A stretch of 64,000 nucleotides of DNA. Origin: Bacteroidia bacterium (GTDB taxonomy: Bacteria > Bacteroidota > Bacteroidia > Bacteroidales > GCA-2748055). The stretch lies in NCBI GenBank assembly GCA_030639005.1, contig DAOWDN010000164.1, positions 17,369 to 81,368 of the forward strand, given 5' to 3'. Positions within the stretch are counted from its first letter, which is position 1; each line of letters starts with the position of its first letter. This document shows positions 1 to 64,000 of this stretch, in pieces. The translations under genes and the position numbers were made by a program. A model generated the notes under the pieces. That model was not told the DNA's origin, did not search any database, and was given only the letters and a program-made list of their open reading frames with translations.

Positions 1-674
1 TCATCCTTAGAAAAGAACTCTAATTTTCTTGCGTTAAGGTTCACTATATAGTATGTTCCTCTGAAATAGTCAACACATTCTCCTTTATCATTTTTATATC
101 TAGGGATTTTCCCTATTATTAATTCGTAGTGTGTATCAGGTTTATTATCAAATTGAAGTTCTAAATTGACTAGTTTACCAATCGCATGTCCTAAAACCTG
201 ATTGTCTCTGAAGTACTTATGATAGTATCTATAGTAAACTGTCTCAAATTGTGTTTGTCTTAATCTGGCTTCTATATCTTCCCAGAATATCACTTGGAAA
301 GTAAAACTCTTTTCTTTTTTAAGTTCATTACTGATTTCTCTTTCAAATTTCTGAGTTTCAGAATCTCTGCTTAAAGTAGTGTACAAATAGTACTTTGAAA
401 GGGATGGATTAAACTCTTTAGCTTGATTTATTTCATAGTGTAACTCATCCTTTGTAAAAGATCGATTAGTAGACCTCACTTTGCATTGAATACCAATCCA
501 TTTATTTGATTCCAACTCTCTGGCATAAACATCAACACCATCTTGCTTCTGTCCAGGTCTACCGTGGACGTTAATATTTCCAAAAATATCTTCTGCTTCT
601 AGCATATCCTTGGCTAAATCCTCTAGCAAAATGTCATTTTCAATTTTTGGTATGTCAATAAATCTTAAATCCAT
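1..674 (-). CDS. Partial CDS (N-terminus in window, continues past position 1): Mrr-like PD-(D/E)xK restriction-endonuclease-domain protein
   Basis: Absent from the ORF track because it runs off the window. The minus-strand ATG is at 674-672 and the frame stays open to position 1. My translation begins MDLRFIDIPKIENDILLEDLAKDMLEAEDIFGNINVHGRPGQKQDGVDVYARELESNKWIGIQCKVRS. The DGVDVYA...IGIQCK pattern matches the Mrr-type D...(E/Q)xK nuclease core. It lies 66 bp downstream of the TIR gene on the same strand. Confidence 0.55.
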   Translation of the reverse strand, partial: MDLRFIDIPKIENDILLEDLAKDMLEAEDIFGNINVHGRPGQKQDGVDVYARELESNKWIGIQCKVRSTNRSFTKDELHYEINQAKEFNPSLSKYYLYTTLSRDSETQKFEREISNELKKEKSFTFQVIFWEDIEARLRQTQFETVYYRYYHKYFRDNQVLGHAIGKLVNLELQFDNKPDTHYELIIGKIPRYKNDKGECVDYFRGTYYIVNLNARKLEFFSKD

Positions 675-740
675 TTCGGGAAATATGATTACAAATAAAT
701 TGTATTAAAATGCTGCTATTTTGCATTGTTCTTTTAATTA

Positions 741-1823
741 TCAGTCATCTGCAGATTCCCAAGCTGAGAGAAAAATATTGAGCATAGCTGCTCCTTGGCT
801 TGTATAAACATTTGTAACTGTGAATGAAGATTTCGTTAGTCTTTTCGTACGTCCATCTTTATCAAATTGTATGGGTGTAAAAAGTACTGCATCATCAATT
901 AAAATGATTTCAAATGTTCTTTGTATATTATATTTCCTAAGATGACTATTGGGATTTAGCCCGTATTTTTCTAAAGTTGATATTGCTTTATTTATACAAT
1001 TATTCAATTGACAATCAAAGTCCTTATCTTGATGTGCGACATCAAGTATGTGTTTAGGAGCTGTAGGATTTAAAAAAAGACACCTGAAATCAAAACCATT
1101 CGAAGTTTTACTTTTTAGTTCTTCAAAGAACCACCAATGGTCTTTATCAAAAACCTTTCTATTCTTTCTTCCGAAAATGTACATCCTTTCCGAGGCATTG
1201 CTGAAGGCGGCTTCATATACCGCATGACTTTCAAAACCTTCACCAAAAGAAATAGTTTTACCTATTTCGGGTTCAGGTAGGCCACTTTTTTGTAATACAT
1301 CAATAACCTTTGGAAGTACTTTGGACGTATTTGTTAGTTTAACCGATCGTAGCTTTTCATCAAGTGATTTGTTAAAGTGGGCCCATTTCTCCTCAAACTC
1401 TTCCTTTAACAGGCCTTCTTCTCTCTTATATTCACCAAGTAAACCATTTAGTGATTTCATTAGTTCGTACATATCACTTTTCTCTACTGATGTAGATTGA
1501 TATTGTGAAAGAGGACCTTTTAAATCACGTTTATCCATACCAATTAAAACAGGACAAACTCTAGCCTCATCAACAACTTTTGAGATAGCCCCAGCCTCAA
1601 ATAAAAGCCATTGCGAATCTTGGTTTTCTGGAGTTAAGCATATTACTCCAATCATATCCTTAGACAGTCTAGTGCCTATTTCTTGATTCCATCTCAGACC
1701 TTTTTGAATTTCGATGGAAGACATCCAAGGTTTTAATGGATGCAGTAATCTTTTTACCAAATCGTAGAATAATTCTGCGAAAATTCTACTTCTTCGTCCT
1801 GACCAGCTAATGAATACTTCCAT
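741..1823 (-). CDS. TIR-domain protein fused to an uncharacterised ~190-aa C-terminal domain
   Basis: The N-terminus MEVFISWSGRRSRIFAELFYDLVKRLL...IGVICLTPENQDSQWLLFEAGA is the classic bacterial TIR (TIR_2-type) signature, including the W..FEAG glutamate position. It is followed by a coiled linker and a C-terminal alpha/beta-looking domain (MYIFGRKNRK...FEIILIDDAVLFTP) that I cannot assign. Confidence 0.75.
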   Translation of the reverse strand: MEVFISWSGRRSRIFAELFYDLVKRLLHPLKPWMSSIEIQKGLRWNQEIGTRLSKDMIGVICLTPENQDSQWLLFEAGAISKVVDEARVCPVLIGMDKRDLKGPLSQYQSTSVEKSDMYELMKSLNGLLGEYKREEGLLKEEFEEKWAHFNKSLDEKLRSVKLTNTSKVLPKVIDVLQKSGLPEPEIGKTISFGEGFESHAVYEAAFSNASERMYIFGRKNRKVFDKDHWWFFEELKSKTSNGFDFRCLFLNPTAPKHILDVAHQDKDFDCQLNNCINKAISTLEKYGLNPNSHLRKYNIQRTFEIILIDDAVLFTPIQFDKDGRTKRLTKSSFTVTNVYTSQGAAMLNIFLSAWESADD

Positions 1824-2046
1824 ATTCTACAAGTTATTGCTTATTTTCTATTCTTCAAGGCAGACAATCTAGAGTATAGAATTCTAACGGTATAATATAA
1901 TCTATTTGTAAAATGATGTTCTAATACAGTCACATAAATCGAGATTGATTCTAATATCGCCGCGCTTATTGATCTTAGATTTATCGTCCAATCGTCTAGG
2001 GCTTATTTGGGGCAAAAATATTTCTAGTATACTGAGCATTTGGCTA

Positions 2047-2544
2047 TCATTCATCTTTTAGAATTGGAATACCTGGAATAGTATCATATCTATAATGAGA
2101 CCTCTTCGTATTCTTTCTAATTTTTTCATTATTACAAATTATTCTAATCACAGGTGCTTCTTTTATATAAAACTCTAAGGTGCAAGGCGTATTTATGTCA
2201 TTCATCCAATACTCGATTGACATTTTTCGCTGCCGCTCCTTGTCTTTAGTATTGGAGATTTCAGTTAAAAGATCATAGTTGCCTTGATGCAGAATTTGAT
2301 CCGCTTCAACACTGACTTCGTAGAAAATAGAATTGGGATCGAGAATCCAGTATTTTTTGGCAGCATCAAAACTATTAAAAACCTTTACAACTTCATTGCG
2401 ATTTGGTTTGTCGATGGGCCTGTTATCCTCTAGAATATCTTCAATCTCAATACGTCTCGAATCACTATGGTTGTAAAATGAAGCTGAAGGTTTGATCAAT
2501 TCATTTAATTGGAAAATGCGCCTATCGATCCTATAGTACTTCAT
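2047..2544 (-). CDS. Hypothetical 165-aa protein located between the two TIR genes
   Basis: Clean ORF on the same strand, 58 bp downstream of the upstream TIR gene. I recognise no motif. Confidence 0.5.
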   Translation of the reverse strand: MKYYRIDRRIFQLNELIKPSASFYNHSDSRRIEIEDILEDNRPIDKPNRNEVVKVFNSFDAAKKYWILDPNSIFYEVSVEADQILHQGNYDLLTEISNTKDKERQRKMSIEYWMNDINTPCTLEFYIKEAPVIRIICNNEKIRKNTKRSHYRYDTIPGIPILKDE

Positions 2545-2602
2545 AAATATTTGTTTTCACATTTTAATACTCAAGTGTTTCATTCTATCCTCAAATTCTC
2601 TA

Positions 2603-3868
2603 TCATTTCATTTTCTCAATAAAATCGTATCCATCTTTAGTCATTCCAAATACGGTCCCATTTGTGCTTCTGTCACTAATAAAACCGTAATCGAGTAGTT
2701 GAAAAAGCGATGCCTCTAACTTAGCTCTTTCTCTAGGATCATTGTTGTCACTGAAAGATTTGCCATTCGTCACTAAATCATATCCATCTAATGTATCTGC
2801 TATCAGAAGAGAGCCGTTATTATCTTTATCTATTTCAGTAAGAATCTTTAATGTAATTCTGTCTAGACCGTGTGTTTTTCTAGCTTCAGACTCGTTATTC
2901 GTTTTAATGTATAAGACCTCCTTCTCTTTTACAATATTGACTATATCGTCAATATAATTTTGAGTTTTTGAAGCTGATGCTAATCTCACATTTAGTACCT
3001 CAGAAACTTCTTCGAGCATTTGATATATATCTGATTTTTGTTCTAGGTTGAAAAGATTTAGGTTATTAAGTGGCTTTTCAATTATCTCAATAACTGACTG
3101 TGAAGTTACAATTGGTATAAGTGGTTCATGTAATCCCCATCTAGCACCTAATTCAAATAGAACATAGTGAGATCGCAGGCTTGTCCTAGATATCAAACCA
3201 ATAAAGACCTTAGTATCGTGAATTTCTTTTCTTATTTGCTCATCTGTATTTACACCTCCTTTTAATTTGTGACCTTCTACAGATGTGCATCTTATCTTAT
3301 TAGGATCAATTCCCAATGAAATAATAAGCAGATCACATAGCTTGCTAGCAACTATTTTGTCAATCGAGCTATGACTAATGAACACATCCAATTCTTTGCT
3401 AATTGGTACTTGATCATTCATATTTGCTGAAGTTAAAGGTCTATCTTGTTCGCTTGGTTCTGAAAAAAGATTAATCAATAGTTCTTCAATATGCTCATTA
3501 AAATCAAGAACTAATAAGTAGTCTACATCATCAAAATAGTCTTCATTATCTGTTAAAAATTCACGAAGCTCTCTTAAGAAGGTAATTCTATCTTGCCTTA
3601 TTTCAGTCTGATGGAGTATAAAATCCTTTCTCTTCGTTTTACGAATTGAAGTGATTTTTTCTGCAAACTTTTTGTAATAGCAATTCCTACATACAGAAGT
3701 ATTATTAATAGCTGGATTATTATTGGAAATCTTACACTGCTTTCTTGCATTAAATGTGATATTGTAATTGAAAGGTTTATCTGATGGCTCACTGAAATCC
3801 TCTCTAAGTTCCAGGATCTCTTCAGTAAATTTAAAATCATCAGCAAGAGTTGATATTATATCTTTCAT
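2603..3868 (-). CDS. Three-part protein: Cys-containing N-terminal region, central TIR domain and a C-terminal winged-helix-like domain
   Basis: The central segment LDVFISHSSIDKIVASKLCDLLI...VFIGLISRTSLRSHYVLFELGARWG matches the bacterial TIR_2 pattern. The N-terminus contains CKISNN...CRNCYYKKF. The C-terminal ~90 aa (ITLKILTEIDKDNNGSLLIADT...GFISDRS) looks wHTH-like, but that assignment is weak. Confidence 0.7.
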   Translation of the reverse strand: MKDIISTLADDFKFTEEILELREDFSEPSDKPFNYNITFNARKQCKISNNNPAINNTSVCRNCYYKKFAEKITSIRKTKRKDFILHQTEIRQDRITFLRELREFLTDNEDYFDDVDYLLVLDFNEHIEELLINLFSEPSEQDRPLTSANMNDQVPISKELDVFISHSSIDKIVASKLCDLLIISLGIDPNKIRCTSVEGHKLKGGVNTDEQIRKEIHDTKVFIGLISRTSLRSHYVLFELGARWGLHEPLIPIVTSQSVIEIIEKPLNNLNLFNLEQKSDIYQMLEEVSEVLNVRLASASKTQNYIDDIVNIVKEKEVLYIKTNNESEARKTHGLDRITLKILTEIDKDNNGSLLIADTLDGYDLVTNGKSFSDNNDPRERAKLEASLFQLLDYGFISDRSTNGTVFGMTKDGYDFIEKMK

Positions 3869-3983
3869 CAGTATAGAAGTTCGAAATAAGACTCAGATCA
3901 TATCAAATAGTATTTTCATTCCAGTCCCAAATGTGATAAGTCATTTTAATTAACACAAAGTTAGCTCATTGCGGCATTCTTCT

Positions 3984-4001
3984 AATTGTTATATAACAAT
4001 T
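3984..4001. promoter_or_regulatory. Perfect 18-bp palindrome aattgttatataacaatt; candidate operator
   Basis: Read directly from the sequence: aattgttat is the reverse complement of ataacaatt. It lies in the 191-bp gap between the PH-domain gene stop (4060) and the TIR gene start (3868). Confidence 0.3.
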
Positions 4002-4059
4002 GATAGACAAACATGAATACCTTTAGAAGCTATTGAGATTACATTAATCCAACACTACA

Positions 4060-4434
4060 CTACTTTACTTTTTCACTCATTAGTTCTCCAATCTCTTTGA
4101 TATCAATTCTACTACCAAATTTAATCTCGAAAACTCCCACACCTGAAATCCAAATTTTAAAATCACTATCAAAGTCAAAAGTCCCTGCTGTTTCCACTGA
4201 GAAAGATGAAATCTTAGAATACGGAAAGAATCTAAACTCTTTCTTTTTGCCAGTTAAACCTTGAATGTCAATAGCTATTAGCCTTCTGTCAGTAAAGATT
4301 ACTCTATCTCTAGCGTGTTTGTAGGATAGTATCACTTGCTCATTATCTGAAAGGTAGACTTCGTATAGCTCTTTTCCATCACTGGAATCAACTTTATCAA
4401 CAACACTAAATTTTGCTAATAGGTCTATGGCCAT
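4060..4434 (-). CDS. Bacterial PH-domain (YokE-like) protein
   Basis: 124 aa. The core VIFTDRRLIAIDIQGLTGKKKEFRFFPYSKISSFSVE is typical of bPH/YokE-like domains. Confidence 0.55.
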   Translation of the reverse strand: MAIDLLAKFSVVDKVDSSDGKELYEVYLSDNEQVILSYKHARDRVIFTDRRLIAIDIQGLTGKKKEFRFFPYSKISSFSVETAGTFDFDSDFKIWISGVGVFEIKFGSRIDIKEIGELMSEKVK

Positions 4435-5009
4435 AATTCTGGAATTTATTGTCCTAAGTTGTTTTTTATAGAGGTTTCATTCTGGGTACAAATGCTTCTT
4501 CACGTGGTATTAGGTTGTAATGCAATCAATTACAAAAGAATAGGCTTAGCGAGTGACAAATAGAGGACACCATTGAGCATTTTGTATGCCCAAGCAGTTA
4601 AAAACAGGATATCCACGTGGAATTCTTGTTGGGTTGTGCTAAAGACCATTCTTTCAGTAATAGAGGGTTTTCAATGGCTCAGGCTAATTTAAATTATCTT
4701 CAAACAAAATCCAATTAATACTTTCAACTACGAATAGGGGAACGTCTTATTTACACAAGCCCAGGATTGGATTTGCTCTTAGCTCCCCAACCCCCAATAT
4801 TGTCTATCATATAGTCCCCCTATGCCGTTATTTAGGATTTGAAAATGTGGCCTCTTTAATACGCGCGTAAAAGTGGTCCCAGTTTTAGAGGCACATGGTA
4901 TCATTTATCAAAGTGATTTGCTATAAAAAATGGGATACAAGTTCTATGGTTCAAGGTCTGTGGTTGGAATGATTGTTGCTCCTTCTTTCATAAGCAAGAT
5001 TATTGAAGT

Positions 5010-5396
5010 ATGGTATCAATTAAGTTTAAGCATATCGTTATTGGTTTATTGATCATTTTCATTCTTTCTCTGTTTCATCGGAAGGGCAATGAGGATTATT
5101 CATATGGGCAATCCGGTACCAAGATCCCTAATCCCATCCCAATACAATCATTCGATCGTTCGATGGATTGGGAACAGGACTATCCTCCATCCTCAACATG
5201 GTCCTACAATCCTACATTCCCCACAAGGCATGAACTTCTCCAAACCAAAGTGAAGGGATATCGTGAAGAAACCTATTGGGGAGAACACACCTCAACAGCT
5301 GAAAAGGTCAGGTATATGGATGACGATGAATTTAAAGACTATTTAGAGGAAGTGGAATTAAATGATGCCGATGTATACTGGGGTGCAGAATACTAA
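5010..5396 (+). CDS. Hypothetical membrane-anchored protein
   Basis: 128-aa ORF with an N-terminal hydrophobic helix (IVIGLLIIFILSLF). No recognisable domain. Confidence 0.4.
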   Translation: MVSIKFKHIVIGLLIIFILSLFHRKGNEDYSYGQSGTKIPNPIPIQSFDRSMDWEQDYPPSSTWSYNPTFPTRHELLQTKVKGYREETYWGEHTSTAEKVRYMDDDEFKDYLEEVELNDADVYWGAEY

Positions 5397-5508
5397 TATG
5401 TTGAAGAATAGGATGCTATTTGAAGCTGCTTTCAAGCAGTCTAGTAAGCTATTGGAGTAGTTGATATATGGTTTATTAGTTTGATATACTAGCCGCAAAT
5501 ATTAAGCT

Positions 5509-5607
5509 TTAGTAAACCCGCTTGTACCTTTCGAAAACCCCATCCTTATCAGCGATAACTAGAGATCCATTGTTATCGACATAATGATAATCTGTATAGT
5601 CATTTAC
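5509..5607 (-). pseudogene. Orphaned 3' end (about 32 codons plus TAA at 5511-5509) of the gene split by the IS66 insertion
   Basis: If the IS and one copy of the target duplication are removed, the minus-strand frame of ORF 8226..8735 continues ...KLVN-DYTDYHYVDNNGSLVIADKDGVFERYKRVY-stop across this segment. I translated this by hand. Confidence 0.6.
5600..5607 (+). repeat. Left copy of the 8-bp target-site duplication tcatttac
   Basis: Identical to 8230-8237 and directly abuts the left terminal inverted repeat. An 8-bp duplication is the IS66-family hallmark. Confidence 0.85.
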
Positions 5608-5628
5608 GTAAGCCTGCGGCCTAGTACA
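5608..5628 (+). repeat. IS66 left terminal inverted repeat
   Basis: gtaagcctgcggcctagtaca compared with the reverse complement of the right end, gtaagcatacggtctggtaca. Confidence 0.8.
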
Positions 5629-5672
5629 TCTTGCGGTGGTGGCCGTTCCTAACTATCTTCCTCACAAAAAAT

Positions 5673-6017
5673 ATGTTGAGTCAAACCAAGTTCCTGGAGC
5701 TATACCAGCAGCAGCAAGAATCCGGATTAACCGTACGAGACTTTTGTTCGAATGAGGGCATTGCCCCATCTACTTTTTACTACTGGCAGAAAAAAGTCAA
5801 GAAGAATAATACAGTTCGTAATTTCATTCCCCTTTTAGTTGATCCTCCTCAGCCAATCGCCCCACAGAGTTATGTCAAGAGCCATGCCCCTGTCCCTGGC
5901 AGGGGGAACATCGATGATGCATTATTGGAGCTGGTGTATCCAAACGGTACCAAACTTCGGATCAGGCAGGACCTGGACCTTGCCCACCTGCGAACCCTTG
6001 TCTGCCTTATTGACTGA
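5673..6017 (+). CDS. tnpA: IS66 accessory protein TnpA (HTH)
   Basis: MLSQTKFLELYQQQQESGLTVRDFCSNEGIAPSTFYYWQKKV is a transposase-type HTH. I prefer the ATG at 5673 to the alternative start at 5631 given in the ORF track. Confidence 0.75.
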   Translation: MLSQTKFLELYQQQQESGLTVRDFCSNEGIAPSTFYYWQKKVKKNNTVRNFIPLLVDPPQPIAPQSYVKSHAPVPGRGNIDDALLELVYPNGTKLRIRQDLDLAHLRTLVCLID

Positions 6018-6021
6018 TCGT

Positions 6022-6363
6022 ATGTTCCATCTCCACCGATCCCTTCAATACTACCTGTATCCTTTGCCGGTAGATATGCGCAAGAGTTTTTATACCCTGA
6101 GCGGTGTTGTAAATGAGTCGATGAACCAGGATGTTCGTGGTGGTGGGGTATTCATTTTCATTAACCGCCGTCAGAACATCATGAAGATCCTTCACATGGA
6201 ATATGCCGGTATGGTGATCTATCACAAGAAGCTGGAGTCGGGCCGCTTTAGGCTCCCGGCTTTTGACGAGAATACTTCCTCTTTGGACATGGACTGGAAC
6301 GACTTGATGATGATGGTTGAGAGCGTGAAACTTCGACCTGACAAACTCAAAAAAAGAAGCTAA
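6022..6363 (+). CDS. tnpB: IS66 Orf2 / TnpB accessory protein
   Basis: MFHLHRSLQYYLYPLPVDMRKSFYTLSGVV...VFIFINRRQNIMKILHMEYAGMVIYHKKLESGRFRLP is the conserved IS66 Orf2 sequence. The ATG at 6022 lies 4 nt after the tnpA stop. Confidence 0.85.
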   Translation: MFHLHRSLQYYLYPLPVDMRKSFYTLSGVVNESMNQDVRGGGVFIFINRRQNIMKILHMEYAGMVIYHKKLESGRFRLPAFDENTSSLDMDWNDLMMMVESVKLRPDKLKKRS

Positions 6364-6459
6364 CATATCGCCTATAAATGTTGATAATGCGGGCAATTTT
6401 TCCAAGGAAAATCTAGCGTATTTTGCTATCTTCAACCCCGTAATGTACAAGCATTTGCG

Positions 6460-8166
6460 GTGGATAAACAACGAGACAAAGACAGCTTAATAGAGGCCCT
6501 TTTACAGGAGCGTGACGAGCTGTATCTGGAGCTGTCCAGGTTGCGTGAAATCGACAATGGTGCATTGAAAAAAGCGGAGGCTGTTCTAAAGAAGAAAGAC
6601 GAGAAGATAAAGCAGCAGGATGAGCAGATTAAACGCAAAGAAAAGCAGGTCACGTACCAGGAAGACAAGATTAAACAGCTGACCGATCAATTAGCCTGGT
6701 ACCGGCGCAAGTTCTGGAAGCCCACCAGTGAGAAGTACCTCCCCCAGGATCCCAACCAACGCACCATCGACTTTGATGGCCTGGAGGTATTGCCGGAGGA
6801 GGAAGAGGCCATCAAGGAAGCTGCCAGAGAAATCATCTCCTATGAACGCCAGAAGCCAGCGAAAGCTAAGAGGCAGCCTGTTCGTCAACCTATACCTGAC
6901 CATCTTCGCCGGGAAGAAGAGACCATCGAACCTGAGGATATTGATGAGAACTGGGAGCGTATCGGAGAAGAGGTTACTGAAATCCTGGAGCATAAACCAG
7001 GAGAGTTATACGTTCGTAGGATCGTTCGTCCCAAATATGTGCTGAAAAATGCTTCTTCGAAGCAGGTAGAGGATATTGAAGAGTCTGCAGATAAGATCAG
7101 GATCGGTTCATTACCACTGTTGCCACTACCCAGAAGCAATGCCGGGCCAAGTTTGCTGGCAGAGCTTCTGATCAATAAATACATGCACCACCTGCCTTTC
7201 CACCGGCAACTGGCCATGTTCAAACAATCCGGGATATCACTACCTGCCTCTACGGTCAATGGCTGGTTCAAGGGCAGTAGTGATTTACTCCGGGCATTGT
7301 ATGACAGGTTAAAAGAAATCGTACTGGCCACAGATTACATCCAGGTTGATGAGAGTACAGTACCGGTGATTGATAATAAGAAGCATCGGACGGTCAAGGC
7401 CTACTTATGGGTGGTGCGTTCTGTCATGGATAAGCTTCTGTTCTTCCATTATGACCAGGGCTCACGGGCCCAGAAGGTAGTGATTGAATTACTTCGTGAT
7501 TACCAGGGCGCTGTTCAAACGGATGGATATGAGGCCTATTCTATCTATGAGCGTAAGAAAGGTGTTTTGCTGCTGGGCTGCTGGGCGCATGCCAGACGCA
7601 AGTTTACAGAGGCATTAAAAGAAGATAAGGCCGGTGCTGAATACGCCCTGGAGCAAATCGGTATGATCTATAAGGTCGAGGACATGGCCACTGATCAGGA
7701 ACTGGACCATGAGCAGCGGGCAGAGCTTCGTAAGAAACTGGCCTATCCAGTACTCTGTGCTTTTGAAAAGTGGGTAGTGCAGTATTATCCGAAGGTGTTA
7801 CCCAAAGGAAGAATGGGCAAGGCATTGAGTTATACCTACTCTATTTTCCACCGTTTATCCAGATATCATCTGGATGGTCGATACCTGATGGATAACAATG
7901 GGGTCGAGAATGCCATCCGCCCCCTGGCTATCGGCAGAAAGAACTATATGTTCTGTGGAAATCATGATGCGGCAGAAAACGCTGCTATTATGTACTCCCT
8001 ACTGGGATCCTGCAAGGCCTGTAATGTAAATCCCAGGGAATGGCTCGTCGATGTACTGGCTCGGATCCCGGAATACAATAACGATTACTCTATGGATCTG
8101 GCTGATCTCCTACCTCACCGTTGGAAAACTTCCAGAGAACTCCAAGAAACTACTACTGAGTTGTAG
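6460..8166 (+). CDS. tnpC: IS66-family DDE transposase
   Basis: 568 aa with a coiled-coil N-terminus and the IS66 motifs HHLPFHRQ, YLWV, QTDGYEAY and CWAHARRKF. It uses a GTG start. Confidence 0.95.
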   Translation: MDKQRDKDSLIEALLQERDELYLELSRLREIDNGALKKAEAVLKKKDEKIKQQDEQIKRKEKQVTYQEDKIKQLTDQLAWYRRKFWKPTSEKYLPQDPNQRTIDFDGLEVLPEEEEAIKEAAREIISYERQKPAKAKRQPVRQPIPDHLRREEETIEPEDIDENWERIGEEVTEILEHKPGELYVRRIVRPKYVLKNASSKQVEDIEESADKIRIGSLPLLPLPRSNAGPSLLAELLINKYMHHLPFHRQLAMFKQSGISLPASTVNGWFKGSSDLLRALYDRLKEIVLATDYIQVDESTVPVIDNKKHRTVKAYLWVVRSVMDKLLFFHYDQGSRAQKVVIELLRDYQGAVQTDGYEAYSIYERKKGVLLLGCWAHARRKFTEALKEDKAGAEYALEQIGMIYKVEDMATDQELDHEQRAELRKKLAYPVLCAFEKWVVQYYPKVLPKGRMGKALSYTYSIFHRLSRYHLDGRYLMDNNGVENAIRPLAIGRKNYMFCGNHDAAENAAIMYSLLGSCKACNVNPREWLVDVLARIPEYNNDYSMDLADLLPHRWKTSRELQETTTEL

Positions 8167-8208
8167 AAATCTCTAAACAGTTTTGGAATTGGTTGGAAAA
8201 AGTGGGAG

Positions 8209-8229
8209 TGTACCAGACCGTATGCTTAC
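8209..8229 (-). repeat. IS66 right terminal inverted repeat
   Basis: See the left inverted repeat; 17 of 21 positions match. Confidence 0.8.
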
Positions 8230-8735
8230 TCATTTACTAGCTTAACTCCGGGCTCAAGGTTGGTCGGATTCTGAAACATATCTAAAATATAGACAGTTCT
8301 CTCATTCCTTTGCTCTACTAATAATTCGTAACCTTCACTCATCTTCAATTTACCACCAGCACTATTCGAATAATAATAGGTGTTTCCAGAAGTGTAAATT
8401 GCAATGAGAGCCTCAGGTTCTTCCTCCCAAATTCCAATTAATTGGTCAGGATTCAATTGGTCTTTTATCCTTTGAATTTCTTCGTCTGTGAGCCCATTTT
8501 TCTTTCTATTACCTGCTTGAGTTCTATTTGGGCTTCTAAGATCATTTGATTGTGTTTGAGAAGGCTTTTCTTGACTTGTTGAGTTTATAAGGCCAGTTAT
8601 ATCGGCTATTGCATATAATGAGCAGAACGCTAATGCAACAATAAATATCCATTGAATGAACTGGTCTGATGGATTTTCTTTTTTGCTCATCATTCTTTTG
8701 TTATTGATGGGATTCTTGCAGATAAATATAACCAA
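8226..8735 (-). pseudogene. 5' portion of a membrane-anchored hypothetical gene truncated by IS66
   Basis: The current stop codon (TAA, 8228-8226) lies inside the IS right inverted repeat, and the native frame resumes at 5607. The likely start is MSKKENPSDQ..., followed by a TM helix IQWIFIVALAFCSLYAI. Confidence 0.6.
8230..8237 (+). repeat. Right copy of the 8-bp target-site duplication tcatttac
   Basis: Identical to 5600-5607. Confidence 0.85.
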
Positions 8736-8803
8736 TAATTCAGACTATAGTCCGTGGACACAGGATGTTATTCTAGGTTCCTTTACTGTAGACTATTGTC
8801 CGA

Positions 8804-9031
8804 ATGGAGCTTATTCAGGTTTTCGGTATAACATTGAGCCAGTTGCGGAAGGAAGCTGGTTTGACTCAGGAAAAGTTAGCCGAGTTAGCTGGGTATGACC
8901 GGACATATATTTCACTTATTGAAAGGGGTCTTCGCAAACCGACAGTTCAGGCTCTATTCAATCTTTCAAAGCCCCTGGGGATCTCTCCTCACCAATTCAT
9001 CAAGTTTGTAGAAGAAGAATTATCTGAATGA
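8804..9031 (+). CDS. XRE-family HTH transcriptional regulator
   Basis: ITLSQLRKEAGLTQEKLAELAGYDRTYISLIERGLRKPTVQALFNLSKPLG is a canonical HTH_3 sequence. Confidence 0.82.
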   Translation: MELIQVFGITLSQLRKEAGLTQEKLAELAGYDRTYISLIERGLRKPTVQALFNLSKPLGISPHQFIKFVEEELSE

Positions 9032-9490
9032 TATGTCGAACACTTGAACTACAATAGAAAATGCAGCTAAGAATCCGGAGATTACTATGGCTGCAATTGC
9101 TATTTTATGGGCTTGTCTACTAAAAATCCTAGCTTCCTTCAATTCGAGATAATCGTATAAACTGAATAATTGTTCGGCCTGCAGAAAGCCACCTGATGAA
9201 TCATGCCTATTTGTTTGCATTCCAAGCTCCGATTGTACCTTGCCAGTTTTTACTTGATATGCGTATTGCGCCCACTGTGGGTTATAAAAGGTTAAATAGA
9301 ACCACTCCTTGAATTGAAATACGTTGTCCCCTTTAGTATAATAGCCGGTTTCCTCAAGATGCTTTATCATATCCTGAAAGCTGATCCCTTCTTTGATTCT
9401 TTCTTCTCCATATTGCAGGGCTGCTATATAGATATTAGATCGTCCTGATCGGGATTTCCTTTTCCTTAATGAGGGTTTTCTTGAAGTCAT
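9020..9490 (-). CDS. Hypothetical protein with a C-terminal TM helix
   Basis: 156-aa ORF that converges on the XRE gene and overlaps it by 12 nt. The C-terminus IAIAAIVISGFLAAFSIVVQVF is hydrophobic. Confidence 0.4.
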   Translation of the reverse strand: MTSRKPSLRKRKSRSGRSNIYIAALQYGEERIKEGISFQDMIKHLEETGYYTKGDNVFQFKEWFYLTFYNPQWAQYAYQVKTGKVQSELGMQTNRHDSSGGFLQAEQLFSLYDYLELKEARIFSRQAHKIAIAAIVISGFLAAFSIVVQVFDISFR

Positions 9491-9726
9491 AACTCTGAAG
9501 ATTTATCTATCCATAAATGTAGCTGTTCTTCTTTTGTTTCCAATACTTAATAAGCGCATAGGGGGAGCTATTGATTTTGAAAAACCAAGCGCCTTAATCG
9601 TGCATTACCAGTATAGCAGTGAAAAAGGCACTTGGTATGAATGGGAATCGCTGAATTGAAATAAAAAAAGGGATACAAAAAAGATTCTCCATTTTGCAAC
9701 AATTAGATAATCCATGCTAATTGGAA

Positions 9727-10041
9727 TTATTTCATTTTTTTTAGCTCTGGAATTCTAACTTTTAATTTATATCCAATTGGATATGCCGCCTCCCAAGTAC
9801 CTTTATCTGTATAAAGGAAAAACTCCAAATCGTTTTTTCCAGAGGCTTTAATTACTCCGAAACAGAAATATATTCCATATGTATTTTCAAGCATTTTTAG
9901 CTGGTCATGCAAATAATGCACAGGATTAGACCTATGTGTTATTACTGATCCGATTTTATATAGTGAACTCATGATATAAGAATTTAAGTGAATAAATAAT
10001 TCAGTTGAATATTCCAGCTTAATTGCTTCTCGGAGGCCCAC
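9727..10041 (-). CDS. Hypothetical protein
   Basis: ORF on the same strand as the neighbouring element genes. The start is uncertain, and an internal ATG would give MSSLYKIG.... Confidence 0.35.
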   Translation of the reverse strand: MGLREAIKLEYSTELFIHLNSYIMSSLYKIGSVITHRSNPVHYLHDQLKMLENTYGIYFCFGVIKASGKNDLEFFLYTDKGTWEAAYPIGYKLKVRIPELKKMK

Positions 10042-10106
10042 GGATCTGATCGGGATAACAAAAAGAATGTGCAGTGTTTTTCATAACGTCTAATACTTCA
10101 TATGAT

Positions 10107-11093
10107 TCATATTAAAATGCCGTATAATGCTTCTAATTTGCTTTCTAGTTCACTTATAATGCTCGTACTATGCAACTCATTACTTTGACTTACTAGCTCC
10201 CTCACGCTCCGCTTATATTGACTCCGGGTTACACTTGGATTTTTGACATCATACTCCTGAGAATCTATCAGATTGTACATCTCATTCAAGCCATATTCTC
10301 TAAGGCCGATCATGGCCAGGAAATCCTTAACCCAGCCCCTCCCAGAAACAAAAGAATTTGAAGGAATATCGAACTCAACGATATTCACGGTATTCAATTC
10401 TTTAGCTAAATGATCTATTAGACGTTGGAATGTGTCAGGAGAGTATAGGTCTGTGAACCTAAGTTCTTTTCCAAGGATAGGTTTTTCACTGTACTTCTTA
10501 ATCTTGACCTCGAAACGCAGAATATTCAGGTGCTTGATGAATTCAGGAAGGGCTTTGAAGGCTTCTCGGGATTTCATATCCTTCTTCATCTCTTTCAACT
10601 TATCATAGAAAGTGACTCCTTGGTAGTCAGTCTTAATTCGGAAATCCACTGTCTGGCCTTGATGAAGGACCCGCTGTCTTCTGGGATAGCCCTGTATGGC
10701 CTGTATGTAATTCGCTACCGGCCGTTTAACCACGAAATTAAATCCAAAGTCTAACCTAGTAATCTTCAGATTATCCAAGGGGACTTCAATAATGTCGGAT
10801 AAGGTGTCAAGGACCAGATGGACATCTGATGGTGTACAGGATGCTATATTGTTTCCATATAGGAATTTCGGGATGCTTCCTTCAATGGAAATTTGCTTGG
10901 CAACTTCATTGTGTAGGGGATAGCGGATGGAGACTTTGAAGTTTTTTATCATGCCTTTGAGGTACCCAGTTTGGGATTCCAGATTTTGTTGAATTTTGGG
11001 ATTCTCAATCCTGGGAGTAAGACTGGATATCGGGATTAGGTCAAGGTCTGGGATTGGTGTCAGGTCTAGGTATCCTCTGATTGTGTCTATCAT
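10107..11093 (-). CDS. Putative replication-initiation protein (phage/plasmid gene II/X-like)
   Basis: 328 aa. The N-terminal MIDTIRGYLDL... and the overall size resemble gpII/CRI-type rolling-circle Rep proteins often found with integrases in Bacteroidota elements. This is recognition only, with no catalytic motif verified. Confidence 0.35.
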   Translation of the reverse strand: MIDTIRGYLDLTPIPDLDLIPISSLTPRIENPKIQQNLESQTGYLKGMIKNFKVSIRYPLHNEVAKQISIEGSIPKFLYGNNIASCTPSDVHLVLDTLSDIIEVPLDNLKITRLDFGFNFVVKRPVANYIQAIQGYPRRQRVLHQGQTVDFRIKTDYQGVTFYDKLKEMKKDMKSREAFKALPEFIKHLNILRFEVKIKKYSEKPILGKELRFTDLYSPDTFQRLIDHLAKELNTVNIVEFDIPSNSFVSGRGWVKDFLAMIGLREYGLNEMYNLIDSQEYDVKNPSVTRSQYKRSVRELVSQSNELHSTSIISELESKLEALYGILI

Positions 11094-11143
11094 GATTTCT
11101 TCCTTTTATTATTGAACTTTAATAATTAGATACTCTTATTAAA

Positions 11144-11545
11144 TCATTGCATATGAGTGCTTGATCTAAGCTTTAGGATAAAGGGCCTGAAATATCCAGA
11201 CTGGAATAATTGTATTAGGATTGGAGCATACTGGCGAACACCTTTAATAATAAGAACTCGTGCTTTTTTGTTTTTGAGCAGGGTCCGAACAAGTATTATA
11301 TCATTCGTACCTTGAATTTGTGCAACTCCAAATTTCTCATTCAGTGGAATCTCTATTGTACATTTATCTGATAGACAAAGTCTACAGCAGAATCTGTGGT
11401 CCTTCATTGAATAGTTAAGTTCAAGGAATATATTGTGAGGGGGAACAACTTGGCAACCTTTATCGGTTGCTAATACTAACTGATATGAGATTTGGCTATT
11501 TGTCCTCGAAATAGACTTAAACTCATAGTATTGATCGATTTCCAT
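11144..11545 (-). CDS. Hypothetical protein
   Basis: 133-aa ORF in the same-strand gene array. Confidence 0.4.
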   Translation of the reverse strand: MEIDQYYEFKSISRTNSQISYQLVLATDKGCQVVPPHNIFLELNYSMKDHRFCCRLCLSDKCTIEIPLNEKFGVAQIQGTNDIILVRTLLKNKKARVLIIKGVRQYAPILIQLFQSGYFRPFILKLRSSTHMQ

Positions 11546-11619
11546 TGTCCGTGTATTAGTGATTTACACGAACAAAGAAACCTCATAAGGCACAGTGAAT
11601 CAATTGGTAGAGATTAATA

Positions 11620-12027
11620 TTAACTTAATTTAATCTCTCCTAAGCCCTTAACAATTTCTATAATTTCGGAGATGTTTTGTTTATCAAGATTTGATCTTAC
11701 TACACTTAAATTCTCGGGTTTAAAATCTTTGTTCTCCTTAGTAATGAAGTGAGAAGCAATCCGAACTAAATAGTTTTTCGAATATGAGTTGGGGACAATC
11801 CCGTTTGAAATCATTAATGAGAACAATCCAACAATTTTATCCTGTGTACCGAGCCATTGAATTTTACTCGGCTGAGTATCTCTTTCAGTGAAATGCAATA
11901 TGAATTCATCAAATAGACAATCTATCAATGTAAGGGAGGTTAGTTGCTCAAACAGGTTAGTCGTAATCGCTAATTTCTGTTCATCATTTCCAATAATATG
12001 AATGAAATCGCTTTTATCTCTTTTCAC
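11620..12027 (-). CDS. Hypothetical protein
   Basis: 135-aa ORF that overlaps the upstream ORF by 4 nt, a pattern typical of translational coupling. Confidence 0.5.
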   Translation of the reverse strand: MKRDKSDFIHIIGNDEQKLAITTNLFEQLTSLTLIDCLFDEFILHFTERDTQPSKIQWLGTQDKIVGLFSLMISNGIVPNSYSKNYLVRIASHFITKENKDFKPENLSVVRSNLDKQNISEIIEIVKGLGEIKLS

Positions 12028-12395
12028 GAATTCAATATCTGAATATCTGAATATCCAAATCCCAAATCATTATATATTTTATTTGGATCGTAGTGTTTAT
12101 TCTCTGTAATACCTTTATCTGCAATCATTTTAATCTTGATACACTCTTTCAGTAATTCATCAAACTTATCTTTTGGAAGATCTTCCTGTAACTCTATCAG
12201 ATCATCAATAATATACTTGATCTCTGATGATATATCCTGCCAATACAAATACCAATCATCTTCAGCGATCAAGTATTCGACCTGTCCACATTCAAGAATA
12301 TCAATGGAAACAAATTCGATAAATGAGTTTTGAATATCCTCGATTGCACGCCGACGTTGTTTATCAATTAATGATTGATATTTAGAAACATCCAT
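12024..12395 (-). CDS. Hypothetical acidic protein
   Basis: 123-aa ORF, 31 nt downstream of the integrase and overlapping the next ORF by 4 nt. Confidence 0.5.
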   Translation of the reverse strand: MDVSKYQSLIDKQRRRAIEDIQNSFIEFVSIDILECGQVEYLIAEDDWYLYWQDISSEIKYIIDDLIELQEDLPKDKFDELLKECIKIKMIADKGITENKHYDPNKIYNDLGFGYSDIQILNS

Positions 12396-12426
12396 ACCAG
12401 ATAGGATTAAGGTGCGAATAAAGCTA

Positions 12427-13509
12427 TTAAATATTAGGGAGATTGTCTACAGCTGACACTTTAGAAGTATCAATCACCTTTGCATAGATCTGTGTGGATT
12501 TAATATCCCGGTGCCCTAGGAGTTCTTTTACAGTCATCAAATTTGCACCATTAGCAAGAAGCATTACTGCATAAGTATGACGAGCGCAATGGAATGTGAT
12601 TTTTTTGCTGATTTTAGCTGCTTCTAGCAACTTTTGGAGTAGTCTCCTTATGTGCACTACATTAAATTGCAAATTGAATACTAGAGCATCTTTTGGGGGT
12701 CTATCCCCGATAAGTTTTAAGGCCGTTTCATTAAGTGGGATATGATTAATGTTCCCAGTCTTGGCTTGCCTCTTATGAATAGCAAATGATTTCCCATTCC
12801 CATTAAAATCTACTTCTTGGATTTGGCTCCATTTCAGTGTTGAGATATCCCCATACCTCAACCCAGTAAAACAAGAAAATAAAAAAGCACGTTGAACTAC
12901 ATCATGATGGAAATCCACATCATTGATCCTTTGAATCTCTTCAATAGTAAGATACCCCCTACTAGACTCTGGGACACGTATAGGATCAACAAAGAATGAA
13001 GGATTTTGAATAAGGATTTTATCCTTGACACTTTCACTTAAAGCGCATTTTACTTTAGCAAAATACGTTGAGGTTGAGGAGGGGGATACCTTAGTGTGCA
13101 AGTAATCAATAAATTCCTCTAACCATTCCCGGTCAATCTCTGTGAATAGTGCTGTCCCGTTGCAAAAGGATTGTAGATGTGTGTAGGTATTTTTCCAAGC
13201 CGTTTTTGAATTCCCTTCTCTCTTATTCAACTGTTTCTCAAAGTAAGCAATGAAGTTTTGGTTTAACTTTTCTTTGGTTGGGAATCCATAGGCCTCGTTG
13301 GCTAACTCCATCATCCGCTTGGCCTTGATATTCTCGGCCAATTTCAACTTCTCATTTCTGTAAGTCTTGTCATCGTATGGTTCAAGGTAGATGCCAAGGA
13401 ACTCCCTTTTGCGTTTTCCCTTGCGATAATAAATGTCCAAATACAGGCTATACCTGGGTTTCGTGTTTCCCTTGGATCGGATCTGGCGTTTCCTGAGATG
13501 TACTTTCAT
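12427..13509 (-). CDS. Tyrosine site-specific recombinase / integrase
   Basis: 360 aa. It has the Bacteroidota-type N-terminus (RYSLYLDIYYRKGKRKREFLGIYL) and a C-terminal catalytic region with LRYGDISTL, HCARHTYAVMLL and LLGHRDIKSTQIYAKV (the R..H..R..Y set). Confidence 0.93.
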   Translation of the reverse strand: MKVHLRKRQIRSKGNTKPRYSLYLDIYYRKGKRKREFLGIYLEPYDDKTYRNEKLKLAENIKAKRMMELANEAYGFPTKEKLNQNFIAYFEKQLNKREGNSKTAWKNTYTHLQSFCNGTALFTEIDREWLEEFIDYLHTKVSPSSTSTYFAKVKCALSESVKDKILIQNPSFFVDPIRVPESSRGYLTIEEIQRINDVDFHHDVVQRAFLFSCFTGLRYGDISTLKWSQIQEVDFNGNGKSFAIHKRQAKTGNINHIPLNETALKLIGDRPPKDALVFNLQFNVVHIRRLLQKLLEAAKISKKITFHCARHTYAVMLLANGANLMTVKELLGHRDIKSTQIYAKVIDTSKVSAVDNLPNI

Positions 13510-13729
13510 GCCCCATTCTTTGGGTTAATTTAAGGGACAAGAAGGACTTATCGAAGGAATACAATGTTAACAGCAATGAAAATATGCTGTTTCGATAGAG
13601 GTGAAATTATCTTGTCAGATATATGACATGAAAATAGGTACAATTGTGACACGATGGCAGTTATGTGGATATATTGGGGTTTGGCATGGACCTTGTTATA
13701 CCATTAACAGTTCTTTGAAAAGGCTCAGA

Positions 13730-13841
13730 TTTGACATACGGTTTACTCGTAAACCTCGTGTCGGGATTGCCCAAGACCTGTTATGGTTATTCAGATTCAT
13801 ATTGACGATTGTCATATGGTTTAATCTCAACAGTTCTGTTC
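13730..13841 (+). repeat. Copy 1 of a perfect 112-bp direct repeat
   Basis: Aligned by hand and identical at 112 of 112 positions to 14093-14204. The flanking bases differ on both sides. Confidence 0.95.
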
Positions 13842-14092
13842 GCATCTCCTTTGAAACCATTGTGCATGTTAGCACAAATCCTTTAGAAACAGTGGAATCA
13901 AGCTCTTTATGGAGTCGAGAGGCGAGGCGGTTTGCAGATAGTCATGAAAAAAATTGCAAAGTGGAAAAAATTCATAAATTGTAGGAATATGAAGAATATC
14001 GATTTGGCGTTTTGGCGGGAGTATCTGGAATCTGAAAAAATGCAATCAGTAACGCCCGCAACTTTTCGGATGAATTAATTGTCATCCTGGCG

Positions 14093-14204
14093 TTTGACAT
14101 ACGGTTTACTCGTAAACCTCGTGTCGGGATTGCCCAAGACCTGTTATGGTTATTCAGATTCATATTGACGATTGTCATATGGTTTAATCTCAACAGTTCT
14201 GTTC
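14093..14204 (+). repeat. Copy 2 of a perfect 112-bp direct repeat, ending 31 nt before the RT ORF
   Basis: Identical to 13730-13841, with an offset of 363 bp. Confidence 0.95.
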
Positions 14205-14235
14205 TCTAAATTGTAATTTGCTGACATGCTAATCA

Positions 14236-15579
14236 GTGGTCGATTATTCTAGGGGGATTACATATAGAAAACCATTCATGACAGCATCTCTTCTTGCAAA
14301 GATTTCCTCAACAGAAGCATTACACAATGCATGGAATAAGCTCAACAAACACAATCCAAATTCATGCGGTCTGTCTCGTGAAACAATAAATGAGTTCCAT
14401 AAGAATCTGAATTCCAGGATTCAATCATTAAGTTCAAATCTGCAGGAAGGGTCTTTTAAATTTCGTCCAACAAAGGCTGTTGTAATTCCCAAGGACAAGA
14501 ATAAGTTTAGGCCATTGCAAGTTCCAGAAGTCTCTGATAGGATTGTACTTAAAAGTATGGCCATAGAATTGGAACAAATATTCGAAGAAAGGCTGAAGGT
14601 TAGCAGAGATGTTAGTTTTGCATATCAAAAAGGAGTTGGTATTCGTGATGCAATGAGGCAGATTGATGTGCTGCATAAGATGGGCAGGTGTTTTGTCCTT
14701 GAAGCAGATATAGTGAATTTCTTTGGTGAAGTTGACAAGGAAAAACTTCTTAAACAGCATTTATTTCCATCATTACCTGATTCAAGCATTAATGATCTGA
14801 TTCAAAGTGGGCTTAATCAATCTGTAGGAGGTACTAAAATACTATCTAAAGACCAGAAGAAACTATTTTCTAATGTTGGAAATGGGATCCCACAAGGAAA
14901 TTCATTGTCACCGTTATTGTCTAATATCTATCTAGCTCCTTTTGATGATTATCTTAAAAGTAGAAAGCTAGGACTAGTCAGGTATGCAGATGATTTTATT
15001 GTAATGTGTGATTCTATGGATCAGGCTCTGGAATCATATGACCTTTGTAAAAACTTTCTGAATAATGAGCTTGGTTTAAAAATATATAGCATAGAGGATG
15101 GCTCAAAGACAAAGGTCATAGACCTTGGTAATGGTGTCCTAAACTTTCTTTCAATCGAATTCAATGGGTCGGAGTTTTATCCTTCTATTGAGAATTTTGA
15201 GAGATTCAAAAATAAGGTCAGGAACATCTGTAATAATCCAAATGCTCAAGCTGATATACTGACTACAATCACAAAAATTAGGAATGCACTTGATGGATGG
15301 TTGTCAGCCTATTTTTATACAGGGGTCGATAGGTATTTGGAGGAACTTGATTTTTATATCAATCGTCAGTTATATTTAAATTTGAGAGCCTTTGGTTTTG
15401 TGTTAAGTAGGAATTCTACAAGCAAGATTCCATATAAATATAGGGTGCCTAACGTTAGTAGTCATTGTCTGTCAAAGGTCCAGAGAGCCAATTCAGGAAT
15501 ACCAATTTCTAAAGATTTAGTAAAATCCAAAAGAGAAATGGCTATTGATGAATCGGATATAGAAGAGATAGATTTGTGA
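14236..15579 (+). CDS. Reverse transcriptase, group-II-intron-like / defence-associated, with no additional enzymatic domain
   Basis: RT motifs are FRPLQVPEVSDRIVLK, VLEADIVNFFGEV, GIPQGNSLSPLLSNIYL and LVRYADDFIVMC, with a thumb/maturase-like KIRNALDGWLSAYFYTG. The track start is a GTG at 14236, and the first ATG at 14278 (MTASLLAK...) is an equally plausible start. Confidence 0.9.
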   Translation: MVDYSRGITYRKPFMTASLLAKISSTEALHNAWNKLNKHNPNSCGLSRETINEFHKNLNSRIQSLSSNLQEGSFKFRPTKAVVIPKDKNKFRPLQVPEVSDRIVLKSMAIELEQIFEERLKVSRDVSFAYQKGVGIRDAMRQIDVLHKMGRCFVLEADIVNFFGEVDKEKLLKQHLFPSLPDSSINDLIQSGLNQSVGGTKILSKDQKKLFSNVGNGIPQGNSLSPLLSNIYLAPFDDYLKSRKLGLVRYADDFIVMCDSMDQALESYDLCKNFLNNELGLKIYSIEDGSKTKVIDLGNGVLNFLSIEFNGSEFYPSIENFERFKNKVRNICNNPNAQADILTTITKIRNALDGWLSAYFYTGVDRYLEELDFYINRQLYLNLRAFGFVLSRNSTSKIPYKYRVPNVSSHCLSKVQRANSGIPISKDLVKSKREMAIDESDIEEIDL

Positions 15580-15602
15580 CAACCGGGTGAAAAGTAAGGT
15601 AC

Positions 15603-15644
15603 AAAAAAAGCCCTTGATGAAAATCAAAGGCATTGTGTACTTTT
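15603..15644. terminator. Hairpin gcccttgat-GAAA-atcaaaggc flanked by A7 upstream and a T-run downstream; probable bidirectional intrinsic terminator
   Basis: The stem is 15610-15618 paired with 15623-15631, with 8 of 9 pairs. On the minus strand it is followed directly by TTTTTTT, which would terminate the 15804..16499 gene. On the plus strand it sits 30 nt after the RT stop, with a weaker T tract at 15641-15644. Confidence 0.55.
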
Positions 15645-15803
15645 AAACTAGTTTTTAACTCCCCCTCCTATGGCAAGCATGATATCCACTTCATCACAAT
15701 TTCCGGACTCAAAATGTTTTCATGTCTCAGTCTTAGGTTTAATTTAAATGATAAGAGGACTTTTTGAAGGAATTATAAAGCATAGTTACGTTATCTTGTT
15801 TGT

Positions 15804-16499
15804 TTAAAAGACTCGATTTAAAGAAAAACCTGACTCAACAATGTATTTGAAGAAATCTCTGCCAATTGGAGTGATTATTACTGAGTTAGCCTCAATCTGA
15901 ATCAAACCATAACTTGTAAGAAATTCGAGATAATTTTTAAAAGGGTAGTTTTCATAAAACTTTGGGTCATTTCTTTTAGCCTCGTCAAAAAAAGGCATTA
16001 TTGAATCCAGTGTCTCATTTTTGCTTGAGTTTAGCCTCTCAAGAATTCGAATTTGGCTCCCATAAATCAAGGTATATATGCGGTTGAACTGCATGATTAA
16101 ATAAATCATTTGGGAATAGCTAAATAGTACTTTTTCCCTTTCTTCATGCGTTTTAAATGAATCAACGTTAGATTCATTGAGAACTGCTTTACGAAAGACC
16201 TCAAGTGTTTCAGGATTGAAATTACTTTGAATTCTCTCTAAATTCTTATTAGGAATCTCTTTGATTAATTTCTCAAATGGTGAACCTTCATCGCTGGATT
16301 GCTTTTTTGGAATCTCTGTCTCAATGCCAGTACCCTTAAACCCTATTGATTTGATTCGATTAATGAAATCCTTTAGGGGTTTTCTGAGGATAAGAAAGAT
16401 AATTATTACTACTAGAGGCCAAATTAGAATCCCTAACAATGTAGTAATGTCTTTCAATAAATGTAATAGGACTACTTGAGGTATGAAGCTTAATAGCAT
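15804..16499 (-). CDS. Hypothetical N-terminally membrane-anchored protein
   Basis: 231 aa. The TM segment is LLGILIWPLVVIIIFLIL and the soluble remainder ends in a possible wHTH-like part (LEFLTSYGLIQIEANSVIITPIGRDFFKYI). The gene is AT-rich and convergent with the RT. Confidence 0.5.
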   Translation of the reverse strand: MLLSFIPQVVLLHLLKDITTLLGILIWPLVVIIIFLILRKPLKDFINRIKSIGFKGTGIETEIPKKQSSDEGSPFEKLIKEIPNKNLERIQSNFNPETLEVFRKAVLNESNVDSFKTHEEREKVLFSYSQMIYLIMQFNRIYTLIYGSQIRILERLNSSKNETLDSIMPFFDEAKRNDPKFYENYPFKNYLEFLTSYGLIQIEANSVIITPIGRDFFKYIVESGFSLNRVF

Positions 16500-16603
16500 T
16501 GTGGGGGGCTTTGATAGTTAACTCAATACAATTTAGTGTAAGATACAATTCGTGAGACAATACCGGGACATAAAAAGACAAATCTAGTTAAATACGAAGC
16601 TTA

Positions 16604-18589
16604 TTATTCTCTTGGTTTGTGATAATGACAAAAATTCTCACTCTCCAAAATCTTGATTTTACATGAATTACCTTTAGAGTTTGTTGCACCACAATATTTG
16701 AATTTCTGTTCTTCTTTCTTGCTTCCTGGTGTAATCTCCGTTTCTTCTTTTCTTTTCTCTTTGAAGTCAACCTTTCCCCCATTCACAACTGTTGCGGAAT
16801 GTTTAAATTTGGATTTCGTAACAGGTTCATTTCCTGATATCCACTCCCCAACGTCCTCCGGACTCAAGCCTGGCAGATCAAGTTTATTTTTCTTCTTGTA
16901 CCCGTTGAGGTCATTGGCCAGTTTTCCAGGCTTCTCCACCTCTTTCAACTTCTCGATGGTGGTATACCCCAGCTTCTGCAAGGGTTTGATCCATTCAGCA
17001 GGTACTCCAAGTGCCAGGTAATCTTCCTTTTGACTTTCGGCTTTTGGCTTTTGACCTGCTTCGGGTTTCATTTGCGGGAAGAAGAGTACCTCCTGGATGG
17101 AGGTCTGATTGGTCATCAGCATAACCAGGCGGTCCATGCCCATTCCCATTCCGGCGGTGGGGGGCATGCCGTATTCCAGCGAACGGACAAAGTCCATATC
17201 GATAAACATCGCTTCGTCGTCTCCCTTTTCGGAGAGTTTCAGCTGGTCCTGGAACCTCTCCAGCTGGTCGATGGGGTCGTTCAATTCGGTGTAGGCGTTG
17301 CAGATCTCCTGGCTATTGACAATCAACTCGAAACGTTCGGTCAGTTCAGGGTTGTCACGGTGCTTCTTGCAGAGAGGTGACATCTCTATGGGGTAGTCTG
17401 TGATAAAGGTGGGCTGGATCATATGGGGTTCAGCCTTTTCACCGAAGATCTCATCGATGATCTTTCCTTTGCCCATGGTGTCGTCCAGTTCCACGTTCAG
17501 GCAGTCGGCCACATCCCTCAGACCTGCCTCGTCCATGCCCGCGATATCATACCCGGTACTCTCTTTGATGGCGTCCAGCATGGTGATCTTTTTGAAGGGC
17601 CGTTTGAAGTCGATCTCCTGGTCTCCTACCATTACTTTGGTGGTTCCGTGGAGGTCAAGGGCCACCTTTTCGATCATCTCCTCGGTGAAATCCATCATCC
17701 ATTTATAGTCCTTATAAGCCACGTAGATCTCCAGGATAGTGAACTCGGGATTGTGGGTCCGGTCCATTCCTTCATTGCGGAAGTCCTTGGAAAATTCATA
17801 CACTCCGTCGTAACCACCCACAATCAGCCTTTTCAGGTAGAGCTCGTTGGCGATGCGCAGGTAGAGCGGAATATCCAGGGAGTTGTGGTGGGTAATAAAT
17901 GGTCTGGCTGCGGCTCCACCCGGGATGGGCTGCAGAATGGGGGTCTCCACCTCCAGGTATCCCCTCTCATTAAACAGTTCCCGCAGGGAGTTATAGATCT
18001 GGGTCCGCTTTCTGAACAGTTCTCTCGATTCGGGATTGATAATCAGGTCCACATACCTCTGGCGGTACCGGTATTCGGCATCGGTAACCGCATCATACAC
18101 CTTTCCGTCAGCTTCTTTAACAATGGGCAGGGGCCTGATCGATTTGCTCAGGATCACCAGCTCTTTCACATGGGCCGTGATCTCCCCGGTTTGTGTACGG
18201 AACGCGAATCCCCTGATCCCGATAATATCCCCAATATCGAGCAACTTCTTAAAAACAGTATTGTACAGGGTCTTGTCTTCGCCCGGACAAAGCTCATCTC
18301 TGTTCAGGTAAATCTGGATCCTTCCCGAAGCGTCCTGGATCTCTGCGAATGAAGCTTTCCCCATGATGCGCCGGCTCATGATCCTTCCAGCCAGGGAGAT
18401 ATCCTGGAGCGCTTTTTCATCAGTCTCAAAAACAGATAAGATTTCGGACGAAAGGTGACTGATCTTAAAGGTTTCGGGCGGGTAGGGATTGTAGCCTAGT
18501 TTCTTAATCTCCTCCAGGGAGTTACGCCTGATTTGTTCCTGTTCACTGAGTCCTGGATTTTGCATTTTTGATTTTATTTTTCCGCTCAC
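16604..18589 (-). CDS. lysS: Lysine--tRNA ligase (class II) with an unusually long C-terminal tail
   Basis: Class II LysRS motifs are [28 protein letters not shown] and [14 protein letters not shown]. About 151 aa follow the core's ...FFPQMKPE, and the last ~80 codons are AT-rich. Confidence 0.95.
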
Positions 18590-18610
18590 AAAGGTATAAA
18601 AAAGATTATG

Positions 18611-18618
18611 TTAATTTT
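18611..18618 (+). promoter_or_regulatory. Candidate Bacteroidota -7 promoter box TAATTTTG for recJ
   Basis: Matches the TAnnTTTG consensus, 45 nt upstream of the recJ ATG in the lysS/recJ divergent gap. I saw no clear -33 TTTG element. Confidence 0.3.
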
Positions 18619-18662
18619 GCAGGAGGAGCAGGGACGCCTGCCTGTGAAATTGCCATTAAATC

Positions 18663-20378
18663 ATGAATAAAAACTGGGTTATAAAATCATCGGGTGATGA
18701 AAAAGTCATCAACTCCCTTTCCCGGGAACTCGGTATTGAAAGGCCTCTTGCCCAGTTGCTTGTCCAGCGTGGTATTACCACCTTCAAAGAGGCAAAGGAT
18801 TTTTTTAGATCCGACCTTTCCAACCTGCACGATCCGTTCCTGATGAAGGATATGGATGTGGCCATACAACGCATCCAGGATGCCATTCAGGCGGGAGAAA
18901 AGGTGCTTGTTTACGGCGATTATGATGTGGATGGCACCACTGCTGTTGCCCTGGTCTACTCCTTCTTTAAGAATCATTTCAAGGAGATTGATTACTACAT
19001 TCCCGACAGGTATGATGAGGGTTATGGAGTCTCTTTGAAAGGAATTGATTACGCATCACAGCATGGCTTCAGCCTGATTATTGCGCTGGACTGTGGCATC
19101 AAGGCTGTGGATAAGATCGACTATGCCCAGAAAAAAGGGGTTGAGTTTATCATCTGCGATCACCACAATCCGGGTGAAGATATTCCTGATGCAGTGGCTG
19201 TACTGGATTCCAAGCAGGATGGGTGTGGCTATCCCTATAAAGAATTGTCGGGTTGTGGTGTTGGGTTTAAGTTGATTCAGGCTTATGGTATTAAGACCGG
19301 ACAAGCTCCCGAATCCATTTACAACTTCCTCGATCTGGTGGTGGTTAGCATTGCTTCAGATATTGTTCCCATCACAGGCGAAAACAGGATCATGGCCCAC
19401 TTTGGTTTAAAAAAACTGAACGAAAAACCCTCCATCGGGCTGAAGGCCATCAAAGAGGTGGCAGGCATTGAATCGCAGAATATTACTATCGAGGATATTG
19501 TTTTTAAGATAGGGCCCAGGATCAATGCTGCGGGCAGAATGGAATCGGGGAAAAAGTCGGTGGATCTGCTGGTATGCGAGAATAGAAAAGACGCTGGGAT
19601 TATCAGCAAAAAGATTAACAATTTTAACCTTGACCGGAGAAGCATCGATACCGATATTACGCGGCAGGCCATTGAAATGATTCAGGGTGATGCTTCACAG
19701 AAAGAGCTTAACTCAACGGTATTGTATAATCCGGATTGGCATAAAGGGGTGATCGGAATTGTGGCTTCACGGCTACTCGACCATTTTTACAGGCCTACTG
19801 TGATCCTGACCAAATCCAACGGGTTTGCCACCGGGTCGGCCAGGTCTGTCAGCGGATTTGACCTCTACAAGGCTATTGAGTCATGCAGCGATTTGCTCGA
19901 GAATTTCGGGGGACATAAATATGCAGCTGGCTTAACCATGAAGATTCAGAACCTCCCGAAGTTCAGGGAACGTTTTGAAGAAATTGTGAGCGAAACCATC
20001 GATCCGGAAATGCTGATCCCTGTGGTAGAGATTGATACCGAGCTGCAATTGAAGGAGATCAATGAGAAATTTTACCGCATCCTAAAACAGTTCCAGCCCT
20101 TTGGTCCTGAAAATATCAGTCCGGTTTTTCTCTCCGAGAACGTGGTTGATAACGGGTATGGCAGGACCGTTGGCAACAATGGTGAGCACCTGAAACTTAC
20201 CCTCATACAGGAGGAGAACCCCTTTCAGGTATTTCCTGCCATCGGGTTTCACCAGGGTAACGATTTTAGCAAAGTAAATAAGGGGGCCCCGTTTGATATT
20301 TGCTATCAGCTGATGGAGAATGAATTCAGGGGCAGGGTCAGCCTCCAGATTCACCTGCTTGATACTAAGTTTGACTAG
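18663..20378 (+). CDS. recJ: Single-stranded-DNA-specific exonuclease RecJ
   Basis: DHH and DHHA1 motifs: VLVYGDYDVDGTTAVAL, IIALDCG, FIICDHH and GGHKYAAG. Confidence 0.93.
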   Translation: MNKNWVIKSSGDEKVINSLSRELGIERPLAQLLVQRGITTFKEAKDFFRSDLSNLHDPFLMKDMDVAIQRIQDAIQAGEKVLVYGDYDVDGTTAVALVYSFFKNHFKEIDYYIPDRYDEGYGVSLKGIDYASQHGFSLIIALDCGIKAVDKIDYAQKKGVEFIICDHHNPGEDIPDAVAVLDSKQDGCGYPYKELSGCGVGFKLIQAYGIKTGQAPESIYNFLDLVVVSIASDIVPITGENRIMAHFGLKKLNEKPSIGLKAIKEVAGIESQNITIEDIVFKIGPRINAAGRMESGKKSVDLLVCENRKDAGIISKKINNFNLDRRSIDTDITRQAIEMIQGDASQKELNSTVLYNPDWHKGVIGIVASRLLDHFYRPTVILTKSNGFATGSARSVSGFDLYKAIESCSDLLENFGGHKYAAGLTMKIQNLPKFRERFEEIVSETIDPEMLIPVVEIDTELQLKEINEKFYRILKQFQPFGPENISPVFLSENVVDNGYGRTVGNNGEHLKLTLIQEENPFQVFPAIGFHQGNDFSKVNKGAPFDICYQLMENEFRGRVSLQIHLLDTKFD

Positions 20379-22396
20379 AAGTTCAGGCGCAATTGCACTC
20401 CCGTTTCCCATTTCCGGTTTCCCTTCACCAGGTCGTTTCCAGATCCTGAGGTATCTCTGTTGTGGTAGGTAATTCCTGAGACTTTGGCCGACAGGGTGAT
20501 CCGGCGGATCGTTTTCATTGTCAGCAGAAGGGTGGTTTTCTGACCTGTTCCGTAGTAACATGGAAAACTGAAGCTATAGTAAAAACCTGGCGCGTGCAGG
20601 TAGATCCGGTTATCCCAGTCGTTTACATGAAACAGCACGAATTGAACAGTGCAATATACCTTACTCAAGGCTTGAAAATGCACCTGTTGCAATGCTGCAT
20701 AGGCGGGGACCGGTTTTTGTGTCGCTGAGAGGAGGGAGATTACCAACCTGGATTGCCATTTCAGATGTTTGCCTGTTTCGTATACCAAGCGCCAGTCGAA
20801 CCTGGTCACCCTGGACTTCTTTGTGGGTCTGACTCCGGTGGTCCCGTTAGCCGGTGTGGTTTGCCAGGTTTTGCTGACCATCCTGATTCTCCATTGTAAC
20901 TGGTTTATACCGGGATTCTGCAGGGAGAGATCGATCCTGTTTCCAGAGGAGGGAACAACAGTTTGATAGCGGGGGGAAGGGTATTTAAAAACCTCTCCGG
21001 TGAAATCGGCCACAAGCAGACGGCCGGGCTCCATATGGAGGTGAAATGCCACACCCTGTTCGTTCTCTACATGGCTGCCAGATGCGTAGGAGGAGGGCAG
21101 GGAACCCCGGTATTCGGTGCCGTAATGGTGCGCCAGAATGCCACCCTGCAGAAAGTCATTGAAGTGAACCACGGTTCCCACCTGGCAAGCGATGGATTGG
21201 GATCCTCCGGCAGCCAGCTCCCCGAACAGTTGGAATCGTCCCCTCTGCCAGTTCCCGTGCAAACTGGCAGTCTGGTGTACCACCGGAGCGTATCTGTTTT
21301 TCAGGATTGTATCTCCTTTCCTGGTGATATCCATCCGTTCAGTTCCGGTCATAATACCCAGGGCAAACTCCCGGTGCCGGTAGAGAAGCTGGATCCCGCC
21401 GCTGATCCTGGCAGCCAGGTCGCGACCCTCAAGTTCACCAATGGTTCGATGCAGTCCGGTGGTCCGCTGATGTTCCCACCATCTTATCTCTCCCGGATCA
21501 CCGGCCAGGGATCCGGGTGAAAGATCCAGGAGACGGTGCGACGCCCATACCAGAAGCTGGAACCTGTTCCATTCCATCTGGCAACCCACTCCCCGTTCAA
21601 ACCTCTGTTCAGTTTTGGAAGCGTAAGGCCTGAGTATGGAGAGGGTCCGGCGGTTGACCCTGATGGAAGCGGGATGGTGGAAAAATCCGGTCCCATTGAC
21701 CAGTCCCATTCCATGGTTCAGCTGAAAGGTGCCGACCACCATCTGTTTGATGATGCGATTTCCCTGGTAACGTATATATCCTGACAAAAACTGGGGCGTG
21801 CCCTTATAAAAAGCTTTCTCTCCGGCATCCTTCTCATAGGTGAGTCCCAATGACAGGTGACTTCCTGCCTGTGACCTGATCCGGAGGGTGGTAAGCAGGG
21901 GGGACCCCGCATAGGCTTTTTTACCTTCACCAACCGGATCCACATGATAACCAGCGCTTTCAGGGAAAGTTTTGCCCATATTGATCATCACCATCTGTTT
22001 GCGCTGCTTTCTAAGTGGATCTTCGGGCCTTGAGTTGACCTCCAAATGTGGCTCCAGGCTGCGCAGTTTTGAGAGATCAAAACCTGGCAGTGCAGCCAGC
22101 TCGTAAATGGAGTAGATCGCTCCGAACCGGTCGCGGTACCTGAGCAACTGGTAAACCTGGTAAGGTGTAAATAGTCCGGATGCATCCAACTGTTCCGGTG
22201 AGGCACTGTTCAGGTTGAAAATAGTGCTGCCGGGTTCTTCATGCATATCAAACACCTCTTCCGGGATCACCGTGGTTTCGTTTCTGTATAGCAGCTCTTC
22301 TATCACCTGAGGATAGGAGCCTTTTTGCTGTGCAGGGAGAATCGCAGGAATACATACTGCAGCAAGAATATGGCAGATCTTCATGCTACCAGGCAT
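20375..22396 (-). CDS. Helix-hairpin-helix (ComEA-like) domain protein with a large predicted beta-barrel body
   Basis: It has a signal peptide and HhH-like repeats (NLNSASPEQLDASGLFTPYQVYQLLRYRDRFGAIYSIYELAALPGFD). A ~550-aa segment follows with alternating beta-strand-like sequence ending ...GVQLRLNF. Confidence 0.55.
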   Translation of the reverse strand: MPGSMKICHILAAVCIPAILPAQQKGSYPQVIEELLYRNETTVIPEEVFDMHEEPGSTIFNLNSASPEQLDASGLFTPYQVYQLLRYRDRFGAIYSIYELAALPGFDLSKLRSLEPHLEVNSRPEDPLRKQRKQMVMINMGKTFPESAGYHVDPVGEGKKAYAGSPLLTTLRIRSQAGSHLSLGLTYEKDAGEKAFYKGTPQFLSGYIRYQGNRIIKQMVVGTFQLNHGMGLVNGTGFFHHPASIRVNRRTLSILRPYASKTEQRFERGVGCQMEWNRFQLLVWASHRLLDLSPGSLAGDPGEIRWWEHQRTTGLHRTIGELEGRDLAARISGGIQLLYRHREFALGIMTGTERMDITRKGDTILKNRYAPVVHQTASLHGNWQRGRFQLFGELAAGGSQSIACQVGTVVHFNDFLQGGILAHHYGTEYRGSLPSSYASGSHVENEQGVAFHLHMEPGRLLVADFTGEVFKYPSPRYQTVVPSSGNRIDLSLQNPGINQLQWRIRMVSKTWQTTPANGTTGVRPTKKSRVTRFDWRLVYETGKHLKWQSRLVISLLSATQKPVPAYAALQQVHFQALSKVYCTVQFVLFHVNDWDNRIYLHAPGFYYSFSFPCYYGTGQKTTLLLTMKTIRRITLSAKVSGITYHNRDTSGSGNDLVKGNRKWETGVQLRLNF

Positions 22397-23225
22397 GGGT
22401 CAGTGAAGTAAAGGGAACTGTTCCGGAGGTGGTTCTGTACTGGAATGCAAATTGTATGATCCACCTGGAATGGAGCAGTGAAATACCCCATGAGAAAGTG
22501 AATGGTTTGTTTGAGAAACCTGTGCTCATCGATACACGTTTGTTGAGGTGCCACTCCACTCCTTCCACCAGGATGATTCCGTACCGGGGTTTTATATGGA
22601 CCTCGGAGTAGATGATTGCAGTTTGCAGAAAGGTGTAGGAAAAGCCGGCAGCAATCGCCATTCGGGGGGAAGAGGAGGGGAGCGATAAGGAGCTCCAGGA
22701 TGCAGGATGCAGTACATGAGCACCTACGATCCACTGCTGATTGATCGTGGCCCGGATGCCCAGGGCAAAGCTAATCCCGGTAGCGTATAAGGGCTGCTCT
22801 TCTATGCTGGAATTCCAGAGGTGAATCCCCATCCCTGCAGTGACATCCGGGTGCAGCTTCAGTCCATAGGAGAGCCAGAAAGAGGTTTGCCGGAGCCCTT
22901 TGATTCCCAGGGTGGCTATCTCTATCCCCAGCGCTCCGTTTCCTGTGACAAATTGGCCTGAGAGGGTAGACTGACCAAGTTCCCGGAGCAGATAGGGTCG
23001 GCTGTGCTGCAAAGTAAGCGAGTGTTGTTCCGGTACACCAAGACCTGCCTGGTTCAATCCCGCACAGGAGAAACCGGCCCTGGTCACATAGGCTCCGCCC
23101 AGAGCGGCCGAGGATGCCTCCGGCCAGGTATCCTGACCGGAAACGCATGGATGGATATGAAGCAAAAAAAAGACCGGGATCAGCAATCCCGGTCTTTTCA
23201 GCATCCACAAAGGTGGAGATATCAT
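22386..23225 (-). CDS. Putative outer-membrane beta-barrel protein (PorP/SprF-like size and pattern)
   Basis: It has a signal peptide, alternating hydrophobic strands and a C-terminal aromatic residue. It overlaps the downstream HhH gene by 11 nt. Confidence 0.45.
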   Translation of the reverse strand: MISPPLWMLKRPGLLIPVFFLLHIHPCVSGQDTWPEASSAALGGAYVTRAGFSCAGLNQAGLGVPEQHSLTLQHSRPYLLRELGQSTLSGQFVTGNGALGIEIATLGIKGLRQTSFWLSYGLKLHPDVTAGMGIHLWNSSIEEQPLYATGISFALGIRATINQQWIVGAHVLHPASWSSLSLPSSSPRMAIAAGFSYTFLQTAIIYSEVHIKPRYGIILVEGVEWHLNKRVSMSTGFSNKPFTFSWGISLLHSRWIIQFAFQYRTTSGTVPFTSLTHAW

Positions 23226-23232
23226 TTCATTG

Positions 23233-23745
23233 TCAGTTGGTTTTAAACTTAAACTTCACCTCCTTTAACTCTTCGTTGGCTTTCACTATCTTGGAGGCCA
23301 GGCTCTCCTTAAAAATCACCATCTTCTCCATGATAGCGGGATCACCTGTGCCTATAATCTGTGCAGCCAGGATCCCTGCGTTCCTGGCGCCATCCAGTCC
23401 AACAGTGGCAACGGGAATCCCCGGAGGCATCTGGAGAATACTCAGGATAGAATCCCAGCCGTCGATGGAGATGGAGGCTTTGATCGGAACCCCTATCACC
23501 GGAAGGGGTGTCAGTGCTGCAACCACACCTGGTAAATGCGCTGCTCCACCGGCTCCTGCAATAATCACCCTGATTCCCCTGCCTGCTGCATTCCGGGCAA
23601 AATCCATAGCCTGGTCGGGGGTCCTGTGGGCCGACAGGGCATTGATCTCAAAGGGGATCTCAAACTCATCCAGCAGCTTTGCCGCCTGCTCCATGATGGG
23701 AAGGTCTGAGGTGCTTCCCATGATAATACTGACTTTTGGATTCAT
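23233..23745 (-). CDS. purE: N5-carboxyaminoimidazole ribonucleotide mutase
   Basis: VSIIMGSTSDLPIM...SAHRTP...IIAGAGGAAHLPGVVAALTPLPVIGVP. Confidence 0.93.
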   Translation of the reverse strand: MNPKVSIIMGSTSDLPIMEQAAKLLDEFEIPFEINALSAHRTPDQAMDFARNAAGRGIRVIIAGAGGAAHLPGVVAALTPLPVIGVPIKASISIDGWDSILSILQMPPGIPVATVGLDGARNAGILAAQIIGTGDPAIMEKMVIFKESLASKIVKANEELKEVKFKFKTN

Positions 23746-23840
23746 ATATTAATGTTGTTTGAATTTGTTTATCAGCTAACGAATTTACAATTATTTTTTT
23801 TCTTGGATTTTGATGATTACTTTAATGTAAAATATAGCCT

Positions 23841-24383
23841 ATGGAGAGCCCGATGGTGAAAGTTCATGACAAACATTTTGAACCTTTTATTCCTGAAAAT
23901 GAGATACAGATTGAGGTAACAAGGATCGCGGAGGAGATGAATCGCGACCTGGCCAATAAGGATCCCATATTCCTTGGCATTCTGAACGGAGCCTTTATGT
24001 TTGCCAGCGATCTCTACAAACAACTGGCCTTTCCCTGCCAGATCACCTTTCTGAAACTGGCATCATACAGCGGAACCCAATCCACCGGAACAGTGAAGCA
24101 GTTGATCGGGATCAACCGGGAGCTGAAAGACAGGGTAGTTGTGGTTCTGGAAGATATAGTGGATACCGGGGTGACACTGGAGACGATTATCCGGCAGTTG
24201 TCGGGCTATCAGCCAGCCGAGATCCGGGTCGCCACTTTTCTTCACAAACCTAATGCTACCATAAAGAAGGTAAAGCTGGATTATGTGGGAATGGAGATCC
24301 CAAATGACTTCATTCTGGGTTATGGATTGGATTATGACGGCTATGGCAGAAATTTCAAGGAAATCTACCGTTTGGTGGATTAA
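23841..24383 (+). CDS. hpt: Hypoxanthine phosphoribosyltransferase
   Basis: PRPP-binding motif VVVVLEDIVDTGVTL, a size of 180 aa, and ILGYGLDYDGYGRN. Confidence 0.9.
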   Translation: MESPMVKVHDKHFEPFIPENEIQIEVTRIAEEMNRDLANKDPIFLGILNGAFMFASDLYKQLAFPCQITFLKLASYSGTQSTGTVKQLIGINRELKDRVVVVLEDIVDTGVTLETIIRQLSGYQPAEIRVATFLHKPNATIKKVKLDYVGMEIPNDFILGYGLDYDGYGRNFKEIYRLVD

Positions 24384-24398
24384 AGCAGTAAATCTTTA

Positions 24399-24406
24399 CT
24401 ATTTTT
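24399..24406 (+). promoter_or_regulatory. Candidate -7 promoter box TATTTTTG for adk
   Basis: Matches TAnnTTTG, 28 nt upstream of the adk ATG. Confidence 0.3.
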
Positions 24407-24433
24407 GGTGCGTTTAATAAATCTGAAAAAATA

Positions 24434-25009
24434 ATGTTGAATATTGTATTGTTTGGTCCTCCCGGATCGGGAAAAGGGACCCAGTCGGAAAAGGTGATTG
24501 AGAAGTACGGATTGGTGCATATTTCCACCGGTGACCTGTTAAGGGATGAAGTTGCTGCACAGACCGATCTGGGGTTGCAGGCCAAAGAGATCATGGACAA
24601 GGGAGAACTTGTTTCGGATAAGATCGTGATTGGTATGATCAGGAAAAAGCTTGATGAGCATCAGGGCGGTCCGGGTTTTATTTTTGACGGATTCCCCAGA
24701 ACCGTGAATCAGGCCAGGGAGCTCCGAAAGGCTCTCACCGATTATGATGAACGTGTGGGTGTAATGATTTCCCTGGAGGTAAGTCGCGAAGAGCTGGTGA
24801 AAAGGCTTCTGAAACGCGGCAAAGAGACCGGACGAACCGATGACAACCTGGAGACAATCAACAACAGGATCGATGTATATGACCGCCAGACCATTCCGGT
24901 AACCTACTATTACGATAAAATGCACAAGCATGCTGCCGTGGAAGGGACAGGCTCTGTGGATAAGATTTTTGAGCGTATTGTAGAGGTCATTAGCAAGGTG
25001 AAACCTTAG
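24434..25009 (+). CDS. adk: Adenylate kinase
   Basis: [34 protein letters not shown], followed by FIFDGFPRT. Confidence 0.95.
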
Positions 25010-25025
25010 CTGCGCATCAGCCTGT

Positions 25026-26021
25026 TTGCTTATGTCGAACACCAACTTCGTTGATTATGTAAAGATCTTTTGCCGTTCAGGAAAAGGAGGCAGCGGATCG
25101 GCCCACCTGCGCCGTGATAAACTCACGAGTAAAGGGGGGCCCGATGGTGGTGATGGGGGTAGAGGCGGACATGTGATTCTCAAAGGCAATCAACAGCTCT
25201 GGACTCTTTTACATCTGAAGTACAGAAGGCATGTTTTTGCCACCCATGGCGAGGGTGGGGGATCGTCCCTGAAAACAGGGGCAAGTGGTGATGACTCCTA
25301 TATCGAAGTTCCGCTCGGTACTGTTGCCAGGGATGTGGAGACCCATGAGATCCTTTTTGAGATTACTGCCCACGATGAGAAGAAGATCCTGATCCAGGGT
25401 GGCAGGGGAGGACAGGGCAATGATCATTTTAAGTCCTCCACCCATCAGACACCGCGTTTTGCACAGCCGGGCGAGGAGGGCGAGGAGGGGTGGTATATCC
25501 TTGAGTTAAAATTGCTGGCCGATGTGGGTTTGGTGGGTTTCCCCAATGCAGGTAAGTCCACACTGCTTGCGGCCGTCTCAGCAGCCAAACCAAAAATCGC
25601 TGACTATCCGTTTACCACCCTGGTACCCAACCTGGGTATTGTGAAATACAGGGATGAGCGCTCTTTTGTGATGGCCGATATTCCAGGGATCATTGAGGGA
25701 GCCAGTGAGGGGAAGGGGCTTGGGCACCGTTTCCTGAGGCACATTGAGCGCAACTCCATGCTGATGTTTATGATCCCTTCCGACAGCAATGATATCGGGG
25801 GGGAGTACAGGATTTTGTTAACGGAGCTGGAAAGGTACAATCCCGAACTGCTCGACAAACAACGACTGCTGGTCATCACCAAGTGCGACCTGCTCGACGA
25901 AGAGCTTACAGAGGAGATCAGGAAGGAGCTGCCATCGGTCAGTTATCATTTCATCTCGGCTGTGGCAAATATCGGGTTGGTGAGCCTTAACGATACCATC
26001 TGGCTTATGTTGAATTCATAA
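25026..26021 (+). CDS. obg: GTPase Obg/CgtA
   Basis: The Obg fold has the glycine-rich [30 protein letters not shown], and the G domain has [13 protein letters not shown] and TKCD. Confidence 0.95.
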
Positions 26022-26029
26022 TTCTCACC

Positions 26030-26623
26030 ATGGATTGGTTACTACAACTTGACACCCGGATATTCCTGGCAATTAACGGTTTACATGGTGAAACCTGGGA
26101 TGGAATTATGTGGTGGATCAGCGGGAAAACCACCTGGTGGCCGTTCTATCTCCTTTTGATCCTGTTTATGGGCTTGAAAAAGAGGTGGCAGCTTGTACCC
26201 ATGCTGCTTTTTATCATCCTGGTGATTACCCTGGCGGACCAGACTTCGGTGCATCTTTTCAAAAATGTTTTTCATCGGCTAAGACCATGTCATGAGCCCA
26301 CGCTGCAGGGATTGGTGCACCTGGTCAATAATAAGTGCGGGGGAAAGTTCGGGTTCATCTCCTCCCATGCCGCCAATACATTTGGTGTGGCACTTCTGTC
26401 CCTGTTGTGGATCAGGAAGTGGTGGTTCACCGCAATTATGCTTACCTGGGCTTTCCTGGTGGCCTACAGCCGTGTCTACCTGGGGGTTCATTACCCGGGA
26501 GATGTGCTGGCCGGGGCAATCTGGGGCGCCGGATGTGGCTGGCTGGTTTACATGATATTTACGCGCATCCTCTCTGTGTTACCTGCGAAATGGTGGATTA
26601 CACAGGCATCTCCGGATCGCTAA
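26030..26623 (+). CDS. PAP2-family phosphatase (undecaprenyl-diphosphatase-like)
   Basis: Multi-TM protein with KNVFHRLRP, SSHAAN and SRVYLGVHYPGDVLAG, the three PAP2 motifs. Confidence 0.8.
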   Translation: MDWLLQLDTRIFLAINGLHGETWDGIMWWISGKTTWWPFYLLLILFMGLKKRWQLVPMLLFIILVITLADQTSVHLFKNVFHRLRPCHEPTLQGLVHLVNNKCGGKFGFISSHAANTFGVALLSLLWIRKWWFTAIMLTWAFLVAYSRVYLGVHYPGDVLAGAIWGAGCGWLVYMIFTRILSVLPAKWWITQASPDR

Positions 26624-26633
26624 AGTTTAATTA

Positions 26634-27623
26634 TTGTTTGATATGCTCTGTATAATAAGCCCAAATACCAACCCTTATTTTAACCTGGCATCTGAAGAGT
26701 ACCTGCTGAAGTGTAGGAGCGAGGAGATTTTCCTTCTTTACCGGAACGCCCCTTCCATTGTGGTGGGAAAGCATCAGATTACCCTGGCCGAGATCAATCT
26801 GCCTTTTGTCCAGGAACGAGATATCCTGGTAGCCAGAAGGATCTCCGGTGGGGGCACTGTCTTTCATGACCTGGGAAACCTGAACTTTGCATTTTTCACC
26901 AGCGAAAAACAGGGCGACCTGGTCAATTACAGGAGAGCCACCGGGCCGGTGATTGAGGCCATGGGCAAGATGGGTCTGAATGTGAGCCTGGGCAAACGCA
27001 ATGAACTGTTGATTGAGGGCCTGAAGATTTCAGGGACAGCAAGTCACGTATACAAGCAGCGGGTTTTACATCATGGAACCCTGTTGTTCTCTTCTGAGAT
27101 GGGAGATCTTAGCGAAGCGCTGCTTACAGCGCAGGAGAAGTTTACCGACAGAGCAGTGAAATCTGTTCGCTCGCGTGTCACCAACATCAGGGATCACCTG
27201 GCCGGGGAGATGAATGTGGTAGAGTTTCAGAATAAGCTCCACAACTATATCCTTCACTCCACGGAGGGTGCGGAAAAGTACCAGTTTGACAAAAAGGACC
27301 TGGAGAAGATCAGGGAGTTGCGTGATAAAAAATTCTCCACCTGGGAGTGGAATTTCGGATATTCACCCAAGTATCAGTTTAACAAAAGTCTTCCATTCGG
27401 TGAAGGCCTCATTAACCTTCATATGAATGTGGAAAAGGGGATCATCCGTGAGTTGAAGATCGATGGTGATTTTATTTCCAACAAGAATATTCATGCACTG
27501 GAGGAGATGCTGACAGGCATTATTCATGATCCAGAATCTCTTCGGCTGCGCCTTTCAGGGATCAATGTGACTGAATATATCACTGGCCTGGAAAATGAAG
27601 TCCTTTTATCGGGGATGTTTTAA
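26634..27623 (+). CDS. lplA: Lipoate--protein ligase
   Basis: VVGKHQ...RRISGGGTVFHDLGNLNF and KISGTASH. An alternative ATG lies at 26643. Confidence 0.85.
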   Translation: MFDMLCIISPNTNPYFNLASEEYLLKCRSEEIFLLYRNAPSIVVGKHQITLAEINLPFVQERDILVARRISGGGTVFHDLGNLNFAFFTSEKQGDLVNYRRATGPVIEAMGKMGLNVSLGKRNELLIEGLKISGTASHVYKQRVLHHGTLLFSSEMGDLSEALLTAQEKFTDRAVKSVRSRVTNIRDHLAGEMNVVEFQNKLHNYILHSTEGAEKYQFDKKDLEKIRELRDKKFSTWEWNFGYSPKYQFNKSLPFGEGLINLHMNVEKGIIRELKIDGDFISNKNIHALEEMLTGIIHDPESLRLRLSGINVTEYITGLENEVLLSGMF

Positions 27624-27645
27624 GAAGTAAACCGGAGGTAGTATT

Positions 27646-28155
27646 TCACAATTGTTCGAGCAATGCAATCAGGTCCTCAAACTGCAGGTTGATACCATTT
27701 ATTGAGTGCATGGCCTGGGTGTAATAATGTTCTCTTTCGGCAAGCAGGATGGAGATAAACTCTAAAAGTTCAGTTTCTGATTTCCCTTTGATCAGAGGAC
27801 GCTCGGTTGGTGAATGGAGCAAGCGGTCTCTGAGAGCTTCCGGCGGGAGCTGAATGTAAACAGTGGTGCCTTGTTCGTTCATGATGTGCATCATCTCGCC
27901 GTGGCAGGGGGCTCCTCCCCCGGTGGAGACCACCAGGCGATCACGTTTGCAAAGCTCAAGCAGAATATCATGTTCCCACTTACGAAAAACCTCTTCACCA
28001 TGTTCCTTGAAAATTGCAGGGATGGTCATCTCAGCGGTCTCTTCGATCAGGTGGTCCATATCAATATAATTGTAAGCGATCTTTCGCGCCAGTTTTTTAC
28101 CATGGGTGGATTTTCCCGAGCCCATAAATCCGATAAGAAATATCCTGGAGTTCAT
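27646..28155 (-). CDS. aroK: Shikimate kinase
   Basis: MNSRIFLIGFMGSGKSTHGKKLA (Walker A) and VVSTGGGAP. I chose the ATG at 28155, one nt after the parC stop, rather than the 234-aa track ORF. Confidence 0.85.
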   Translation of the reverse strand: MNSRIFLIGFMGSGKSTHGKKLARKIAYNYIDMDHLIEETAEMTIPAIFKEHGEEVFRKWEHDILLELCKRDRLVVSTGGGAPCHGEMMHIMNEQGTTVYIQLPPEALRDRLLHSPTERPLIKGKSETELLEFISILLAEREHYYTQAMHSINGINLQFEDLIALLEQL

Positions 28156-28156
28156 G

Positions 28157-31006
28157 TTACCACTCAAGAGAAAACTGTCCGTTCGGTTTTGCGCTATCGT
28201 CATCGTCCCCCTTCTTGCCCTCTTTGGGCTTGACAATTTCAAGGGGAACTTCGTCAGGGTCCTGTTTTGCCTTTTTTGAGCCTGTCTTGCTCTCTTCTGT
28301 CTTCTTCCTGACATCTGCTTTCTTCCTGACATCTGCTTTCTTCCCGGCATTTGTATTTTCAGGTGCAGGGGCTTCTTTCCTTTTGGGCACCTCTTTTTTC
28401 TCTTTGGGTTTCCCTTCCGGGATTTCAGGAGGAGTGGACTTTTCAGGAGCTGCCTTCCTGGTTTTTGCCTTTTTCACTTCCGGCTCATTTTCGACAGGTT
28501 CTGTTTCGGGCAGCAGCTCCTCGATTACCTTCACCTCATAGTTGGATAAGCGTTTACCTCTGGCCTTATGGCTTTTGATGCCTATGAAATCGGCTACTTC
28601 AATGATTTCCGAGTTACGGTCCTTATTCTTCCCGCCGAATTTAAGCTCCAGGCGCGGATATTCAACTTCGGTAATTCTGATGAGACGCGATTCAGGATGC
28701 TCACCAATAAAGCGGGTCTCCCTGGCACCCGGATCAATAAGGAACCGCTTCAGGTAGTAGTAATTCTGTTCGCCATCGTAATAGGCCGCCGACCATATCT
28801 TACCCTCACGGTACTTCTCAATGATCTTAAGATCATCTTCGAAGTGGTTGCTCAGGTCAAAATTGCAGGTGCGGAAATTCCCTGATTTTGTGATCACCAG
28901 GATGCTGTCCTCGCCGGAGAATTCCCCCAGGAAAGTGCCCCTGGCATCCACATTCAGGCGCATCACATCCTCGTCGAACCAGATTTTCCTTCCGCCCAGG
29001 GTGGAAACTCCCTTCTCTTTCATCACGATCTTCTGCACCGAAAATTTGGTGAGGATATTTCCCAGAGCCCCTCTTCCCTTGATGGCCAGTTCGGCAAAGT
29101 CAAATTCGAAAATAGGATTCTTCAAACGGGGCCTTGGCCGAAGGTATACCTTGATTACCTCTCCTTCGCCATTTGGGTTGGCGCTGAAATAGAGAACTTT
29201 GGTGTGTTGGTGCTCCTTACCAATATTGTACTTCTTGTCGCGGGTGATCCCGGTTACCGGGGCACGCTTCATCATCACATTACCCGAATTGCCATCGAAA
29301 TAGACCACATTGTAGATGGTTCGGTTGTCATTTCTTTTGAAGACCGCTGCATGGATAATATCTTTGCCTGCAAAATGTTTGTCCGCTACCTTGGAGATGG
29401 TGTAGTTTCCGTTCTTAAGGAATACGATGATATCATCTATATCGGAGCAGTCACCTACAAATTCATCCTTCCGCAATCCGGTACCGATAAAACCATCTTT
29501 GGCATTCATGTATAGCTTCTGGTTGGCCACCACCACTTTAGTGGCTTCGATACTTGCAAAACTCCTTAGCTCAGTTTTTCGCTCCTTTCCCTTGCCATAT
29601 TTCTTCTTAATCTGTTTGAAGTAATTAATGGCAAAGGTGACCAGGTTATCCAGGTGGTTTTTCACCTCTTCCATCTCCTCTTCCAGTGCTTTGATGTGCT
29701 CATCGGCCCTTTTCACATCATACTTGGAGATGCGTTTGATCTTTATCTCTGTGAGTTTGATAATGTCTTCGCGGGTGACCTCCCGCATAAAAAGCTTCTT
29801 GTAGGGATCGAGTCCCTTATCAATGGCTTCAATCACACTCTCCCAGGTCTCGCACTCCTCAATGTCGCGGTAGATCCGTTTTTCAATAAAGATCTTCTCC
29901 AGGGAGGAGAGGTGCCAGTCCTCCTGCAGCTCCCTGAGCCTGATTTCCAGCTCCTGCCTGAGCAGCTCCTTGGTATGTTCGGCATTGACCCTCAGGATTT
30001 CGCTTACCCCCACAAAACGGGGTTTGTCATCATCAATTACACAACAGTTGGGCGAGATGGAGATCTCACAATCGGTGAAAGCATAGAGCGCATCAATGGT
30101 CTTATCTGAAGAGACGTTGGCACCCAGGTGAACCAGAATCTCTACATGTTCGGCTGTGTTGTCGTCGATCCGCTTGATCTTGATTTTCCCCTTTTCGTTG
30201 GCTTTGATGATCGATTCTATCATGCTAACAGTGGTCTTTCCGTAAGGAAGGTCCTTGATTACAAGGGTCTTATTATCCAGCTTGTCAATCTTCGCCCTTA
30301 CCCTGATGGCTCCGCCTCGTGCCCCGTCGTTGTAACGGGATACTTCTGCCGAGCCCCCTGTGGGGAAATCGGGATAGAGCTCAAATCCTTTTCCCTGAAG
30401 GAATTTGATGGAGGCGTCGATGAGCTCGTTGAAGTTGTGCGGAAGGATCTTGGAGGAGAGCCCTACAGCAATCCCTTCGGCACCCAGTGCCAGCAGAAGC
30501 GGGAATTTTACCGGTAGGGTGACCGGCTCTTTATTGCGTCCATCATAGGAGAGTTTCCACTCGGTGGTTTTATTGTTGAACATCACCTCGTTGGCAAATC
30601 CCGACAAGCGGGCTTCAATGTACCTCGATGCCGCGGCTCCGTCACCAGTATAGATGTTCCCCCAGTTTCCCTGAGTATCGACCTGCAGCTCTTTCTGACC
30701 CAGCTGGACCAGGGCATCTCCAATGGAGGCGTCCCCGTGGGGATGGTACTGCATGGTGTTCCCGATGATGTTGGCTACTTTGTTGTACCGGCCGTCATCT
30801 ATACGTTTCATGGCATGCATGATGCGGCGCTGCACCGGTTTCAGTCCATCGGTAATATGGGGTACAGCACGTTCAAGGATCACATATGAGGCATAATCGA
30901 TGAAATAATCCTCATACATTCCTGTGAGGTGGGTGATTTTTACATTATCCCCGGAATGTCCCTCTTCGTGGTGCGTATCCAATGATGTATCGTCAAATGC
31001 TGTCAT
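28157..31006 (-). CDS. parC: DNA topoisomerase IV subunit A (type IIA topoisomerase A subunit) with a Lys-rich C-terminal tail
   Basis: ILERAVPHITDGLKPVQRRIMHAM, YHPHGD and the catalytic AASRYIEARL. It lies directly downstream of the B subunit. Confidence 0.88.
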   Translation of the reverse strand: MTAFDDTSLDTHHEEGHSGDNVKITHLTGMYEDYFIDYASYVILERAVPHITDGLKPVQRRIMHAMKRIDDGRYNKVANIIGNTMQYHPHGDASIGDALVQLGQKELQVDTQGNWGNIYTGDGAAASRYIEARLSGFANEVMFNNKTTEWKLSYDGRNKEPVTLPVKFPLLLALGAEGIAVGLSSKILPHNFNELIDASIKFLQGKGFELYPDFPTGGSAEVSRYNDGARGGAIRVRAKIDKLDNKTLVIKDLPYGKTTVSMIESIIKANEKGKIKIKRIDDNTAEHVEILVHLGANVSSDKTIDALYAFTDCEISISPNCCVIDDDKPRFVGVSEILRVNAEHTKELLRQELEIRLRELQEDWHLSSLEKIFIEKRIYRDIEECETWESVIEAIDKGLDPYKKLFMREVTREDIIKLTEIKIKRISKYDVKRADEHIKALEEEMEEVKNHLDNLVTFAINYFKQIKKKYGKGKERKTELRSFASIEATKVVVANQKLYMNAKDGFIGTGLRKDEFVGDCSDIDDIIVFLKNGNYTISKVADKHFAGKDIIHAAVFKRNDNRTIYNVVYFDGNSGNVMMKRAPVTGITRDKKYNIGKEHQHTKVLYFSANPNGEGEVIKVYLRPRPRLKNPIFEFDFAELAIKGRGALGNILTKFSVQKIVMKEKGVSTLGGRKIWFDEDVMRLNVDARGTFLGEFSGEDSILVITKSGNFRTCNFDLSNHFEDDLKIIEKYREGKIWSAAYYDGEQNYYYLKRFLIDPGARETRFIGEHPESRLIRITEVEYPRLELKFGGKNKDRNSEIIEVADFIGIKSHKARGKRLSNYEVKVIEELLPETEPVENEPEVKKAKTRKAAPEKSTPPEIPEGKPKEKKEVPKRKEAPAPENTNAGKKADVRKKADVRKKTEESKTGSKKAKQDPDEVPLEIVKPKEGKKGDDDDSAKPNGQFSLEW
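28305..28340. repeat. Two exact 18-bp tandem units (ttcctgacatctgctttc) plus a degenerate third, encoding KKADVR repeats in the ParC tail
   Basis: Read directly: 28305-28322 equals 28323-28340. Confidence 0.85.
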
Positions 31007-31031
31007 TTCTATCTATGGAGTTGTGGAACGA

Positions 31032-32873
31032 TCAGGCCACTTCAACCGGATCCTCTTCCACCCTTAGCCTGTTTATAATAAACTCCTGTCGCTCGGGTGT
31101 ATTCTTCCCCATATAGAAACCAAGAATTTCCTTTAAGTCGTCATCTTTCTTCAGGCGCACAGGTTGTAGCCTGATGTCGGGACCAATAAAATGCTTGAAC
31201 TCTCCGGGTGAAATTTCACCCAGCCCTTTGAACCTGGTAATCTCAGGATTTCTTCCCAGCTTTTCCATGGCATGGGCTTTTTCCTCATCGGAATAGCAGT
31301 AAATGGTCTCTTTTTTATTTCTGACCCTGAACAGCGGGGTTTGCAGGATGTAAAGATGACCGTTGCGGACCAGGTTGGGGAAGAACTGGAGAAAAAAGGT
31401 AAGCAGCAGCAGCCGGATATGCATTCCATCCACATCGGCATCGGTGGCGACTACCACATTTTTATACCTGAGACCATCGAGCCCGTCTTCTATATTGAGT
31501 GCTGCCTGTAGCAGATTAAACTCCTCATTCTCATAGACCACCTTCTTAGTGAGGCCGAACGAGTTGAGCGGTTTTCCTCTCAGGCTAAATACGGCCTGGG
31601 TATTCACATTCCTCGATTTGGTTATGGATCCGGAGGCCGAATCACCCTCTGTGATAAAGAGCGTGGATTCATTTTTCCGGTTGTCTTTTCCATTGTAGTG
31701 AATTCGGCAGTCGCGCAGCTTCTTATTATGCAGGTTGGCTTTTTTGGCACGTTCCCTGGCCAGTTTCTTGATCCCCGAAATGGCTTTGCGCTCCTTTTCA
31801 GACTCCTGTATTTTTTTTAGCAGGGCATGAGCCGTATCACCATGCTTGTGGAGATAATCATCCATTTTGGTAGTCAGGAAGTTCATAATGAAATTCCTGA
31901 CCGATGGACCCTTGGGCCCGATATCTTTTGATCCGAGTTTGGTTTTGGTCTGGGATTCAAATACCGGCTCTTCCACTTTTATGCTGATGGCAGCAATGAT
32001 GGAAGTGCGAATATCGGAAGCATCAAAATCCTTCTTATAAAAGTCACGTATGGTTTTTACCAGTGCCTCTTTAAATGCCACCTGGTGGGTTCCTCCCTGG
32101 GTGGTATGCTGACCGTTCACAAAGCTGTAATACTCTTCACCGTACTGGTTGCCATGGGTGATGGCCACCTCGATGTCCCCGTTTTTCAGGTGAATGATGG
32201 GATAGAGGCCCTCCCCGCTCATGTTCTCCTGCAGCAGGTCGAGCAGTCCGTTTCTTGATTGAAACTTCTGTTCGTTAAATATAATGGTCAGCCCGGTGTT
32301 GAGGTAGGTGTAGTTCCGGAGCATGGCCTCGATGTACTCATCGATGAAGTTGAACTTTCCAAACAGTGCAAAGTCAGGTTCAAAGACGATCTCGGTTCCG
32401 TTCTTTTCCGAAGAGTTTCGCTGGGGATGATTCTTTACAATCTCCCCCTGGCTGAAATCCACAGCCTTGGCTTTTCCCTCCCGGACAGATTCGATGGTGA
32501 AACTGGAAGAGAGCGCATTCACCGCCTTAATCCCCACACCATTCAGACCCACCGATTTCTTAAATACCTTGGAGTCGTATTTGGCACCTGTATTCATCCT
32601 GGAGGCCACATCCACCACTTTCCCAAGCGGAACTCCACGGCCGAAATCGCGAATGGTGACCCTGCGTTCGTCAACGCTAACCTCGATGGTTTTTCCAAAT
32701 CCCATCATATACTCATCGATGGAATTATCAAGGACCTCCTTTAACAGGATGTATATGCCATCATCGGGGGATGTGCCGTCTCCCAGCTTCCCGATATACA
32801 TTCCCGGACGCTTTCGGATGTGTTCTTTCCAGTCCAGGGTCCGGATGGTATCTTCTGAATAATTCGCGGTCAT
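31032..32873 (-). CDS. parE: DNA topoisomerase IV subunit B
   Basis: GHKL and Toprim motifs: [36 protein letters not shown] and [12 protein letters not shown] chose the start at 32873 (MTANYSED...), which avoids overlap with the upstream gene. Confidence 0.9.
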
Positions 32874-32977
32874 ATCAATCTCCTCATTGGCGCCACAAAT
32901 ATAACCAAAAGTATGGCCCGGGCAGCATCCAGTTTTCAACACAGAACTCTTCAAAAGTGGTTGAAAAAAGGCCGGAA

Positions 32978-33751
32978 TCAGGTCCACTCTATAGCCTGAA
33001 CCTCCATGTGGGTGCGGGCTCCGGGGTGGTAGGTCCCCCGGGAGTCAAAATCCCATTGCCAGCTGTCGCGGCGAATGCCGTCGGGTAAGTCGGTGTAAAG
33101 CAAACTCTTGGAGGATGCTTTTCCTTTGAAGGGGATCCTGACCTCTGCGGTATCGGTGACAAGGCATCCCGCTTTTTTTGTAAGCCATTCCAGGTGGAAT
33201 GCCTGGATGGCAGCGCGGAACGAAAGGGAAAGCTCCTGTTGATAAGGGAGCTTCCGGCGGATGTAGTCGACAAGGAAAATGTCGAGCTGGTTGAGCAGAT
33301 TAACCGAAATGAATGCATCCGGCTGAATGCCGGAGAGTGGCGGGTTCAGGGAGATCTGTTCCACAAGTCTTGTTGCGGGGATGTTTGATTTGTTTTTCCG
33401 CAGGAGGTTCCAGACCTGTTCAATGGCTCCACCGCTCAGGTCCTCTTCCACCAGCTCCACCCTTTCCATGCCAGCAATCTTCTTCCTGATCTGTGGAGGG
33501 TGATGGATATCCACCAGGTAGATCTGTTCGAACCTAAGCCTAAGGTCATCCAGGGGAACATCGAGCAGCCAGCCGCTTCCCAGCACTGCCACACTTTCGA
33601 CTTTTGTACCGGTAAAGGAGCCTGCAATGAAACTGCGAGTTTTTTCAAGGTGGTGTTGCCATTGTGCAGGTTCACCGATGTACCGGTTCATGATTCCCTC
33701 CTGGTCCCGGACGAACCCCATGCGCCGGATGATCTTTGCGCCCTCTTTCAT
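32978..33751 (-). CDS. Hypothetical protein, possibly a Rossmann-fold methyltransferase-like protein
   Basis: 257 aa. [13 protein letters not shown]...IYLVDIH resembles a nucleotide-binding beta-alpha-beta start. The assignment is weak. Confidence 0.35.
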
Positions 33752-34566
33752 TTTGCTACCTTCTCATTTTCCAGCTCCGCAATTCCATCTACCATCCTTT
33801 GCCGTACAATTTTGATCAGCATTTTTACATCCAGTTTCTTCACTTCGTCGGCAGGAATCTCATCCAGCACCCTGATGTGGATGGTGGTCTTTCCCTTCAA
33901 TACCCATGAACCCCGGTCAAAGGTAAGTTCCGAGCCGATATGTACTATGGGGATCACCCCGCACCCCATTCTTTTTGCCAATAGAAAGGCACCCTCCTTA
34001 AAGGGTCTCATCTCCATGGTTCTGGAGCGGGTTCCTTCGGGAAAAAGAAGAATGGAGGAGCCCTTTTTCATCTCGGTCTCTGCCTGGGTAAGAAACTGTG
34101 CACCCGAGCGCATCGATTCACGTTTGATTCTAACAGAATTGTTCAGTGATAGTACCATACCGACAAATGGCAGTTTGAAATTTTCATCCTTGGAGGTCCA
34201 TTTAAAATGCCTTCGCAATTTATGGAGGGCAAGGATATCGACCAGCGACCGGTGGTTTGCCACCAGCACCACCGGTCGTTTCCTGGGGATCTTTTCCCGC
34301 CCTTCAAGCCGGAGCTTCCAGAAGGGAATCAGGGATTGATAGTGCCACGCCCAGAAGTTCGCCATCATATGCGTGGCTACCCGCCGATGGTCCCACCAGA
34401 AGGTGCTGATCCACACCAGGAGATAGAATGGGGTAATAATGACGGAGGTAATGGCCATGGTGATCCAGGCCAGGATGGAGTATATTTTCAGCAAAGTAGA
34501 GTGCATTTTAAGATAATATGGAGGAAAAATACAAATTATGGTCCAACCAGAGGCAATTAGAATCAA
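33748..34566 (-). CDS. plsC: 1-acyl-sn-glycerol-3-phosphate acyltransferase
   Basis: Acyltransferase motifs VANHRSLVDI and LFPEGTRS, with an N-terminal TM segment. Confidence 0.8.
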   Translation of the reverse strand: MILIASGWTIICIFPPYYLKMHSTLLKIYSILAWITMAITSVIITPFYLLVWISTFWWDHRRVATHMMANFWAWHYQSLIPFWKLRLEGREKIPRKRPVVLVANHRSLVDILALHKLRRHFKWTSKDENFKLPFVGMVLSLNNSVRIKRESMRSGAQFLTQAETEMKKGSSILLFPEGTRSRTMEMRPFKEGAFLLAKRMGCGVIPIVHIGSELTFDRGSWVLKGKTTIHIRVLDEIPADEVKKLDVKMLIKIVRQRMVDGIAELENEKVAK

Positions 34567-34578
34567 AAACGGCTATTT

Positions 34579-35121
34579 TTGAATTTCCCCCAAAAACGCA
34601 ACTTACCATTGATGAATAGAGTTATTCTGCTGTTTTTACTGGTGTCTATATGTTGGATCACTGGCTGTGTGGAGCGTTATTACCCCCAGGAGGATGACAT
34701 GAAGACCGGAACCATAGTAATTAATGCACACCTGACCGATCAGCCCGGACACCTGGAGATCTACCCCCCGCTGGTGATGATCGACGGGGTGGCCATATTT
34801 GATATCGAAGCAGTACTGGCAGTTTCTCCCCGTCTCATTGAGCGGATTGAAATCGTGAATGCTCCCTATATCCGCGGCAATGTGACCTTTGGGGGCATCA
34901 TCAGCCTGATTTCTAAAAACAATGACCTGGGATATATCGATCTGCCCTCTTCCGGATTGAAGCTCGATCCGGATGAAAGCGGGGCCATCAGATTCCATAC
35001 TTCGGATCTGGAGGGGGAGTACGAAATATTGATCCGGGGGAGCGACTCAACAGGCAAATTTCTGGAAAAGCGCATCCCTTTCAGGGTGGAACAATCTGTT
35101 TCGGGGTATACTGTTAAATAA
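34579..35121 (+). CDS. Hypothetical lipoprotein
   Basis: Lipobox LLVSICWITGC. No confident domain. Confidence 0.45.
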   Translation: MNFPQKRNLPLMNRVILLFLLVSICWITGCVERYYPQEDDMKTGTIVINAHLTDQPGHLEIYPPLVMIDGVAIFDIEAVLAVSPRLIERIEIVNAPYIRGNVTFGGIISLISKNNDLGYIDLPSSGLKLDPDESGAIRFHTSDLEGEYEILIRGSDSTGKFLEKRIPFRVEQSVSGYTVK

Positions 35122-35163
35122 ATTGGTTCAATCTCTTTTTGTATTTCTCTATCTTTAGTTCAA

Positions 35164-35724
35164 ATGACCATTGACAAGAGAGTGGAGATGGAGGGCAGGC
35201 TGGAGGGTCGCAATTTTGAGCAACTTTTCAGGGACTATTTCCCGCCCTTGATGGCATTCGCCAGGAAGATTTTGGTGGATGAGGATGATGCCAGGGAGGT
35301 GGTTCACCTGGTTTTTATCAAGCTCTGGGAGAAGCGAAATGAGGTAGATCTCTCCACTTCTCTGAAATCCTATCTTTTTACTTCAGTACATAACCGCAGT
35401 TTGAATGTGATCAGGGACCGGAAAAAGTTTTCATCGGGAGAGGTGCCGGAGGTGGCCGGAGAGTGGGATGTAAGTGCACAGATTGAATCGATGGAACTTG
35501 AGGGAAAGATTCGTGAAGTCATTGATTCTCTGCCGGAGAAGTGCCGGGAGATTTTTGAAATGAACCGGTTTGAGGGATTGAAGTATGGTGAGATTGCCAG
35601 CAAGCTGGATATTTCCATCAAGACCGTGGAGAACCAGATGTCGAAGGCACTGAAGATATTGAGGGAGCAGCTGGGAAAATACCTCACTATTTTGTTGTGG
35701 TTGCTGTTGTATACCCTGAATTAG
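35164..35724 (+). CDS. ECF-type RNA polymerase sigma-70 factor
   Basis: Region 2 is FEQLFRDYFPPLMAFARKIL...EVVHLVFIKLWE, and region 4 is LPEKCREIFEMNRFEGLKYGEIASKLDISIKTVENQMSKAL. Confidence 0.9.
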   Translation: MTIDKRVEMEGRLEGRNFEQLFRDYFPPLMAFARKILVDEDDAREVVHLVFIKLWEKRNEVDLSTSLKSYLFTSVHNRSLNVIRDRKKFSSGEVPEVAGEWDVSAQIESMELEGKIREVIDSLPEKCREIFEMNRFEGLKYGEIASKLDISIKTVENQMSKALKILREQLGKYLTILLWLLLYTLN

Positions 35725-35774
35725 CTTATATGCATTCTGGCATAGGGGTAAAACAGTTCTGGAGTGTGTAACAA

Positions 35775-36803
35775 TTGAATATGTCACAGAAAGAGTCACA
35801 TATGGATTTTAACAGCCTGGTAACCAGGATGCTTTCCGGGGAGATGAACCCGGAGGAGATGCTTGTTTTTCAGGAGGATCTGAAAAAAGACCCGGAAAAA
35901 CAGGTATTGCTGGAGGAGTACCGGAAGATCTGGGATTCGGTGGGATCGGTTTCAGAGGCCGGTTCCTATGACCTGGATGCCGAGTGGGCGCTGATTCAAC
36001 AAAAACTTCCCGGATATGAGACTGGTCCGTCGGAGACCCGTACTGGCAGGAGCCGTTCGCTGCTCTATTACAGCTACCGGATTGCTGCTGTTCTTATTCT
36101 TGGCCTGGTGCTGACCTTCTCCTGGTTCTATGTGACCCGCATGGCCGGAATGGTGAGGGTGGTCGCCAAAAACGAACCGGTGGAAGTGGTGCTGGAAGAT
36201 GGCACCCGCCTGGCGGTCAACCGAAACTCAAGTATCCGGTACAAAAAGAGATTCGGGGAAGCGGAACGCAAAGTGTTTTTGTCAGGGGAAGCGTGGTTCG
36301 ATGTGGCCAGGGATACAACCAGTCCCTTTGTGATCGATGCCGGTGCGGCCCTGGTGGAGGTACTGGGAACAAGATTCAATGTGAACGCCTACAAAGAGAA
36401 TCCGGTGGTGGAGATTACCGTAGAGAGTGGTATGGTGGCACTGAGTGCCAAAGAGGACCAGAAGGATCTGATTGTGATGAAGGCAGGAAGCGGCGGGACC
36501 TATCACAAATCGCAGAAGGAGCTGACACTGGTTCCATCCTCCAATCTAAACAATATTTCGTGGAAGACAAAGGAGTTGTACTTCGATGGCTCCAGCCTGC
36601 GTGAGGTGGCCGACCTGGTGAGCCGGGTATATGGTGCAAACATGGTGATTGTGAACCCCGACCTGGCCTCTTGTGAAATTACCGTGACATTCAAAGATCA
36701 ATCCCTTGAAGCCATCCTGAAAGTACTGGAGATGACCCTTGACCTGGATATTACCCGATCCGGGGATGAGATCAGGCTGAATGGGAAAGGATGTAATGAA
36801 TAG
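35775..36803 (+). CDS. FecR-family anti-sigma factor
   Basis: 342 aa with a single mid-protein TM helix (IAAVLILGLVLTFSWFYV) and a FecR-like periplasmic domain (VFLSGEAWFDVARD...FVID). It directly follows the ECF sigma gene. Confidence 0.85.
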   Translation: MNMSQKESHMDFNSLVTRMLSGEMNPEEMLVFQEDLKKDPEKQVLLEEYRKIWDSVGSVSEAGSYDLDAEWALIQQKLPGYETGPSETRTGRSRSLLYYSYRIAAVLILGLVLTFSWFYVTRMAGMVRVVAKNEPVEVVLEDGTRLAVNRNSSIRYKKRFGEAERKVFLSGEAWFDVARDTTSPFVIDAGAALVEVLGTRFNVNAYKENPVVEITVESGMVALSAKEDQKDLIVMKAGSGGTYHKSQKELTLVPSSNLNNISWKTKELYFDGSSLREVADLVSRVYGANMVIVNPDLASCEITVTFKDQSLEAILKVLEMTLDLDITRSGDEIRLNGKGCNE

Positions 36804-39498
36804 CGATATAAGACAGGCATTATGGCTGAAAATCAGCCTGTTGTTATTGCTGCTTTGTGCTGCAGATCCTCTTGCGGCTCAGCAGGAGCACCTCCCCCTT
36901 ACCCTTCATTTTGATGAGAAGACCATGCGAACTGTTCTGGACAGTATCGAAGTGCAGTCCGGACTCAGTTTTTCATACAGTTCCAGGCTGATTGACGAGC
37001 AGGAGCTGATAACCATACATCTTTCGCAAGTAAACCTGGAGCAGGCGCTGGGGGAGTTGTTCCGCAAGCGGAAGGTGGCATTTAAGGTGGTGGAGCGCCA
37101 GATCGTATTAAAGAGAGCCAGGCGCCTCAGGGTGGATGTGCAGGCTTCTGTGGTGGCTGATAGCAGCGGGGTACTACCCGTGAGGTTTACAGTAAGTGGC
37201 TATGTGAAGGATGCCTTAAACGGTGAGGTGTTGATCGGGGCGACCGTGACCATCCCGGGGGGAACGGTAGGGACCATCACCAACAACTATGGTTTTTATT
37301 CCATGACCCTCCGCAAAGAAGTCAGGGAATTGCTGTGTTCCTACGTGGGTTACCGGAACCTGGCAATTCCGGTACATGCAGTTGGGAACCAGACCGTCCA
37401 TTTTACTCTGGAGAAGGAGGTAGCGCAGCTGCGCGAAGTGACCATCTATTCCGGTGAAGGGGAGAACATCATTCGTACCACCCGAAGCTCCGAGGAGCAG
37501 CTTCATCCCGAAGCGGTGAGGAAGATGCCTGCCCTGTTCGGCGAGAAGGATGTAATCAAGTCCCTGGCAGCTGTTCCGGGGATCAAATTTTTTGGCGACG
37601 GATCAACCATCTTTTTTGTGAGAGGTGGAAGCCGGGACCAGAACATGATCACCATCGATGAGGCCCCGGTCTACAATCCCACTCACCTGCTGGGATATTT
37701 CAGCACCATCGTTCCCGATGCGGTCAAGGATGTGACGATCTACAAGGGAGATTTCCCGGCCAATTACGGGGGAAGGCTTTCCTCCTTAATTGATATCCGG
37801 ACCAAAGACGGGAACATGAATCGCTTTGGGATGGATGGCAGTGTGGGATTGCTCTCTTCACGTCTTTCAATGGAGGGGCCCCTCTGGAAGGAGCATATCT
37901 CTTTTTTTATGTCGGGTCGACGCTCCTACATCACCAGGCCGTTTCAAAAGTGGAACAAGAATATCCAGGACCTGCACTTTTCGGACCTCCACCTGAAACT
38001 GAATTACCACATCAATTCCAAAAACCGGGTATTCTATTCCATTTACAGGGGGGAAGACAATTTTGAAGCGGAACAACGGGCAGGTTTCTCTACCGGGATC
38101 AACTGGACCAACAGTACCACCACCCTTCGGTGGAACCACCTTTTTTCCGACCGGCTTTTTTCCAACCTGACCCTCCTGGGTTCCCGGTATGATTACCGGC
38201 TCTATATGAACATTCAGGAGAATGATTACTGGAATTCACGCATCGATAACCTGACCCTGAAGTACGACTTTACACATTACATAAATACAGGATATACCCT
38301 CCGTTTTGGCTTTCTGGCAGCCGGGCATTTTCACGATCCCGGGAATATCTACCTGGGGGGAGCGGAGTGGGACCCGGGATACGATCTTTCGGTCAAACAT
38401 ACTCGCGAGTATGCTGCCTATGTTTCCAACCAGTTTATTATCAACAATGAGCTCTCTGTGAGGGCGGGACTGAGATTTACAGTCTGGCACAACATTGGGC
38501 CGGCTACCGAGTATCACATCATCCAGGCCAACGGGAGCGACATTCCCAGGGATAGCATTGCGGTGAGGGAGTACCCCGGGGGTGAGGTGTATCACCAGTC
38601 ATTTGCAGTGGACCCAAGGATCAGCATGGTCTGGCAACCGGACGCAAGGAATATATTTAAGCTCAGTTACAGTCGCACCAGCCAGTTCCAGTACCTGATT
38701 ACCAACTCCATCAGTCCGTTCACTTCGCTTGAAGTATGGATCCCCTCCGGACCCAATGTTCCGGATCAGCATGCGAACCAGTATACGATAGGATATACAC
38801 GCCGGACAGCTATTTCCGGTCTTAGTTTCGAGATTGAAGCCTATTATAAAAAGATGAAGAATCTGATCGATTACCGCGACCATGCCCACATGCTGATGAA
38901 TCCGCTTGTGGAGGAGGAACTGCGGTTTGGAGAGGGACTGGCATACGGGTTGGAGACCCTTCTGAAGAAGGATCATGGAGCACTCACGGGATGGATCTCC
39001 TACACCCTCTCCCGGGCCATTTCGGAGGTGGAGGAGATCAACGGCGGAGAACCCTATCCCACTTACTCCGACCGGCCGCACGATTTTTCTGCTTACCTCT
39101 CCTGGGCATTTCACCCTAAACTTACCCTTACAGGAAACTTCACCTACATGACCGGGGCCCCCTTTTCCACTCCCACCGGTTTCTACTACTATGACAACCA
39201 CCAGGTCCCAATCTATGCAGAGCGCAATAACGACCGCTTGCCCAATTATCACAGGCTGGATGTGGCACTGAACTGGCAGCTGAGCAAACCTGAAAGGAGA
39301 AGTATGCATGAGCTGATCTTCTCTGTGTACAACCTCTATAACCGAATCAATCCGGTGGCACTGCATTTTAACAAGACCCTGAATGAACAGGGCGATTTTG
39401 TGGTGCCTGTTGATTTTTACACCGATCCGAAACTCTACTCCACCCAGTACTATCTCTATGGGATCGTACCCTCTGTCAGCTATCATTTTAACTTTTAA
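36781..39498 (+). CDS. TonB-dependent receptor with an N-terminal STN signalling domain and a carboxypeptidase-regulatory-like domain
   Basis: The STN-like segment is MRTVLDSIEVQSGLSFSYSS...LEQALGELF and the CarbopepD_reg-like segment is FTVSGYVKDALNGEVLIGATVTI. A plug and barrel follow, ending ...SVSYHFNF. Confidence 0.9.
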   Translation: MGKDVMNSDIRQALWLKISLLLLLLCAADPLAAQQEHLPLTLHFDEKTMRTVLDSIEVQSGLSFSYSSRLIDEQELITIHLSQVNLEQALGELFRKRKVAFKVVERQIVLKRARRLRVDVQASVVADSSGVLPVRFTVSGYVKDALNGEVLIGATVTIPGGTVGTITNNYGFYSMTLRKEVRELLCSYVGYRNLAIPVHAVGNQTVHFTLEKEVAQLREVTIYSGEGENIIRTTRSSEEQLHPEAVRKMPALFGEKDVIKSLAAVPGIKFFGDGSTIFFVRGGSRDQNMITIDEAPVYNPTHLLGYFSTIVPDAVKDVTIYKGDFPANYGGRLSSLIDIRTKDGNMNRFGMDGSVGLLSSRLSMEGPLWKEHISFFMSGRRSYITRPFQKWNKNIQDLHFSDLHLKLNYHINSKNRVFYSIYRGEDNFEAEQRAGFSTGINWTNSTTTLRWNHLFSDRLFSNLTLLGSRYDYRLYMNIQENDYWNSRIDNLTLKYDFTHYINTGYTLRFGFLAAGHFHDPGNIYLGGAEWDPGYDLSVKHTREYAAYVSNQFIINNELSVRAGLRFTVWHNIGPATEYHIIQANGSDIPRDSIAVREYPGGEVYHQSFAVDPRISMVWQPDARNIFKLSYSRTSQFQYLITNSISPFTSLEVWIPSGPNVPDQHANQYTIGYTRRTAISGLSFEIEAYYKKMKNLIDYRDHAHMLMNPLVEEELRFGEGLAYGLETLLKKDHGALTGWISYTLSRAISEVEEINGGEPYPTYSDRPHDFSAYLSWAFHPKLTLTGNFTYMTGAPFSTPTGFYYYDNHQVPIYAERNNDRLPNYHRLDVALNWQLSKPERRSMHELIFSVYNLYNRINPVALHFNKTLNEQGDFVVPVDFYTDPKLYSTQYYLYGIVPSVSYHFNF

Positions 39499-39501
39499 GT
39501 C

Positions 39502-40344
39502 ATGAAGCAGTATTATAGATTCAGGAACAAGTGGATTGGGAAGGGAATACTACTTATGGCAGCAGTCACCCTGTTGCTCTCCTGCGATAAACAGGTGGAC
39601 TGGGATCTGAATTACCAGGAGGTGGACCTTCTGGTGGTGGAGGGGAAAATCACCAATGAAGCGGGGCCACATGAGGTCAGACTGACCACACCCCTGTATG
39701 AGATGAACGGTATCCCGGAGCCGGTTTCCGGTGCGGAGGTGGAGATCAACGACGGTACTGCGATCCATGAGCTAAGCGAGGATCCGGGTCGGGCCGGGGT
39801 ATATCTTACCCCTCCCGGGTTTGTCGGAGAGGTGAACCACTACTACCAGTTAAGGATCCGGCACGGATCAAAGAGGATATCAGCCGTTACCAACATGGTA
39901 GAGGTTACCCCGTTTCAGCACATGCATGTCTACCCGGTCCAGGATGATCCTCCCCTGCTGGGTGCAGTAATCAACGACAGCGATGTGCCGGCTATTGTGC
40001 GTATGGAACTGGACTGGAGCCATGTACCGGGATATGAAAACGAACCCGATTCGGCCACTCATGCCGTGGTCTATCATTATACCCTGAATGGTGTGGATGT
40101 GAATAAGCTGTTTAAGCCCGCCCAGGAGCAGGTAAGATTTCCACCGGGTACACGGGTATTCCGCGAAAAGGAGTCTGTGAACGGATGGTATGGCGAATTT
40201 CTGAGGGGAGTGTTGTCCGAAACTGACTGGCGGGGCGGAATGTTTGATGTGCTTCCCGGGAACGCCCGCACCAATATGCAGGGAGAGGCCATCGGTTTTT
40301 TCACAGCAGCTGAGTTAATTCGCGATACCATTGTGATCAGATAG
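39502..40344 (+). CDS. DUF4249-like lipoprotein partner of the TonB-dependent receptor
   Basis: Lipobox LLLSC, a size of 280 aa, and a start 4 nt after the receptor stop. This pairing is common in Bacteroidota. The call rests on recognition only. Confidence 0.55.
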   Translation: MKQYYRFRNKWIGKGILLMAAVTLLLSCDKQVDWDLNYQEVDLLVVEGKITNEAGPHEVRLTTPLYEMNGIPEPVSGAEVEINDGTAIHELSEDPGRAGVYLTPPGFVGEVNHYYQLRIRHGSKRISAVTNMVEVTPFQHMHVYPVQDDPPLLGAVINDSDVPAIVRMELDWSHVPGYENEPDSATHAVVYHYTLNGVDVNKLFKPAQEQVRFPPGTRVFREKESVNGWYGEFLRGVLSETDWRGGMFDVLPGNARTNMQGEAIGFFTAAELIRDTIVIR

Positions 40345-40346
40345 AA

Positions 40347-42632
40347 TTATCTCTGAACTTCAAAAGTATAGGTAAACTTCACTGTGATGTTTCGCTGATC
40401 GTATACAGGCAGATTGGGCACCTCCCGATCGAGCCAGGTATTGCGACCCTCATTAAACACCACATAAAGGTCGGTGCCCTCTCTGGGATTGTATCTGAAC
40501 CGAATGTTGGAAATAACCTTATTAATGGCGCTGTTGTACTGAACAAAAGCAGAAAGTGAGACTTTGGTGGAGAACATATAGAGCGCCCTCAGGCCTGCAA
40601 TGTGGTTATTGAGGATCTGGTTGCGGTCGGGAAACCGGATGAGGTCCAGCCGGTAGATGCCCCCCAGTTCCACAGAAGCACCCAGGTTCCATTTGGGTTC
40701 CATGCTGGGAGACAGTTTGTACCCGTCAAAGTAGCCTCCTCCTTCAAACTGGAACACAGTGTAGAACGAACGGGTACCGGGAGTCTGTAACATCATCTCG
40801 GCACTCAGGTACTGGTACTTACCTGCCGGAACAACCACCGGGTCGGCTATTTCAAACTCCTCCTCCAGCTGATCAATTCTGTAAACCAGACCCACGGAAC
40901 CCATCCAACTATTTTTTGAACTAAAGAACCAGGTGGGATTGAGGTTATATATCATCAATGAGTAATCAGGGATCCGGTAAAAAATATAGTTGAACAGCCT
41001 GATGTAGTGGGACTGCAGCCACGACTCATCCGGGGAGATCCAGGTATATTGCAGACTGGGTGCGCTTGCAACGAAGTCATCGATCATTTTAAATCCTATG
41101 CCGGGATCAAAAGCTGTCCCGGAGTAGGCAAATCCGGCCGAGTAGGACAACCCCTCCTGCTTTCGTCGCTCCCAGTTCATCATGATCCTGGAGGGATCCA
41201 TGGAGAGGGGATTGTTCTCTGCACTGTCCCGGAAGGTCTGTGCCCAGCGGAGGGTCAGGTAGTCATCCCCAAATACCCTGACTACTCCGTCTACTCCGTA
41301 AGCAATATTATAAGTTCCATCAACTCCCAGCCTGGAGGTAACCATGCCCCCCACGTAGGAGTATTCATTAAAGACTCTCTTCTTTACCCGGAACGCGCCG
41401 AAATTCTCTGAAGGCAGGTCATCAAATGATGCAGTCTGAAGATTCAGAAGGCCAATGTCCCAGTTGTTGATCCTGCTGTTTAAACGGGCGCCTCCCCAGA
41501 TCCTCACCGGATCTCCTTCGTACAAACCGATCTGACGGCTGTAAAACAGGTTGTCCTGACCACCCAGGGAAAAGTCAAATATGCTGCTCCGTTCCAGGAA
41601 GAATTTCCGCTTCTCCGGGAAAAACAGGCTGAACCGGGTCAGGTTAAACTGCTGGTCGTCTGCCTCCACCTGTGCAAAATCGGTGTTGACTGTAAGGTCG
41701 AGCACCGTATTTGGATTGATCCCATACTTGATGTCCAGTCCAGGTTCAAACTTAAAGTCTTCGCCATACTCATAGGCGGTCTCAGCATCGTTCAGTTCAT
41801 TCTGTTGTTCGAACCCGGTGAGCAGGTAGGGAGTGATGTGTAGTGGTTTTTTTGGGCTCAATTCTTCAAACACCACCTCTTCATAAAGGGAAGGTTTTAA
41901 TGTGCTGGTGGGACCCCATTCGTTGGAGATGGCCGGGAAGACATCTCCTTCATCTTTGGCAGGGATCATGCGAAAGAAACTGATCCCCATCACAGTTTTC
42001 CCCTCTGTATCCTGGAAGCGCAGACTGGAGATGGGAATTTGCATCTCCACGTACCATCCCTTATCGTCATAGCTTGTTTTTACCTCCCAGAAGGTGTTCC
42101 AGTCCATATTCATGGGCATCTGGTCCATGGTGGGGGTTCCGTCATTGCTTACGGCTCCGTCCCAGCGAAGCCCCAGGGGATTGGTGAAAAAAAGCAGGGA
42201 GTTCTCCTTGTCATTGTAAGTGTCGAAACTAACCCCGAACCAGTCACAGCTCCGGGAATTCATGTCCCTTTTCTTCCCGATGGCCCGAATATAGGATGGA
42301 TCAGATACATAAAGTAATGCTCCTACATAAACAAACTGATCGTCATATCCCATCCTGATCACAGATTGTTCCGAGGGCGGATTCCCGAATACAGGCAGAT
42401 GAGAGATCAGGGGAAAGGGTTCGAGATGCTCCCAGGCAGCTTCATCCGGAATCCCGTCAAACACAATTGCTGAGTTCATTTTCCCAATGACCCGGCGATC
42501 CTGATCCTGCGATTGGGCTGGGAGCGTGCTAAACGCCAGGGTGAATAGTACCAATATGAGGGATGCGATCCTAATGGCCGGATAGAATGTTTTGAGGAAG
42601 ATAAAATTAGGACAAATATCGTTCTCGGTCAA
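40347..42632 (-). CDS. Large secreted or outer-membrane protein (CBM9-like N-terminus with a DUF5916-like barrel)
   Basis: 761 aa with a signal sequence, a beta-rich body and a C-terminal ...KFTYTFEVQR. The family call is tentative. Confidence 0.45.
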   Translation of the reverse strand: MTENDICPNFIFLKTFYPAIRIASLILVLFTLAFSTLPAQSQDQDRRVIGKMNSAIVFDGIPDEAAWEHLEPFPLISHLPVFGNPPSEQSVIRMGYDDQFVYVGALLYVSDPSYIRAIGKKRDMNSRSCDWFGVSFDTYNDKENSLLFFTNPLGLRWDGAVSNDGTPTMDQMPMNMDWNTFWEVKTSYDDKGWYVEMQIPISSLRFQDTEGKTVMGISFFRMIPAKDEGDVFPAISNEWGPTSTLKPSLYEEVVFEELSPKKPLHITPYLLTGFEQQNELNDAETAYEYGEDFKFEPGLDIKYGINPNTVLDLTVNTDFAQVEADDQQFNLTRFSLFFPEKRKFFLERSSIFDFSLGGQDNLFYSRQIGLYEGDPVRIWGGARLNSRINNWDIGLLNLQTASFDDLPSENFGAFRVKKRVFNEYSYVGGMVTSRLGVDGTYNIAYGVDGVVRVFGDDYLTLRWAQTFRDSAENNPLSMDPSRIMMNWERRKQEGLSYSAGFAYSGTAFDPGIGFKMIDDFVASAPSLQYTWISPDESWLQSHYIRLFNYIFYRIPDYSLMIYNLNPTWFFSSKNSWMGSVGLVYRIDQLEEEFEIADPVVVPAGKYQYLSAEMMLQTPGTRSFYTVFQFEGGGYFDGYKLSPSMEPKWNLGASVELGGIYRLDLIRFPDRNQILNNHIAGLRALYMFSTKVSLSAFVQYNSAINKVISNIRFRYNPREGTDLYVVFNEGRNTWLDREVPNLPVYDQRNITVKFTYTFEVQR

Positions 42633-42654
42633 ACAACCGACACGATGTCTTTAA

Positions 42655-42876
42655 CTAGTACATCCCTTCCAGCAGATCCTGGAGCCTGCGCTTTAAATGG
42701 TCGGCCAGATGCAGAATCCCCAGGATTAGTAACAGGAACCCAAGCAAAAGGATAAAGGAGAGAAACCCGTCACTGGGTCTTCCGGTACCTCCCCAAAGGG
42801 GCAGGGAGGCTGTCATCCATAAGGATGCCGCTGTGATTTTTCTTTTTTTGATCATCTTTAAAGTCCAGATAATCAA
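42655..42876 (-). CDS. Small hypothetical membrane protein
   Basis: 73-aa ORF with two hydrophobic segments. Support is weak. Confidence 0.3.
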   Translation of the reverse strand: MIIWTLKMIKKRKITAASLWMTASLPLWGGTGRPSDGFLSFILLLGFLLLILGILHLADHLKRRLQDLLEGMY

Positions 42877-43009
42877 TCATTTACAAATTTAATCGAAAAA
42901 AATCCCAAAGTCAATAGGGGTAGACCCGGCGCTAAGGTGTGCTACTAGTGAAACCATAAAAATGGAAACAGTAAACCATTAAATAATTATTCATTAAAAA
43001 TCAGAAATC

Positions 43010-44128
43010 ATGAAAAAGTTATCGTTTTATTCGTTTGTAGTTTTCCTGCTGGGTATCCTGTTTTTCACTGCGTGTGAAAATACATTTGACAATGGTCCCG
43101 GACTGGACGAAAGCACCATTCTACCCGAGCAGCTTTCCATAGATATTCCTTCGGCTCTGTCCCAGGATGCATCAATATTGAAGAGTGCTCCGGTGGTTGA
43201 CACCCTCAAAGGCAGGGAGATCTACGGTCACCTTCGGTTTTTCATCCATGCGGGTGATCATGCCGGACGTACGGTGAAACATATTATCTATGCCATTCGC
43301 AGGTACAACATCGACCAGGTGAAGACAGTCACCTACGAAAGTGAGGATGACGGGCGCATCAAGAACCTGGTGGTGGTGGAAGGACCAGAGTTTGATGGTC
43401 GTACCTGGGAGTACGGACTCACCATTACCGATGCGGAATCGGAAGGCGAACCCGATGGCGGAAAAGCCATGCAGATCTTCTGGAATCATCAGAACCCCAA
43501 AGAGGGTATTACCCTGATCAAACCTTATAACCTGGATCGAACCAATGAGAGAGAGATGGCACAGGCCATGTTTCGGATCGATTACAGCGGTGCCGGTGAA
43601 CTGGGGTACGACCGCCACATGATTGTATCCATTGCCGACATGCCGGCCATCGATCCCTTACTGGCTCCTTTTGCCATGGATGGCATGAAGATGTTTGTGG
43701 GTAAAAAAGGTGACAAAGTAGACGTTTATGGAAACTCCAGCCATCCCAATGCCAAGTTCCTCACCGAGAAGGTGGGTTACAACTGGGCCTTTGTTGCTTC
43801 GGCTTCTGTAGAGGATGATGTGGCTGTGGTTGAACTGGGTCTTCCTCTCAGCACTGTTGATGCAGAAGGCCGCGCCGTTTTATTGGAGGAGAATTCCATC
43901 TACAATGTGCTTTACAGCGAGGTGAAAACTATCTGGCCCCATGCAAGTGATGAGATCCTGAATGCATGGCTGACCAACACCGAAGCTCCCGGTTTCTTCA
44001 ACAAGCATGGTTTTATTCAGGGGGGTGAGGCTCCCGGAGCTGAGTATCTCCCGCTGGTTGACAGGATTGCCGGACTGGCTCCGTATAATCCCAAGGCCAT
44101 TGCCAACCTGGAGATAAACTTCAATTAG
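43010..44128 (+). CDS. Hypothetical lipoprotein
   Basis: Signal peptide and lipobox (LGILFFTAC). 372 aa. Confidence 0.6.
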   Translation: MKKLSFYSFVVFLLGILFFTACENTFDNGPGLDESTILPEQLSIDIPSALSQDASILKSAPVVDTLKGREIYGHLRFFIHAGDHAGRTVKHIIYAIRRYNIDQVKTVTYESEDDGRIKNLVVVEGPEFDGRTWEYGLTITDAESEGEPDGGKAMQIFWNHQNPKEGITLIKPYNLDRTNEREMAQAMFRIDYSGAGELGYDRHMIVSIADMPAIDPLLAPFAMDGMKMFVGKKGDKVDVYGNSSHPNAKFLTEKVGYNWAFVASASVEDDVAVVELGLPLSTVDAEGRAVLLEENSIYNVLYSEVKTIWPHASDEILNAWLTNTEAPGFFNKHGFIQGGEAPGAEYLPLVDRIAGLAPYNPKAIANLEINFN

Positions 44129-44166
44129 GGTTAATGATAGAGTGATCAACCGTTTTCGGAGATCCC

Positions 44167-44202
44167 AACCCCGTTCGCTTTGGCGGACGGGGTTTTATTT
44201 TT
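44167..44202 (+). terminator. Rho-independent terminator
   Basis: aaccccgt-tcgctttggcgg-acggggtt is an 8-bp GC-rich stem with additional inner cgc/gcg pairs, followed by ttttattttt. It lies 39 nt after the lipoprotein stop. Confidence 0.65.
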
Positions 44203-44281
44203 CCTGTGGAGTTATGTGATCCATGGGATGTTCATTTCTTCTGCCAGAAGGTATCCGATTATTTGTTTAATTTTAAGTTAT

Positions 44282-47200
44282 ATGTGGAAGCGCTTAGGAA
44301 AACTGCTTCAGATAGCCCAGGGAGACCGGTTCATGATTGCAGCCTTGCTATTGCAGGCTTTCTGTACCGGAATTTTTGCAGGCAGCCTGGAGCTTGGGGT
44401 CAATACTTTGTTCCTGGAAAATGTGGGTGCCGATGGCTTACCCCTTGCCTTTATGGTTTCGGGAGCGGCTGGTATTCTTGTAGCCTCAGGTTACAGCTAT
44501 TTTAGCAGGCAGTTGAGGGTCCGGGCTTACGGGATCCTGAATCTGGTGGTGGTACTTGGAGTGACCGGAGTGTTACTTGTTGGTTTTATAATGTGGAACG
44601 GTGCGGCGGAGGACCTTTCTAATTTCGTTTATTACACTGTTTTTGCCTTTTCTTTCCCCCTGGTCCTGATCACTCTGCTCGGTTTCTGGACCACTGTTCG
44701 GGGATTTCTTACTCCAAGCCGGGGGAAACAGTTAAGCGGAATAATCGAGCTTGCCCTGCTTGGGGGGATGCTGCTGGCATTCCTGGCAACTCCGGTACTC
44801 GTTGGTCCTGATTTCGGGATCCATTATATACTCTTTATCGGATTGGGGAGCCTGGTCATTGCTTCTGGTTCTCAGCTCTATGTGCTTTCGGGTCATGGCT
44901 CGCGCCGTGGGCCATTCAGTAGCAGGGTCCAAACTTCAGGTCCCTACAAACTTTTCTCCCACAGATACACAGCCCTGATGGCTTCTTTTGTGGTGATGGG
45001 GATCATGGTGGCCGTACTCCTGCACTATGTTTTCCTGTCTGAAACCGGCAGCCGGTTTCACGGCGGGACTGAGCTGGCGGAGTTCCTGGGCTATTTTTTC
45101 GCAATTGCAGTCTTCTTGGGCTGGATGTTGAAACGGGTGTTTTTCGGGTGGTTCAAACGAACCTTCGGGATCAGCATGACTCTTCTGTTATCGCCCGTGG
45201 TGTTGCTGCTACTGATGATTCTTTCGGCCATAGCCGGAGAAAGCTGCTTCAATAGTGGTGGAACGCAGCAGTGTGTCTACTTCTTTCTGCTGATTGTTTT
45301 TGCCGCTCTGGCCAACCGGTCCCTGAAAGACTCCATGGAGAATCCTTCCATGAACCTGGTCTACCAGTCGCTCGATCCTCGGGAGAGGATCAATGTCCAG
45401 ACAGGTATTGAAGGGATATTGAGCCAGGTTGGAGTTTTCTGTGTTGGGCTGTTCCTGCTCGGATTTGTCAGGATAAGGTTTGAAGAGCCGTTCCATGTGA
45501 CATTTGTGTTGTTTATTTTACTCATAGGATGGTTTTTTGTGGGTCGGGCGCTTTATCAGGGGTACCAGAGGCTGTTAAAAGTGACCCTTGAATCGGACCG
45601 CATTCTCGATCCGGTGGATCTGAACTTGAAGGAGATCGTTCAGTTTGATCTTGAGAACACAGCATTCCCCACAGAATTACTTGATTTCAATCCTTACTAT
45701 TTTCTACAGGGTTCCAGGGATAAATTGATGTTGCTTCTCTCTCATAAGCGACCGGAAATTCGTGAGATGGCCTGGGATTATTTTATGGGAACCTCTCCGG
45801 GAATGTATGAAGTGACTATCAGGCAACTTCTGGTAAGTGAAAAGGAAGTAAAAATCAAGGAGAAGATAAGAGAACTGAGCAAGCGGAAATTAAAGACCAA
45901 ACCCAACCTGCAGGAGGCTTTTATCAGGGAGCGTCTCAATAAGTTTAGCAAAGTCAGCAAAGAGCCGGAAGATACCATTGGTGATGCATTTCAGTCGGAG
46001 AATAATCATGAGATCTTTGCGGCCCTCTACCTTGTTGCTGAGGAGCATGACAGCAGTCATCTGAACGATGTGATATCCTTGTTCGGGGATGAGGATCTCC
46101 AGATCCAGAGTGCAGCCATCTCCACTGCCGGGTCAATTAAACTGGGAAACAATGGGGTGAAAATCATCGATAAGCTCGATCATCCCGATCTGTACCCAGT
46201 GGCATGGTCGGCTATTGTAAATCAGGGAGAAAAAATCCAGGAAGAGCTTGAAACAGCCTTCTACAAACCCGATGTGAGCATCGTGCTGCAGAAACGCATT
46301 GTCTCTGCAATTTCAGCTATCGGAGGTGACCGAGCCATACAGTTCCTGCTCCACACGCTGGAATACCAGAATCGTGAGGTATTTCAGGCAGTGGTTTACG
46401 GATTGTACGAGACTCAGTTCCAGGCTGCAAAGATCCAGGAGGTCATGATACAAAATGCCATTCTCAGGATGGTTCGTGCAGGAACCTGGATCATGGCTGC
46501 TAAAATTTCAGTACGGGCAGATGACCCCGGGGGATCTATTGCCAGGGTCATCGAACATGAGTTATGGGAGGTAAATGAATTGATCCTGATGCTGCTGGCC
46601 ATGATCTTTGACAGGCGCTCGGTCCACAGGATCAGGATCAGTCTGCTCGACAGGCAATCGGACGACCGGGGCATGGCCATAGAGCTCTTGGAACTATTGT
46701 TAAATCAACCCCTCAAACCGGTCCTGGTAGCCTATTTCCATGACGTTTGTGTAAGAGAGAAAATTGACAAGATCAAGGTTTTTTATTCGGTAGATGTGTT
46801 CCCGGTGGATATCCTGTTGAAAAGGATCCTGAATCGAAATGGTACCCAGCTGGGCGATTTTATCAGAATCTGTGCACTGGAAAGGATGGGGAGTGAGGAT
46901 CGCTTCTTTGACAAACAACAAATTATTGCACAGGGATTTCACCCCAATCCAAGGATTCGGGAGATAGCTGCCCATCTTCTGAAAAAATATGATCCGGAAC
47001 AGTATCAATTGATTTCCGATAGACGGGACTTTCCAAACCATATTTCTCCCATAGATGATCATATGGTTCAATGGTACATCGAAACCACCATGGAGCTGAC
47101 TACGTGGAAGTTGTTCCAGAAAGTCGGGATCAATTCACTGTTTTCTCTGGTTACCATAGCCAGGCCCTTTTCCGAAAAATCGCAGGTGAATGAGAATAGC

Positions 47201-47437
47201 GTGATTCTTGTCAGATCGGTTTCAGCTGAGGAGTTTTCAACTCTTTCAGACGGGATCGCAATAATTGCATCCCATCAGCCTGAAATTTTGGAGCAGATTC
47301 ATTATCTTGGCACTATCGGAGCATGTGAGGCATTCCTGGTTGACAGGAAGGAGTTTATTGAGCTTCTGTTTGATGACAGGGCTCTGCTGCATGTATTCTG
47401 CAGTTTCTTAAACCAGGCTAACCAGAAGTCGGTTTAA
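44282..47437 (+). CDS. Polytopic membrane protein (MFS / ATP:ADP-translocase-like N-terminal half) fused to HEAT-like repeats and a C-terminal cNMP-binding-like domain
   Basis: About 12 hydrophobic helices cover the first ~430 aa. Helical repeats follow (e.g. LFGDEDLQIQSAAISTAGSI, RAIQFLLHTLEYQNREVFQAVVYGL), then a beta-rich C-terminus. I chose the ATG at 44282 because the track start at 44180 lies inside the terminator hairpin. Confidence 0.55.
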   Translation: MWKRLGKLLQIAQGDRFMIAALLLQAFCTGIFAGSLELGVNTLFLENVGADGLPLAFMVSGAAGILVASGYSYFSRQLRVRAYGILNLVVVLGVTGVLLVGFIMWNGAAEDLSNFVYYTVFAFSFPLVLITLLGFWTTVRGFLTPSRGKQLSGIIELALLGGMLLAFLATPVLVGPDFGIHYILFIGLGSLVIASGSQLYVLSGHGSRRGPFSSRVQTSGPYKLFSHRYTALMASFVVMGIMVAVLLHYVFLSETGSRFHGGTELAEFLGYFFAIAVFLGWMLKRVFFGWFKRTFGISMTLLLSPVVLLLLMILSAIAGESCFNSGGTQQCVYFFLLIVFAALANRSLKDSMENPSMNLVYQSLDPRERINVQTGIEGILSQVGVFCVGLFLLGFVRIRFEEPFHVTFVLFILLIGWFFVGRALYQGYQRLLKVTLESDRILDPVDLNLKEIVQFDLENTAFPTELLDFNPYYFLQGSRDKLMLLLSHKRPEIREMAWDYFMGTSPGMYEVTIRQLLVSEKEVKIKEKIRELSKRKLKTKPNLQEAFIRERLNKFSKVSKEPEDTIGDAFQSENNHEIFAALYLVAEEHDSSHLNDVISLFGDEDLQIQSAAISTAGSIKLGNNGVKIIDKLDHPDLYPVAWSAIVNQGEKIQEELETAFYKPDVSIVLQKRIVSAISAIGGDRAIQFLLHTLEYQNREVFQAVVYGLYETQFQAAKIQEVMIQNAILRMVRAGTWIMAAKISVRADDPGGSIARVIEHELWEVNELILMLLAMIFDRRSVHRIRISLLDRQSDDRGMAIELLELLLNQPLKPVLVAYFHDVCVREKIDKIKVFYSVDVFPVDILLKRILNRNGTQLGDFIRICALERMGSEDRFFDKQQIIAQGFHPNPRIREIAAHLLKKYDPEQYQLISDRRDFPNHISPIDDHMVQWYIETTMELTTWKLFQKVGINSLFSLVTIARPFSEKSQVNENSVILVRSVSAEEFSTLSDGIAIIASHQPEILEQIHYLGTIGACEAFLVDRKEFIELLFDDRALLHVFCSFLNQANQKSV

Positions 47438-47466
47438 GAAATTGGTGTGGTTGATATCGATATTAA

Positions 47467-50400
47467 ATGAAGGGTGAACCCTCAATAATAAATACCGGGG
47501 TGACAAGGAAGAACCCATTTCCGGGCAGCAGGCCTTTTGTATCCGCAGAAGACAAATTCTTCTATGGACGAGAGGGTCCTGTTTCTGAACTTGTGGATAC
47601 CCTTCTGGCCAACAGGTTTGTGGCCCTGGTTGGGGCTTCGGCCAGCGGAAAGACCTCCCTGATCCAGTCAGGTATCATTCCTGCACTGCTTTCTGATAAT
47701 AAGAGGGAGTGGATCCCGGTATCAATTCGCCCGGGTGCTCAGCCCATGTTAAGCCTGATACGCGGATTTCAGCAGGTGTTCCCCAAAAAGATTTCGGACT
47801 TTGAAGTGAACTCTTTTCTGAACGATTCTCAGAATATTGGGGAGTTTATTACAAACAAAGGACTCGGCAACTATCACTACTTCCTGGTTGTGGACCAGTT
47901 TGAGGAGCTTTTTACCGGTCCCGCTTCCATCAAAAAGAAAAAAAGGAATGGAAGAAATCCGGAATCGAGGCAATTCATCGAAAACCTGGTAGATGCGGTT
48001 GATGATAAAGAGACCGGGATCTATGTTATGTTATCCATTCGCTCAGATTTTCTGGATGTATGTACCTCCTACCGGCTGTTAACCGATCAAATAAACAAGA
48101 GCAAGTACCTGCTTCCCCAGATGACCAGGAAGGCACTTTCGGAGGCCATTACAGAACCCATATACCATGCTGGTGCATCTGTTGCGCCGGGTTTTGAGGA
48201 GTATCTGCTGAACGAACTGGAGGAGGTGAATCCCAAGCTACTATTTCTTCAGTATGCCCTCCACCATACCTGGGATCACTGGGTGGCGAGGGGCCAGCCT
48301 GATCAGCCCGTCTCTCTTGAAGATTTTCAGGCCATCGGGGCACTTAACGATAAATGGAGCAAGCAACTGGAGGATGCATATGATGCGCTCGAATACCGGC
48401 AGAAGAAAATTTGCGAGCGAATGTTTAAGTCCATTGCCTTCAGGACAGAGAATCAGGAGTATATAAATTGGCACTCCTCCCTGGACAACATTGCCAGAAT
48501 TGCTCAGTGCAGCACTGAAGAGGCGATTGAGGTAGCAGAAATTTTCAGAAAGACCGGGGGACCAATTCTTGGTCCCCAGGTTCCGGGCAGTCTCACTCCG
48601 GATAGCCTGGTTGAATTATCACATGAGTCTCTTATTACTGTTTGGGAGAGGTTGCAACGATGGATTGATGAGGAAGCGGAGTCGATCACCATCTATCTTA
48701 AATTGTCTGAAGCTGCCTCCAACTATCAACAGGGAAGGGTTGAACTCTGGAAACCACCGGAACTTCAAAAGGCTGTTGCCTGGAGAGAATCACAGGATCC
48801 TAATCCGGCCTGGGGTGCCCAGTTTGATCCCGCTTTTGAAAGGGCATTGGTATTCCTGAGTACCAGTGAGGAGGAGTATACATCGAACGAAGAGCGTAAG
48901 GTGATACTTCTTAAGAGACGAAGGTTGATGACCCGTTCCATTGCCATTATCACCGGGATTGCAGCGGTAGTTGTTTTACTGATTTTCCTTCTTTCCAGAA
49001 GCGGGCAGGATGCCCTGGATCAGCGGGACAATCGGGCAGCAATGGGTTCCGGAGAAACCACAGAAACAGTTCCCGAAACATCTTTCAGCGATAGGAGTTC
49101 AGTACAGCAGTCCGGAGGGCAGGATTTGGATGATCAGCAGACCGGAATTTCAGAAGAAGCGGGCGATGCGGATGCGGTCGAACCCCTTGTTGAGCAGAGG
49201 GAGCAGAGGGAGGAAGCACCAGGGCCGGTGGCGGAAAATGAAACTGAAGCCGATACACCTCAGCCTGAAGTCGCTGATAACCAGGAGATTAAGCCGGACA
49301 ATAATAACGTCGTACCGGACAACGACAATGTTCAATTCGCTTACGGAACGGTTGAACTCAATGTAGTAAGGGATGTTGCTGAACAGAGTGCGGGAATCTC
49401 AAGAAATCCTGATCTTCAGGGATTACTGGCCTACCAGGCTTATAAACTGAATCTGGCTTATGGAGGCGACCCATATGAACCGGATATTTTTAATGGGCTC
49501 TACGAAGCACGCAAGAAACTGATCTCAGCCGCATACAACATTTATGGAAACCTGAGAAACTCTGTGAAAGCTATGAAATGGCTCGACAGGACGGGGAGTA
49601 TACTTACTGCCAGCAGTGATGGAAGCATCAAGATACTGTCTGGCAACCTGGCCGACCGTTTAGCACAAATCCCTCTGGCCGGAACAGGTCTGAATAACGA
49701 ATGTCTGGGAGTAAGCCCGGATGAGAGGATCGCAGCGGTTGGGACCAACGGGGGTGGATTGGTTTTCATTGAACTGGAAAACAGGGGTGAAGTGATCCAT
49801 CAAAATGTGGACCAGGGTGAAGTTGTACTTTTCATCCAGAACCTGGGTAATTCAGGGAGTTTCCTTTCTGCAGGGACAAGCAACCGGATCCTGAAATGGG
49901 ATTATAACAGTTTTAGCAGCACCACCCTGGTCACATCGCCCGACAGGCCAACTGCGCTGGTGACATCCGGCGATGGATCGAGGGCGCTGTTCGGTACCAG
50001 GAATGGAAAGTTATATGCGTTCAATGTAAGTAATTCATCCCAGCTGTCTGAGGTAAATAATTTTGGTGGCAATCCGTTGAGAGCTCTGGCATTCAGCCCC
50101 GGAGAACGATACCTGGCAACAGGGCATCTCGATGGTTCGGTGAGAGTTCTGTCAGGGGACGGACGAACTACCATTACCCGGTTGTATGGGCCGGGTGCCC
50201 GGGTGACTGCCGTAGAATTCAGTCCCAATGGGAAGTTCCTGGTGGCTGCCTCTCACGACGGGAATGTGTACATGTGGAATGTACAAAACCTAAGCAATTC
50301 TCCTCTGGTTTTTACCGAGAACAATGGATTTGTCCTCTCCATCTGTTTCAATAGGAACAGCAACTATTTTTACACTGGAAGTGTAGCATATCCCCGTATG

Positions 50401-50532
50401 GTTGGAAGGCCTACTGAGCCTGATCAGATGGCAGAGGATTTCTGTTCATTGATTGGAAGAAACCTGACCCGGGAGGAGTGGATTCAATACTTCGGAGAGG
50501 AGATTCCCTACGAAGAGACTTGTCCGAGATAA
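47467..50532 (+). CDS. STAND-type P-loop NTPase with a single TM helix, an acidic linker and a C-terminal WD40 beta-propeller
   Basis: Walker A is ALVGASASGKTS and Walker B is FLVVDQFEELF. The TM helix is SIAIITGIAAVVVLLIFLL. WD40-like blades include LAFSPGERYLATGHLDGSVRVLS and VEFSPNGKFLVAASHDGNVYMWNV. Confidence 0.8.
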   Translation: MKGEPSIINTGVTRKNPFPGSRPFVSAEDKFFYGREGPVSELVDTLLANRFVALVGASASGKTSLIQSGIIPALLSDNKREWIPVSIRPGAQPMLSLIRGFQQVFPKKISDFEVNSFLNDSQNIGEFITNKGLGNYHYFLVVDQFEELFTGPASIKKKKRNGRNPESRQFIENLVDAVDDKETGIYVMLSIRSDFLDVCTSYRLLTDQINKSKYLLPQMTRKALSEAITEPIYHAGASVAPGFEEYLLNELEEVNPKLLFLQYALHHTWDHWVARGQPDQPVSLEDFQAIGALNDKWSKQLEDAYDALEYRQKKICERMFKSIAFRTENQEYINWHSSLDNIARIAQCSTEEAIEVAEIFRKTGGPILGPQVPGSLTPDSLVELSHESLITVWERLQRWIDEEAESITIYLKLSEAASNYQQGRVELWKPPELQKAVAWRESQDPNPAWGAQFDPAFERALVFLSTSEEEYTSNEERKVILLKRRRLMTRSIAIITGIAAVVVLLIFLLSRSGQDALDQRDNRAAMGSGETTETVPETSFSDRSSVQQSGGQDLDDQQTGISEEAGDADAVEPLVEQREQREEAPGPVAENETEADTPQPEVADNQEIKPDNNNVVPDNDNVQFAYGTVELNVVRDVAEQSAGISRNPDLQGLLAYQAYKLNLAYGGDPYEPDIFNGLYEARKKLISAAYNIYGNLRNSVKAMKWLDRTGSILTASSDGSIKILSGNLADRLAQIPLAGTGLNNECLGVSPDERIAAVGTNGGGLVFIELENRGEVIHQNVDQGEVVLFIQNLGNSGSFLSAGTSNRILKWDYNSFSSTTLVTSPDRPTALVTSGDGSRALFGTRNGKLYAFNVSNSSQLSEVNNFGGNPLRALAFSPGERYLATGHLDGSVRVLSGDGRTTITRLYGPGARVTAVEFSPNGKFLVAASHDGNVYMWNVQNLSNSPLVFTENNGFVLSICFNRNSNYFYTGSVAYPRMVGRPTEPDQMAEDFCSLIGRNLTREEWIQYFGEEIPYEETCPR

Positions 50533-50552
50533 TTCATTAAAAGCAACCTGAT

Positions 50553-51689
50553 ATGCCAAAACGGATTCTCTTATTCTTTCTCTTGTCTATTGGTTATCAG
50601 ACCTTGACGGCACAGGATGTAGTGGGGTGTACCTACCTGCTCGAAGATGCCAAAGAGGCTTATGCAGGAGGGATGGTCGAGTTGATCCCTGAACTGTTGC
50701 TTCCCTGTTTGGGCTCTGATGGATTAACGGGTAGCCCCAGGCGCGAAGCGTATAAACTGGTGATCAATTCATACCTCTTCGATCACATGCCCGAGGAGGC
50801 CCATACCCTGATGGATCGTTTTGTGGATGAATATCCGGATTACAGGGCAGGAAGTACCGATCCTGCCGAGTTTGTTCTCTTACTGAATACAAATCTGCTG
50901 AGCAAAGGAATCGATCCGGATGAAGAGCCTTTCAATGCAAATGTAACGGAAGGGGATTCGGTCACTGCCCGGCCAGGAAGGGAGAGAAGGCCCAAGGTGC
51001 TGGGTGTAAGCGGACATTCACTCGGATTTCATGCGGGAGCAAACGGGACATTTTCACAGCTTATTGAAAGGTACAGTTTTGGAGATATGGACCAGGACAA
51101 GGGGCGTTTTGGTGTAAGGCCAGGGTTTCAGATGGGAGCTACTGTGAATTTCCTGATTAATGAGCGCTTTGATATCTCTTCGGGTCTGCTCTATAACCGT
51201 ACGAGTTTAAAATATACCGCCACCCCTCTCTCTTCCACTTCCTACGAATATATCGAAAACGGGAATCATCTTCAGCTTCCAGTCTCATTGATTTTCAAAC
51301 TGAATCCTGAAAGCACGGGAATCAGTTATTATGCAAGGGCAGGTCTGGTGGCAGATTACCTGTTTTCTGCCTTCGGGGCCGGAACCCGGAGTTCTGATGA
51401 GTCGGTGAATGAGGTCATTGTCGAAAAGACGGATGTGACCGGGTCGAGGAGACAGATCAATTTTTCCGGGATGGCTGGCGCGGGTTTAAGGGTACCGCTT
51501 AACAGGTCCTTTTTCTATACGGAGGTCCGGTTTACATCAAGTATACTCAAGTCCAACCGGGCGGAGAACCGCTACCCGAACAATGATCTGACCTGGCTGC
51601 TGTATCATGTTGACAGCGATTTCCGAATACATCAGTTCAGTATTTGCACCGGGATTTGCTGGAATATTTCAAATAAGGAGGACCTCTGA
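50553..51689 (+). CDS. Outer-membrane beta-barrel (porin-family-like) protein with a helical N-terminal domain
   Basis: It has a signal peptide and a C-terminal half of alternating strands (GFHAGANGTF...GFQMGATVNF...SSGLLYNRTSLKY...AGAGLRVPL...). Confidence 0.55.
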   Translation: MPKRILLFFLLSIGYQTLTAQDVVGCTYLLEDAKEAYAGGMVELIPELLLPCLGSDGLTGSPRREAYKLVINSYLFDHMPEEAHTLMDRFVDEYPDYRAGSTDPAEFVLLLNTNLLSKGIDPDEEPFNANVTEGDSVTARPGRERRPKVLGVSGHSLGFHAGANGTFSQLIERYSFGDMDQDKGRFGVRPGFQMGATVNFLINERFDISSGLLYNRTSLKYTATPLSSTSYEYIENGNHLQLPVSLIFKLNPESTGISYYARAGLVADYLFSAFGAGTRSSDESVNEVIVEKTDVTGSRRQINFSGMAGAGLRVPLNRSFFYTEVRFTSSILKSNRAENRYPNNDLTWLLYHVDSDFRIHQFSICTGICWNISNKEDL

Positions 51690-51690
51690 C

Positions 51691-52887
51691 ATGAGATATG
51701 CAATCATCATAGCGTTGTTGGCAGGATTGTTAAGCTCCTGTGAGAGGGATATTTCACCGGTCCAGGCCGAAAAGTTTGTAAAATTCTATGGCAGCTACCT
51801 GATGGACGACGCAGGGGAGGTAGAGGTACTTGATAATGGCGGGTATGCCATATGTGGCACCGTAACCACTTCTGAATCAGGGAGAAAAATGGTGCTGATC
51901 CTTACTGATAAATACGGAAACATGCAGAGTGGCTTCCCAAGGTATTATGCCGAAGAGGGACTGGAAGCCGGAGCCAACTCAATGGTTGTCCTGGAGGGCG
52001 GAACTGGCGGATTTCTTTTAAGTGGATTTGTGGAACGCCCGGTGGCTGGATCGCAGACAGTGCAGAAGGATATTTTCGTGGTCAGGACCTCAGCTTCGGG
52101 CGAGGAGTTGTGGCAGAGAAGTTATGGTTCCAGGGAAAATGAACAGATCCTTCATTCCATTGAAATGATCGGTCCGGGTTTCATGCTTGCCGGATACCAG
52201 GTGAAAAACGGGAGATCGGATATTCTCATCATGGGAGTCACTGAGGAGGGAGATTCAATACGGCTCGGCCTGAACTACAACAATCCTTATGCCGAGAACG
52301 CTACTGCCACCTACCTGATCAATACCGGTAAAGACTATATGTGCGTATGCACCTTTGATAAAACAAATGATAAGGGGACAGATATTCTTATTCTCAGTTT
52401 TGATAATGAACTGAGCCCGCTGGAAAAGAACCTTTCAGGTGAGCTTGATGAATTCGGGAGGTGTATTATTGAAGAGGCCGGGAACCGGTACCTGGTTCTT
52501 GGAAACCGGATCGGTTCTTCAGGCAATACTGAGATGGTGGTGCACTCGGTTGAGAAGGACGGTTTATTTATTACAAATACCGAGCTGGTTGCAACCATTT
52601 CTGAAAGTAACGCAGACCTTATAGGGAAGAGAATGATTGAAACAATGGATGGCAGGTATGCCATTGTGGGAACAAGGGAAGTGGGAGGCAACAGCAATAT
52701 TTTTCTGCAGTTTCTCTCCTCCGGTTACACCGTGGAAGAACAGGTATCCTATGGTGCCTCCGGGGTCCAGTCAGGAACCGATATAGACAATGTAGATGAC
52801 GGGGGAATTGTTCTGCTGGGCACCAACAGTTTTGGGGAGAACAGCATAATCTCTTTGATAAAAACCAGTGAAACAGGGGATCTGTAA
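51691..52887 (+). CDS. Lipoprotein with a repeated beta-propeller-like motif
   Basis: The ATG at 51691 is 2 nt after the previous stop and is preceded by taaggagg. The lipobox is LLAGLLSSC. A motif recurs about six times: GGYAICGTV, GGFLLSGFV, GFMLAGYQV, RYLVLGNR, GRYAIVGTR and GGIVLLGTN. Confidence 0.6.
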   Translation: MRYAIIIALLAGLLSSCERDISPVQAEKFVKFYGSYLMDDAGEVEVLDNGGYAICGTVTTSESGRKMVLILTDKYGNMQSGFPRYYAEEGLEAGANSMVVLEGGTGGFLLSGFVERPVAGSQTVQKDIFVVRTSASGEELWQRSYGSRENEQILHSIEMIGPGFMLAGYQVKNGRSDILIMGVTEEGDSIRLGLNYNNPYAENATATYLINTGKDYMCVCTFDKTNDKGTDILILSFDNELSPLEKNLSGELDEFGRCIIEEAGNRYLVLGNRIGSSGNTEMVVHSVEKDGLFITNTELVATISESNADLIGKRMIETMDGRYAIVGTREVGGNSNIFLQFLSSGYTVEEQVSYGASGVQSGTDIDNVDDGGIVLLGTNSFGENSIISLIKTSETGDL

Positions 52888-55334
52888 TGGCTTATTTTAC
52901 CAGATATCGAATAGTGATACGAAATGTTTTATTTCTCTTTGTCTCATTGATCCTGCTACTTTTTAGTGGTTTGGTATGGGGACAAATTGAGATAGAGAAT
53001 CTGCCAGAATCTGTATGTAAGAATGATGCCCCCTATCCGCTGGTCCCCATACCCCCTGATGCGGGTGCTGTGTACCAGTTTTCCGGAACGGGTGTCACAG
53101 GGAACCAGGCTGATGGTTATTTTTATAATCCTGCAAGTCCCGATGTACCTGTCGGAACCATTGAGATCAGGCTGGATTATACCCCCTCTGGTGGCAGCCA
53201 AACAACCTATCTGTACTCCGTTGATAATCGTTTTGTGCCGACCCTGGCTTTTTCGACCACCCCTGCCTGTATTCCCTCCAACGGGGGAGTGGTACAGTTC
53301 AGCAACCTGACCAGCGGTAAGTTTTCTGTAGCATCATGGAGCTGGAATTTTGGCGATCCGGGGAGCGGATCTGCAAACAGCAGCAGCGAGGAGGAACCCG
53401 ATCATTTCTATCCAGCTCCCGGTTCGTGGGATGTCACCCTTTCTGCAGTGACCACTGAAGGATGTTCGGTGTCGCAGGATCAGACCATTACCCTGGCTGA
53501 CGAGCCTGCAGTAGATTTCACCTGGCTCAATGACTGTTATATAAGGGGGCAGCAGGTTGGCTTCATGGATCGTTCCGTATCAAGGTTTTCAGAAATTAAC
53601 AGCCTGGTGTGGACCTTCCGGACCACCACTGGTGGAGTGTTGGGCCAGATCGGGAGCAGCTCTCCGGAGGATACCATCTATTTTCCCTTCACCTCTATGG
53701 ATGACTATAACGTTACCCTGCAGGTCGAGAATGATGCAGGTTGTCCGGGTACGCTTACAAAAACCATTGCTTTTAAGCCGATTCATAAACTCACTGCCTC
53801 CGGATATAAAGAAACATTCGATGACATTGATACCGACTGGCTGGTTGATTCGGAGGATGGCAGGGAGAGCTGGGTGCTTGGAGAACCCGACTTTACCGGA
53901 TTCAACCCGGTTGCGGGTGACAGGGGATGGTATACAGTATTACCTGCTCATACAGCCGGTTATGTTGAGAGTTCATGGGTTCAGAGTCAATGTTTTGATC
54001 TGTCACAACTGTCGAGTCCCCTGGTCCTGCTCGATTTGATGAAGAGCTTTATACCCGGAACAGATGGAGCGGTTTTGCAGTACCAGGACTTTGTGAGTGA
54101 AGGATGGAAGACCATCGGTGTGGTGGGGTCCGGACAGAACTGGTACAACAGCTGGGGGATATTCAATGAACCGGGAGGCAGCAGTTTTGGTTGGGGACTT
54201 CCCCTGTTTGAGCCTGATGAAGTGTGGGTCCATGCAGGGTATCAAATAGATGGGCTGGCCGGTCGGTCTTTTGTAAAGTTTCGGGTGGCCATTGGAACCG
54301 GAGGCAGACAAGCTTCAGGGAACCAGGGATTTGCATTTGACAACTTTTTCATTGGAGAGCGGGCCAGGAATTCAGTCCTGGAACATTTCACCAACTCTGC
54401 CAGTGAAACAGCCGCAGCAGCTGACGGGGTGGTGGAACAATTTGTGTCTGACCATAGCGGGATAGTGATCGACCTTCAGTACCACATGGATTATCCTGGT
54501 GAGGACCCCATGAACCTGAACAATCCTCTCCCGCCCTCTGTACGGGCATTTAACTATGGAGTTCCCGGGGTACCCTATGCTGTGCTGAATGGCGGATCCG
54601 GACCGGAATTTCGTTACGATTTTTCACATGCTTCAGAAGAGCCTGATGAAGAGGTACTGCTGGAAGCGTCGCTTGAGGTCCCTCCCTTTGATCTGCTGTT
54701 GAATGTGGATTTCAGTAAGCACTCCTTTGCAGGTAGTGCAAAGGTAACCTGTATCGAAGACACCTATCCGTCAAATATCCAGCTCTACGTGGTGGTCATT
54801 GAAGAGGAGGTCACCGCTTATACAGGTGCCAGCCAGACCACATCTTACCGGAATGTGGTGCTGGAGATCCTGCCCACGCCAGCCGGAAAACTTATGGGCA
54901 GCGACTGGGGAGCCGGCGACTCTGAATCCATGAGTTTCAGCTGGGATTATGCGGCTTACGTGGAGGATGTTGATGATCTGGCGGTGGTTGCTTTTATCTT
55001 CGACAGAGATCTGGAGAAGATACTCCAGGCAAGTGTCATGAGAGCTGATCCCGGTACGGGAATCGGTGACAGAACAGGCAGCAGGGAATTGCTGGAACTC
55101 TATCCCAATCCTGCACATGATTATGTATATATTAATCTTGGAAAGCCGGTTGAGAATCGGGGTCAGATCACAATTGTAGATCTTTCCGGAAGGGTGGTGA
55201 TGGATTCAGATATTGAACCCGGGTATTCCATCCGGCAACTGGATATATCGAATCTTTCCCAGGGAGTTTACCTCGTAAACTGGGTGGAATCAGGGGTAAG
55301 CATGGGACACGGTAAACTTGTACGTACCCGTTGA
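52887..55334 (+). CDS. Secreted PKD-domain protein with a T9SS C-terminal sorting domain
   Basis: The ATG overlaps the upstream TAA (taATG). A PKD-like segment is WSWNFGDPGSGS...HFYPAPGSWDVTLSAVTTEGC. The C-terminal LELYPNPAHDYVYINL...LSQGVYLVNWV is a Por_Secre_tail pattern. Confidence 0.8.
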   Translation: MAYFTRYRIVIRNVLFLFVSLILLLFSGLVWGQIEIENLPESVCKNDAPYPLVPIPPDAGAVYQFSGTGVTGNQADGYFYNPASPDVPVGTIEIRLDYTPSGGSQTTYLYSVDNRFVPTLAFSTTPACIPSNGGVVQFSNLTSGKFSVASWSWNFGDPGSGSANSSSEEEPDHFYPAPGSWDVTLSAVTTEGCSVSQDQTITLADEPAVDFTWLNDCYIRGQQVGFMDRSVSRFSEINSLVWTFRTTTGGVLGQIGSSSPEDTIYFPFTSMDDYNVTLQVENDAGCPGTLTKTIAFKPIHKLTASGYKETFDDIDTDWLVDSEDGRESWVLGEPDFTGFNPVAGDRGWYTVLPAHTAGYVESSWVQSQCFDLSQLSSPLVLLDLMKSFIPGTDGAVLQYQDFVSEGWKTIGVVGSGQNWYNSWGIFNEPGGSSFGWGLPLFEPDEVWVHAGYQIDGLAGRSFVKFRVAIGTGGRQASGNQGFAFDNFFIGERARNSVLEHFTNSASETAAAADGVVEQFVSDHSGIVIDLQYHMDYPGEDPMNLNNPLPPSVRAFNYGVPGVPYAVLNGGSGPEFRYDFSHASEEPDEEVLLEASLEVPPFDLLLNVDFSKHSFAGSAKVTCIEDTYPSNIQLYVVVIEEEVTAYTGASQTTSYRNVVLEILPTPAGKLMGSDWGAGDSESMSFSWDYAAYVEDVDDLAVVAFIFDRDLEKILQASVMRADPGTGIGDRTGSRELLELYPNPAHDYVYINLGKPVENRGQITIVDLSGRVVMDSDIEPGYSIRQLDISNLSQGVYLVNWVESGVSMGHGKLVRTR

Positions 55335-56543
55335 TCAGGATTCATCACTAAGGGTACGGGCAAAATCTTCACCAAATTTAATGAGCCGTTCCGACTCTTC
55401 ATTGTTGGGGTAGAATCTCGCTTTTGCTCCTTCGGCAGTCACCTTCAGTTTCAGATTTCTGAGATGGTCCTCGATAAGTTTCACAGCTTCCCCGCTCCAT
55501 CCAAATGAACCAAAGGCAGCTGCTGGTTTTCCCTTATCGCGGATAGGATTGATGACAGAAAACAGCTTATAGACCGGGAGCAGGGTGTTCTGGTTGATGG
55601 TGGGGGAACCCACCACAATCCCGTCGGCCCTAACCACATGCTCTTCCAGGTCGCCCAGCAGCATGTTCTCGATATCCACTATATCGACCGTGGTATTAGC
55701 TGTTTTTTTCAGGCCTTCCGCTATCTGTATGGCCATCTCCCGGGTATAGCCATAAGCAGAGACATAGGCCACCAGCACCCGGTTATCGCGCTGCGTTTCT
55801 TCCAGGTAGCTGTTCGCCTTCTTAGCTGAACTCTCTATCTTCTCTTTCCATCCCGACCGCAGGATAGGTCCGTGGCCCGGACAAACCATCTCCAGGGGCA
55901 GGGTTTTGATCTTCTCGATGGCCTTCACCATGAACTTGCTGTACGGCTTCAGGATGACGTCAAAATAGTAATTGAATGCATCGGAATAGTCATCCACCTG
56001 GTCATCGAACATTCGTTCGTCGGCGTAGTGGGCGCCAAAAGAGTCACAGGTAAACAGCAGTCCATCCTCTTCCAGGTAGGTATATATGGTGTCGGGCCAG
56101 TGCAGGTTTGGAGCACCGATCACCCTTAGTTTTTTATTTCCCAGGTCGAGGGTGTCCCCATCTTTCACCTTCATTGATTTGAAGGGACGGTCTACCATCT
56201 CCCCCAGGTAAGTGATTGCCTGTCCGCTTCCCACCACAGTGGCATTGGGAGCAATCTCAAGCAGGTATTTCAAAGAACCAGAATGATCGGGTTCGGTATG
56301 GTTGCAAACAATGTATTCAATTTCAGAGGGGTCGGTCAGTGAAAGCAGTTTTTCTTTGAATGCCGGCCAGTATTTCTCCTTGACAGTGTCAACTACGGTC
56401 TTCTTCTCAGCTTCAATGAAGTAGGAGTTGTAAGTGGTCCCGTATTTGGTTTCCATCACAATATCAAAGGTGACGATCTCTTTGTCGAGTACACCGATCC
56501 AGCTCACATCCTCACTAACCTGAAGTATTTCTGTATTGTCCAT
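55335..56543 (-). CDS. FprA-family flavodiiron protein (metallo-beta-lactamase domain plus flavodoxin domain)
   Basis: The di-iron motif is VCNHTEPDHSGS, and a flavodoxin-like segment is VLVAYVSAYGYTREMA...VVGSPTINQN. Confidence 0.88.
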   Translation of the reverse strand: MDNTEILQVSEDVSWIGVLDKEIVTFDIVMETKYGTTYNSYFIEAEKKTVVDTVKEKYWPAFKEKLLSLTDPSEIEYIVCNHTEPDHSGSLKYLLEIAPNATVVGSGQAITYLGEMVDRPFKSMKVKDGDTLDLGNKKLRVIGAPNLHWPDTIYTYLEEDGLLFTCDSFGAHYADERMFDDQVDDYSDAFNYYFDVILKPYSKFMVKAIEKIKTLPLEMVCPGHGPILRSGWKEKIESSAKKANSYLEETQRDNRVLVAYVSAYGYTREMAIQIAEGLKKTANTTVDIVDIENMLLGDLEEHVVRADGIVVGSPTINQNTLLPVYKLFSVINPIRDKGKPAAAFGSFGWSGEAVKLIEDHLRNLKLKVTAEGAKARFYPNNEESERLIKFGEDFARTLSDES

Positions 56544-56630
56544 TAATCAGTCCGTTTAGGCTGCAAATATAGCAACCTTTCGCGTATCTGCCGTACGATT
56601 CATCAGGGCATCTGAGCCCGGGGACTGGTC

Positions 56631-56660
56631 AAAAAAAACTGCCCCACCGAGGCGGGGCAG
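56631..56660 (-). terminator. Rho-independent terminator for the small Lys-rich gene
   Basis: The GC hairpin ctgcccc...ggggcag spans 56639-56660 and is followed on the minus strand by T8 (56631-56638). It lies ~50 nt after the stop at 56709. Confidence 0.65.
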
Positions 56661-56708
56661 TAACTAAAACTCACAATCTGAATGTAACGGACCTTAAACC
56701 TTTAAGAA

Positions 56709-56942
56709 TCACCCCCCACATTTGCTTGAGCAATCTGATTTCTTTTCAGTGGCACAACCGTCGCTTTTGGTTGCTTTCTTTGATTTTTCAGCTTTCTTAT
56801 CGTCTGATTTTTTCTCCTTTTTCTTGGGATCGTCCTCGTTGAGAGTGATCTGGGTAAGTGCATTGTTGCTGGCTGCTATCGCTGGAACACTGATACCTCC
56901 AATAAAAAGTGCAAGTGCAATAATTGCTAATGTTTTTTTCAT
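56709..56942 (-). CDS. Small secreted Lys-rich protein with a Cys-containing C-terminus
   Basis: The signal peptide is MKKTLAIIALALFIGGISVPAIA, from the ATG at 56942. A KKKEKKSDDKKAEKSKK segment follows, and the C-terminus is CATEKKSDCSSKCGG. The gene has its own terminator. Confidence 0.45.
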   Translation of the reverse strand: MKKTLAIIALALFIGGISVPAIAASNNALTQITLNEDDPKKKEKKSDDKKAEKSKKATKSDGCATEKKSDCSSKCGG

Positions 56943-57035
56943 GATCTGTTTCTTTGTTGTGTTATGCAGTTGCAATATAGAAGATCATGATACAGCAGGC
57001 TGTTAACAGGATGTTAAATAAGACTTCCAGCTCTT

Positions 57036-57689
57036 TTATTTGAAGCGTGCCACAGGTGTAACGCCCCCGGTTACTTTCTGGCCCGGGATCACCTTGATTT
57101 CGGCATCAGGAGGAAGAAACAGGTCGAGCCTCGATCCAAACTTAATAAATCCCATTTCGCTCCCCTGTGGGGAAGGTTCCCCGGTTGTGGCATAACAGCG
57201 GATTCTTCGGGCAACATATCCAGCTACCTGCCTGACCAGGATCGAACCTGAAGGAGTATCGATTCCGGTGGATGCTCTTTCATTCAGGGAGGAAGATTTG
57301 GGATGCCGGGCCACCAGGTAGCGGCCCGGGTGGTATTTCGTATAGACCACTCTGCCTTCCACAGGGAAGAAATTGATGTGTACATCATGAATACTCATGA
57401 AAATGGAGACCTGGATGGCGGGACCATTCAGAAACTCTTCCTGGTGTACCTTTTCTATTACAACCACTTTGCCATCGGAAGGGGCGGTGATGGTTCTCTC
57501 TTCCAGGAACGGAGTTCTCCGGGGAACCCGGAAAAACCGAAGCACCAGCACCAATATCACCAGAGCGATGACCGATATAAGGTAGTTGGCCTGGTAGGGC
57601 AGGAACCTTCCTGAAATGATGACCAGGGCCAGGAGCAACACGATGGTCAGAGAAACGATCCATCTGCCTTCACGATGTACTCTTATCAT
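57036..57689 (-). CDS. psd: Phosphatidylserine decarboxylase proenzyme
   Basis: 217-aa Bacteroidota-type Psd with the FGSR cleavage region (GFIKFGSRLDLFLP). It is located upstream-adjacent to cdsA. Confidence 0.85.
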   Translation of the reverse strand: MIRVHREGRWIVSLTIVLLLALVIISGRFLPYQANYLISVIALVILVLVLRFFRVPRRTPFLEERTITAPSDGKVVVIEKVHQEEFLNGPAIQVSIFMSIHDVHINFFPVEGRVVYTKYHPGRYLVARHPKSSSLNERASTGIDTPSGSILVRQVAGYVARRIRCYATTGEPSPQGSEMGFIKFGSRLDLFLPPDAEIKVIPGQKVTGGVTPVARFK

Positions 57690-58480
57690 AGCAGAAGCTT
57701 TATCAGCAGAATCAGAATAACCACTGCAGGGGCCACAAAGAGGAGGGAATCAAAACGGTCCAGGATCCCTCCGTGCCCCGGCAACAGGTTCCCGGTGTTT
57801 TTTACCTTTACAGTTCTCTTCAATCCCGACTCAAAAAGATCTCCGGCAAGTCCCAGTGATCCTATTATTAAAGAGATAGCAAGCCACGTTCCTGCTCCCA
57901 GCGTTCCCGTAATCCTCCAGGTAATCCACCCCCCCAGCAGGGTGAAAATCACTCCTCCTGCAAAACCCTCCCAGGTTTTTCCCGGAGAGAGAACAGGGGT
58001 CATTTTATGTCTTCCCAGTAAAGATCCTGTAAGGTATGCGAATGTATCGTTGATCCACACCAGGGCAATCACTGCGAGAGGGAGATGGTAATGGTAGCTG
58101 TAGTCACCTGTCAGCCATCCAAGAGCCAGGAAACTTGAGTATGGCAGTGCCAGCCATAGAAATGAGAGGAGACCGGACAGGTTAAATCCCCACCTGAGGG
58201 TGGAAAAGAGCCAGAGTCCGGCAGGAACAATTAACCAGGCCGGATGAAGGTGGTGTTCCAGGGTGGCAAATGAGAGTGGCAGCAACAGGAATCCAGGAAT
58301 TGCCTGGATCCATTTTCGGCTGCTTTTTACCTTGTGGAGCAAGGAGTTCAGTTCATTGACGCTTAGTGCATACAACACCAGAGTCATTCCGATGAAGGCA
58401 TAAGGCCCCAGGAGAATGGATCCTGCCACCAGCACAATTAAGGTGATCCCTGTCAGGGTACGAAGTAAAAGTTCTTTCAC
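57686..58480 (-). CDS. cdsA: Phosphatidate cytidylyltransferase
   Basis: CdsA signature SGLKRTVKVKNTGNLLPGHGGILDRFDSLLF in a polytopic protein. Confidence 0.88.
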   Translation of the reverse strand: MKELLLRTLTGITLIVLVAGSILLGPYAFIGMTLVLYALSVNELNSLLHKVKSSRKWIQAIPGFLLLPLSFATLEHHLHPAWLIVPAGLWLFSTLRWGFNLSGLLSFLWLALPYSSFLALGWLTGDYSYHYHLPLAVIALVWINDTFAYLTGSLLGRHKMTPVLSPGKTWEGFAGGVIFTLLGGWITWRITGTLGAGTWLAISLIIGSLGLAGDLFESGLKRTVKVKNTGNLLPGHGGILDRFDSLLFVAPAVVILILLIKLLL

Positions 58481-58683
58481 TGGTCTTCAAATTGCTTGAT
58501 CAGCATCTTGGCCCTGATAATATCGTCGCGATTTACATACAACTCCACTTCGCCAAATTTATAGGTTGAGTCCTGTTTGTTGACCAGGAAAGCCACAATG
58601 TCATTATCAAACAGCATCTGCCTGATCAACTCTGCCAGGTAGAGTTGATTGGTGGAGTAGATATGAACCAGGTTCTCTTCCAT
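58477..58683 (-). CDS. DUF2007-like small protein
   Basis: 68 aa with a pattern typical of DUF2007. It overlaps cdsA by 4 nt. Confidence 0.55.
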   Translation of the reverse strand: MEENLVHIYSTNQLYLAELIRQMLFDNDIVAFLVNKQDSTYKFGEVELYVNRDDIIRAKMLIKQFEDQ

Positions 58684-58685
58684 AG

Positions 58686-60737
58686 TTATGCCCCGGCCGA
58701 TTCCTGGTCTTTGGGCACTTCACTTTTCTTTGCTGAAGGTTTAGGTTTAGGTTTAGGCTTAGGCTTTGGAGTTTCGTCATGACTGCTGGTCCAGGGGCGT
58801 TTGCCAAAGATCTTCTCCAGGTCGTCGCTGAAGATCACCTCCTTTTCCAGCAGAATCTCGGCCAGCTGTTTCAATCCTTTCTTGTTCTTGCTGAGAATTG
58901 ACTTGGCCCTGTCGTACTGTACATCAATCATTGACTTGACCTCCTCATCAATGGTTTCGGCAGTCTTTTCGCTATATGGTTTGTTGAACGCAAAATCCTG
59001 CTGTCCACTGGAATCGTAGTAGCTTAGGTTTCCTATTTTATCGCTCATCCCAAAAAAGGAGATCATGGCAAAGGCCTGTTTTGTGACCCTTTCCAGGTCG
59101 TTGAGAGCCCCGGTGGAAATCTTGTTAAAAGTGAGGTCCTCGGAAGCCCTGCCCCCGAGGGTGGCACACATCTCATCCAGCATCTGCTCGGTGGTGGTAA
59201 TCTGACGCTCCTCGGGAAGGTACCACGCTGCGCCCAGTGCCCTGCCCCTTGGGATGATGGTCACCTTAACCAGAGGATTGGCGTGCTCCAGCAACCAGCT
59301 ACAAGTGGCATGACCTGCTTCATGCCAGGCAATGGTGCGTTTCTCCTCCTCCTTGATGATCTTGTTTTTCTTTTCGAGGCCCCCGATAATCCGGTCCACG
59401 GCATCCAGGAAATCCTGTTTATCAACTGTCTTTTTATCCTTTCGGGCAGCGATAAGTGCTGACTCATTACAAACATTGGCGATGTCGGCCCCTGAGAAAC
59501 CGGGGGTCTGTTTGGCCAGAAAATCAATATCCACCGATTTATCAATTTTAATCGGTTTAATATGGACATCAAAAATAGCTCTGCGTTCATTCAGATCGGG
59601 CAGTTCTACATGAATCTGCCTGTCGAACCTTCCGGCCCTCAGCAGCGCTTTGTCCAGCACATCGGCCCTGTTGGTAGCGGCAAGAATGATGACCCCGCTG
59701 TTGCTGCTGAATCCATCCATTTCGGTGAGCAGCTGGTTGAGCGTATTCTCACGTTCATCGTTGGATCCGAAATTGGGATTCCTGCCCCGCGCCCGGCCCA
59801 CCGCATCGATCTCATCAATGAATACAATACAGGGAGCTTTCTCCTTGGCCTGTTTAAACAGATCTCTGACCCTTGAGGCTCCAACACCCACAAACATCTC
59901 AACAAAATCTGAACCTGACATGGAAAAGAAGGGAACATTTGCTTCACCAGCTACAGCCTTGGCAAGCAGTGTTTTCCCTGTTCCCGGAGGTCCAACCAAC
60001 AGGGCACCTTTTGGGATTTTTCCTCCCAGATCAGTGTATTTCTTTGGATTTTTCAGGAACTCCACGATCTCCCGGATCTCCACTTTGGCCTCTTCCAGTC
60101 CTGCCACATCCTGAAAATCGACCTTCACGCTGGTATCCTTATCAAAGATCTGGGCTTTGGATTTTCCCACGCTGAAAATATTACCTCCGCCAGCGCCTCC
60201 GCCGCCTCCCATTCTGCGAAGCATATAGATCCAGATACCCATGATAAGCAGGAATGGAATCACCCATAACATGATCTCTCCCATATAGTTCCTGCGGGTA
60301 GATGTGGTGTAAGTGGGACGGTTTTCGGGAGGAAGATCATTCATCACCCTGTTGAGCTCTCCAATGAAGACGTCCTGGCTGATAATGGTGAAATAGTATT
60401 GTGGGACCGATTGTCCGAGTACGGTACTGGATTTATTGGATTTCACATCATCGTAAGCCGGGTCGCTGAGTCTCTCAGGTTTGATGTATATCTCGACCTT
60501 CTCCTTATTTACGATTACAATTTTTTCTATATCTCCATTCTGAAGTACCTGGAAAAAGCGGTTTGAATCCATCTCCTTGAGACTGTTCCCTGAGCTGAGG
60601 AACTGAATTCCTATCATGACCAGAAGGATGATCCCAATGATCCAGTAAGAATTAAACTTGGGCTTAATGGGCCCTCCTGGCCTGTTTCCAAGATTGCCTC
60701 CCGGGAACTTGCCGGGGCTATTTTTTTTCTCTGTCAT
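58686..60737 (-). CDS. ftsH: ATP-dependent zinc metalloprotease FtsH
   Basis: AAA motifs [16 protein letters not shown] and the SRH region, plus the zinc site HEAGHA. The C-terminal tail is (PK)n. Confidence 0.96.
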
Positions 60738-60750
60738 ACACTCTGTTTTG

Positions 60751-61122
60751 TTATGATTCCACCACCCTTGTCACTTTCCCGTCTGCCCAAAGCTCCTCCA
60801 GCCTGTAGAATGACCTGTACTCCTCCTGGAAGACATGAACCAGGATATCAAAAAAGTCCATCAGTACCCACTGGCTGTTTTGGAGTCCTTCCACATGGTG
60901 TGCCCTTGTACCGGTCTCCTCTTTCAGTGTCCTTTCAATAGAATCGGTAATGGCACCCACCTGGGTATTTGAATCTCCGTGACAGATGATGAAACAATCG
61001 CAGATGGAGTTCTCAACCTGAGAAAGATCGATAGTTACGATCTGGTGTCCCTTCTTCTCCCTGATGGCTTCAATGATCAGCTCCCTCCTCTGCTCCACAT
61101 TTAATAAATCACTTTCCGCCAT
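60751..61122 (-). CDS. rsfS: Ribosome silencing factor RsfS
   Basis: 123 aa. ICDCFIICHGDSNTQVGAI...WVLMDFFDILVHVFQEEYRSFYRLEELW is the iojap/RsfS pattern. Confidence 0.9.
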   Translation of the reverse strand: MAESDLLNVEQRRELIIEAIREKKGHQIVTIDLSQVENSICDCFIICHGDSNTQVGAITDSIERTLKEETGTRAHHVEGLQNSQWVLMDFFDILVHVFQEEYRSFYRLEELWADGKVTRVVES

Positions 61123-61217
61123 CTGCCTTTTTATTCACAAAGATAATGAATTTAGCCGTTCACATTTATTTGGCTAAATTGTAGTTTGTAGTAACTAATC
61201 TTGTCAAAAATTGTACC

Positions 61218-61964
61218 ATGGGAATCAGGTGGATTAAGCATGACAACGTTACATCAACCAACCTGGTTGTATCGGAGCTTCTGAGGCATCAAAAGCCGAA
61301 GGAAGCATTAGTTGTTATTGCTGATTACCAGGAGGCTGGTAAAGGTCAGGGTACAAATTCATGGCACAGCCGTGAGGGAGAGAACCTGTTAATGAGCTTG
61401 CTTCTGTTTCCTGCATTTTTGTCAGCCTCAAGCCAGTTTCATCTCTCCAGAGTCGTTTCTGTCTCCATTTGTGAAGTGCTGGATTTACTTGGAGCTGCTC
61501 CGGTGATCAAATGGCCCAATGACATCCTCACCTCCAGGGGAAAGATTGCCGGGATCCTCATCGAACATGGTATCTCAGGAGGGAGAATCTCCCATACCAT
61601 TGCAGGAATTGGCCTGAACCTGAACCAGTCAGAATTCCCGGAGTTTCCACAGCCTGCGACCTCGCTATTTCTGGAGACCGGCAGGAAAGCAGGTCCTCAG
61701 GAGGTTGCTGAGATTCTGGTGGAGAGGATCATGAGCAGGTATCAAGAACTGAAGGAGGGATATGAACAGGCCCTTGAAAAGGAGTACCTGGAAAGGCTAT
61801 TCCTGTTGGGGAAGCGATCACAGTTTGAGGCCGCAGGTGTTGTTTTTGAAGGGATCATCAGGGGGGTCAGCGAATTTGGAGAACTCCTGGTAGAACGGGA
61901 AGGAGAGCTCGTCCCCTATGGCCACGGGGAGATAGCCCTGAATATCGCCGGCCAGGCACAATAA
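61218..61964 (+). CDS. birA: Biotin--[acetyl-CoA-carboxylase] ligase (group I, no HTH)
   Basis: TSTNLV...QEAGKGQGTNSWHS...KWPNDIL...KIAGILIE. Confidence 0.88.
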   Translation: MGIRWIKHDNVTSTNLVVSELLRHQKPKEALVVIADYQEAGKGQGTNSWHSREGENLLMSLLLFPAFLSASSQFHLSRVVSVSICEVLDLLGAAPVIKWPNDILTSRGKIAGILIEHGISGGRISHTIAGIGLNLNQSEFPEFPQPATSLFLETGRKAGPQEVAEILVERIMSRYQELKEGYEQALEKEYLERLFLLGKRSQFEAAGVVFEGIIRGVSEFGELLVEREGELVPYGHGEIALNIAGQAQ

Positions 61965-61975
61965 TCTTTGATAAG

Positions 61976-62431
61976 TCAGCCGGAAAAATCGAAAGATTCG
62001 ATTTTATCAATGAGCCCGTCCACAAACTTTTTCAAGGGGATTTTGATCATGGAAATAAGCATTTTATTTACCTGAGGTTCGATGGTGATCCTGATCCTGG
62101 TATCCTTTTCACCTGCCTGCTTGAGTTGAATCCAGATGGTAAACTGGTGGTTGGAATAACTTCTCAGCGAAGCCATCTTCACCAGTGAGGAGGGGATTTT
62201 TTCGATGATCTCAAGACCGGTTCGCCCCAGGGGGGGTACCTGGAAACTGCACTGCTCCTTTGTGGCTTCCCAGTCGCTTACCTTACCGGCAGGAAGGAGT
62301 TCCCTGAAATTATTGAAATCGGTAATGAAACCATAGATCTCGCTGTCACTGTATGCCGACTTTCCTATTTTGCTCTCAATTTTCAACTTTTCAAACTTTA
62401 GACTTTCCACTGCGCTGGGTTTTTTCTCCAC
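61976..62431 (-). CDS. Hypothetical protein
   Basis: 151-aa ORF. The track start overlaps the pyrE 3' end by 34 nt, so the true start may be further in. Confidence 0.4.
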   Translation of the reverse strand: MEKKPSAVESLKFEKLKIESKIGKSAYSDSEIYGFITDFNNFRELLPAGKVSDWEATKEQCSFQVPPLGRTGLEIIEKIPSSLVKMASLRSYSNHQFTIWIQLKQAGEKDTRIRITIEPQVNKMLISMIKIPLKKFVDGLIDKIESFDFSG

Positions 62432-63030
62432 TGCTGGAGCAAAGCAACCTGCTCCGGCTGAATATCGCCCGATTCAAGGGCAGCTTCAATGAGTGTGTGA
62501 TAATCGGTAAGGGTGTGCAGCACCACCTTTGCATCGCGGAAGTTGTCTTCGGCCAGCTGGAATCCGTATGAGAAAATGGCCACCATTCCGGTAACTTCTG
62601 CTCCGGCCTGCCTCAGTGCTTCCACAGCCTTCAGTGAGCTTCCCCCGGTACTGATGAGGTCCTCAACCACTACCACCTTCTGTCCCCGCTGGAGACGTCC
62701 TTCAATAAGGTTCTGACGTCCGTGTCCTTTGGCCGAAGGTCTTACATATACAAATGGCAGGTTCATGGCATCCGCTACCAGGGCACCCTGGGCGATAGCG
62801 CCGGTGGCTACTCCTGCCACCAGGTCAGGTGCCGGAAAGGCGTCATTAATTACCCGGGTAAATGCCTCCCTGATATAGTTTCTGATCTCAGGATAGGAGA
62901 GTGTTACGCGGTTGTCACAATAAATGGGCGATTGCCATCCCGACGCCCATGTAAAGGGTTTTGCGGGTTCAAGTATAATTGCTTTACTTTGCAGCAGTAG
63001 GCCAGCTACTTTTCGATTTATTTCTGCCAT
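62398..63030 (-). CDS. pyrE: Orotate phosphoribosyltransferase
   Basis: PRPP motif KVVVVEDLISTGGSSL, with SGWQSPIYCDNR. Confidence 0.93.
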   Translation of the reverse strand: MAEINRKVAGLLLQSKAIILEPAKPFTWASGWQSPIYCDNRVTLSYPEIRNYIREAFTRVINDAFPAPDLVAGVATGAIAQGALVADAMNLPFVYVRPSAKGHGRQNLIEGRLQRGQKVVVVEDLISTGGSSLKAVEALRQAGAEVTGMVAIFSYGFQLAEDNFRDAKVVLHTLTDYHTLIEAALESGDIQPEQVALLQQWRKNPAQWKV

Positions 63031-63037
63031 TCAGCAA

Positions 63038-63652
63038 ATGTATAAAGTTTTTTTCAACGACAGAACAGTATATTTCGGGGATAATTTTTCCAGGGCTTTT
63101 GAGAGAAATAAAGGTCTCTTCTACAAGTACAATAACATCCATGAACTGAATGAGCTTATTGAAATGTTCAGTTTGCTGAATCAGATCAACAGCCTCTATA
63201 TCTTTCACGAAGACATGCTGATGGTGATCGAAGAGTTCAAGGCCTGTTTTCGGGTGATTGAAGCGGGAGGGGGATTGGTGTTTAATGTAAATCATGAATT
63301 CCTGGCGATCAAGCGGAATGGTGTGTGGGACCTTCCGAAAGGGAAGCTGGAGAAGGGTGAGGATTTCCGGGGAGCCGCAATGCGGGAGGTGGAGGAGGAG
63401 ACCGGATTATCGGGACTGAAGCTTGTGGAGCCACTCTTATCCACCTACCATACTTACCGTCTGAAAGGCGAGAAGGTGCTCAAGAAAACCCGGTGGTTTG
63501 AGATGGAGTATAAGGGTACAGATAAGCCTGTTTTACAGGCTAAGGAGGGCATCACCGATTACAGGTGGGTTACTCCCGGGAGTACCGACTTTATCCGGCA
63601 AAATACCTATGCAAGCATCCTCGATGTGCTCTATATGCGGAAACTAATCTGA
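63038..63652 (+). CDS. NUDIX hydrolase
   Basis: The Nudix box is GKLEKGEDFRGAAMREVEEETG. I chose the ATG at 63038 (MYKVFFND...) because the track ORF start overlaps pyrE. Confidence 0.8.
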   Translation: MYKVFFNDRTVYFGDNFSRAFERNKGLFYKYNNIHELNELIEMFSLLNQINSLYIFHEDMLMVIEEFKACFRVIEAGGGLVFNVNHEFLAIKRNGVWDLPKGKLEKGEDFRGAAMREVEEETGLSGLKLVEPLLSTYHTYRLKGEKVLKKTRWFEMEYKGTDKPVLQAKEGITDYRWVTPGSTDFIRQNTYASILDVLYMRKLI

Positions 63653-64000
63653 TCAAATTTCTCCCCTCGAACGCATAATCCGGAACAGTTGTTGCTCAAA
63701 TCCACCAGAGGGAAGGGTGGCCGGTGAGAGCAGGAGTTTTCCCTCAGGATCGATCAGGTAAGCAGTGGGATAGGCCCTCACCAGGTAATCAGACATCACA
63801 CCGGGTTGATTCTCATAATGAAGTACTTTCCAGTGATATCCGTTCCTTTTCATAAAATCTTTCAGTTCGCTTCGCTCCTCCGATGCCATAATAGTGACCA
63901 CATTGAGATAGGCAGCGTGCTTCTCGATATAGGATTGCAGAAAAGGGTATTCCATCATGCAGCCATAATGATCGGGTGTTCCGAAGAAGAGGTAAGTATA
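63653..64000 (-). CDS. Partial thioredoxin-fold (TlpA/redoxin-like) protein whose N-terminus lies beyond the window
   Basis: The frame stays open upstream of the track's Met. By hand translation, positions 64000-63959 read YTYLFFGTPDHYGC, then MMEYPFL.... The C-terminus YPTAYLIDPEGKLL is typical of redoxins. The usual WCxxC position reads DHYGC, which has only one Cys. Confidence 0.45.
   Translation of the reverse strand, partial: YTYLFFGTPDHYGCMMEYPFLQSYIEKHAAYLNVVTIMASEERSELKDFMKRNGYHWKVLHYENQPGVMSDYLVRAYPTAYLIDPEGKLLLSPATLPSGGFEQQLFRIMRSRGEI

Follow-up and report, generated by a model that had tools for sequence, protein, structure and literature searches.

Probably independent TIR, ADP-ribosyltransferase-fold and nuclease modules lie side by side on an apparent integrative island in a Bacteroidia genome

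The window analysed here, a stretch of 64,000 nt from a Bacteroidia contig, begins with a cluster of five minus-strand ORFs, for which the first-pass annotation had given coordinates that all proved exact. In transcription order they encode a bPH_1 protein of 124 aa (4060-4434), the 421-aa protein TIR_A (2603-3868), a 165-aa protein named unk165 (2047-2544), the 360-aa protein TIR_B (741-1823) and Mrr288, whose N-terminal 224 codons occupy positions 1-674 in a frame that is open to the window edge, the remainder lying to its left. The gap lengths noted at first pass also hold, with 191 bp at 3869-4059 and 223 bp at 1824-2046, and the other two gaps are shorter, with 58 nt between TIR_A and unk165 and 66 nt between TIR_B and Mrr288. 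The DNA is AT-rich, as had been noted, with a GC content of 0.327 over positions 1-4000 against 0.45-0.51 from 16 kb onward (33% in the cluster DNA versus approximately 49% in core genes). An additional 50-aa ORF on the same strand (1902-2054), sharing 8 nt with the stop end of the unk165 gene, is probably not a real gene. It had no Pfam match and no relative in the fetched loci other than in identical contigs, and gene calling passed it over on L001, a contig of another assembly that is near-identical to the window (3 mismatches in 5140 nt). Promoter and terminator scans of the cluster were uninformative.

Features of a mobile element extend to the right of the cluster. Just upstream of it lies an IS66-family element (5631-8166, plus strand), comprising a TnpA-like HTH ORF (5631-6017; HTH_Tnp_1, 9e-5), an orf2-like ORF inside 5839-6363 that was assigned by reading only, and the IS66 DDE transposase (6460-8166; DDE_Tnp_IS66 at 2.9e-85, together with LZ_Tnp_IS66 and DDE_Tnp_IS66_C). 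These are followed on the minus strand by a Phage_CRI-like replication-initiator (Rep) protein (10107-11093; Pfam PF05144, 5.9e-8) and a tyrosine integrase (12427-13509; Phage_integrase at 1.6e-21, Phage_int_SAM_5 and Arm-DNA-bind_5). A class II aminoacyl-tRNA synthetase gene occupies 16604-18589, and its 3' part contains, at 17010-17080 on the minus strand, the right copy of a 71-nt direct repeat that resembles an att core. The left copy, located some 295-365 nt to the left of window position 1, was seen on L001 only, where a blastn comparison of L001 5436-5506 with the window gave 71 identities out of 71, followed by divergence (85% over 162 nt). Beyond Mrr288 there is also a 79-aa ORF that is 75% identical to the synthetase residues encoded at 17071-16835. 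The exact repeat and the duplicated 3' end of the synthetase gene mark the ends of an island of approximately 17.4 kb, which holds the tyrosine integrase, the Rep protein, the IS66 element and a reverse transcriptase, and of which the cluster at 1-4434 appears to be the distal cargo.

Both TIR assignments were upheld by Pfam, since TIR_2 scored above its gathering cut-off of 28 bits in the two proteins (35.6 and 32.5 bits). TIR_A consists of an N-terminal domain (residues ~1-150) with conserved C45, C60 and C63, a TIR domain (~160-296; TIR_2, E=1.5e-8) and, in some members, a C-terminal module of roughly 100 aa, which had been labelled wHTH-like at first pass and gave no profile match. In alignment A4 this module was found in 6 of the 12 relatives, while five lacked it and a sixth lacked the N-terminal domain instead. 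The motifs quoted at first pass, FISHSS (163-168) and FELGA with E239, are present and invariant in the family alignment, and Y235xxxE239, S167/S168, G241 and W244 are kept as well. The closest characterised counterpart is SpbK, the single-gene TIR abortive-infection NADase of Bacillus subtilis ICEBs1, whose PADLOC model matched TIR_A at 6.2e-17 and whose solved structure 9phb matched it at 2.4e-7 with the catalytic residues aligned. SpbK S121/S122, Y188, E192, G194 and W197 correspond to FISHSS, Y235, E239, G241 and W244 of TIR_A, so that both the catalytic glutamate and the residues of the self-association (BE) interface, as their roles have been described in SpbK (PMC12847820), are found in TIR_A. 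The two proteins also have in common a non-TIR N-terminus preceding the TIR domain and carriage on a mobile element, and TIR_A relatives are solitary in three lineages, as would suit a protein acting as a single gene.

TIR_A appears to differ from SpbK at both of its ends. The trigger of SpbK is the SPbeta portal protein YonE, on whose portal clip the four-helix bundle of SpbK (residues 1-94) docks, whereas the N-terminal 150 residues of TIR_A carry C45/C60/C63 and have no similarity to that bundle detectable from sequence; similarity to SpbK sets in only at residue 92 in the PADLOC comparison and at residue 144 in that with the PDB, with residues 1-91 apparently dissimilar. The C-terminal module is likewise an addition with respect to SpbK. 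SpbK is a one-gene system that is activated via its non-TIR domain (PMC12847820), and TIR_A would be an SpbK-type single-protein abortive-infection NADase, in which the Cys-containing N-terminal sensor would bind an oligomeric phage component and so bring the TIR domains together, head to tail, in an active assembly that would destroy NAD+.

TIR_B combines a TIR domain (residues ~1-130; Pfam TIR_2), a long helix (136-160) and a C-terminal domain (~190-360) that the first-pass annotation had left unassigned and for which an AF2 model of the protein (pLDDT 87.7) and Foldseek searches now give a degenerate PLD-like fold. FISWSG (4-9) and FEAGA with E76 were found as quoted and are invariant in the family alignment, and the TIR domain also shows W72xxxE76. 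While the model matched TIR structures in its N-terminal part, its last 170 residues resembled the C-terminal region of the TrmB-family protein TrmBL2 (5bpd, 7.5e-6), and PLD3, vaccinia F13 and PssA were also among the matches of the C-terminal part. Alignment A1 revealed as invariant in this domain E198, R213, G218, R219, K220, N221, K223, R302, D310 and T330, five of which fall in the GRKNRK stretch (218-223), and the strand-loop motif survives as a vestige, R302-x7-D310, followed by hydrophobic residues. Catalytic PLDs have HxK...D...GSxN; the motif HxK(x)4D(x)6GSxN was absent from the C-terminal domain of TIR_B, and no His is invariant there in alignment A1. Lacking an invariant His and the HKD motif, the domain is predicted to be non-catalytic and to serve ligand binding or dimerisation.

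The PADLOC model PDLC03016 'TIR-TM' matched TIR_B at 4e-49, but profile positions 1-162 aligned with residues 1-162 of TIR_B only. TIR_B covers 55% of the 293-position profile and does not qualify as a member, the PLD-like domain standing in place of the C-terminal part of the model, and no transmembrane or hydrophobic segment was predicted in TIR_B. Proteins of 260-284 aa with a TIR_B-type TIR, on the other hand, cover 190-250 'TIR-TM' positions, at up to 3e-79. Homologues of TIR_B formed 186 clusters, almost all of them full length, from Bacteroidota, Acidobacteriota, Verrucomicrobiota, Campylobacterota and Chloroflexota, and in 67 further genome loci the same type of TIR (34-47% identity) was fused to many unrelated C-terminal domains. 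Lamassu LmuB or Cas1 was nearby in 2 of 5 TIR_B-type loci checked, and a scan of the directly flanking genes in four such loci matched no cyclase. TIR_B would act like TIR_A, with another sensor: the helix and the degenerate, single-lobe PLD-like domain probably dimerise, and the conserved basic pocket formed by R219, K220, N221, K223 and R302 would accommodate a ligand with phosphate groups, for example a nucleic acid or a nucleotide.

The 165-aa protein between the two TIR genes, also unassigned at first pass, belongs to a real family (128 clusters at 50% identity) with an ADP-ribosyltransferase (ART)-like fold. It had no match in Pfam, NCBIfam or PADLOC, and no match to the Pfam ART families was reproducible at the level of sequence; DUF2441, a member of the Pfam ART clan (PMC7955679), was precomputed as a match on one relative (P0370) and was not reproduced by hmmscan. 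The fold assignment comes from an AF2 model (pLDDT 95.8, pTM 0.88), whose best PDB match by Foldseek was the DUF2441 protein BC2332 (2aua; 2.6e-5, TM 0.61), with weaker matches to RES toxins, Arr and TreTu. Against BFVD, the model matched uncharacterised phage proteins and then, weakly, Tpt1 and DarT. Six residues, E35, R49, F56, Y112, W113 and E124, are invariant in alignment A2, whereas position 6 varies between R and, in part of the family, H; in the model, E124 lies on strand 5 (123-127) and R6 on strand 1 (2-7). The ART clan is characterised by a split beta-sheet and a catalytic triad made up of R or H on strand 1, an aromatic residue or Ser on strand 2 and Glu on strand 5. The protein would be a small ART-fold enzyme that uses NAD+ to ADP-ribosylate a target, or alternatively one that hydrolyses NAD+ as RES toxins do, although, unlike in RES toxin systems, no Xre-type antitoxin gene adjoins it. 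The cluster would then hold three NAD-using enzymes in a row, a succession that is suggestive against reading them as separate modules, yet is common in defence islands.

Full-length Mrr288 (288 aa) is encoded at 4467-5333 of L001 and has its nuclease domain at the N-terminus, followed by a conserved domain of about 150 aa. Judged from the query by itself, the earlier Mrr-like call was weak (Mrr_cat_2, E=9e-4, 19.6 bits against a cut-off of 22). Within the family, D48, Q63 and K65 were invariant and C64 nearly so among 25 homologues, conforming to the D...(E/Q)xK pattern. About 90 full-length homologues were found at 37-74% identity, some with a precomputed PF13156 match. The D48...Q63-C-K65 motif is common to Mrr288 and the Mrr/Mrr_cat_2 type IV restriction nucleases, but Mrr288 lacks a recognisable Mrr-type DNA-binding N-terminal domain, and it would be a D-QxK nuclease of the PD-(D/E)xK type with a C-terminal domain of its own. 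At the other end of the cluster, the bPH call was confirmed (bPH_1, PF08000, E=1.6e-36; also bPH_3 in Pfam, at 7.8e-6). This protein had no PADLOC match and may play an accessory or an unrelated role.

None of the partner modules of known TIR systems accompanies these genes. As the first-pass annotation had stated, ThsA, SLOG, Macro, cyclase, STING and Argonaute partners were absent from the five proteins in a PADLOC scan. Thoeris (ThsB plus ThsA) has a catalytic-Glu TIR in common with the cluster, and TIR_A matched ThsB weakly (best 2.7e-5); however, TIR_B gave no ThsB match, relatives of the TIR proteins are solitary genes, and neither a ThsA model (PADLOC) nor a SIR2, SLOG or Macro domain (Pfam) was matched in the five proteins. 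Nor were there matches to any cyclase or sensor model of CBASS or Pycsar, whose TIR effectors go with a neighbouring CD-NTase or pyrimidine cyclase and have a SAVED, STING or cNMP-binding sensor joined to the TIR domain. SPARTA TIR-APAZ/short pAgo structures were the best Foldseek matches of the TIR_B model (2e-6), but the likeness is confined to the TIR domain (~156 columns, rmsd 3.7), with full-length alignments exceeding an rmsd of 20 A, and we found no APAZ in TIR_B and no Argonaute-like ORF in 1-9000.

Although the general defence flavour of the cluster was borne out, the proposal that its five genes constitute one novel multi-gene TIR system was not, as relatives elsewhere stand alone and the five genes were not found together in other genomes. 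We surveyed approximately 100 related loci (1.48 Mb), fetched via relatives of TIR_B, TIR_A, unk165 and Mrr288 and including many short metagenomic contigs, and neither BLAST nor profile searches detected a second member of the five-gene set in any of them. When the window proteins were compared by BLASTP with the ORFs of 80 loci found through TIR_B and of the near-identical contigs L001 and L002, matches were obtained in L001 and L002 only, and when 105 loci (1.48 Mb) were searched with HMM profiles of the three families, each profile matched its own loci only. None of the other four genes accompanied TIR_B in the 13 loci where its relative is full length, nor in three lineages closer to it (67-76% identity), in which the relatives were surrounded by housekeeping or unrelated genes; the genes downstream of close relatives are mutually unrelated (pgk and tpiA in one case, L010). 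When the neighbouring genes of L001 and of the 13 full-length TIR_B loci were clustered all against all, no common neighbour family emerged. The same absence of other cluster genes and of conserved neighbours was found, in thin samples, for TIR_A (three lineages), unk165 (four lineages) and Mrr288 (two lineages). No locus family has a conserved neighbour. Since no gene pair is repeated in related loci, a multi-gene TIR system is largely refuted.

The reading that best fits these results, to which we give a probability of about 75%, is that window positions 1-4434, at the distal end of a horizontally acquired island, hold independent modules that have gathered next to one another in the manner of a defence island, and not one system. 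A single integrated TIR system, in which a signal made by one TIR would set off execution by the ART-fold protein, the nuclease or the second TIR, is highly improbable: no gene pair recurs across the survey, even a 76%-identical TIR_B relative has wholly different neighbours, and Thoeris, CBASS and Pycsar partner modules are missing, which outweighs the single strand, compact arrangement and common low GC of the genes, the presence of three NAD-utilising folds and a nuclease, and the possibility that the conserved basic pocket of TIR_B binds a nucleotide. Also in its favour, SpbK makes N1-cADPR, for which no receptor is known (PMC12847820). A form of it without precedent, an NAD-centred cascade, seems to us scarcely credible. 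In this cascade TIR_A would sense infection and make a cADPR-type nucleotide, which either the degenerate PLD-like pocket of TIR_B would read, in a relay from TIR to TIR, or the ART-fold protein would use, and the Mrr-type nuclease would be a second executioner.

The common strand and the short gaps of 58 and 66 nt do make co-transcription and lineage-specific cooperation possible. Paired effectors are known among defence systems, and the contrast of these two gaps with those of 191 and 223 nt would suit two lineage-specific two-gene operons, TIR_A with unk165 and TIR_B with Mrr288, each joining a NADase to a second effector or modulator, for instance an ART regulating the TIR or serving as its backup. 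We consider such operons unlikely, as there is no unk165-like gene by TIR_A relatives, no Mrr288-like gene by TIR_B relatives and no TIR neighbour of Mrr288 or unk165 relatives. Little weight is likewise given to roles other than phage defence, be it as toxin-like or addiction cargo or as inter-bacterial conflict genes, with stabilisation of the island or NAD/ADP-ribose metabolism as the function. ART/RES-fold proteins and TIR NADases also serve as toxins (compare the RES-Xre and TreTu matches), and the cluster is carried by an integrative element; but the defence-model matches (SpbK, 'TIR-TM') are specific, TIR_B-type relatives adjoin Lamassu and CRISPR loci, the variety of C-terminal domains found on a single type of TIR would resemble phage-sensor diversification, and secretion signals, polymorphic-toxin architecture and evident cognate antitoxin genes are all lacking.

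The analysis shows the folds and domains of these proteins, their conserved catalytic residues, the solitary occurrence of each family elsewhere and the island setting. As independent modules, they are candidate single-gene phage defences, a label that rests on homology and island context, and their enzymatic activities, triggers and anti-phage role are inferred by analogy. That the TIR-helix-PLD-like family of TIR_B is an undescribed autonomous anti-phage NADase is a tentative proposal, to which we give slightly less than even odds; if so, the FISWSG-type TIR clade as a whole would form a 'one effector, many sensors' family. Having failed the co-occurrence test, the multi-gene TIR system should not be pursued as such. 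The useful remainder comprises a cleanly delimited integrative island of ~17 kb in an aminoacyl-tRNA synthetase gene, which ferries these modules, a small and confidently modelled ART-fold family that no Pfam model detects at present, and an unnamed, widespread TIR-helix-degenerate-PLD family that behaves as a solitary gene. As the TIR_B family is solitary and its clade swaps C-terminal domains freely, it is a promising subject for work on the way in which TIR NADases made of one protein, like SpbK, sense infection.

Five minus-strand ORFs at the left end of the window were described in the first-pass annotation as a possible novel multi-gene TIR defence locus, and their coordinates proved exact in the ORF listing. 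They encode a bPH protein (4060-4434, 124 aa), a TIR-domain protein termed TIR_A (2603-3868, 421 aa), a small protein termed unk165 (2047-2544, 165 aa), a second TIR-domain protein, TIR_B (741-1823, 360 aa), and the Mrr-like protein Mrr288, whose frame runs from 674 to the left window edge, where it is still open. The 191-bp and 223-bp gaps reported inside the cluster were likewise correct, the remaining two intergenic gaps measuring 58 and 66 nt, and the observation as a whole, ORFs and gaps included, was confirmed. A near-identical metagenomic contig, L001, which differs from window positions 1-5140 by 3 mismatches and reaches 703 nt further left, carried the edge gene in full (288 aa), followed by a 79-aa ORF. 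A promoter and terminator scan of positions 1-5600 was uninformative, because promoter-like sites were fewer there than in shuffled sequence; a search of the gaps for TAnnTTTG, the Bacteroidota motif, found two isolated matches, at distances of 87 and 189 nt to the following start codon. A 50-aa ORF (1902-2054) was considered as a coupled antitoxin and rejected, as it is conserved nowhere, and an NCBIfam search produced no useful match.

The proposal that the five genes form one multi-gene TIR system was not supported, as they do not co-occur in the loci surveyed by BLAST-type searches, neighbour clustering and HMM profiles. The TIR_B genome scan, with one genome per species, yielded 80 loci (11 with clear full-length relatives, 2 with full-length relatives at ~30% identity and 67 with the TIR domain only); none held relatives of bPH, TIR_A, unk165 or Mrr288, and clustering of the neighbours within 6 kb of full-length TIR_B relatives revealed no family in common. 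The close TIR_B relatives belong to three lineages, none of which has other window genes nearby: the 76% identical relative (L087-89) is flanked by an integrase and an AraC regulator, the 73% identical one (L083) lies among housekeeping genes, beside GIY-YIG-like and restriction-endonuclease-like ORFs, and the 67% identical one (L084-86) is flanked by a radical-SAM gene and a polyphosphate kinase. TIR_A relatives were solitary in all three lineages looked at. Mrr288 relatives were found in two contexts, one beside DUF2310 and a transposase and one in a stretch of Flavobacterium DNA that encodes a DUF4011 helicase and a GIY-YIG protein, and neither had a TIR gene nearby; unk165 relatives occurred in four different contexts, all devoid of a TIR gene. 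HMM profiles of three families were run against the whole set of 105 fetched loci (1.48 Mb in total), and each profile matched its own loci only. Three loci (L003, L005 and L010) have two genes of similar size downstream of the TIR_B relative; these were considered as a conserved pair and discarded, their proteins being unrelated, and the pair in L010 is pgk and tpiA. By reading only, some neighbours of TIR_B relatives appeared defence-like, namely nucleotidyltransferase-like and TIM-barrel ORFs (L003 11353-13148), TcmP-like and DUF5131-like ORFs (L005 11198-13007) and the two ORFs mentioned for L083 (9249-11626), none of them common to two loci.

The genomic setting of the cluster pointed to a mobile element. 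Core genes begin at ~16.6 kb (class II aminoacyl-tRNA synthetase, RecJ, HPRT, Adk, Obg, LplA, AroK and a topoisomerase A subunit), and their GC content is 0.45-0.51, against 0.327 at 1-4000 and 0.36-0.375 at 8-16 kb. Within this low-GC block, an IS66-family element (5631-8166) with TnpA-like, orf2-like and DDE transposase genes lies directly upstream of the cluster, followed by a backbone (8804-13509) holding an XRE-type HTH ORF identified by reading only (8804-9031), a Phage_CRI-like replication-initiator (Rep) protein at 10107-11093, a number of small unknown ORFs and a tyrosine integrase (12427-13509) with Arm-DNA-bind_5 and SAM_5 domains, which are typical of Bacteroidota mobile elements; a reverse transcriptase (RVT_1/GIIM) is encoded in the block as well, at 14236-15579. 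The 79-aa ORF past Mrr288 on L001 is 75% identical to the C-terminal synthetase segment encoded at 17071-16835, and a 71-nt direct repeat (L001 5436-5506 and window 17080-17010) is identical at 71/71 positions and diverges afterwards. The right copy (17010-17080) sits in the 3' part of the synthetase gene (16604-18589, minus strand), and the left copy, known from L001 and not from the window, falls ~295-365 nt to the left of position 1. Elements that integrate into a gene's 3' part classically leave such a footprint, namely an exact direct repeat and a second, diverged copy of the 3' gene end. The repeat and the diverged synthetase 3' end together imply an island of ~17.4 kb with att-like ends, which would bring a replacement 3' end for the synthetase gene, the TIR, ART-fold (unk165) and Mrr genes being cargo at its integrase-distal end. 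As tRNA and Rfam scans of the whole window gave no matches, a tRNA gene is not the insertion site. Two 112-nt direct repeats, 100% identical and 363 nt apart (13730-13841 and 14093-14204), lie between the tyrosine integrase and the reverse transcriptase, and may represent the template and variable repeats of a retroelement, a tandem duplication or an assembly artefact; no group II intron was matched by Rfam in the whole window. In addition, a 30-nt imperfect inverted repeat (4815-4844 and 9537-9566, 83% complementary) brackets a 4.7-kb segment including the IS66 element, and L001 ends at window position 5140, perhaps through an assembly break at that repeat.

The bPH protein was assigned to bPH_1 (PF08000, E=1.6e-36). 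In TIR_A, a TIR_2 domain exceeded the Pfam cut-off, and the protein matched the SpbK model of PADLOC (6.2e-17) as well as 9phb, the solved structure of the SpbK TIR domain (2.4e-7). In SpbK, S121/S122, Y188, E192, G194 and W197 are implicated in the binding of NAD and in self-association of the TIR domain (PMC12847820), and their TIR_A counterparts (FISHSS 163-168, Y235, E239, G241 and W244) are invariant across the TIR_A family. The N-terminal 150 residues, in which C45, C60 and C63 are nearly invariant, show no sequence similarity to the four-helix bundle of SpbK. The C-terminal module (~100 aa) is optional, being absent from five relatives of 313-326 aa, and one further relative keeps it without the N-terminal domain. 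TIR_A is a variant of the SpbK type whose N-terminal domain differs.

TIR_B starts with a TIR domain (FISWSG 4-9, W72xxxE76), and its homologues (186 clusters) are almost all full length, at ~360 aa. Only residues 1-162 matched the PADLOC 'TIR-TM' model PDLC03016 (4e-49), to which TIR_B is related through the TIR domain only. The C-terminal domain carries strikingly conserved motifs (GFESH, IFGRKNRKxFDK, FDFRCLFLDP, R302, DDAVLF and LTK). In an AF2 model (pLDDT 87.7), a long helix (136-160) follows the TIR domain and precedes an alpha/beta domain, for which Foldseek retrieved the TrmBL2 C-terminal region (7.5e-6), PLD3, vaccinia F13 and phosphatidylserine synthase. This PLD-like lobe bears a conserved basic patch, and since the family alignment contains neither an invariant histidine nor an HKD motif in the C-terminal domain, it is degenerate and presumably non-catalytic. 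Literature searches on 'TIR-TM' and 'TIR-PLD' found nothing relevant, and a description of a TIR-PLD-like architecture was not found in the searchable literature, which is weak evidence of absence. The same FISWSG-type TIR domain (34-47% identity) is present in 67 further loci from species-representative genomes (L014-L082; e.g. L025, L023, L059, L051, L050), joined there to numerous unrelated C-terminal domains, 110-270 aa long, whose sequences suggest sigma-70 region 4-like, histidine-kinase ATPase-like, Tudor-like, wHTH-like and another PLD-like domain. Two of these 67 genomes are archaeal Methanothrix-type MAGs. In 2 of the 5 loci checked, Lamassu LmuB or Cas1 adjoins the fusion gene. That one TIR subtype is joined to so many unrelated C-terminal domains argues for a sensor role of the C-terminal part of TIR_B, and the FISWSG-type proteins look like a 'constant effector, variable sensor' family, which PADLOC covers with one model only (TIR-TM).

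The protein unk165 represents a genuine family (128 clusters at 50% identity) and had no match in Pfam, NCBIfam or PADLOC; a Pfam search of unk165 with 31 relatives returned no family, and its profile matched no PDB sequence; fold comparison alone was informative. The AlphaFold2 model was very confident (pLDDT 95.8), and its top structural match was BC2332 (2aua; E=2.6e-5, TM 0.61), which we take to be the structural representative of Pfam DUF2441. The ART clan includes DUF2441 (PMC7955679). RES NAD-glycohydrolase toxins, rifampin ADP-ribosyltransferase and the TreTu toxin followed, and among viral models there were three uncharacterised phage proteins and, weakly, Tpt1 and DarT. In the model, the invariant glutamate E124 lies on strand 5 and a position occupied by R or H on strand 1, a pattern consistent with an active ART-type enzyme, and we regard unk165 as an unannotated family of predicted ART fold. 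A precomputed Pfam table lists DUF2441 for one relative, P0370 (L105 1957-2430), and hmmscan of P0370 against our Pfam copy gave no DUF2441 match even at E=10, a discrepancy due to either a Pfam version difference or a filter effect. A viral-contig scan found no unk165 relatives, and one metagenome scan returned a single locus. Mrr288 gave only a sub-threshold match to Mrr_cat_2; its family is well conserved at ~288 aa (~90 full-length homologues, 37-74% identity), and D48, Q63 and K65 are invariant, corresponding to the Mrr-type D...QxK motif.

Known TIR systems did not account for the locus. It differs from Thoeris in that ThsA is absent, and from CBASS and Pycsar in having no cyclase and no SAVED, STING or cNMP-binding sensor. 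A SPARTA-like reading of TIR_B was rejected because the fold match is confined to the TIR domain and Argonaute is absent. The locus is rather a patch of autonomous modules of the defence-island type, carried by an integrative island, with predicted enzymatic activities, triggers and anti-phage role. Each module would act alone. In TIR_A, as in SpbK, the non-TIR domain would bind an oligomeric phage component, whereupon the TIR domains would cluster head-to-tail and become active, destroying NAD+ (mechanism from PMC12847820). TIR_B would follow the same route with another sensor, the helix plus a single PLD-like lobe, which probably dimerises and whose basic pocket would bind a phosphate-bearing ligand. 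The other modules would be a NAD-using ART or RES-type enzyme (unk165) and a nuclease (Mrr288). What is new here are predicted single-protein TIR NADases with new sensor domains, together with an unannotated ART-fold family.

Follow-up and report, generated by a model that had tools for sequence, protein, structure and literature searches.

A perfect 112-bp direct repeat that precedes a stand-alone reverse transcriptase (RT) gene in the DNA of a Bacteroidia bacterium is a conserved hallmark of an uncharacterised family of bacterial RTs. The two copies of the repeat (A1 and A2) enclose a segment B, and the A1-B-A2 leader seems to hold both a structured RNA and a gene whose halves are circularly permuted. 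We tentatively propose that RT-driven strand transfer between the A copies assembles this permuted gene, as DRT2 does with Neo; we regard this as a serious possibility that is still somewhat short of probable. The window analysed is a stretch of 64,000 nucleotides, and coordinates are counted from its first letter (Table 1). No published description of an A-B-A RT module was found in the literature, in agreement with a preliminary description of the window, which knew of no RT system with a duplicated, identical element in its leader.

Results

Repeat copies and leader of the RT gene

The repeat was as the preliminary description had reported it: the copies are identical at 112 of 112 positions, their starts are 363 bp apart, and the sequence outside both copies differs at once. 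Even with up to 3 mismatches tolerated, the 64-kb window contains exactly two occurrences of the 112-mer; none is expected (100 shuffles). A1 and A2 are separated by the 251-bp segment B, which holds a conserved promoter motif that had been missed. The core aacagttct had been noticed once more upstream of A1, and GTTCT is indeed present there a third time (S0). The palindrome aacagNNctgtt described at the copy ends is not conserved as such; the conserved part is the GUUCU that pairs with AGAAC inside A. Because of this pairing, S0 could be an alternative partner for AGAAC that is open to A1 only.

Table 1. Features of the leader and the RT gene in the window
Feature	Position	Strand	Remarks
Candidate upstream promoter, sigma-54-like -24/-12	13682..13697	+	TGGCAT-N5-TTG; consensus match only
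S0, third GTTCT copy	13710..13714	+	16 nt 5' of A1; same pentamer at the ends of A1 and A2
A1, first 112-nt repeat copy	13730..13841	+	5' domain of the putative structured RNA; middle, hydrophobic part of the predicted permuted ORF; contains P1 hairpin 13733-13762, invariant GGAUUGCCC and AGACC/GUUCU closing stem
B1	13842..13984	+	3' domain of the putative structured RNA and C-terminal part of the predicted permuted ORF
P_B, internal Bacteroidota-type promoter motif	13954..13982	+	TTG 13954-56, 18 nt, TAAATTGT 13975-82; directed at A2 and RT
B2, start of the predicted permuted ORF	13989..14092	+	ATG 13989, zero-frame uORF, A6 run, stem-loop
A2, second copy, identical to A1	14093..14204	+	within the 5' UTR of the RT transcript from P_B (predicted promoter)
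Spacer stem-loop between A2 and RT start	14212..14262	+	outer 14212-22/14254-62, inner 14230-34/14242-46
RT ORF	14278..15579	+	RVT_1 E=3e-23, GIIM E=3e-4, TIGR04416 206 bits

Classification of the RT

The RT ORF is real; it has an RVT_1 match, a weak GIIM/maturase match and an invariant YADD, and its likely start at the ATG agrees with the N-termini of the homologues. Both YADD and QGxxxSP are invariant among 15 RT homologues, and the clade carries a C-terminal tail of its own, CLSxxQRxNSGIP. The closest solved structures are those of group IIC intron RTs and G2L4. The scores for TIGR04416 (206 bits, cutoff 300) and GIIM (21.1 bits, cutoff 23) lie below the curated cutoffs, and no ribozyme domains are present, which places the RT outside the mobile group II introns. 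The Rfam models Intron_gpII and group-II-D1D4 gave no match at E<=1 in 8000-20000, and the group II models gave none at gathering score across the whole window and none in nine related loci. Rfam as a whole matched nothing in the leader, the window or these nine loci, including any ribozyme that would give unit-length or circular RNA. An RT that is nearest to group II intron RTs and lacks intron RNA structure corresponds to the G2L type.

Other RT systems matched less well. The best PADLOC model for the RT reached 200 bits, RT_UG17 was third with 134 bits, the Drt2 model scored 75.6 bits and RT_UG27 only 58.7 bits. The retron St85 model gave 57 bits against a cutoff of 235, and the repeats in the window are direct rather than inverted, so the locus does not classify as a retron. 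A Cas1_IIIb match was restricted to the RT part of that model (positions 4-275 of 617); no CRISPR array was detected by TRF or Rfam in the 64 kb, and there were no cas genes among the ORFs examined near the RT. A search for a DGR target protein family found none. These results uphold the view that the RT is group-II-intron-like and stands alone, with neither an intron ribozyme nor a CRISPR array or DGR target.

The A-B-A family and concerted evolution of the repeat

RT homologues that are 32-56% identical, from Bacteroidota, Chloroflexota and Acidobacteriota, are preceded by the same A-B-A layout. Across the family, repeat A measures 88-219 nt with a period of 322-474 bp, and the distance from the end of A2 to the RT ATG is 53-128 nt. 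All of the roughly 17 distinct lineages of the clade in which B is retained, from at least three phyla, show the layout; it is missing at about 73 further RT loci of group-II type in the same scan. Whether the 112-mer travels with the RT and is always duplicated had been posed as a check; all nine occurrences of the A motif that were found lie beside RT genes, and the copy number proved to vary from one to three. Single-A loci with intact RT genes are L098, L100, L101 and L107, the last of which (P0008) was examined as a hold-out for the ORF prediction. A three-copy locus, L083, occurs in a cultured Bacteroides and already encodes a complete ORF. Near-identical elements with differing copy number are found in the pairs L101 and L097, L098 and L104, and L083 and L081.

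Within a locus, A1 and A2 are 98-100% identical, whereas the median identity of A between loci is 62%. Close relatives differ at 5-24 sites, with the changes parallel in both A copies and the boundaries identical. The homogenisation that had been one explanation for the perfect identity is therefore real, and the two A copies undergo concerted evolution.

No protein neighbour of the RT is conserved across 28 loci, and the neighbouring 231-aa gene has no Pfam or PADLOC match and belongs to no family. Viral contigs, phage records and plasmid records yielded no family member. What looked like a 92-nt insertion in A1 of L093 is a stretch of N in the scaffold.

RNA folds and promoters

A1 and the first half of B appear to form a sense-strand RNA fold supported by covariation. 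Helices are located at 13839-13930; the GGCGG at 13926-13930 is paired with UUGCC upstream in A1 (13767-13771). In the alignment of A1 and B1, 94.8% of the cells are paired, and 11 pairs changed on both sides compared with 4.4 in shuffles (0/500). The first stem-loop proposed earlier (GAC..GGTT/AACC..GTC) corresponds to the covariation-supported helix 1; the second (tgac-gatt-gtca) fell away, as it lies in a region that is variable among relatives. The GGAUUGCCC element and the AGAAC/GUUCU pair are invariant. In B2, a stem-loop is formed by 14051-56/14089-94 around 14068-73/14082-87, with 95.3% paired in the alignment against 81.7% in shuffles (0/500). For the spacer stem-loop, RNAalifold gave a consensus fold whose inner hairpin shows compensatory changes; the analogy with DIVa of group II introns makes this stem-loop a candidate site for RT binding or initiation. 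All of these folds (A1 with B1, the B2 stem-loop and the spacer) lie on the sense strand, with G-U pairs. The first reading of the preliminary description, in which the repeat is an RNA or template module tied to the RT, gains support.

The motif TTG-N18/19-TAnnTTTG is conserved at the position of P_B in 12 Bacteroidota loci and in L007, and L006 has only an approximate match. The acidobacterial L005 carries TTGACA..TAGAAT at this position. The sigma-54-like element is kept in 11 of 12 aligned Bacteroidota leaders and occurs in L107 as a perfect TGGCAC-N5-TTGC; a promoter there would start an RNA near 13708, just 5' of A1.

A circularly permuted open reading frame

The leader had been described as having no credible CDS, which holds for conventional ORF calling but overlooks a permuted ORF. 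In all 12 Bacteroidota loci, frame 0 runs through A1 and B1 without a single stop, where the remaining five frames contain 44-89 stops each, and indels in A and B1 are multiples of 3. Traced backwards from A2, this frame continues open into B2 for 57-105 nt in 10 of the 12 loci and over the whole unit in the other two; in most loci it ends 1-8 codons past A2. The open frame joins a conserved ATG just past P_B only in the order B2-A-B1, which suggests that the gene is circularly permuted: the C-terminal half (A1-B1) comes before the gene's promoter and its N-terminal half (P_B-ATG-B2-A2).

In the window, the zero-frame uORF that begins at this ATG (13989-14078) has 29 aa, and a -1 shift at the A6 run (14035-14040) would join the ATG frame to the A frame. 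The frame through A2 stops at a TAA at 14207-14209, so that the genomic order would give a truncated 74-aa product. On a concatemer of the unit, the ATG and one -1 shift would give an ORF of 119 aa (0.98 unit) that ends in B1 at the TAG at 13982-13984, 4 nt before the ATG. The corresponding ORFs, also with one -1 shift, measure 0.99 units in L089, 1.03 in L102 and L081, and 1.12 in L088. In L090, L087, L097 and L099, which have periods of 2 mod 3, the ORF is endless with one -1 shift per unit; in L104, L105, L003 and L006 it is endless without any shift. In L007 the frame covers the full circle without a shift and is one unit long with a stop. In L003 and L006, A cannot be aligned to the other loci, and each has one frame that is stop-free over the entire unit.

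The earlier observation that 363 equals 3 x 121 is not general, as the periods range from 322 to 474 bp and about half are multiples of 3, though a reading frame does traverse the unit. For the other half, an endless frame needs a -1 shift or an additional nucleotide per unit. The -1 shift is suggested by the A6-7 run, a stem 11 nt downstream and L104; this last locus lacks the A run, and a 2-nt deletion fuses its two frames into an endless ORF.

The longest sense run on the concatemer was matched by 0-9 of 500 dinucleotide shuffles in 14 of 18 loci and by 16 of 500 in L007. The statistic of the window itself is weak (40/500). It is not significant in L002 and L005, and L002 has an in-frame stop after the ATG. 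Long or endless frames are found on the antisense strand as well, in L088 and L003. The sole mismatch between A1 and A2 in L104 and in L007 creates a stop in A2, and A1 remains open.

All predicted products contain a hydrophobic 19-mer in the part encoded by A. The predicted peptide across the A-to-B1 junction includes NLNSSVRISFETIVH; it reads NLNSSVRISFETIVHVSTNPLETVESSSLWSR, compared with NLNSSVL at the end of A2. The predicted permuted proteins have no Pfam match. Substitutions in A and B1 show no third-position bias and are mostly non-synonymous; if a protein is made, its sequence would be scarcely constrained beyond staying open and hydrophobic.

Other coding readings of the leader were discarded. 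A conventional protein gene in A1-B1 has no conserved start, no codon bias and, in most loci, in-frame stops 6-72 nt 5' of A1. A Neo-like endless ORF deduced from 363 = 3 x 121 fails on periods that are often not multiples of 3 and on the stop in the frame of the window. In its own frame, the conserved ATG opens peptides of just 18-55 aa, and continuity requires the -1 frame.

Discussion

From the A-B-A layout, the concerted evolution, the RNA folds, the promoter motif and the permuted open frame, we infer that the locus may be a two-part retroelement-like module, in which 1.3 copies of a 363-bp unit (A1-B-A2) precede a group-II-intron-like RT. The unit would be a structured RNA and a compact gene at once, leading from P_B and the ATG through the B2 ORF, a -1 shift at the A run, A and B1 to the stop. 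In the chromosomal order, P_B would yield only the truncated product and the RT, because the C-terminal half precedes the promoter. The RT would copy the RNA of the locus, and the growing cDNA would switch between the identical A copies, in a transfer akin to retroviral strong-stop transfer or to rolling-circle reverse transcription on a terminally redundant template. This would give a cDNA of the order ...B2-A-B1-P_B-B2-A..., in which the complete gene is restored (119 aa in the window; endless in several relatives). Group-II-like RTs lack RNase H, and therefore strand transfer over 112 nt would require a host factor or strand displacement. Once translated, the product would be a small protein with one hydrophobic helix that may act as the effector; by comparison with DRT2/Neo, phage defence or abortive infection would be its most plausible role. 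By itself the product presumably cannot be strongly toxic, because the three-copy L083 with its complete ORF occurs in a cultured Bacteroides. That the ~110-nt terminal repeats serve such a retrovirus-like transfer, and thereby turn a silent permuted gene into a complete and amplified one (one-unit or endless), is conceivable, though we hold it with some doubt.

A precedent is DRT2, whose concatemeric cDNA creates a promoter and a never-ending ORF, neo (PMC11100668). Both systems have a stand-alone RT and a structured RNA encoded just upstream; a unit with one stop-free frame may be common to them as well, and in both a complete gene (promoter and ORF) would arise only after head-to-tail joining of units (PMC11100668). 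DRT2 adds one nucleotide per jump to hold the frame (PMC11100668); here, a -1 shift per unit would serve where the periods are 2 mod 3. However, the RT belongs to another lineage (NF041746, 74.8 bits against a cutoff of 390, with only palm/thumb aligned), and the unit is about three times longer (322-474 nt, compared with 120 nt in DRT2). There are 1.3 genomic units with identical ends of ~110 nt; DRT2 has a single unit, and its jump sites are 3-nt ACA. The promoter, which in DRT2 spans the junction, is internal to the unit here. The neo gene is antisense to the ncRNA, but here the ORF, the RNA fold and the RT share one sense. In many lineages, moreover, the ORF ends at a stop after one unit instead of being endless.

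Retroviruses and LTR elements (with their R regions), hepadnaviruses and caulimoviruses all use terminally redundant templates, which in the last two are RNAs of greater than genome length, and reverse transcription with strand transfer homogenises two terminal repeats. The A-B-A leader is similar in having identical direct repeats of ~100 nt at both ends of the putatively copied unit and a promoter within the unit that reads out across the downstream repeat. In contrast, the RT gene lies outside the repeat-flanked unit, the unit has only 363 bp, and there are no gag- or integrase-type genes and no identified primer-binding site. The resemblance is one of logic, not ancestry.

In sequence and structure comparisons, the RT is most similar to group II intron RTs and G2L4: it has RT0-7, YADD, QGxxxSP and a thumb/maturase-like region, and no endonuclease domain. 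G2L4 acts in DNA repair. The G2L RTs are defined as lacking an intron ribozyme (PMC2602772), and the window locus has none. None of the G2L groups is reported to have an associated RNA, direct repeats or an ORF, whereas the present clade has the A-B-A leader and its own C-terminal tail. G2L4 has YIDD instead of the YADD found here, and in the former G2L3 the A of YADD is replaced by V (PMC4244168). The former G2L3, now DRT10/UG17, also has an RT with an upstream ncRNA, but UG17 requires a SLATT-5 partner and produces tandem repeats of 7 nt; neither a SLATT nor another conserved partner occurs here. UG27 is similar in that its RT follows an array of repeated structured RNA units, related loci gain or lose units, and the system is common in Bacteroidota (bioRxiv 10.64898/2026.09.22.753630). 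The units of UG27, however, are ~150 nt long, diverge within the array and give cDNAs of 50-100 nt (bioRxiv 10.64898/2026.09.22.753630), and UG27 comprises three proteins with a YSDD RT; here the repeats are identical, the period in the window is 363 bp, just 1.3 units are present, the RT has YADD and no accessory genes are conserved.

Among other explanations, the strongest dispenses with the gene. A1 and B1 would be a structured ncRNA that is bound and partly copied by the RT, as in retrons and DRT2/9/10; A2 would be the same RT-binding domain, located in the 5' UTR of the RT mRNA so that the RT can autoregulate or be loaded in cis (cf. DIVa); and the open frame would be a by-product or at most a regulatory upstream ORF. 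The covarying sense-strand folds (A1 with B1, the B2 stem-loop and the spacer) agree with this, the invariant GGAUUGCCC and AGAAC/GUUCU would fit a protein-binding site, the substitutions look non-coding in their lack of third-position bias, and single-A loci retain A, the spacer and an intact RT. It leaves unexplained, however, the stop-free frame through A and B1 in 12 of 12 loci and in distant lineages that cannot be aligned, the indels in multiples of 3, and the linking of this frame to the ATG past P_B solely in the permuted order; moreover, functional mimicry between the copies would not require 100% identity across 112 nt. We consider this explanation rather unlikely.

A switch at the DNA level is unlikely. 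Homologous recombination between A1 and A2, through RecA, replication slippage or phage recombinases, would set the copy number to 1, 2 or 3 or excise the 363-bp A-B as a circle, thereby assembling or destroying the complete gene and adding or removing P_B, and the RT would have another role. The natural one-, two- and three-copy alleles in the three near-identical pairs named above have the form of unequal crossing-over products; a three-copy array or an excised circle holds a complete P_B-ATG-B2-A-B1 gene, and gene conversion would also account for the identity of A1 and A2. Such a switch does not explain the strict linkage of the unit to one RT clade or its fixed geometry across phyla, and collapse to one copy is irreversible, so that the two-copy state would be kept by selection alone.

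Retrohoming of the kind known from diversity-generating retroelements (DGRs), but without mutagenesis, is very improbable. The A2 template, transcribed with the RT, would give a cDNA that replaces A1 (the 'variable' repeat, in the ORF) and so keeps the copies identical. The layout of repeat, ~250 bp, repeat, structured spacer of ~70 nt and RT is similar to that of DGRs, a hairpin lies just past A1, A1 stands within an open frame, and retrohoming would yield sharp identity boundaries. DGR RTs, however, have a different motif at the position of QGxxxSP, which here is of the group II type, and group II models match best. The few A1/A2 mismatches in relatives (T>G, CT>AG, A>T, G>T) are not adenine-specific, neither Avd nor a C-type-lectin target is present, and unchanged copying would have no obvious use.

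Finally, there is next to no chance that the repeat is an att or other recombination site of the neighbouring tyrosine integrase, whose gene (12427-13509, minus strand) is adjacent and divergent in the window within a low-GC island that also holds a Rep-like gene, or a recent chance duplication: the module occurs at L089, L090 and L104-L107 with no integrase or Rep within 3-6 kb, which disposes of the DIRS-like reading in the preliminary description, the 64-kb window holds no tRNA for a tRNA/att explanation, and a duplication with the same boundaries is common to RTs only 32-56% identical, at odds with a recent local event.

If the proposed assembly of the gene by strand transfer is correct, RNA-templated gene assembly would not be peculiar to DRT2 but a strategy reached at least twice, with an independent origin, in another RT lineage and by another jumping mechanism, of a gene synthesis known only from DRT2. 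The long terminal repeats would liken bacterial reverse transcription mechanistically to the first retroviral strand transfer. A class of genes would exist that is invisible to standard annotation because the halves stand in the wrong chromosomal order, and many gut Bacteroides would carry such hidden, order-scrambled genes. Even if gene assembly is wrong, the loci represent a new RT-RNA system whose signature is sharply defined and spans phyla, with clear concerted evolution of a 112-nt element, and the A-B-A leader is a practical marker for members of the family. The family is abundant, and the hypothesis is therefore testable in culturable strains and existing RNA-seq data; a single RT sequence is recorded in over 4,000 data blocks from Bacteroides assemblies and gut metagenomes.

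Repeat layout in the window and its relatives

As the preliminary description had reported, the RT gene of the window is preceded by a perfect direct repeat, the two copies of which (A1 and A2, separated by segment B) are identical at 112 of 112 positions, lie 363 bp apart and diverge immediately in their flanks. The 112-mer occurs twice in the 64-kb window with up to three mismatches permitted, where none is expected by chance, and we confirmed that no conventional gene lies between the divergent integrase gene and the RT. Among the homologue loci fetched (RT identity 32-56%), every locus that keeps B has a near-perfect direct repeat directly upstream of the RT; the distance from the end of A2 to the RT start is 53-128 nt in all A-B-A loci. 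No comparable repeat was found at about 73 other group-II-type RT loci of the same scan; far upstream of one of them lies an unrelated 105-bp tandem array. A metagenome scan located the conserved core of A at nine places, in each case about 180 nt before an RT homologue. The module occurs in mobile islands that carry integrase and Rep-like genes, in defence-island-like surroundings and in plain housekeeping neighbourhoods, and no companion protein gene besides the RT is conserved across the loci examined.

Length and period of repeat A in related loci
Lineage	Repeat A (nt)	Period (bp)
Bacteroides	117	379/380
Maribellus	117	389
Imperialibacter	116	369
Flagellimonas-type	118	380
Christiangramia	116	372
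Metagenome lineages L105, L106	116 and 121	363 and 389
L088 (closest relative)	114	363
Sphingobacteriales	113	322
Mucilaginibacter	88-92	335
Chloroflexota MAG	116	360
Acidobacteriaceae MAG	139	392
Another Bacteroidetes MAG	219	474

Five metagenome contigs (L091, L094, L095, L096, L103) begin inside the leader at a point 90-360 nt before the RT, as would be expected of assemblies that break at the repeat; surveys of short-read assemblies would therefore under-count A-B-A. The locus of Pedobacter sp. Hv1 (L001, 43% identity, 5340-6000) has one A-like element and the conserved spacer; about 470 nt of different, GC-rich sequence precede this element and include a sub-threshold Flavo-1 RNA match (E=0.086).

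The reverse transcriptase

The RT ORF most likely starts at the ATG indicated by the N-termini of its homologues. The protein matches RVT_1 and, weakly, the maturase domain; its 206 bits on the group II intron RT/maturase model fall short of the 300-bit cutoff, and its closest solved structures are group IIC intron RTs and G2L4. The YADD and QGxxxSP motifs are invariant in the RT and its homologues. Because neither an intron ribozyme nor a CRISPR array nor any other Rfam family was found with it in the 64-kb window, and the Drt2, retron and UG17/UG27 models either give much lower scores or are without the partners that define them, it is a stand-alone group-II-like RT. In the literature, no report was found of an associated RNA for this lineage.

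Anatomy and evolution of the leader

Features of the window and their coordinates
Feature	Position	Strand	Remarks
HTH gene	8804-9031		in low-GC island
Phage_CRI/G2P-like Rep, 328 aa	10107-11093	minus	in low-GC island
Tyrosine integrase	12427-13509	minus	in low-GC island
39-nt imperfect direct repeat	13504-13542, 15718-15756		79% identity; brackets leader and RT
Sigma-54-like TGGCAT-N5-TTG	13682-13697		upstream of A1; alignment of 12 leaders
GTTCT motif	13710-13714, 13833-13837, 14196-14200		16 nt upstream of A1 and 3' end of each A
A1, A2	13730-13841, 14093-14204		direct repeat
TTG-N18/19-TAnnTTTG (P_B, predicted promoter)	13954-13982		mid-B, towards A2 and RT; match to Bacteroidota consensus
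Octamer TAAATTGT	13975-13982, 14207-14214		-7 box of P_B; directly after A2
ATG	13989		few nucleotides past P_B motif
Conserved A6-7 run	14035-14040		in B2, second half of B
Spacer stem-loop	14212-14262		between A2 and RT ATG; compensatory changes
RT start (most likely)	14278		ATG
231-aa protein gene	15804-16499	minus	converges on RT; hydrophobic N-terminal segments
Lysyl-tRNA synthetase, 661 aa	16604-18589	minus	last ~100 codons extend into low-GC island DNA

When the leaders of 12 Bacteroidota loci were aligned, conservation extended over the whole leader. Within A lie a hairpin that shows compensatory changes, the invariant GGAUUGCCC, and an AGAAC paired with the terminal GUUCU. A1 folds together with B1, the first half of B, into a single predicted structure, wherein UUGCC (A1) and GGCRR (B1) pair and are followed by three more helices; 94.8% of its cells are paired (34-43% in slid controls), and both-sided changes occur in 11 pairs, compared with 4.4 in shuffles (0/500). 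The many G-U pairs suggest that this fold belongs to the sense strand. B2 has a two-tier stem-loop 11 nt past the A run, with strong covariation and 95.3% pairing against 81.7% in shuffles (0/500). Where the other loci have the mid-B promoter motif, TTGACA..TAGAAT occurs in the acidobacterial one.

The first GTTCT lies approximately where RNA from the sigma-54-like promoter would begin, and cDNA reaching the 5' end of that RNA would finish in AGAAC, complementary to the ends of A. Since TAAATTGT recurs after A2, where relatives have TAtATTGT, a second RT promoter is possible at the border of A2 and the spacer.

A1 and A2 are 98-100% identical inside one genome, and A has a median identity of 62% between genomes; close relatives differ at 5-24 A positions, with parallel changes in both copies, a pattern of concerted evolution. 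The boundaries of A (start TTnGAC, end GTTCTGTG) are constant over all Bacteroidota lineages. Its copy number differs among near-identical elements. One Bacteroides genome (L083) carries A-B-A-B-A, and four loci (L098, L100, L101, L107) have a single A with normal flanks on both sides, no B and an intact RT.

A permuted reading frame

One sense frame is stop-free through A1 and B1 in 12/12 loci, each of the other five containing 44-89 stops in total, and the lengths of indels in A and B1 are divisible by three. An ordinary gene in A1-B1 was rejected: most loci have in-frame stops 6-72 nt ahead of A1, no conserved start codon was found upstream of A1 in the loci compared, and substitutions in A and B1 have no third-position bias. 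At A2 this frame is open upstream into B2 for 57-105 nt, nearly to the promoter, in 10 of the 12 loci and over the entire unit (A+B) in the other two; in most loci it ends 1-8 codons past A2. Relative to the conserved ATG, this open frame is shifted by -1, and the two frames overlap at the A run; in L104, which has lost the run, a 2-nt deletion fuses them.

Read from the ATG in the order B2-A-B1, with one -1 shift at the A run, a concatemer of the window unit has an ORF of 119 aa; its stop, a TAG (13982-13984), lies 4 nt short of the ATG, so that the ORF goes round the unit once. The corresponding ORFs of L089, L102, L081 and L088 span 0.99-1.12 units. With the shift, the frame is endless in L090, L087, L097 and L099 (periods 380 or 389, 2 mod 3), as it also is in L104. 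Among distant loci, L007 reads from the ATG through B2-A-B1 to a TAA 1 nt before the ATG without a shift, and L003 and L006 each have one frame stop-free across the whole unit. The longest sense run on the concatemer was matched by only 0-9/500 dinucleotide shuffles in 14 of 18 loci; weaker were L007 (16/500), the window (40/500), L002 (61/500) and L005 (65/500). In chromosomal order, all that the ATG frame gives is a truncated product (in the window 74 aa, stop 14207-14209). In L104 (A2 4820-4935) and L007 (A2 5825-5937), the sole A1/A2 difference puts a TAA stop into A2 in the ORF frame, A1 being open; these are two of about a dozen mismatches seen across loci, suggestive but not significant. 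Every predicted product combines one hydrophobic 19-residue stretch, encoded by A, with a polar, basic tail; no match to a Pfam family was found for any of them. In the acidobacterial L005 (5800-7266), the frame open through A2 runs stop-free into that of the RT, so that a protein fusing A2 to the RT is formally possible; the run may be due to chance because the genome is GC-rich.

Proposed mechanism and alternatives

The A+B unit may be a folded RNA and a compact gene together, with the gene circularly permuted on the chromosome. The gene would be complete only where B2 precedes A and B1 follows, that is, in a head-to-tail copy, and the simplest route to such a copy for the adjacent RT would be strand transfer between the identical A copies. 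cDNA of B1 and A1 would anneal via A to the A2 of its own template transcript or of a different one and extend into B2 and onward; repeated transfer would yield concatemers bearing P_B and the full ORF. In DRT2, template jumping on an ncRNA yields concatemeric cDNA that creates a promoter and a never-ending ORF, neo, and one nucleotide added per jump keeps the frame. The logic proposed here is the same, whereas the defining features differ; A-B-A loci are also unlike the other nearest analogues, UG27, with its arrays of divergent 150-nt units and three proteins, and DRT10/UG17, with its SLATT partner. The system would belong to a kind already known, an RT with a templating RNA, possibly performing gene synthesis; its RT lineage and its architecture are different. 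In the papers searched, no description of this clade's repeats or ORF was found.

This DRT2-like assembly of a gene by the RT is, taken as a whole, the preferred but tentative reading, in which cDNA synthesis, transfer, frameshift, translation and any role in defence are inferred from observed sequence features. Several points stand against it: the product sequence is scarcely constrained, many lineages require a frameshift, the antisense frames of L088 and L003 are open, a stop interrupts L002, RTs are intact in single-A loci, and an isolate has a three-copy allele that already encodes the full ORF. It is rather unlikely, yet credible, that the module acts as RNA only, an RT-binding domain having been duplicated into the RT 5' UTR. 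A copy-number switch driven by recombination is a doubtful explanation, and non-mutagenic, DGR-like retrohoming a very improbable one. The family-wide layout, the negative controls and the varied contexts refute an integrase site or a chance duplication, and with them two proposals of the preliminary description, an integrase recombination substrate and a recent local duplication.

Genomic surroundings

The RT module lies in a low-GC island (8000-16600; 0.35-0.40 against about 0.47-0.52 in the flanks). In Bacteroides and Maribellus, the RT is on similar small elements, which encode an HTH protein together with one that is Rep-sized or G2P-like; at the remaining loci it is not. The 231-aa protein of the island belongs to no family in Pfam, NCBIfam or PADLOC, and in none of the other loci examined is it conserved beside the RT. 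The 39-nt repeat opens with TTTCATG, which contains the reverse complement of an ATG start. Its first copy overlaps the integrase start codon, and the second looks like what is left of the 5' end of a further integrase gene, pointing to arrival of the RT module as a cassette or by way of tandem islands. A possible insertion site is the 3' end of lysS, whose C-terminal extension may derive from the island, since the ORF runs into the island and the RT of L088 directly abuts this 3' end. A second low-GC stretch (0.31-0.36) is present at the left end of the window (1-5000).
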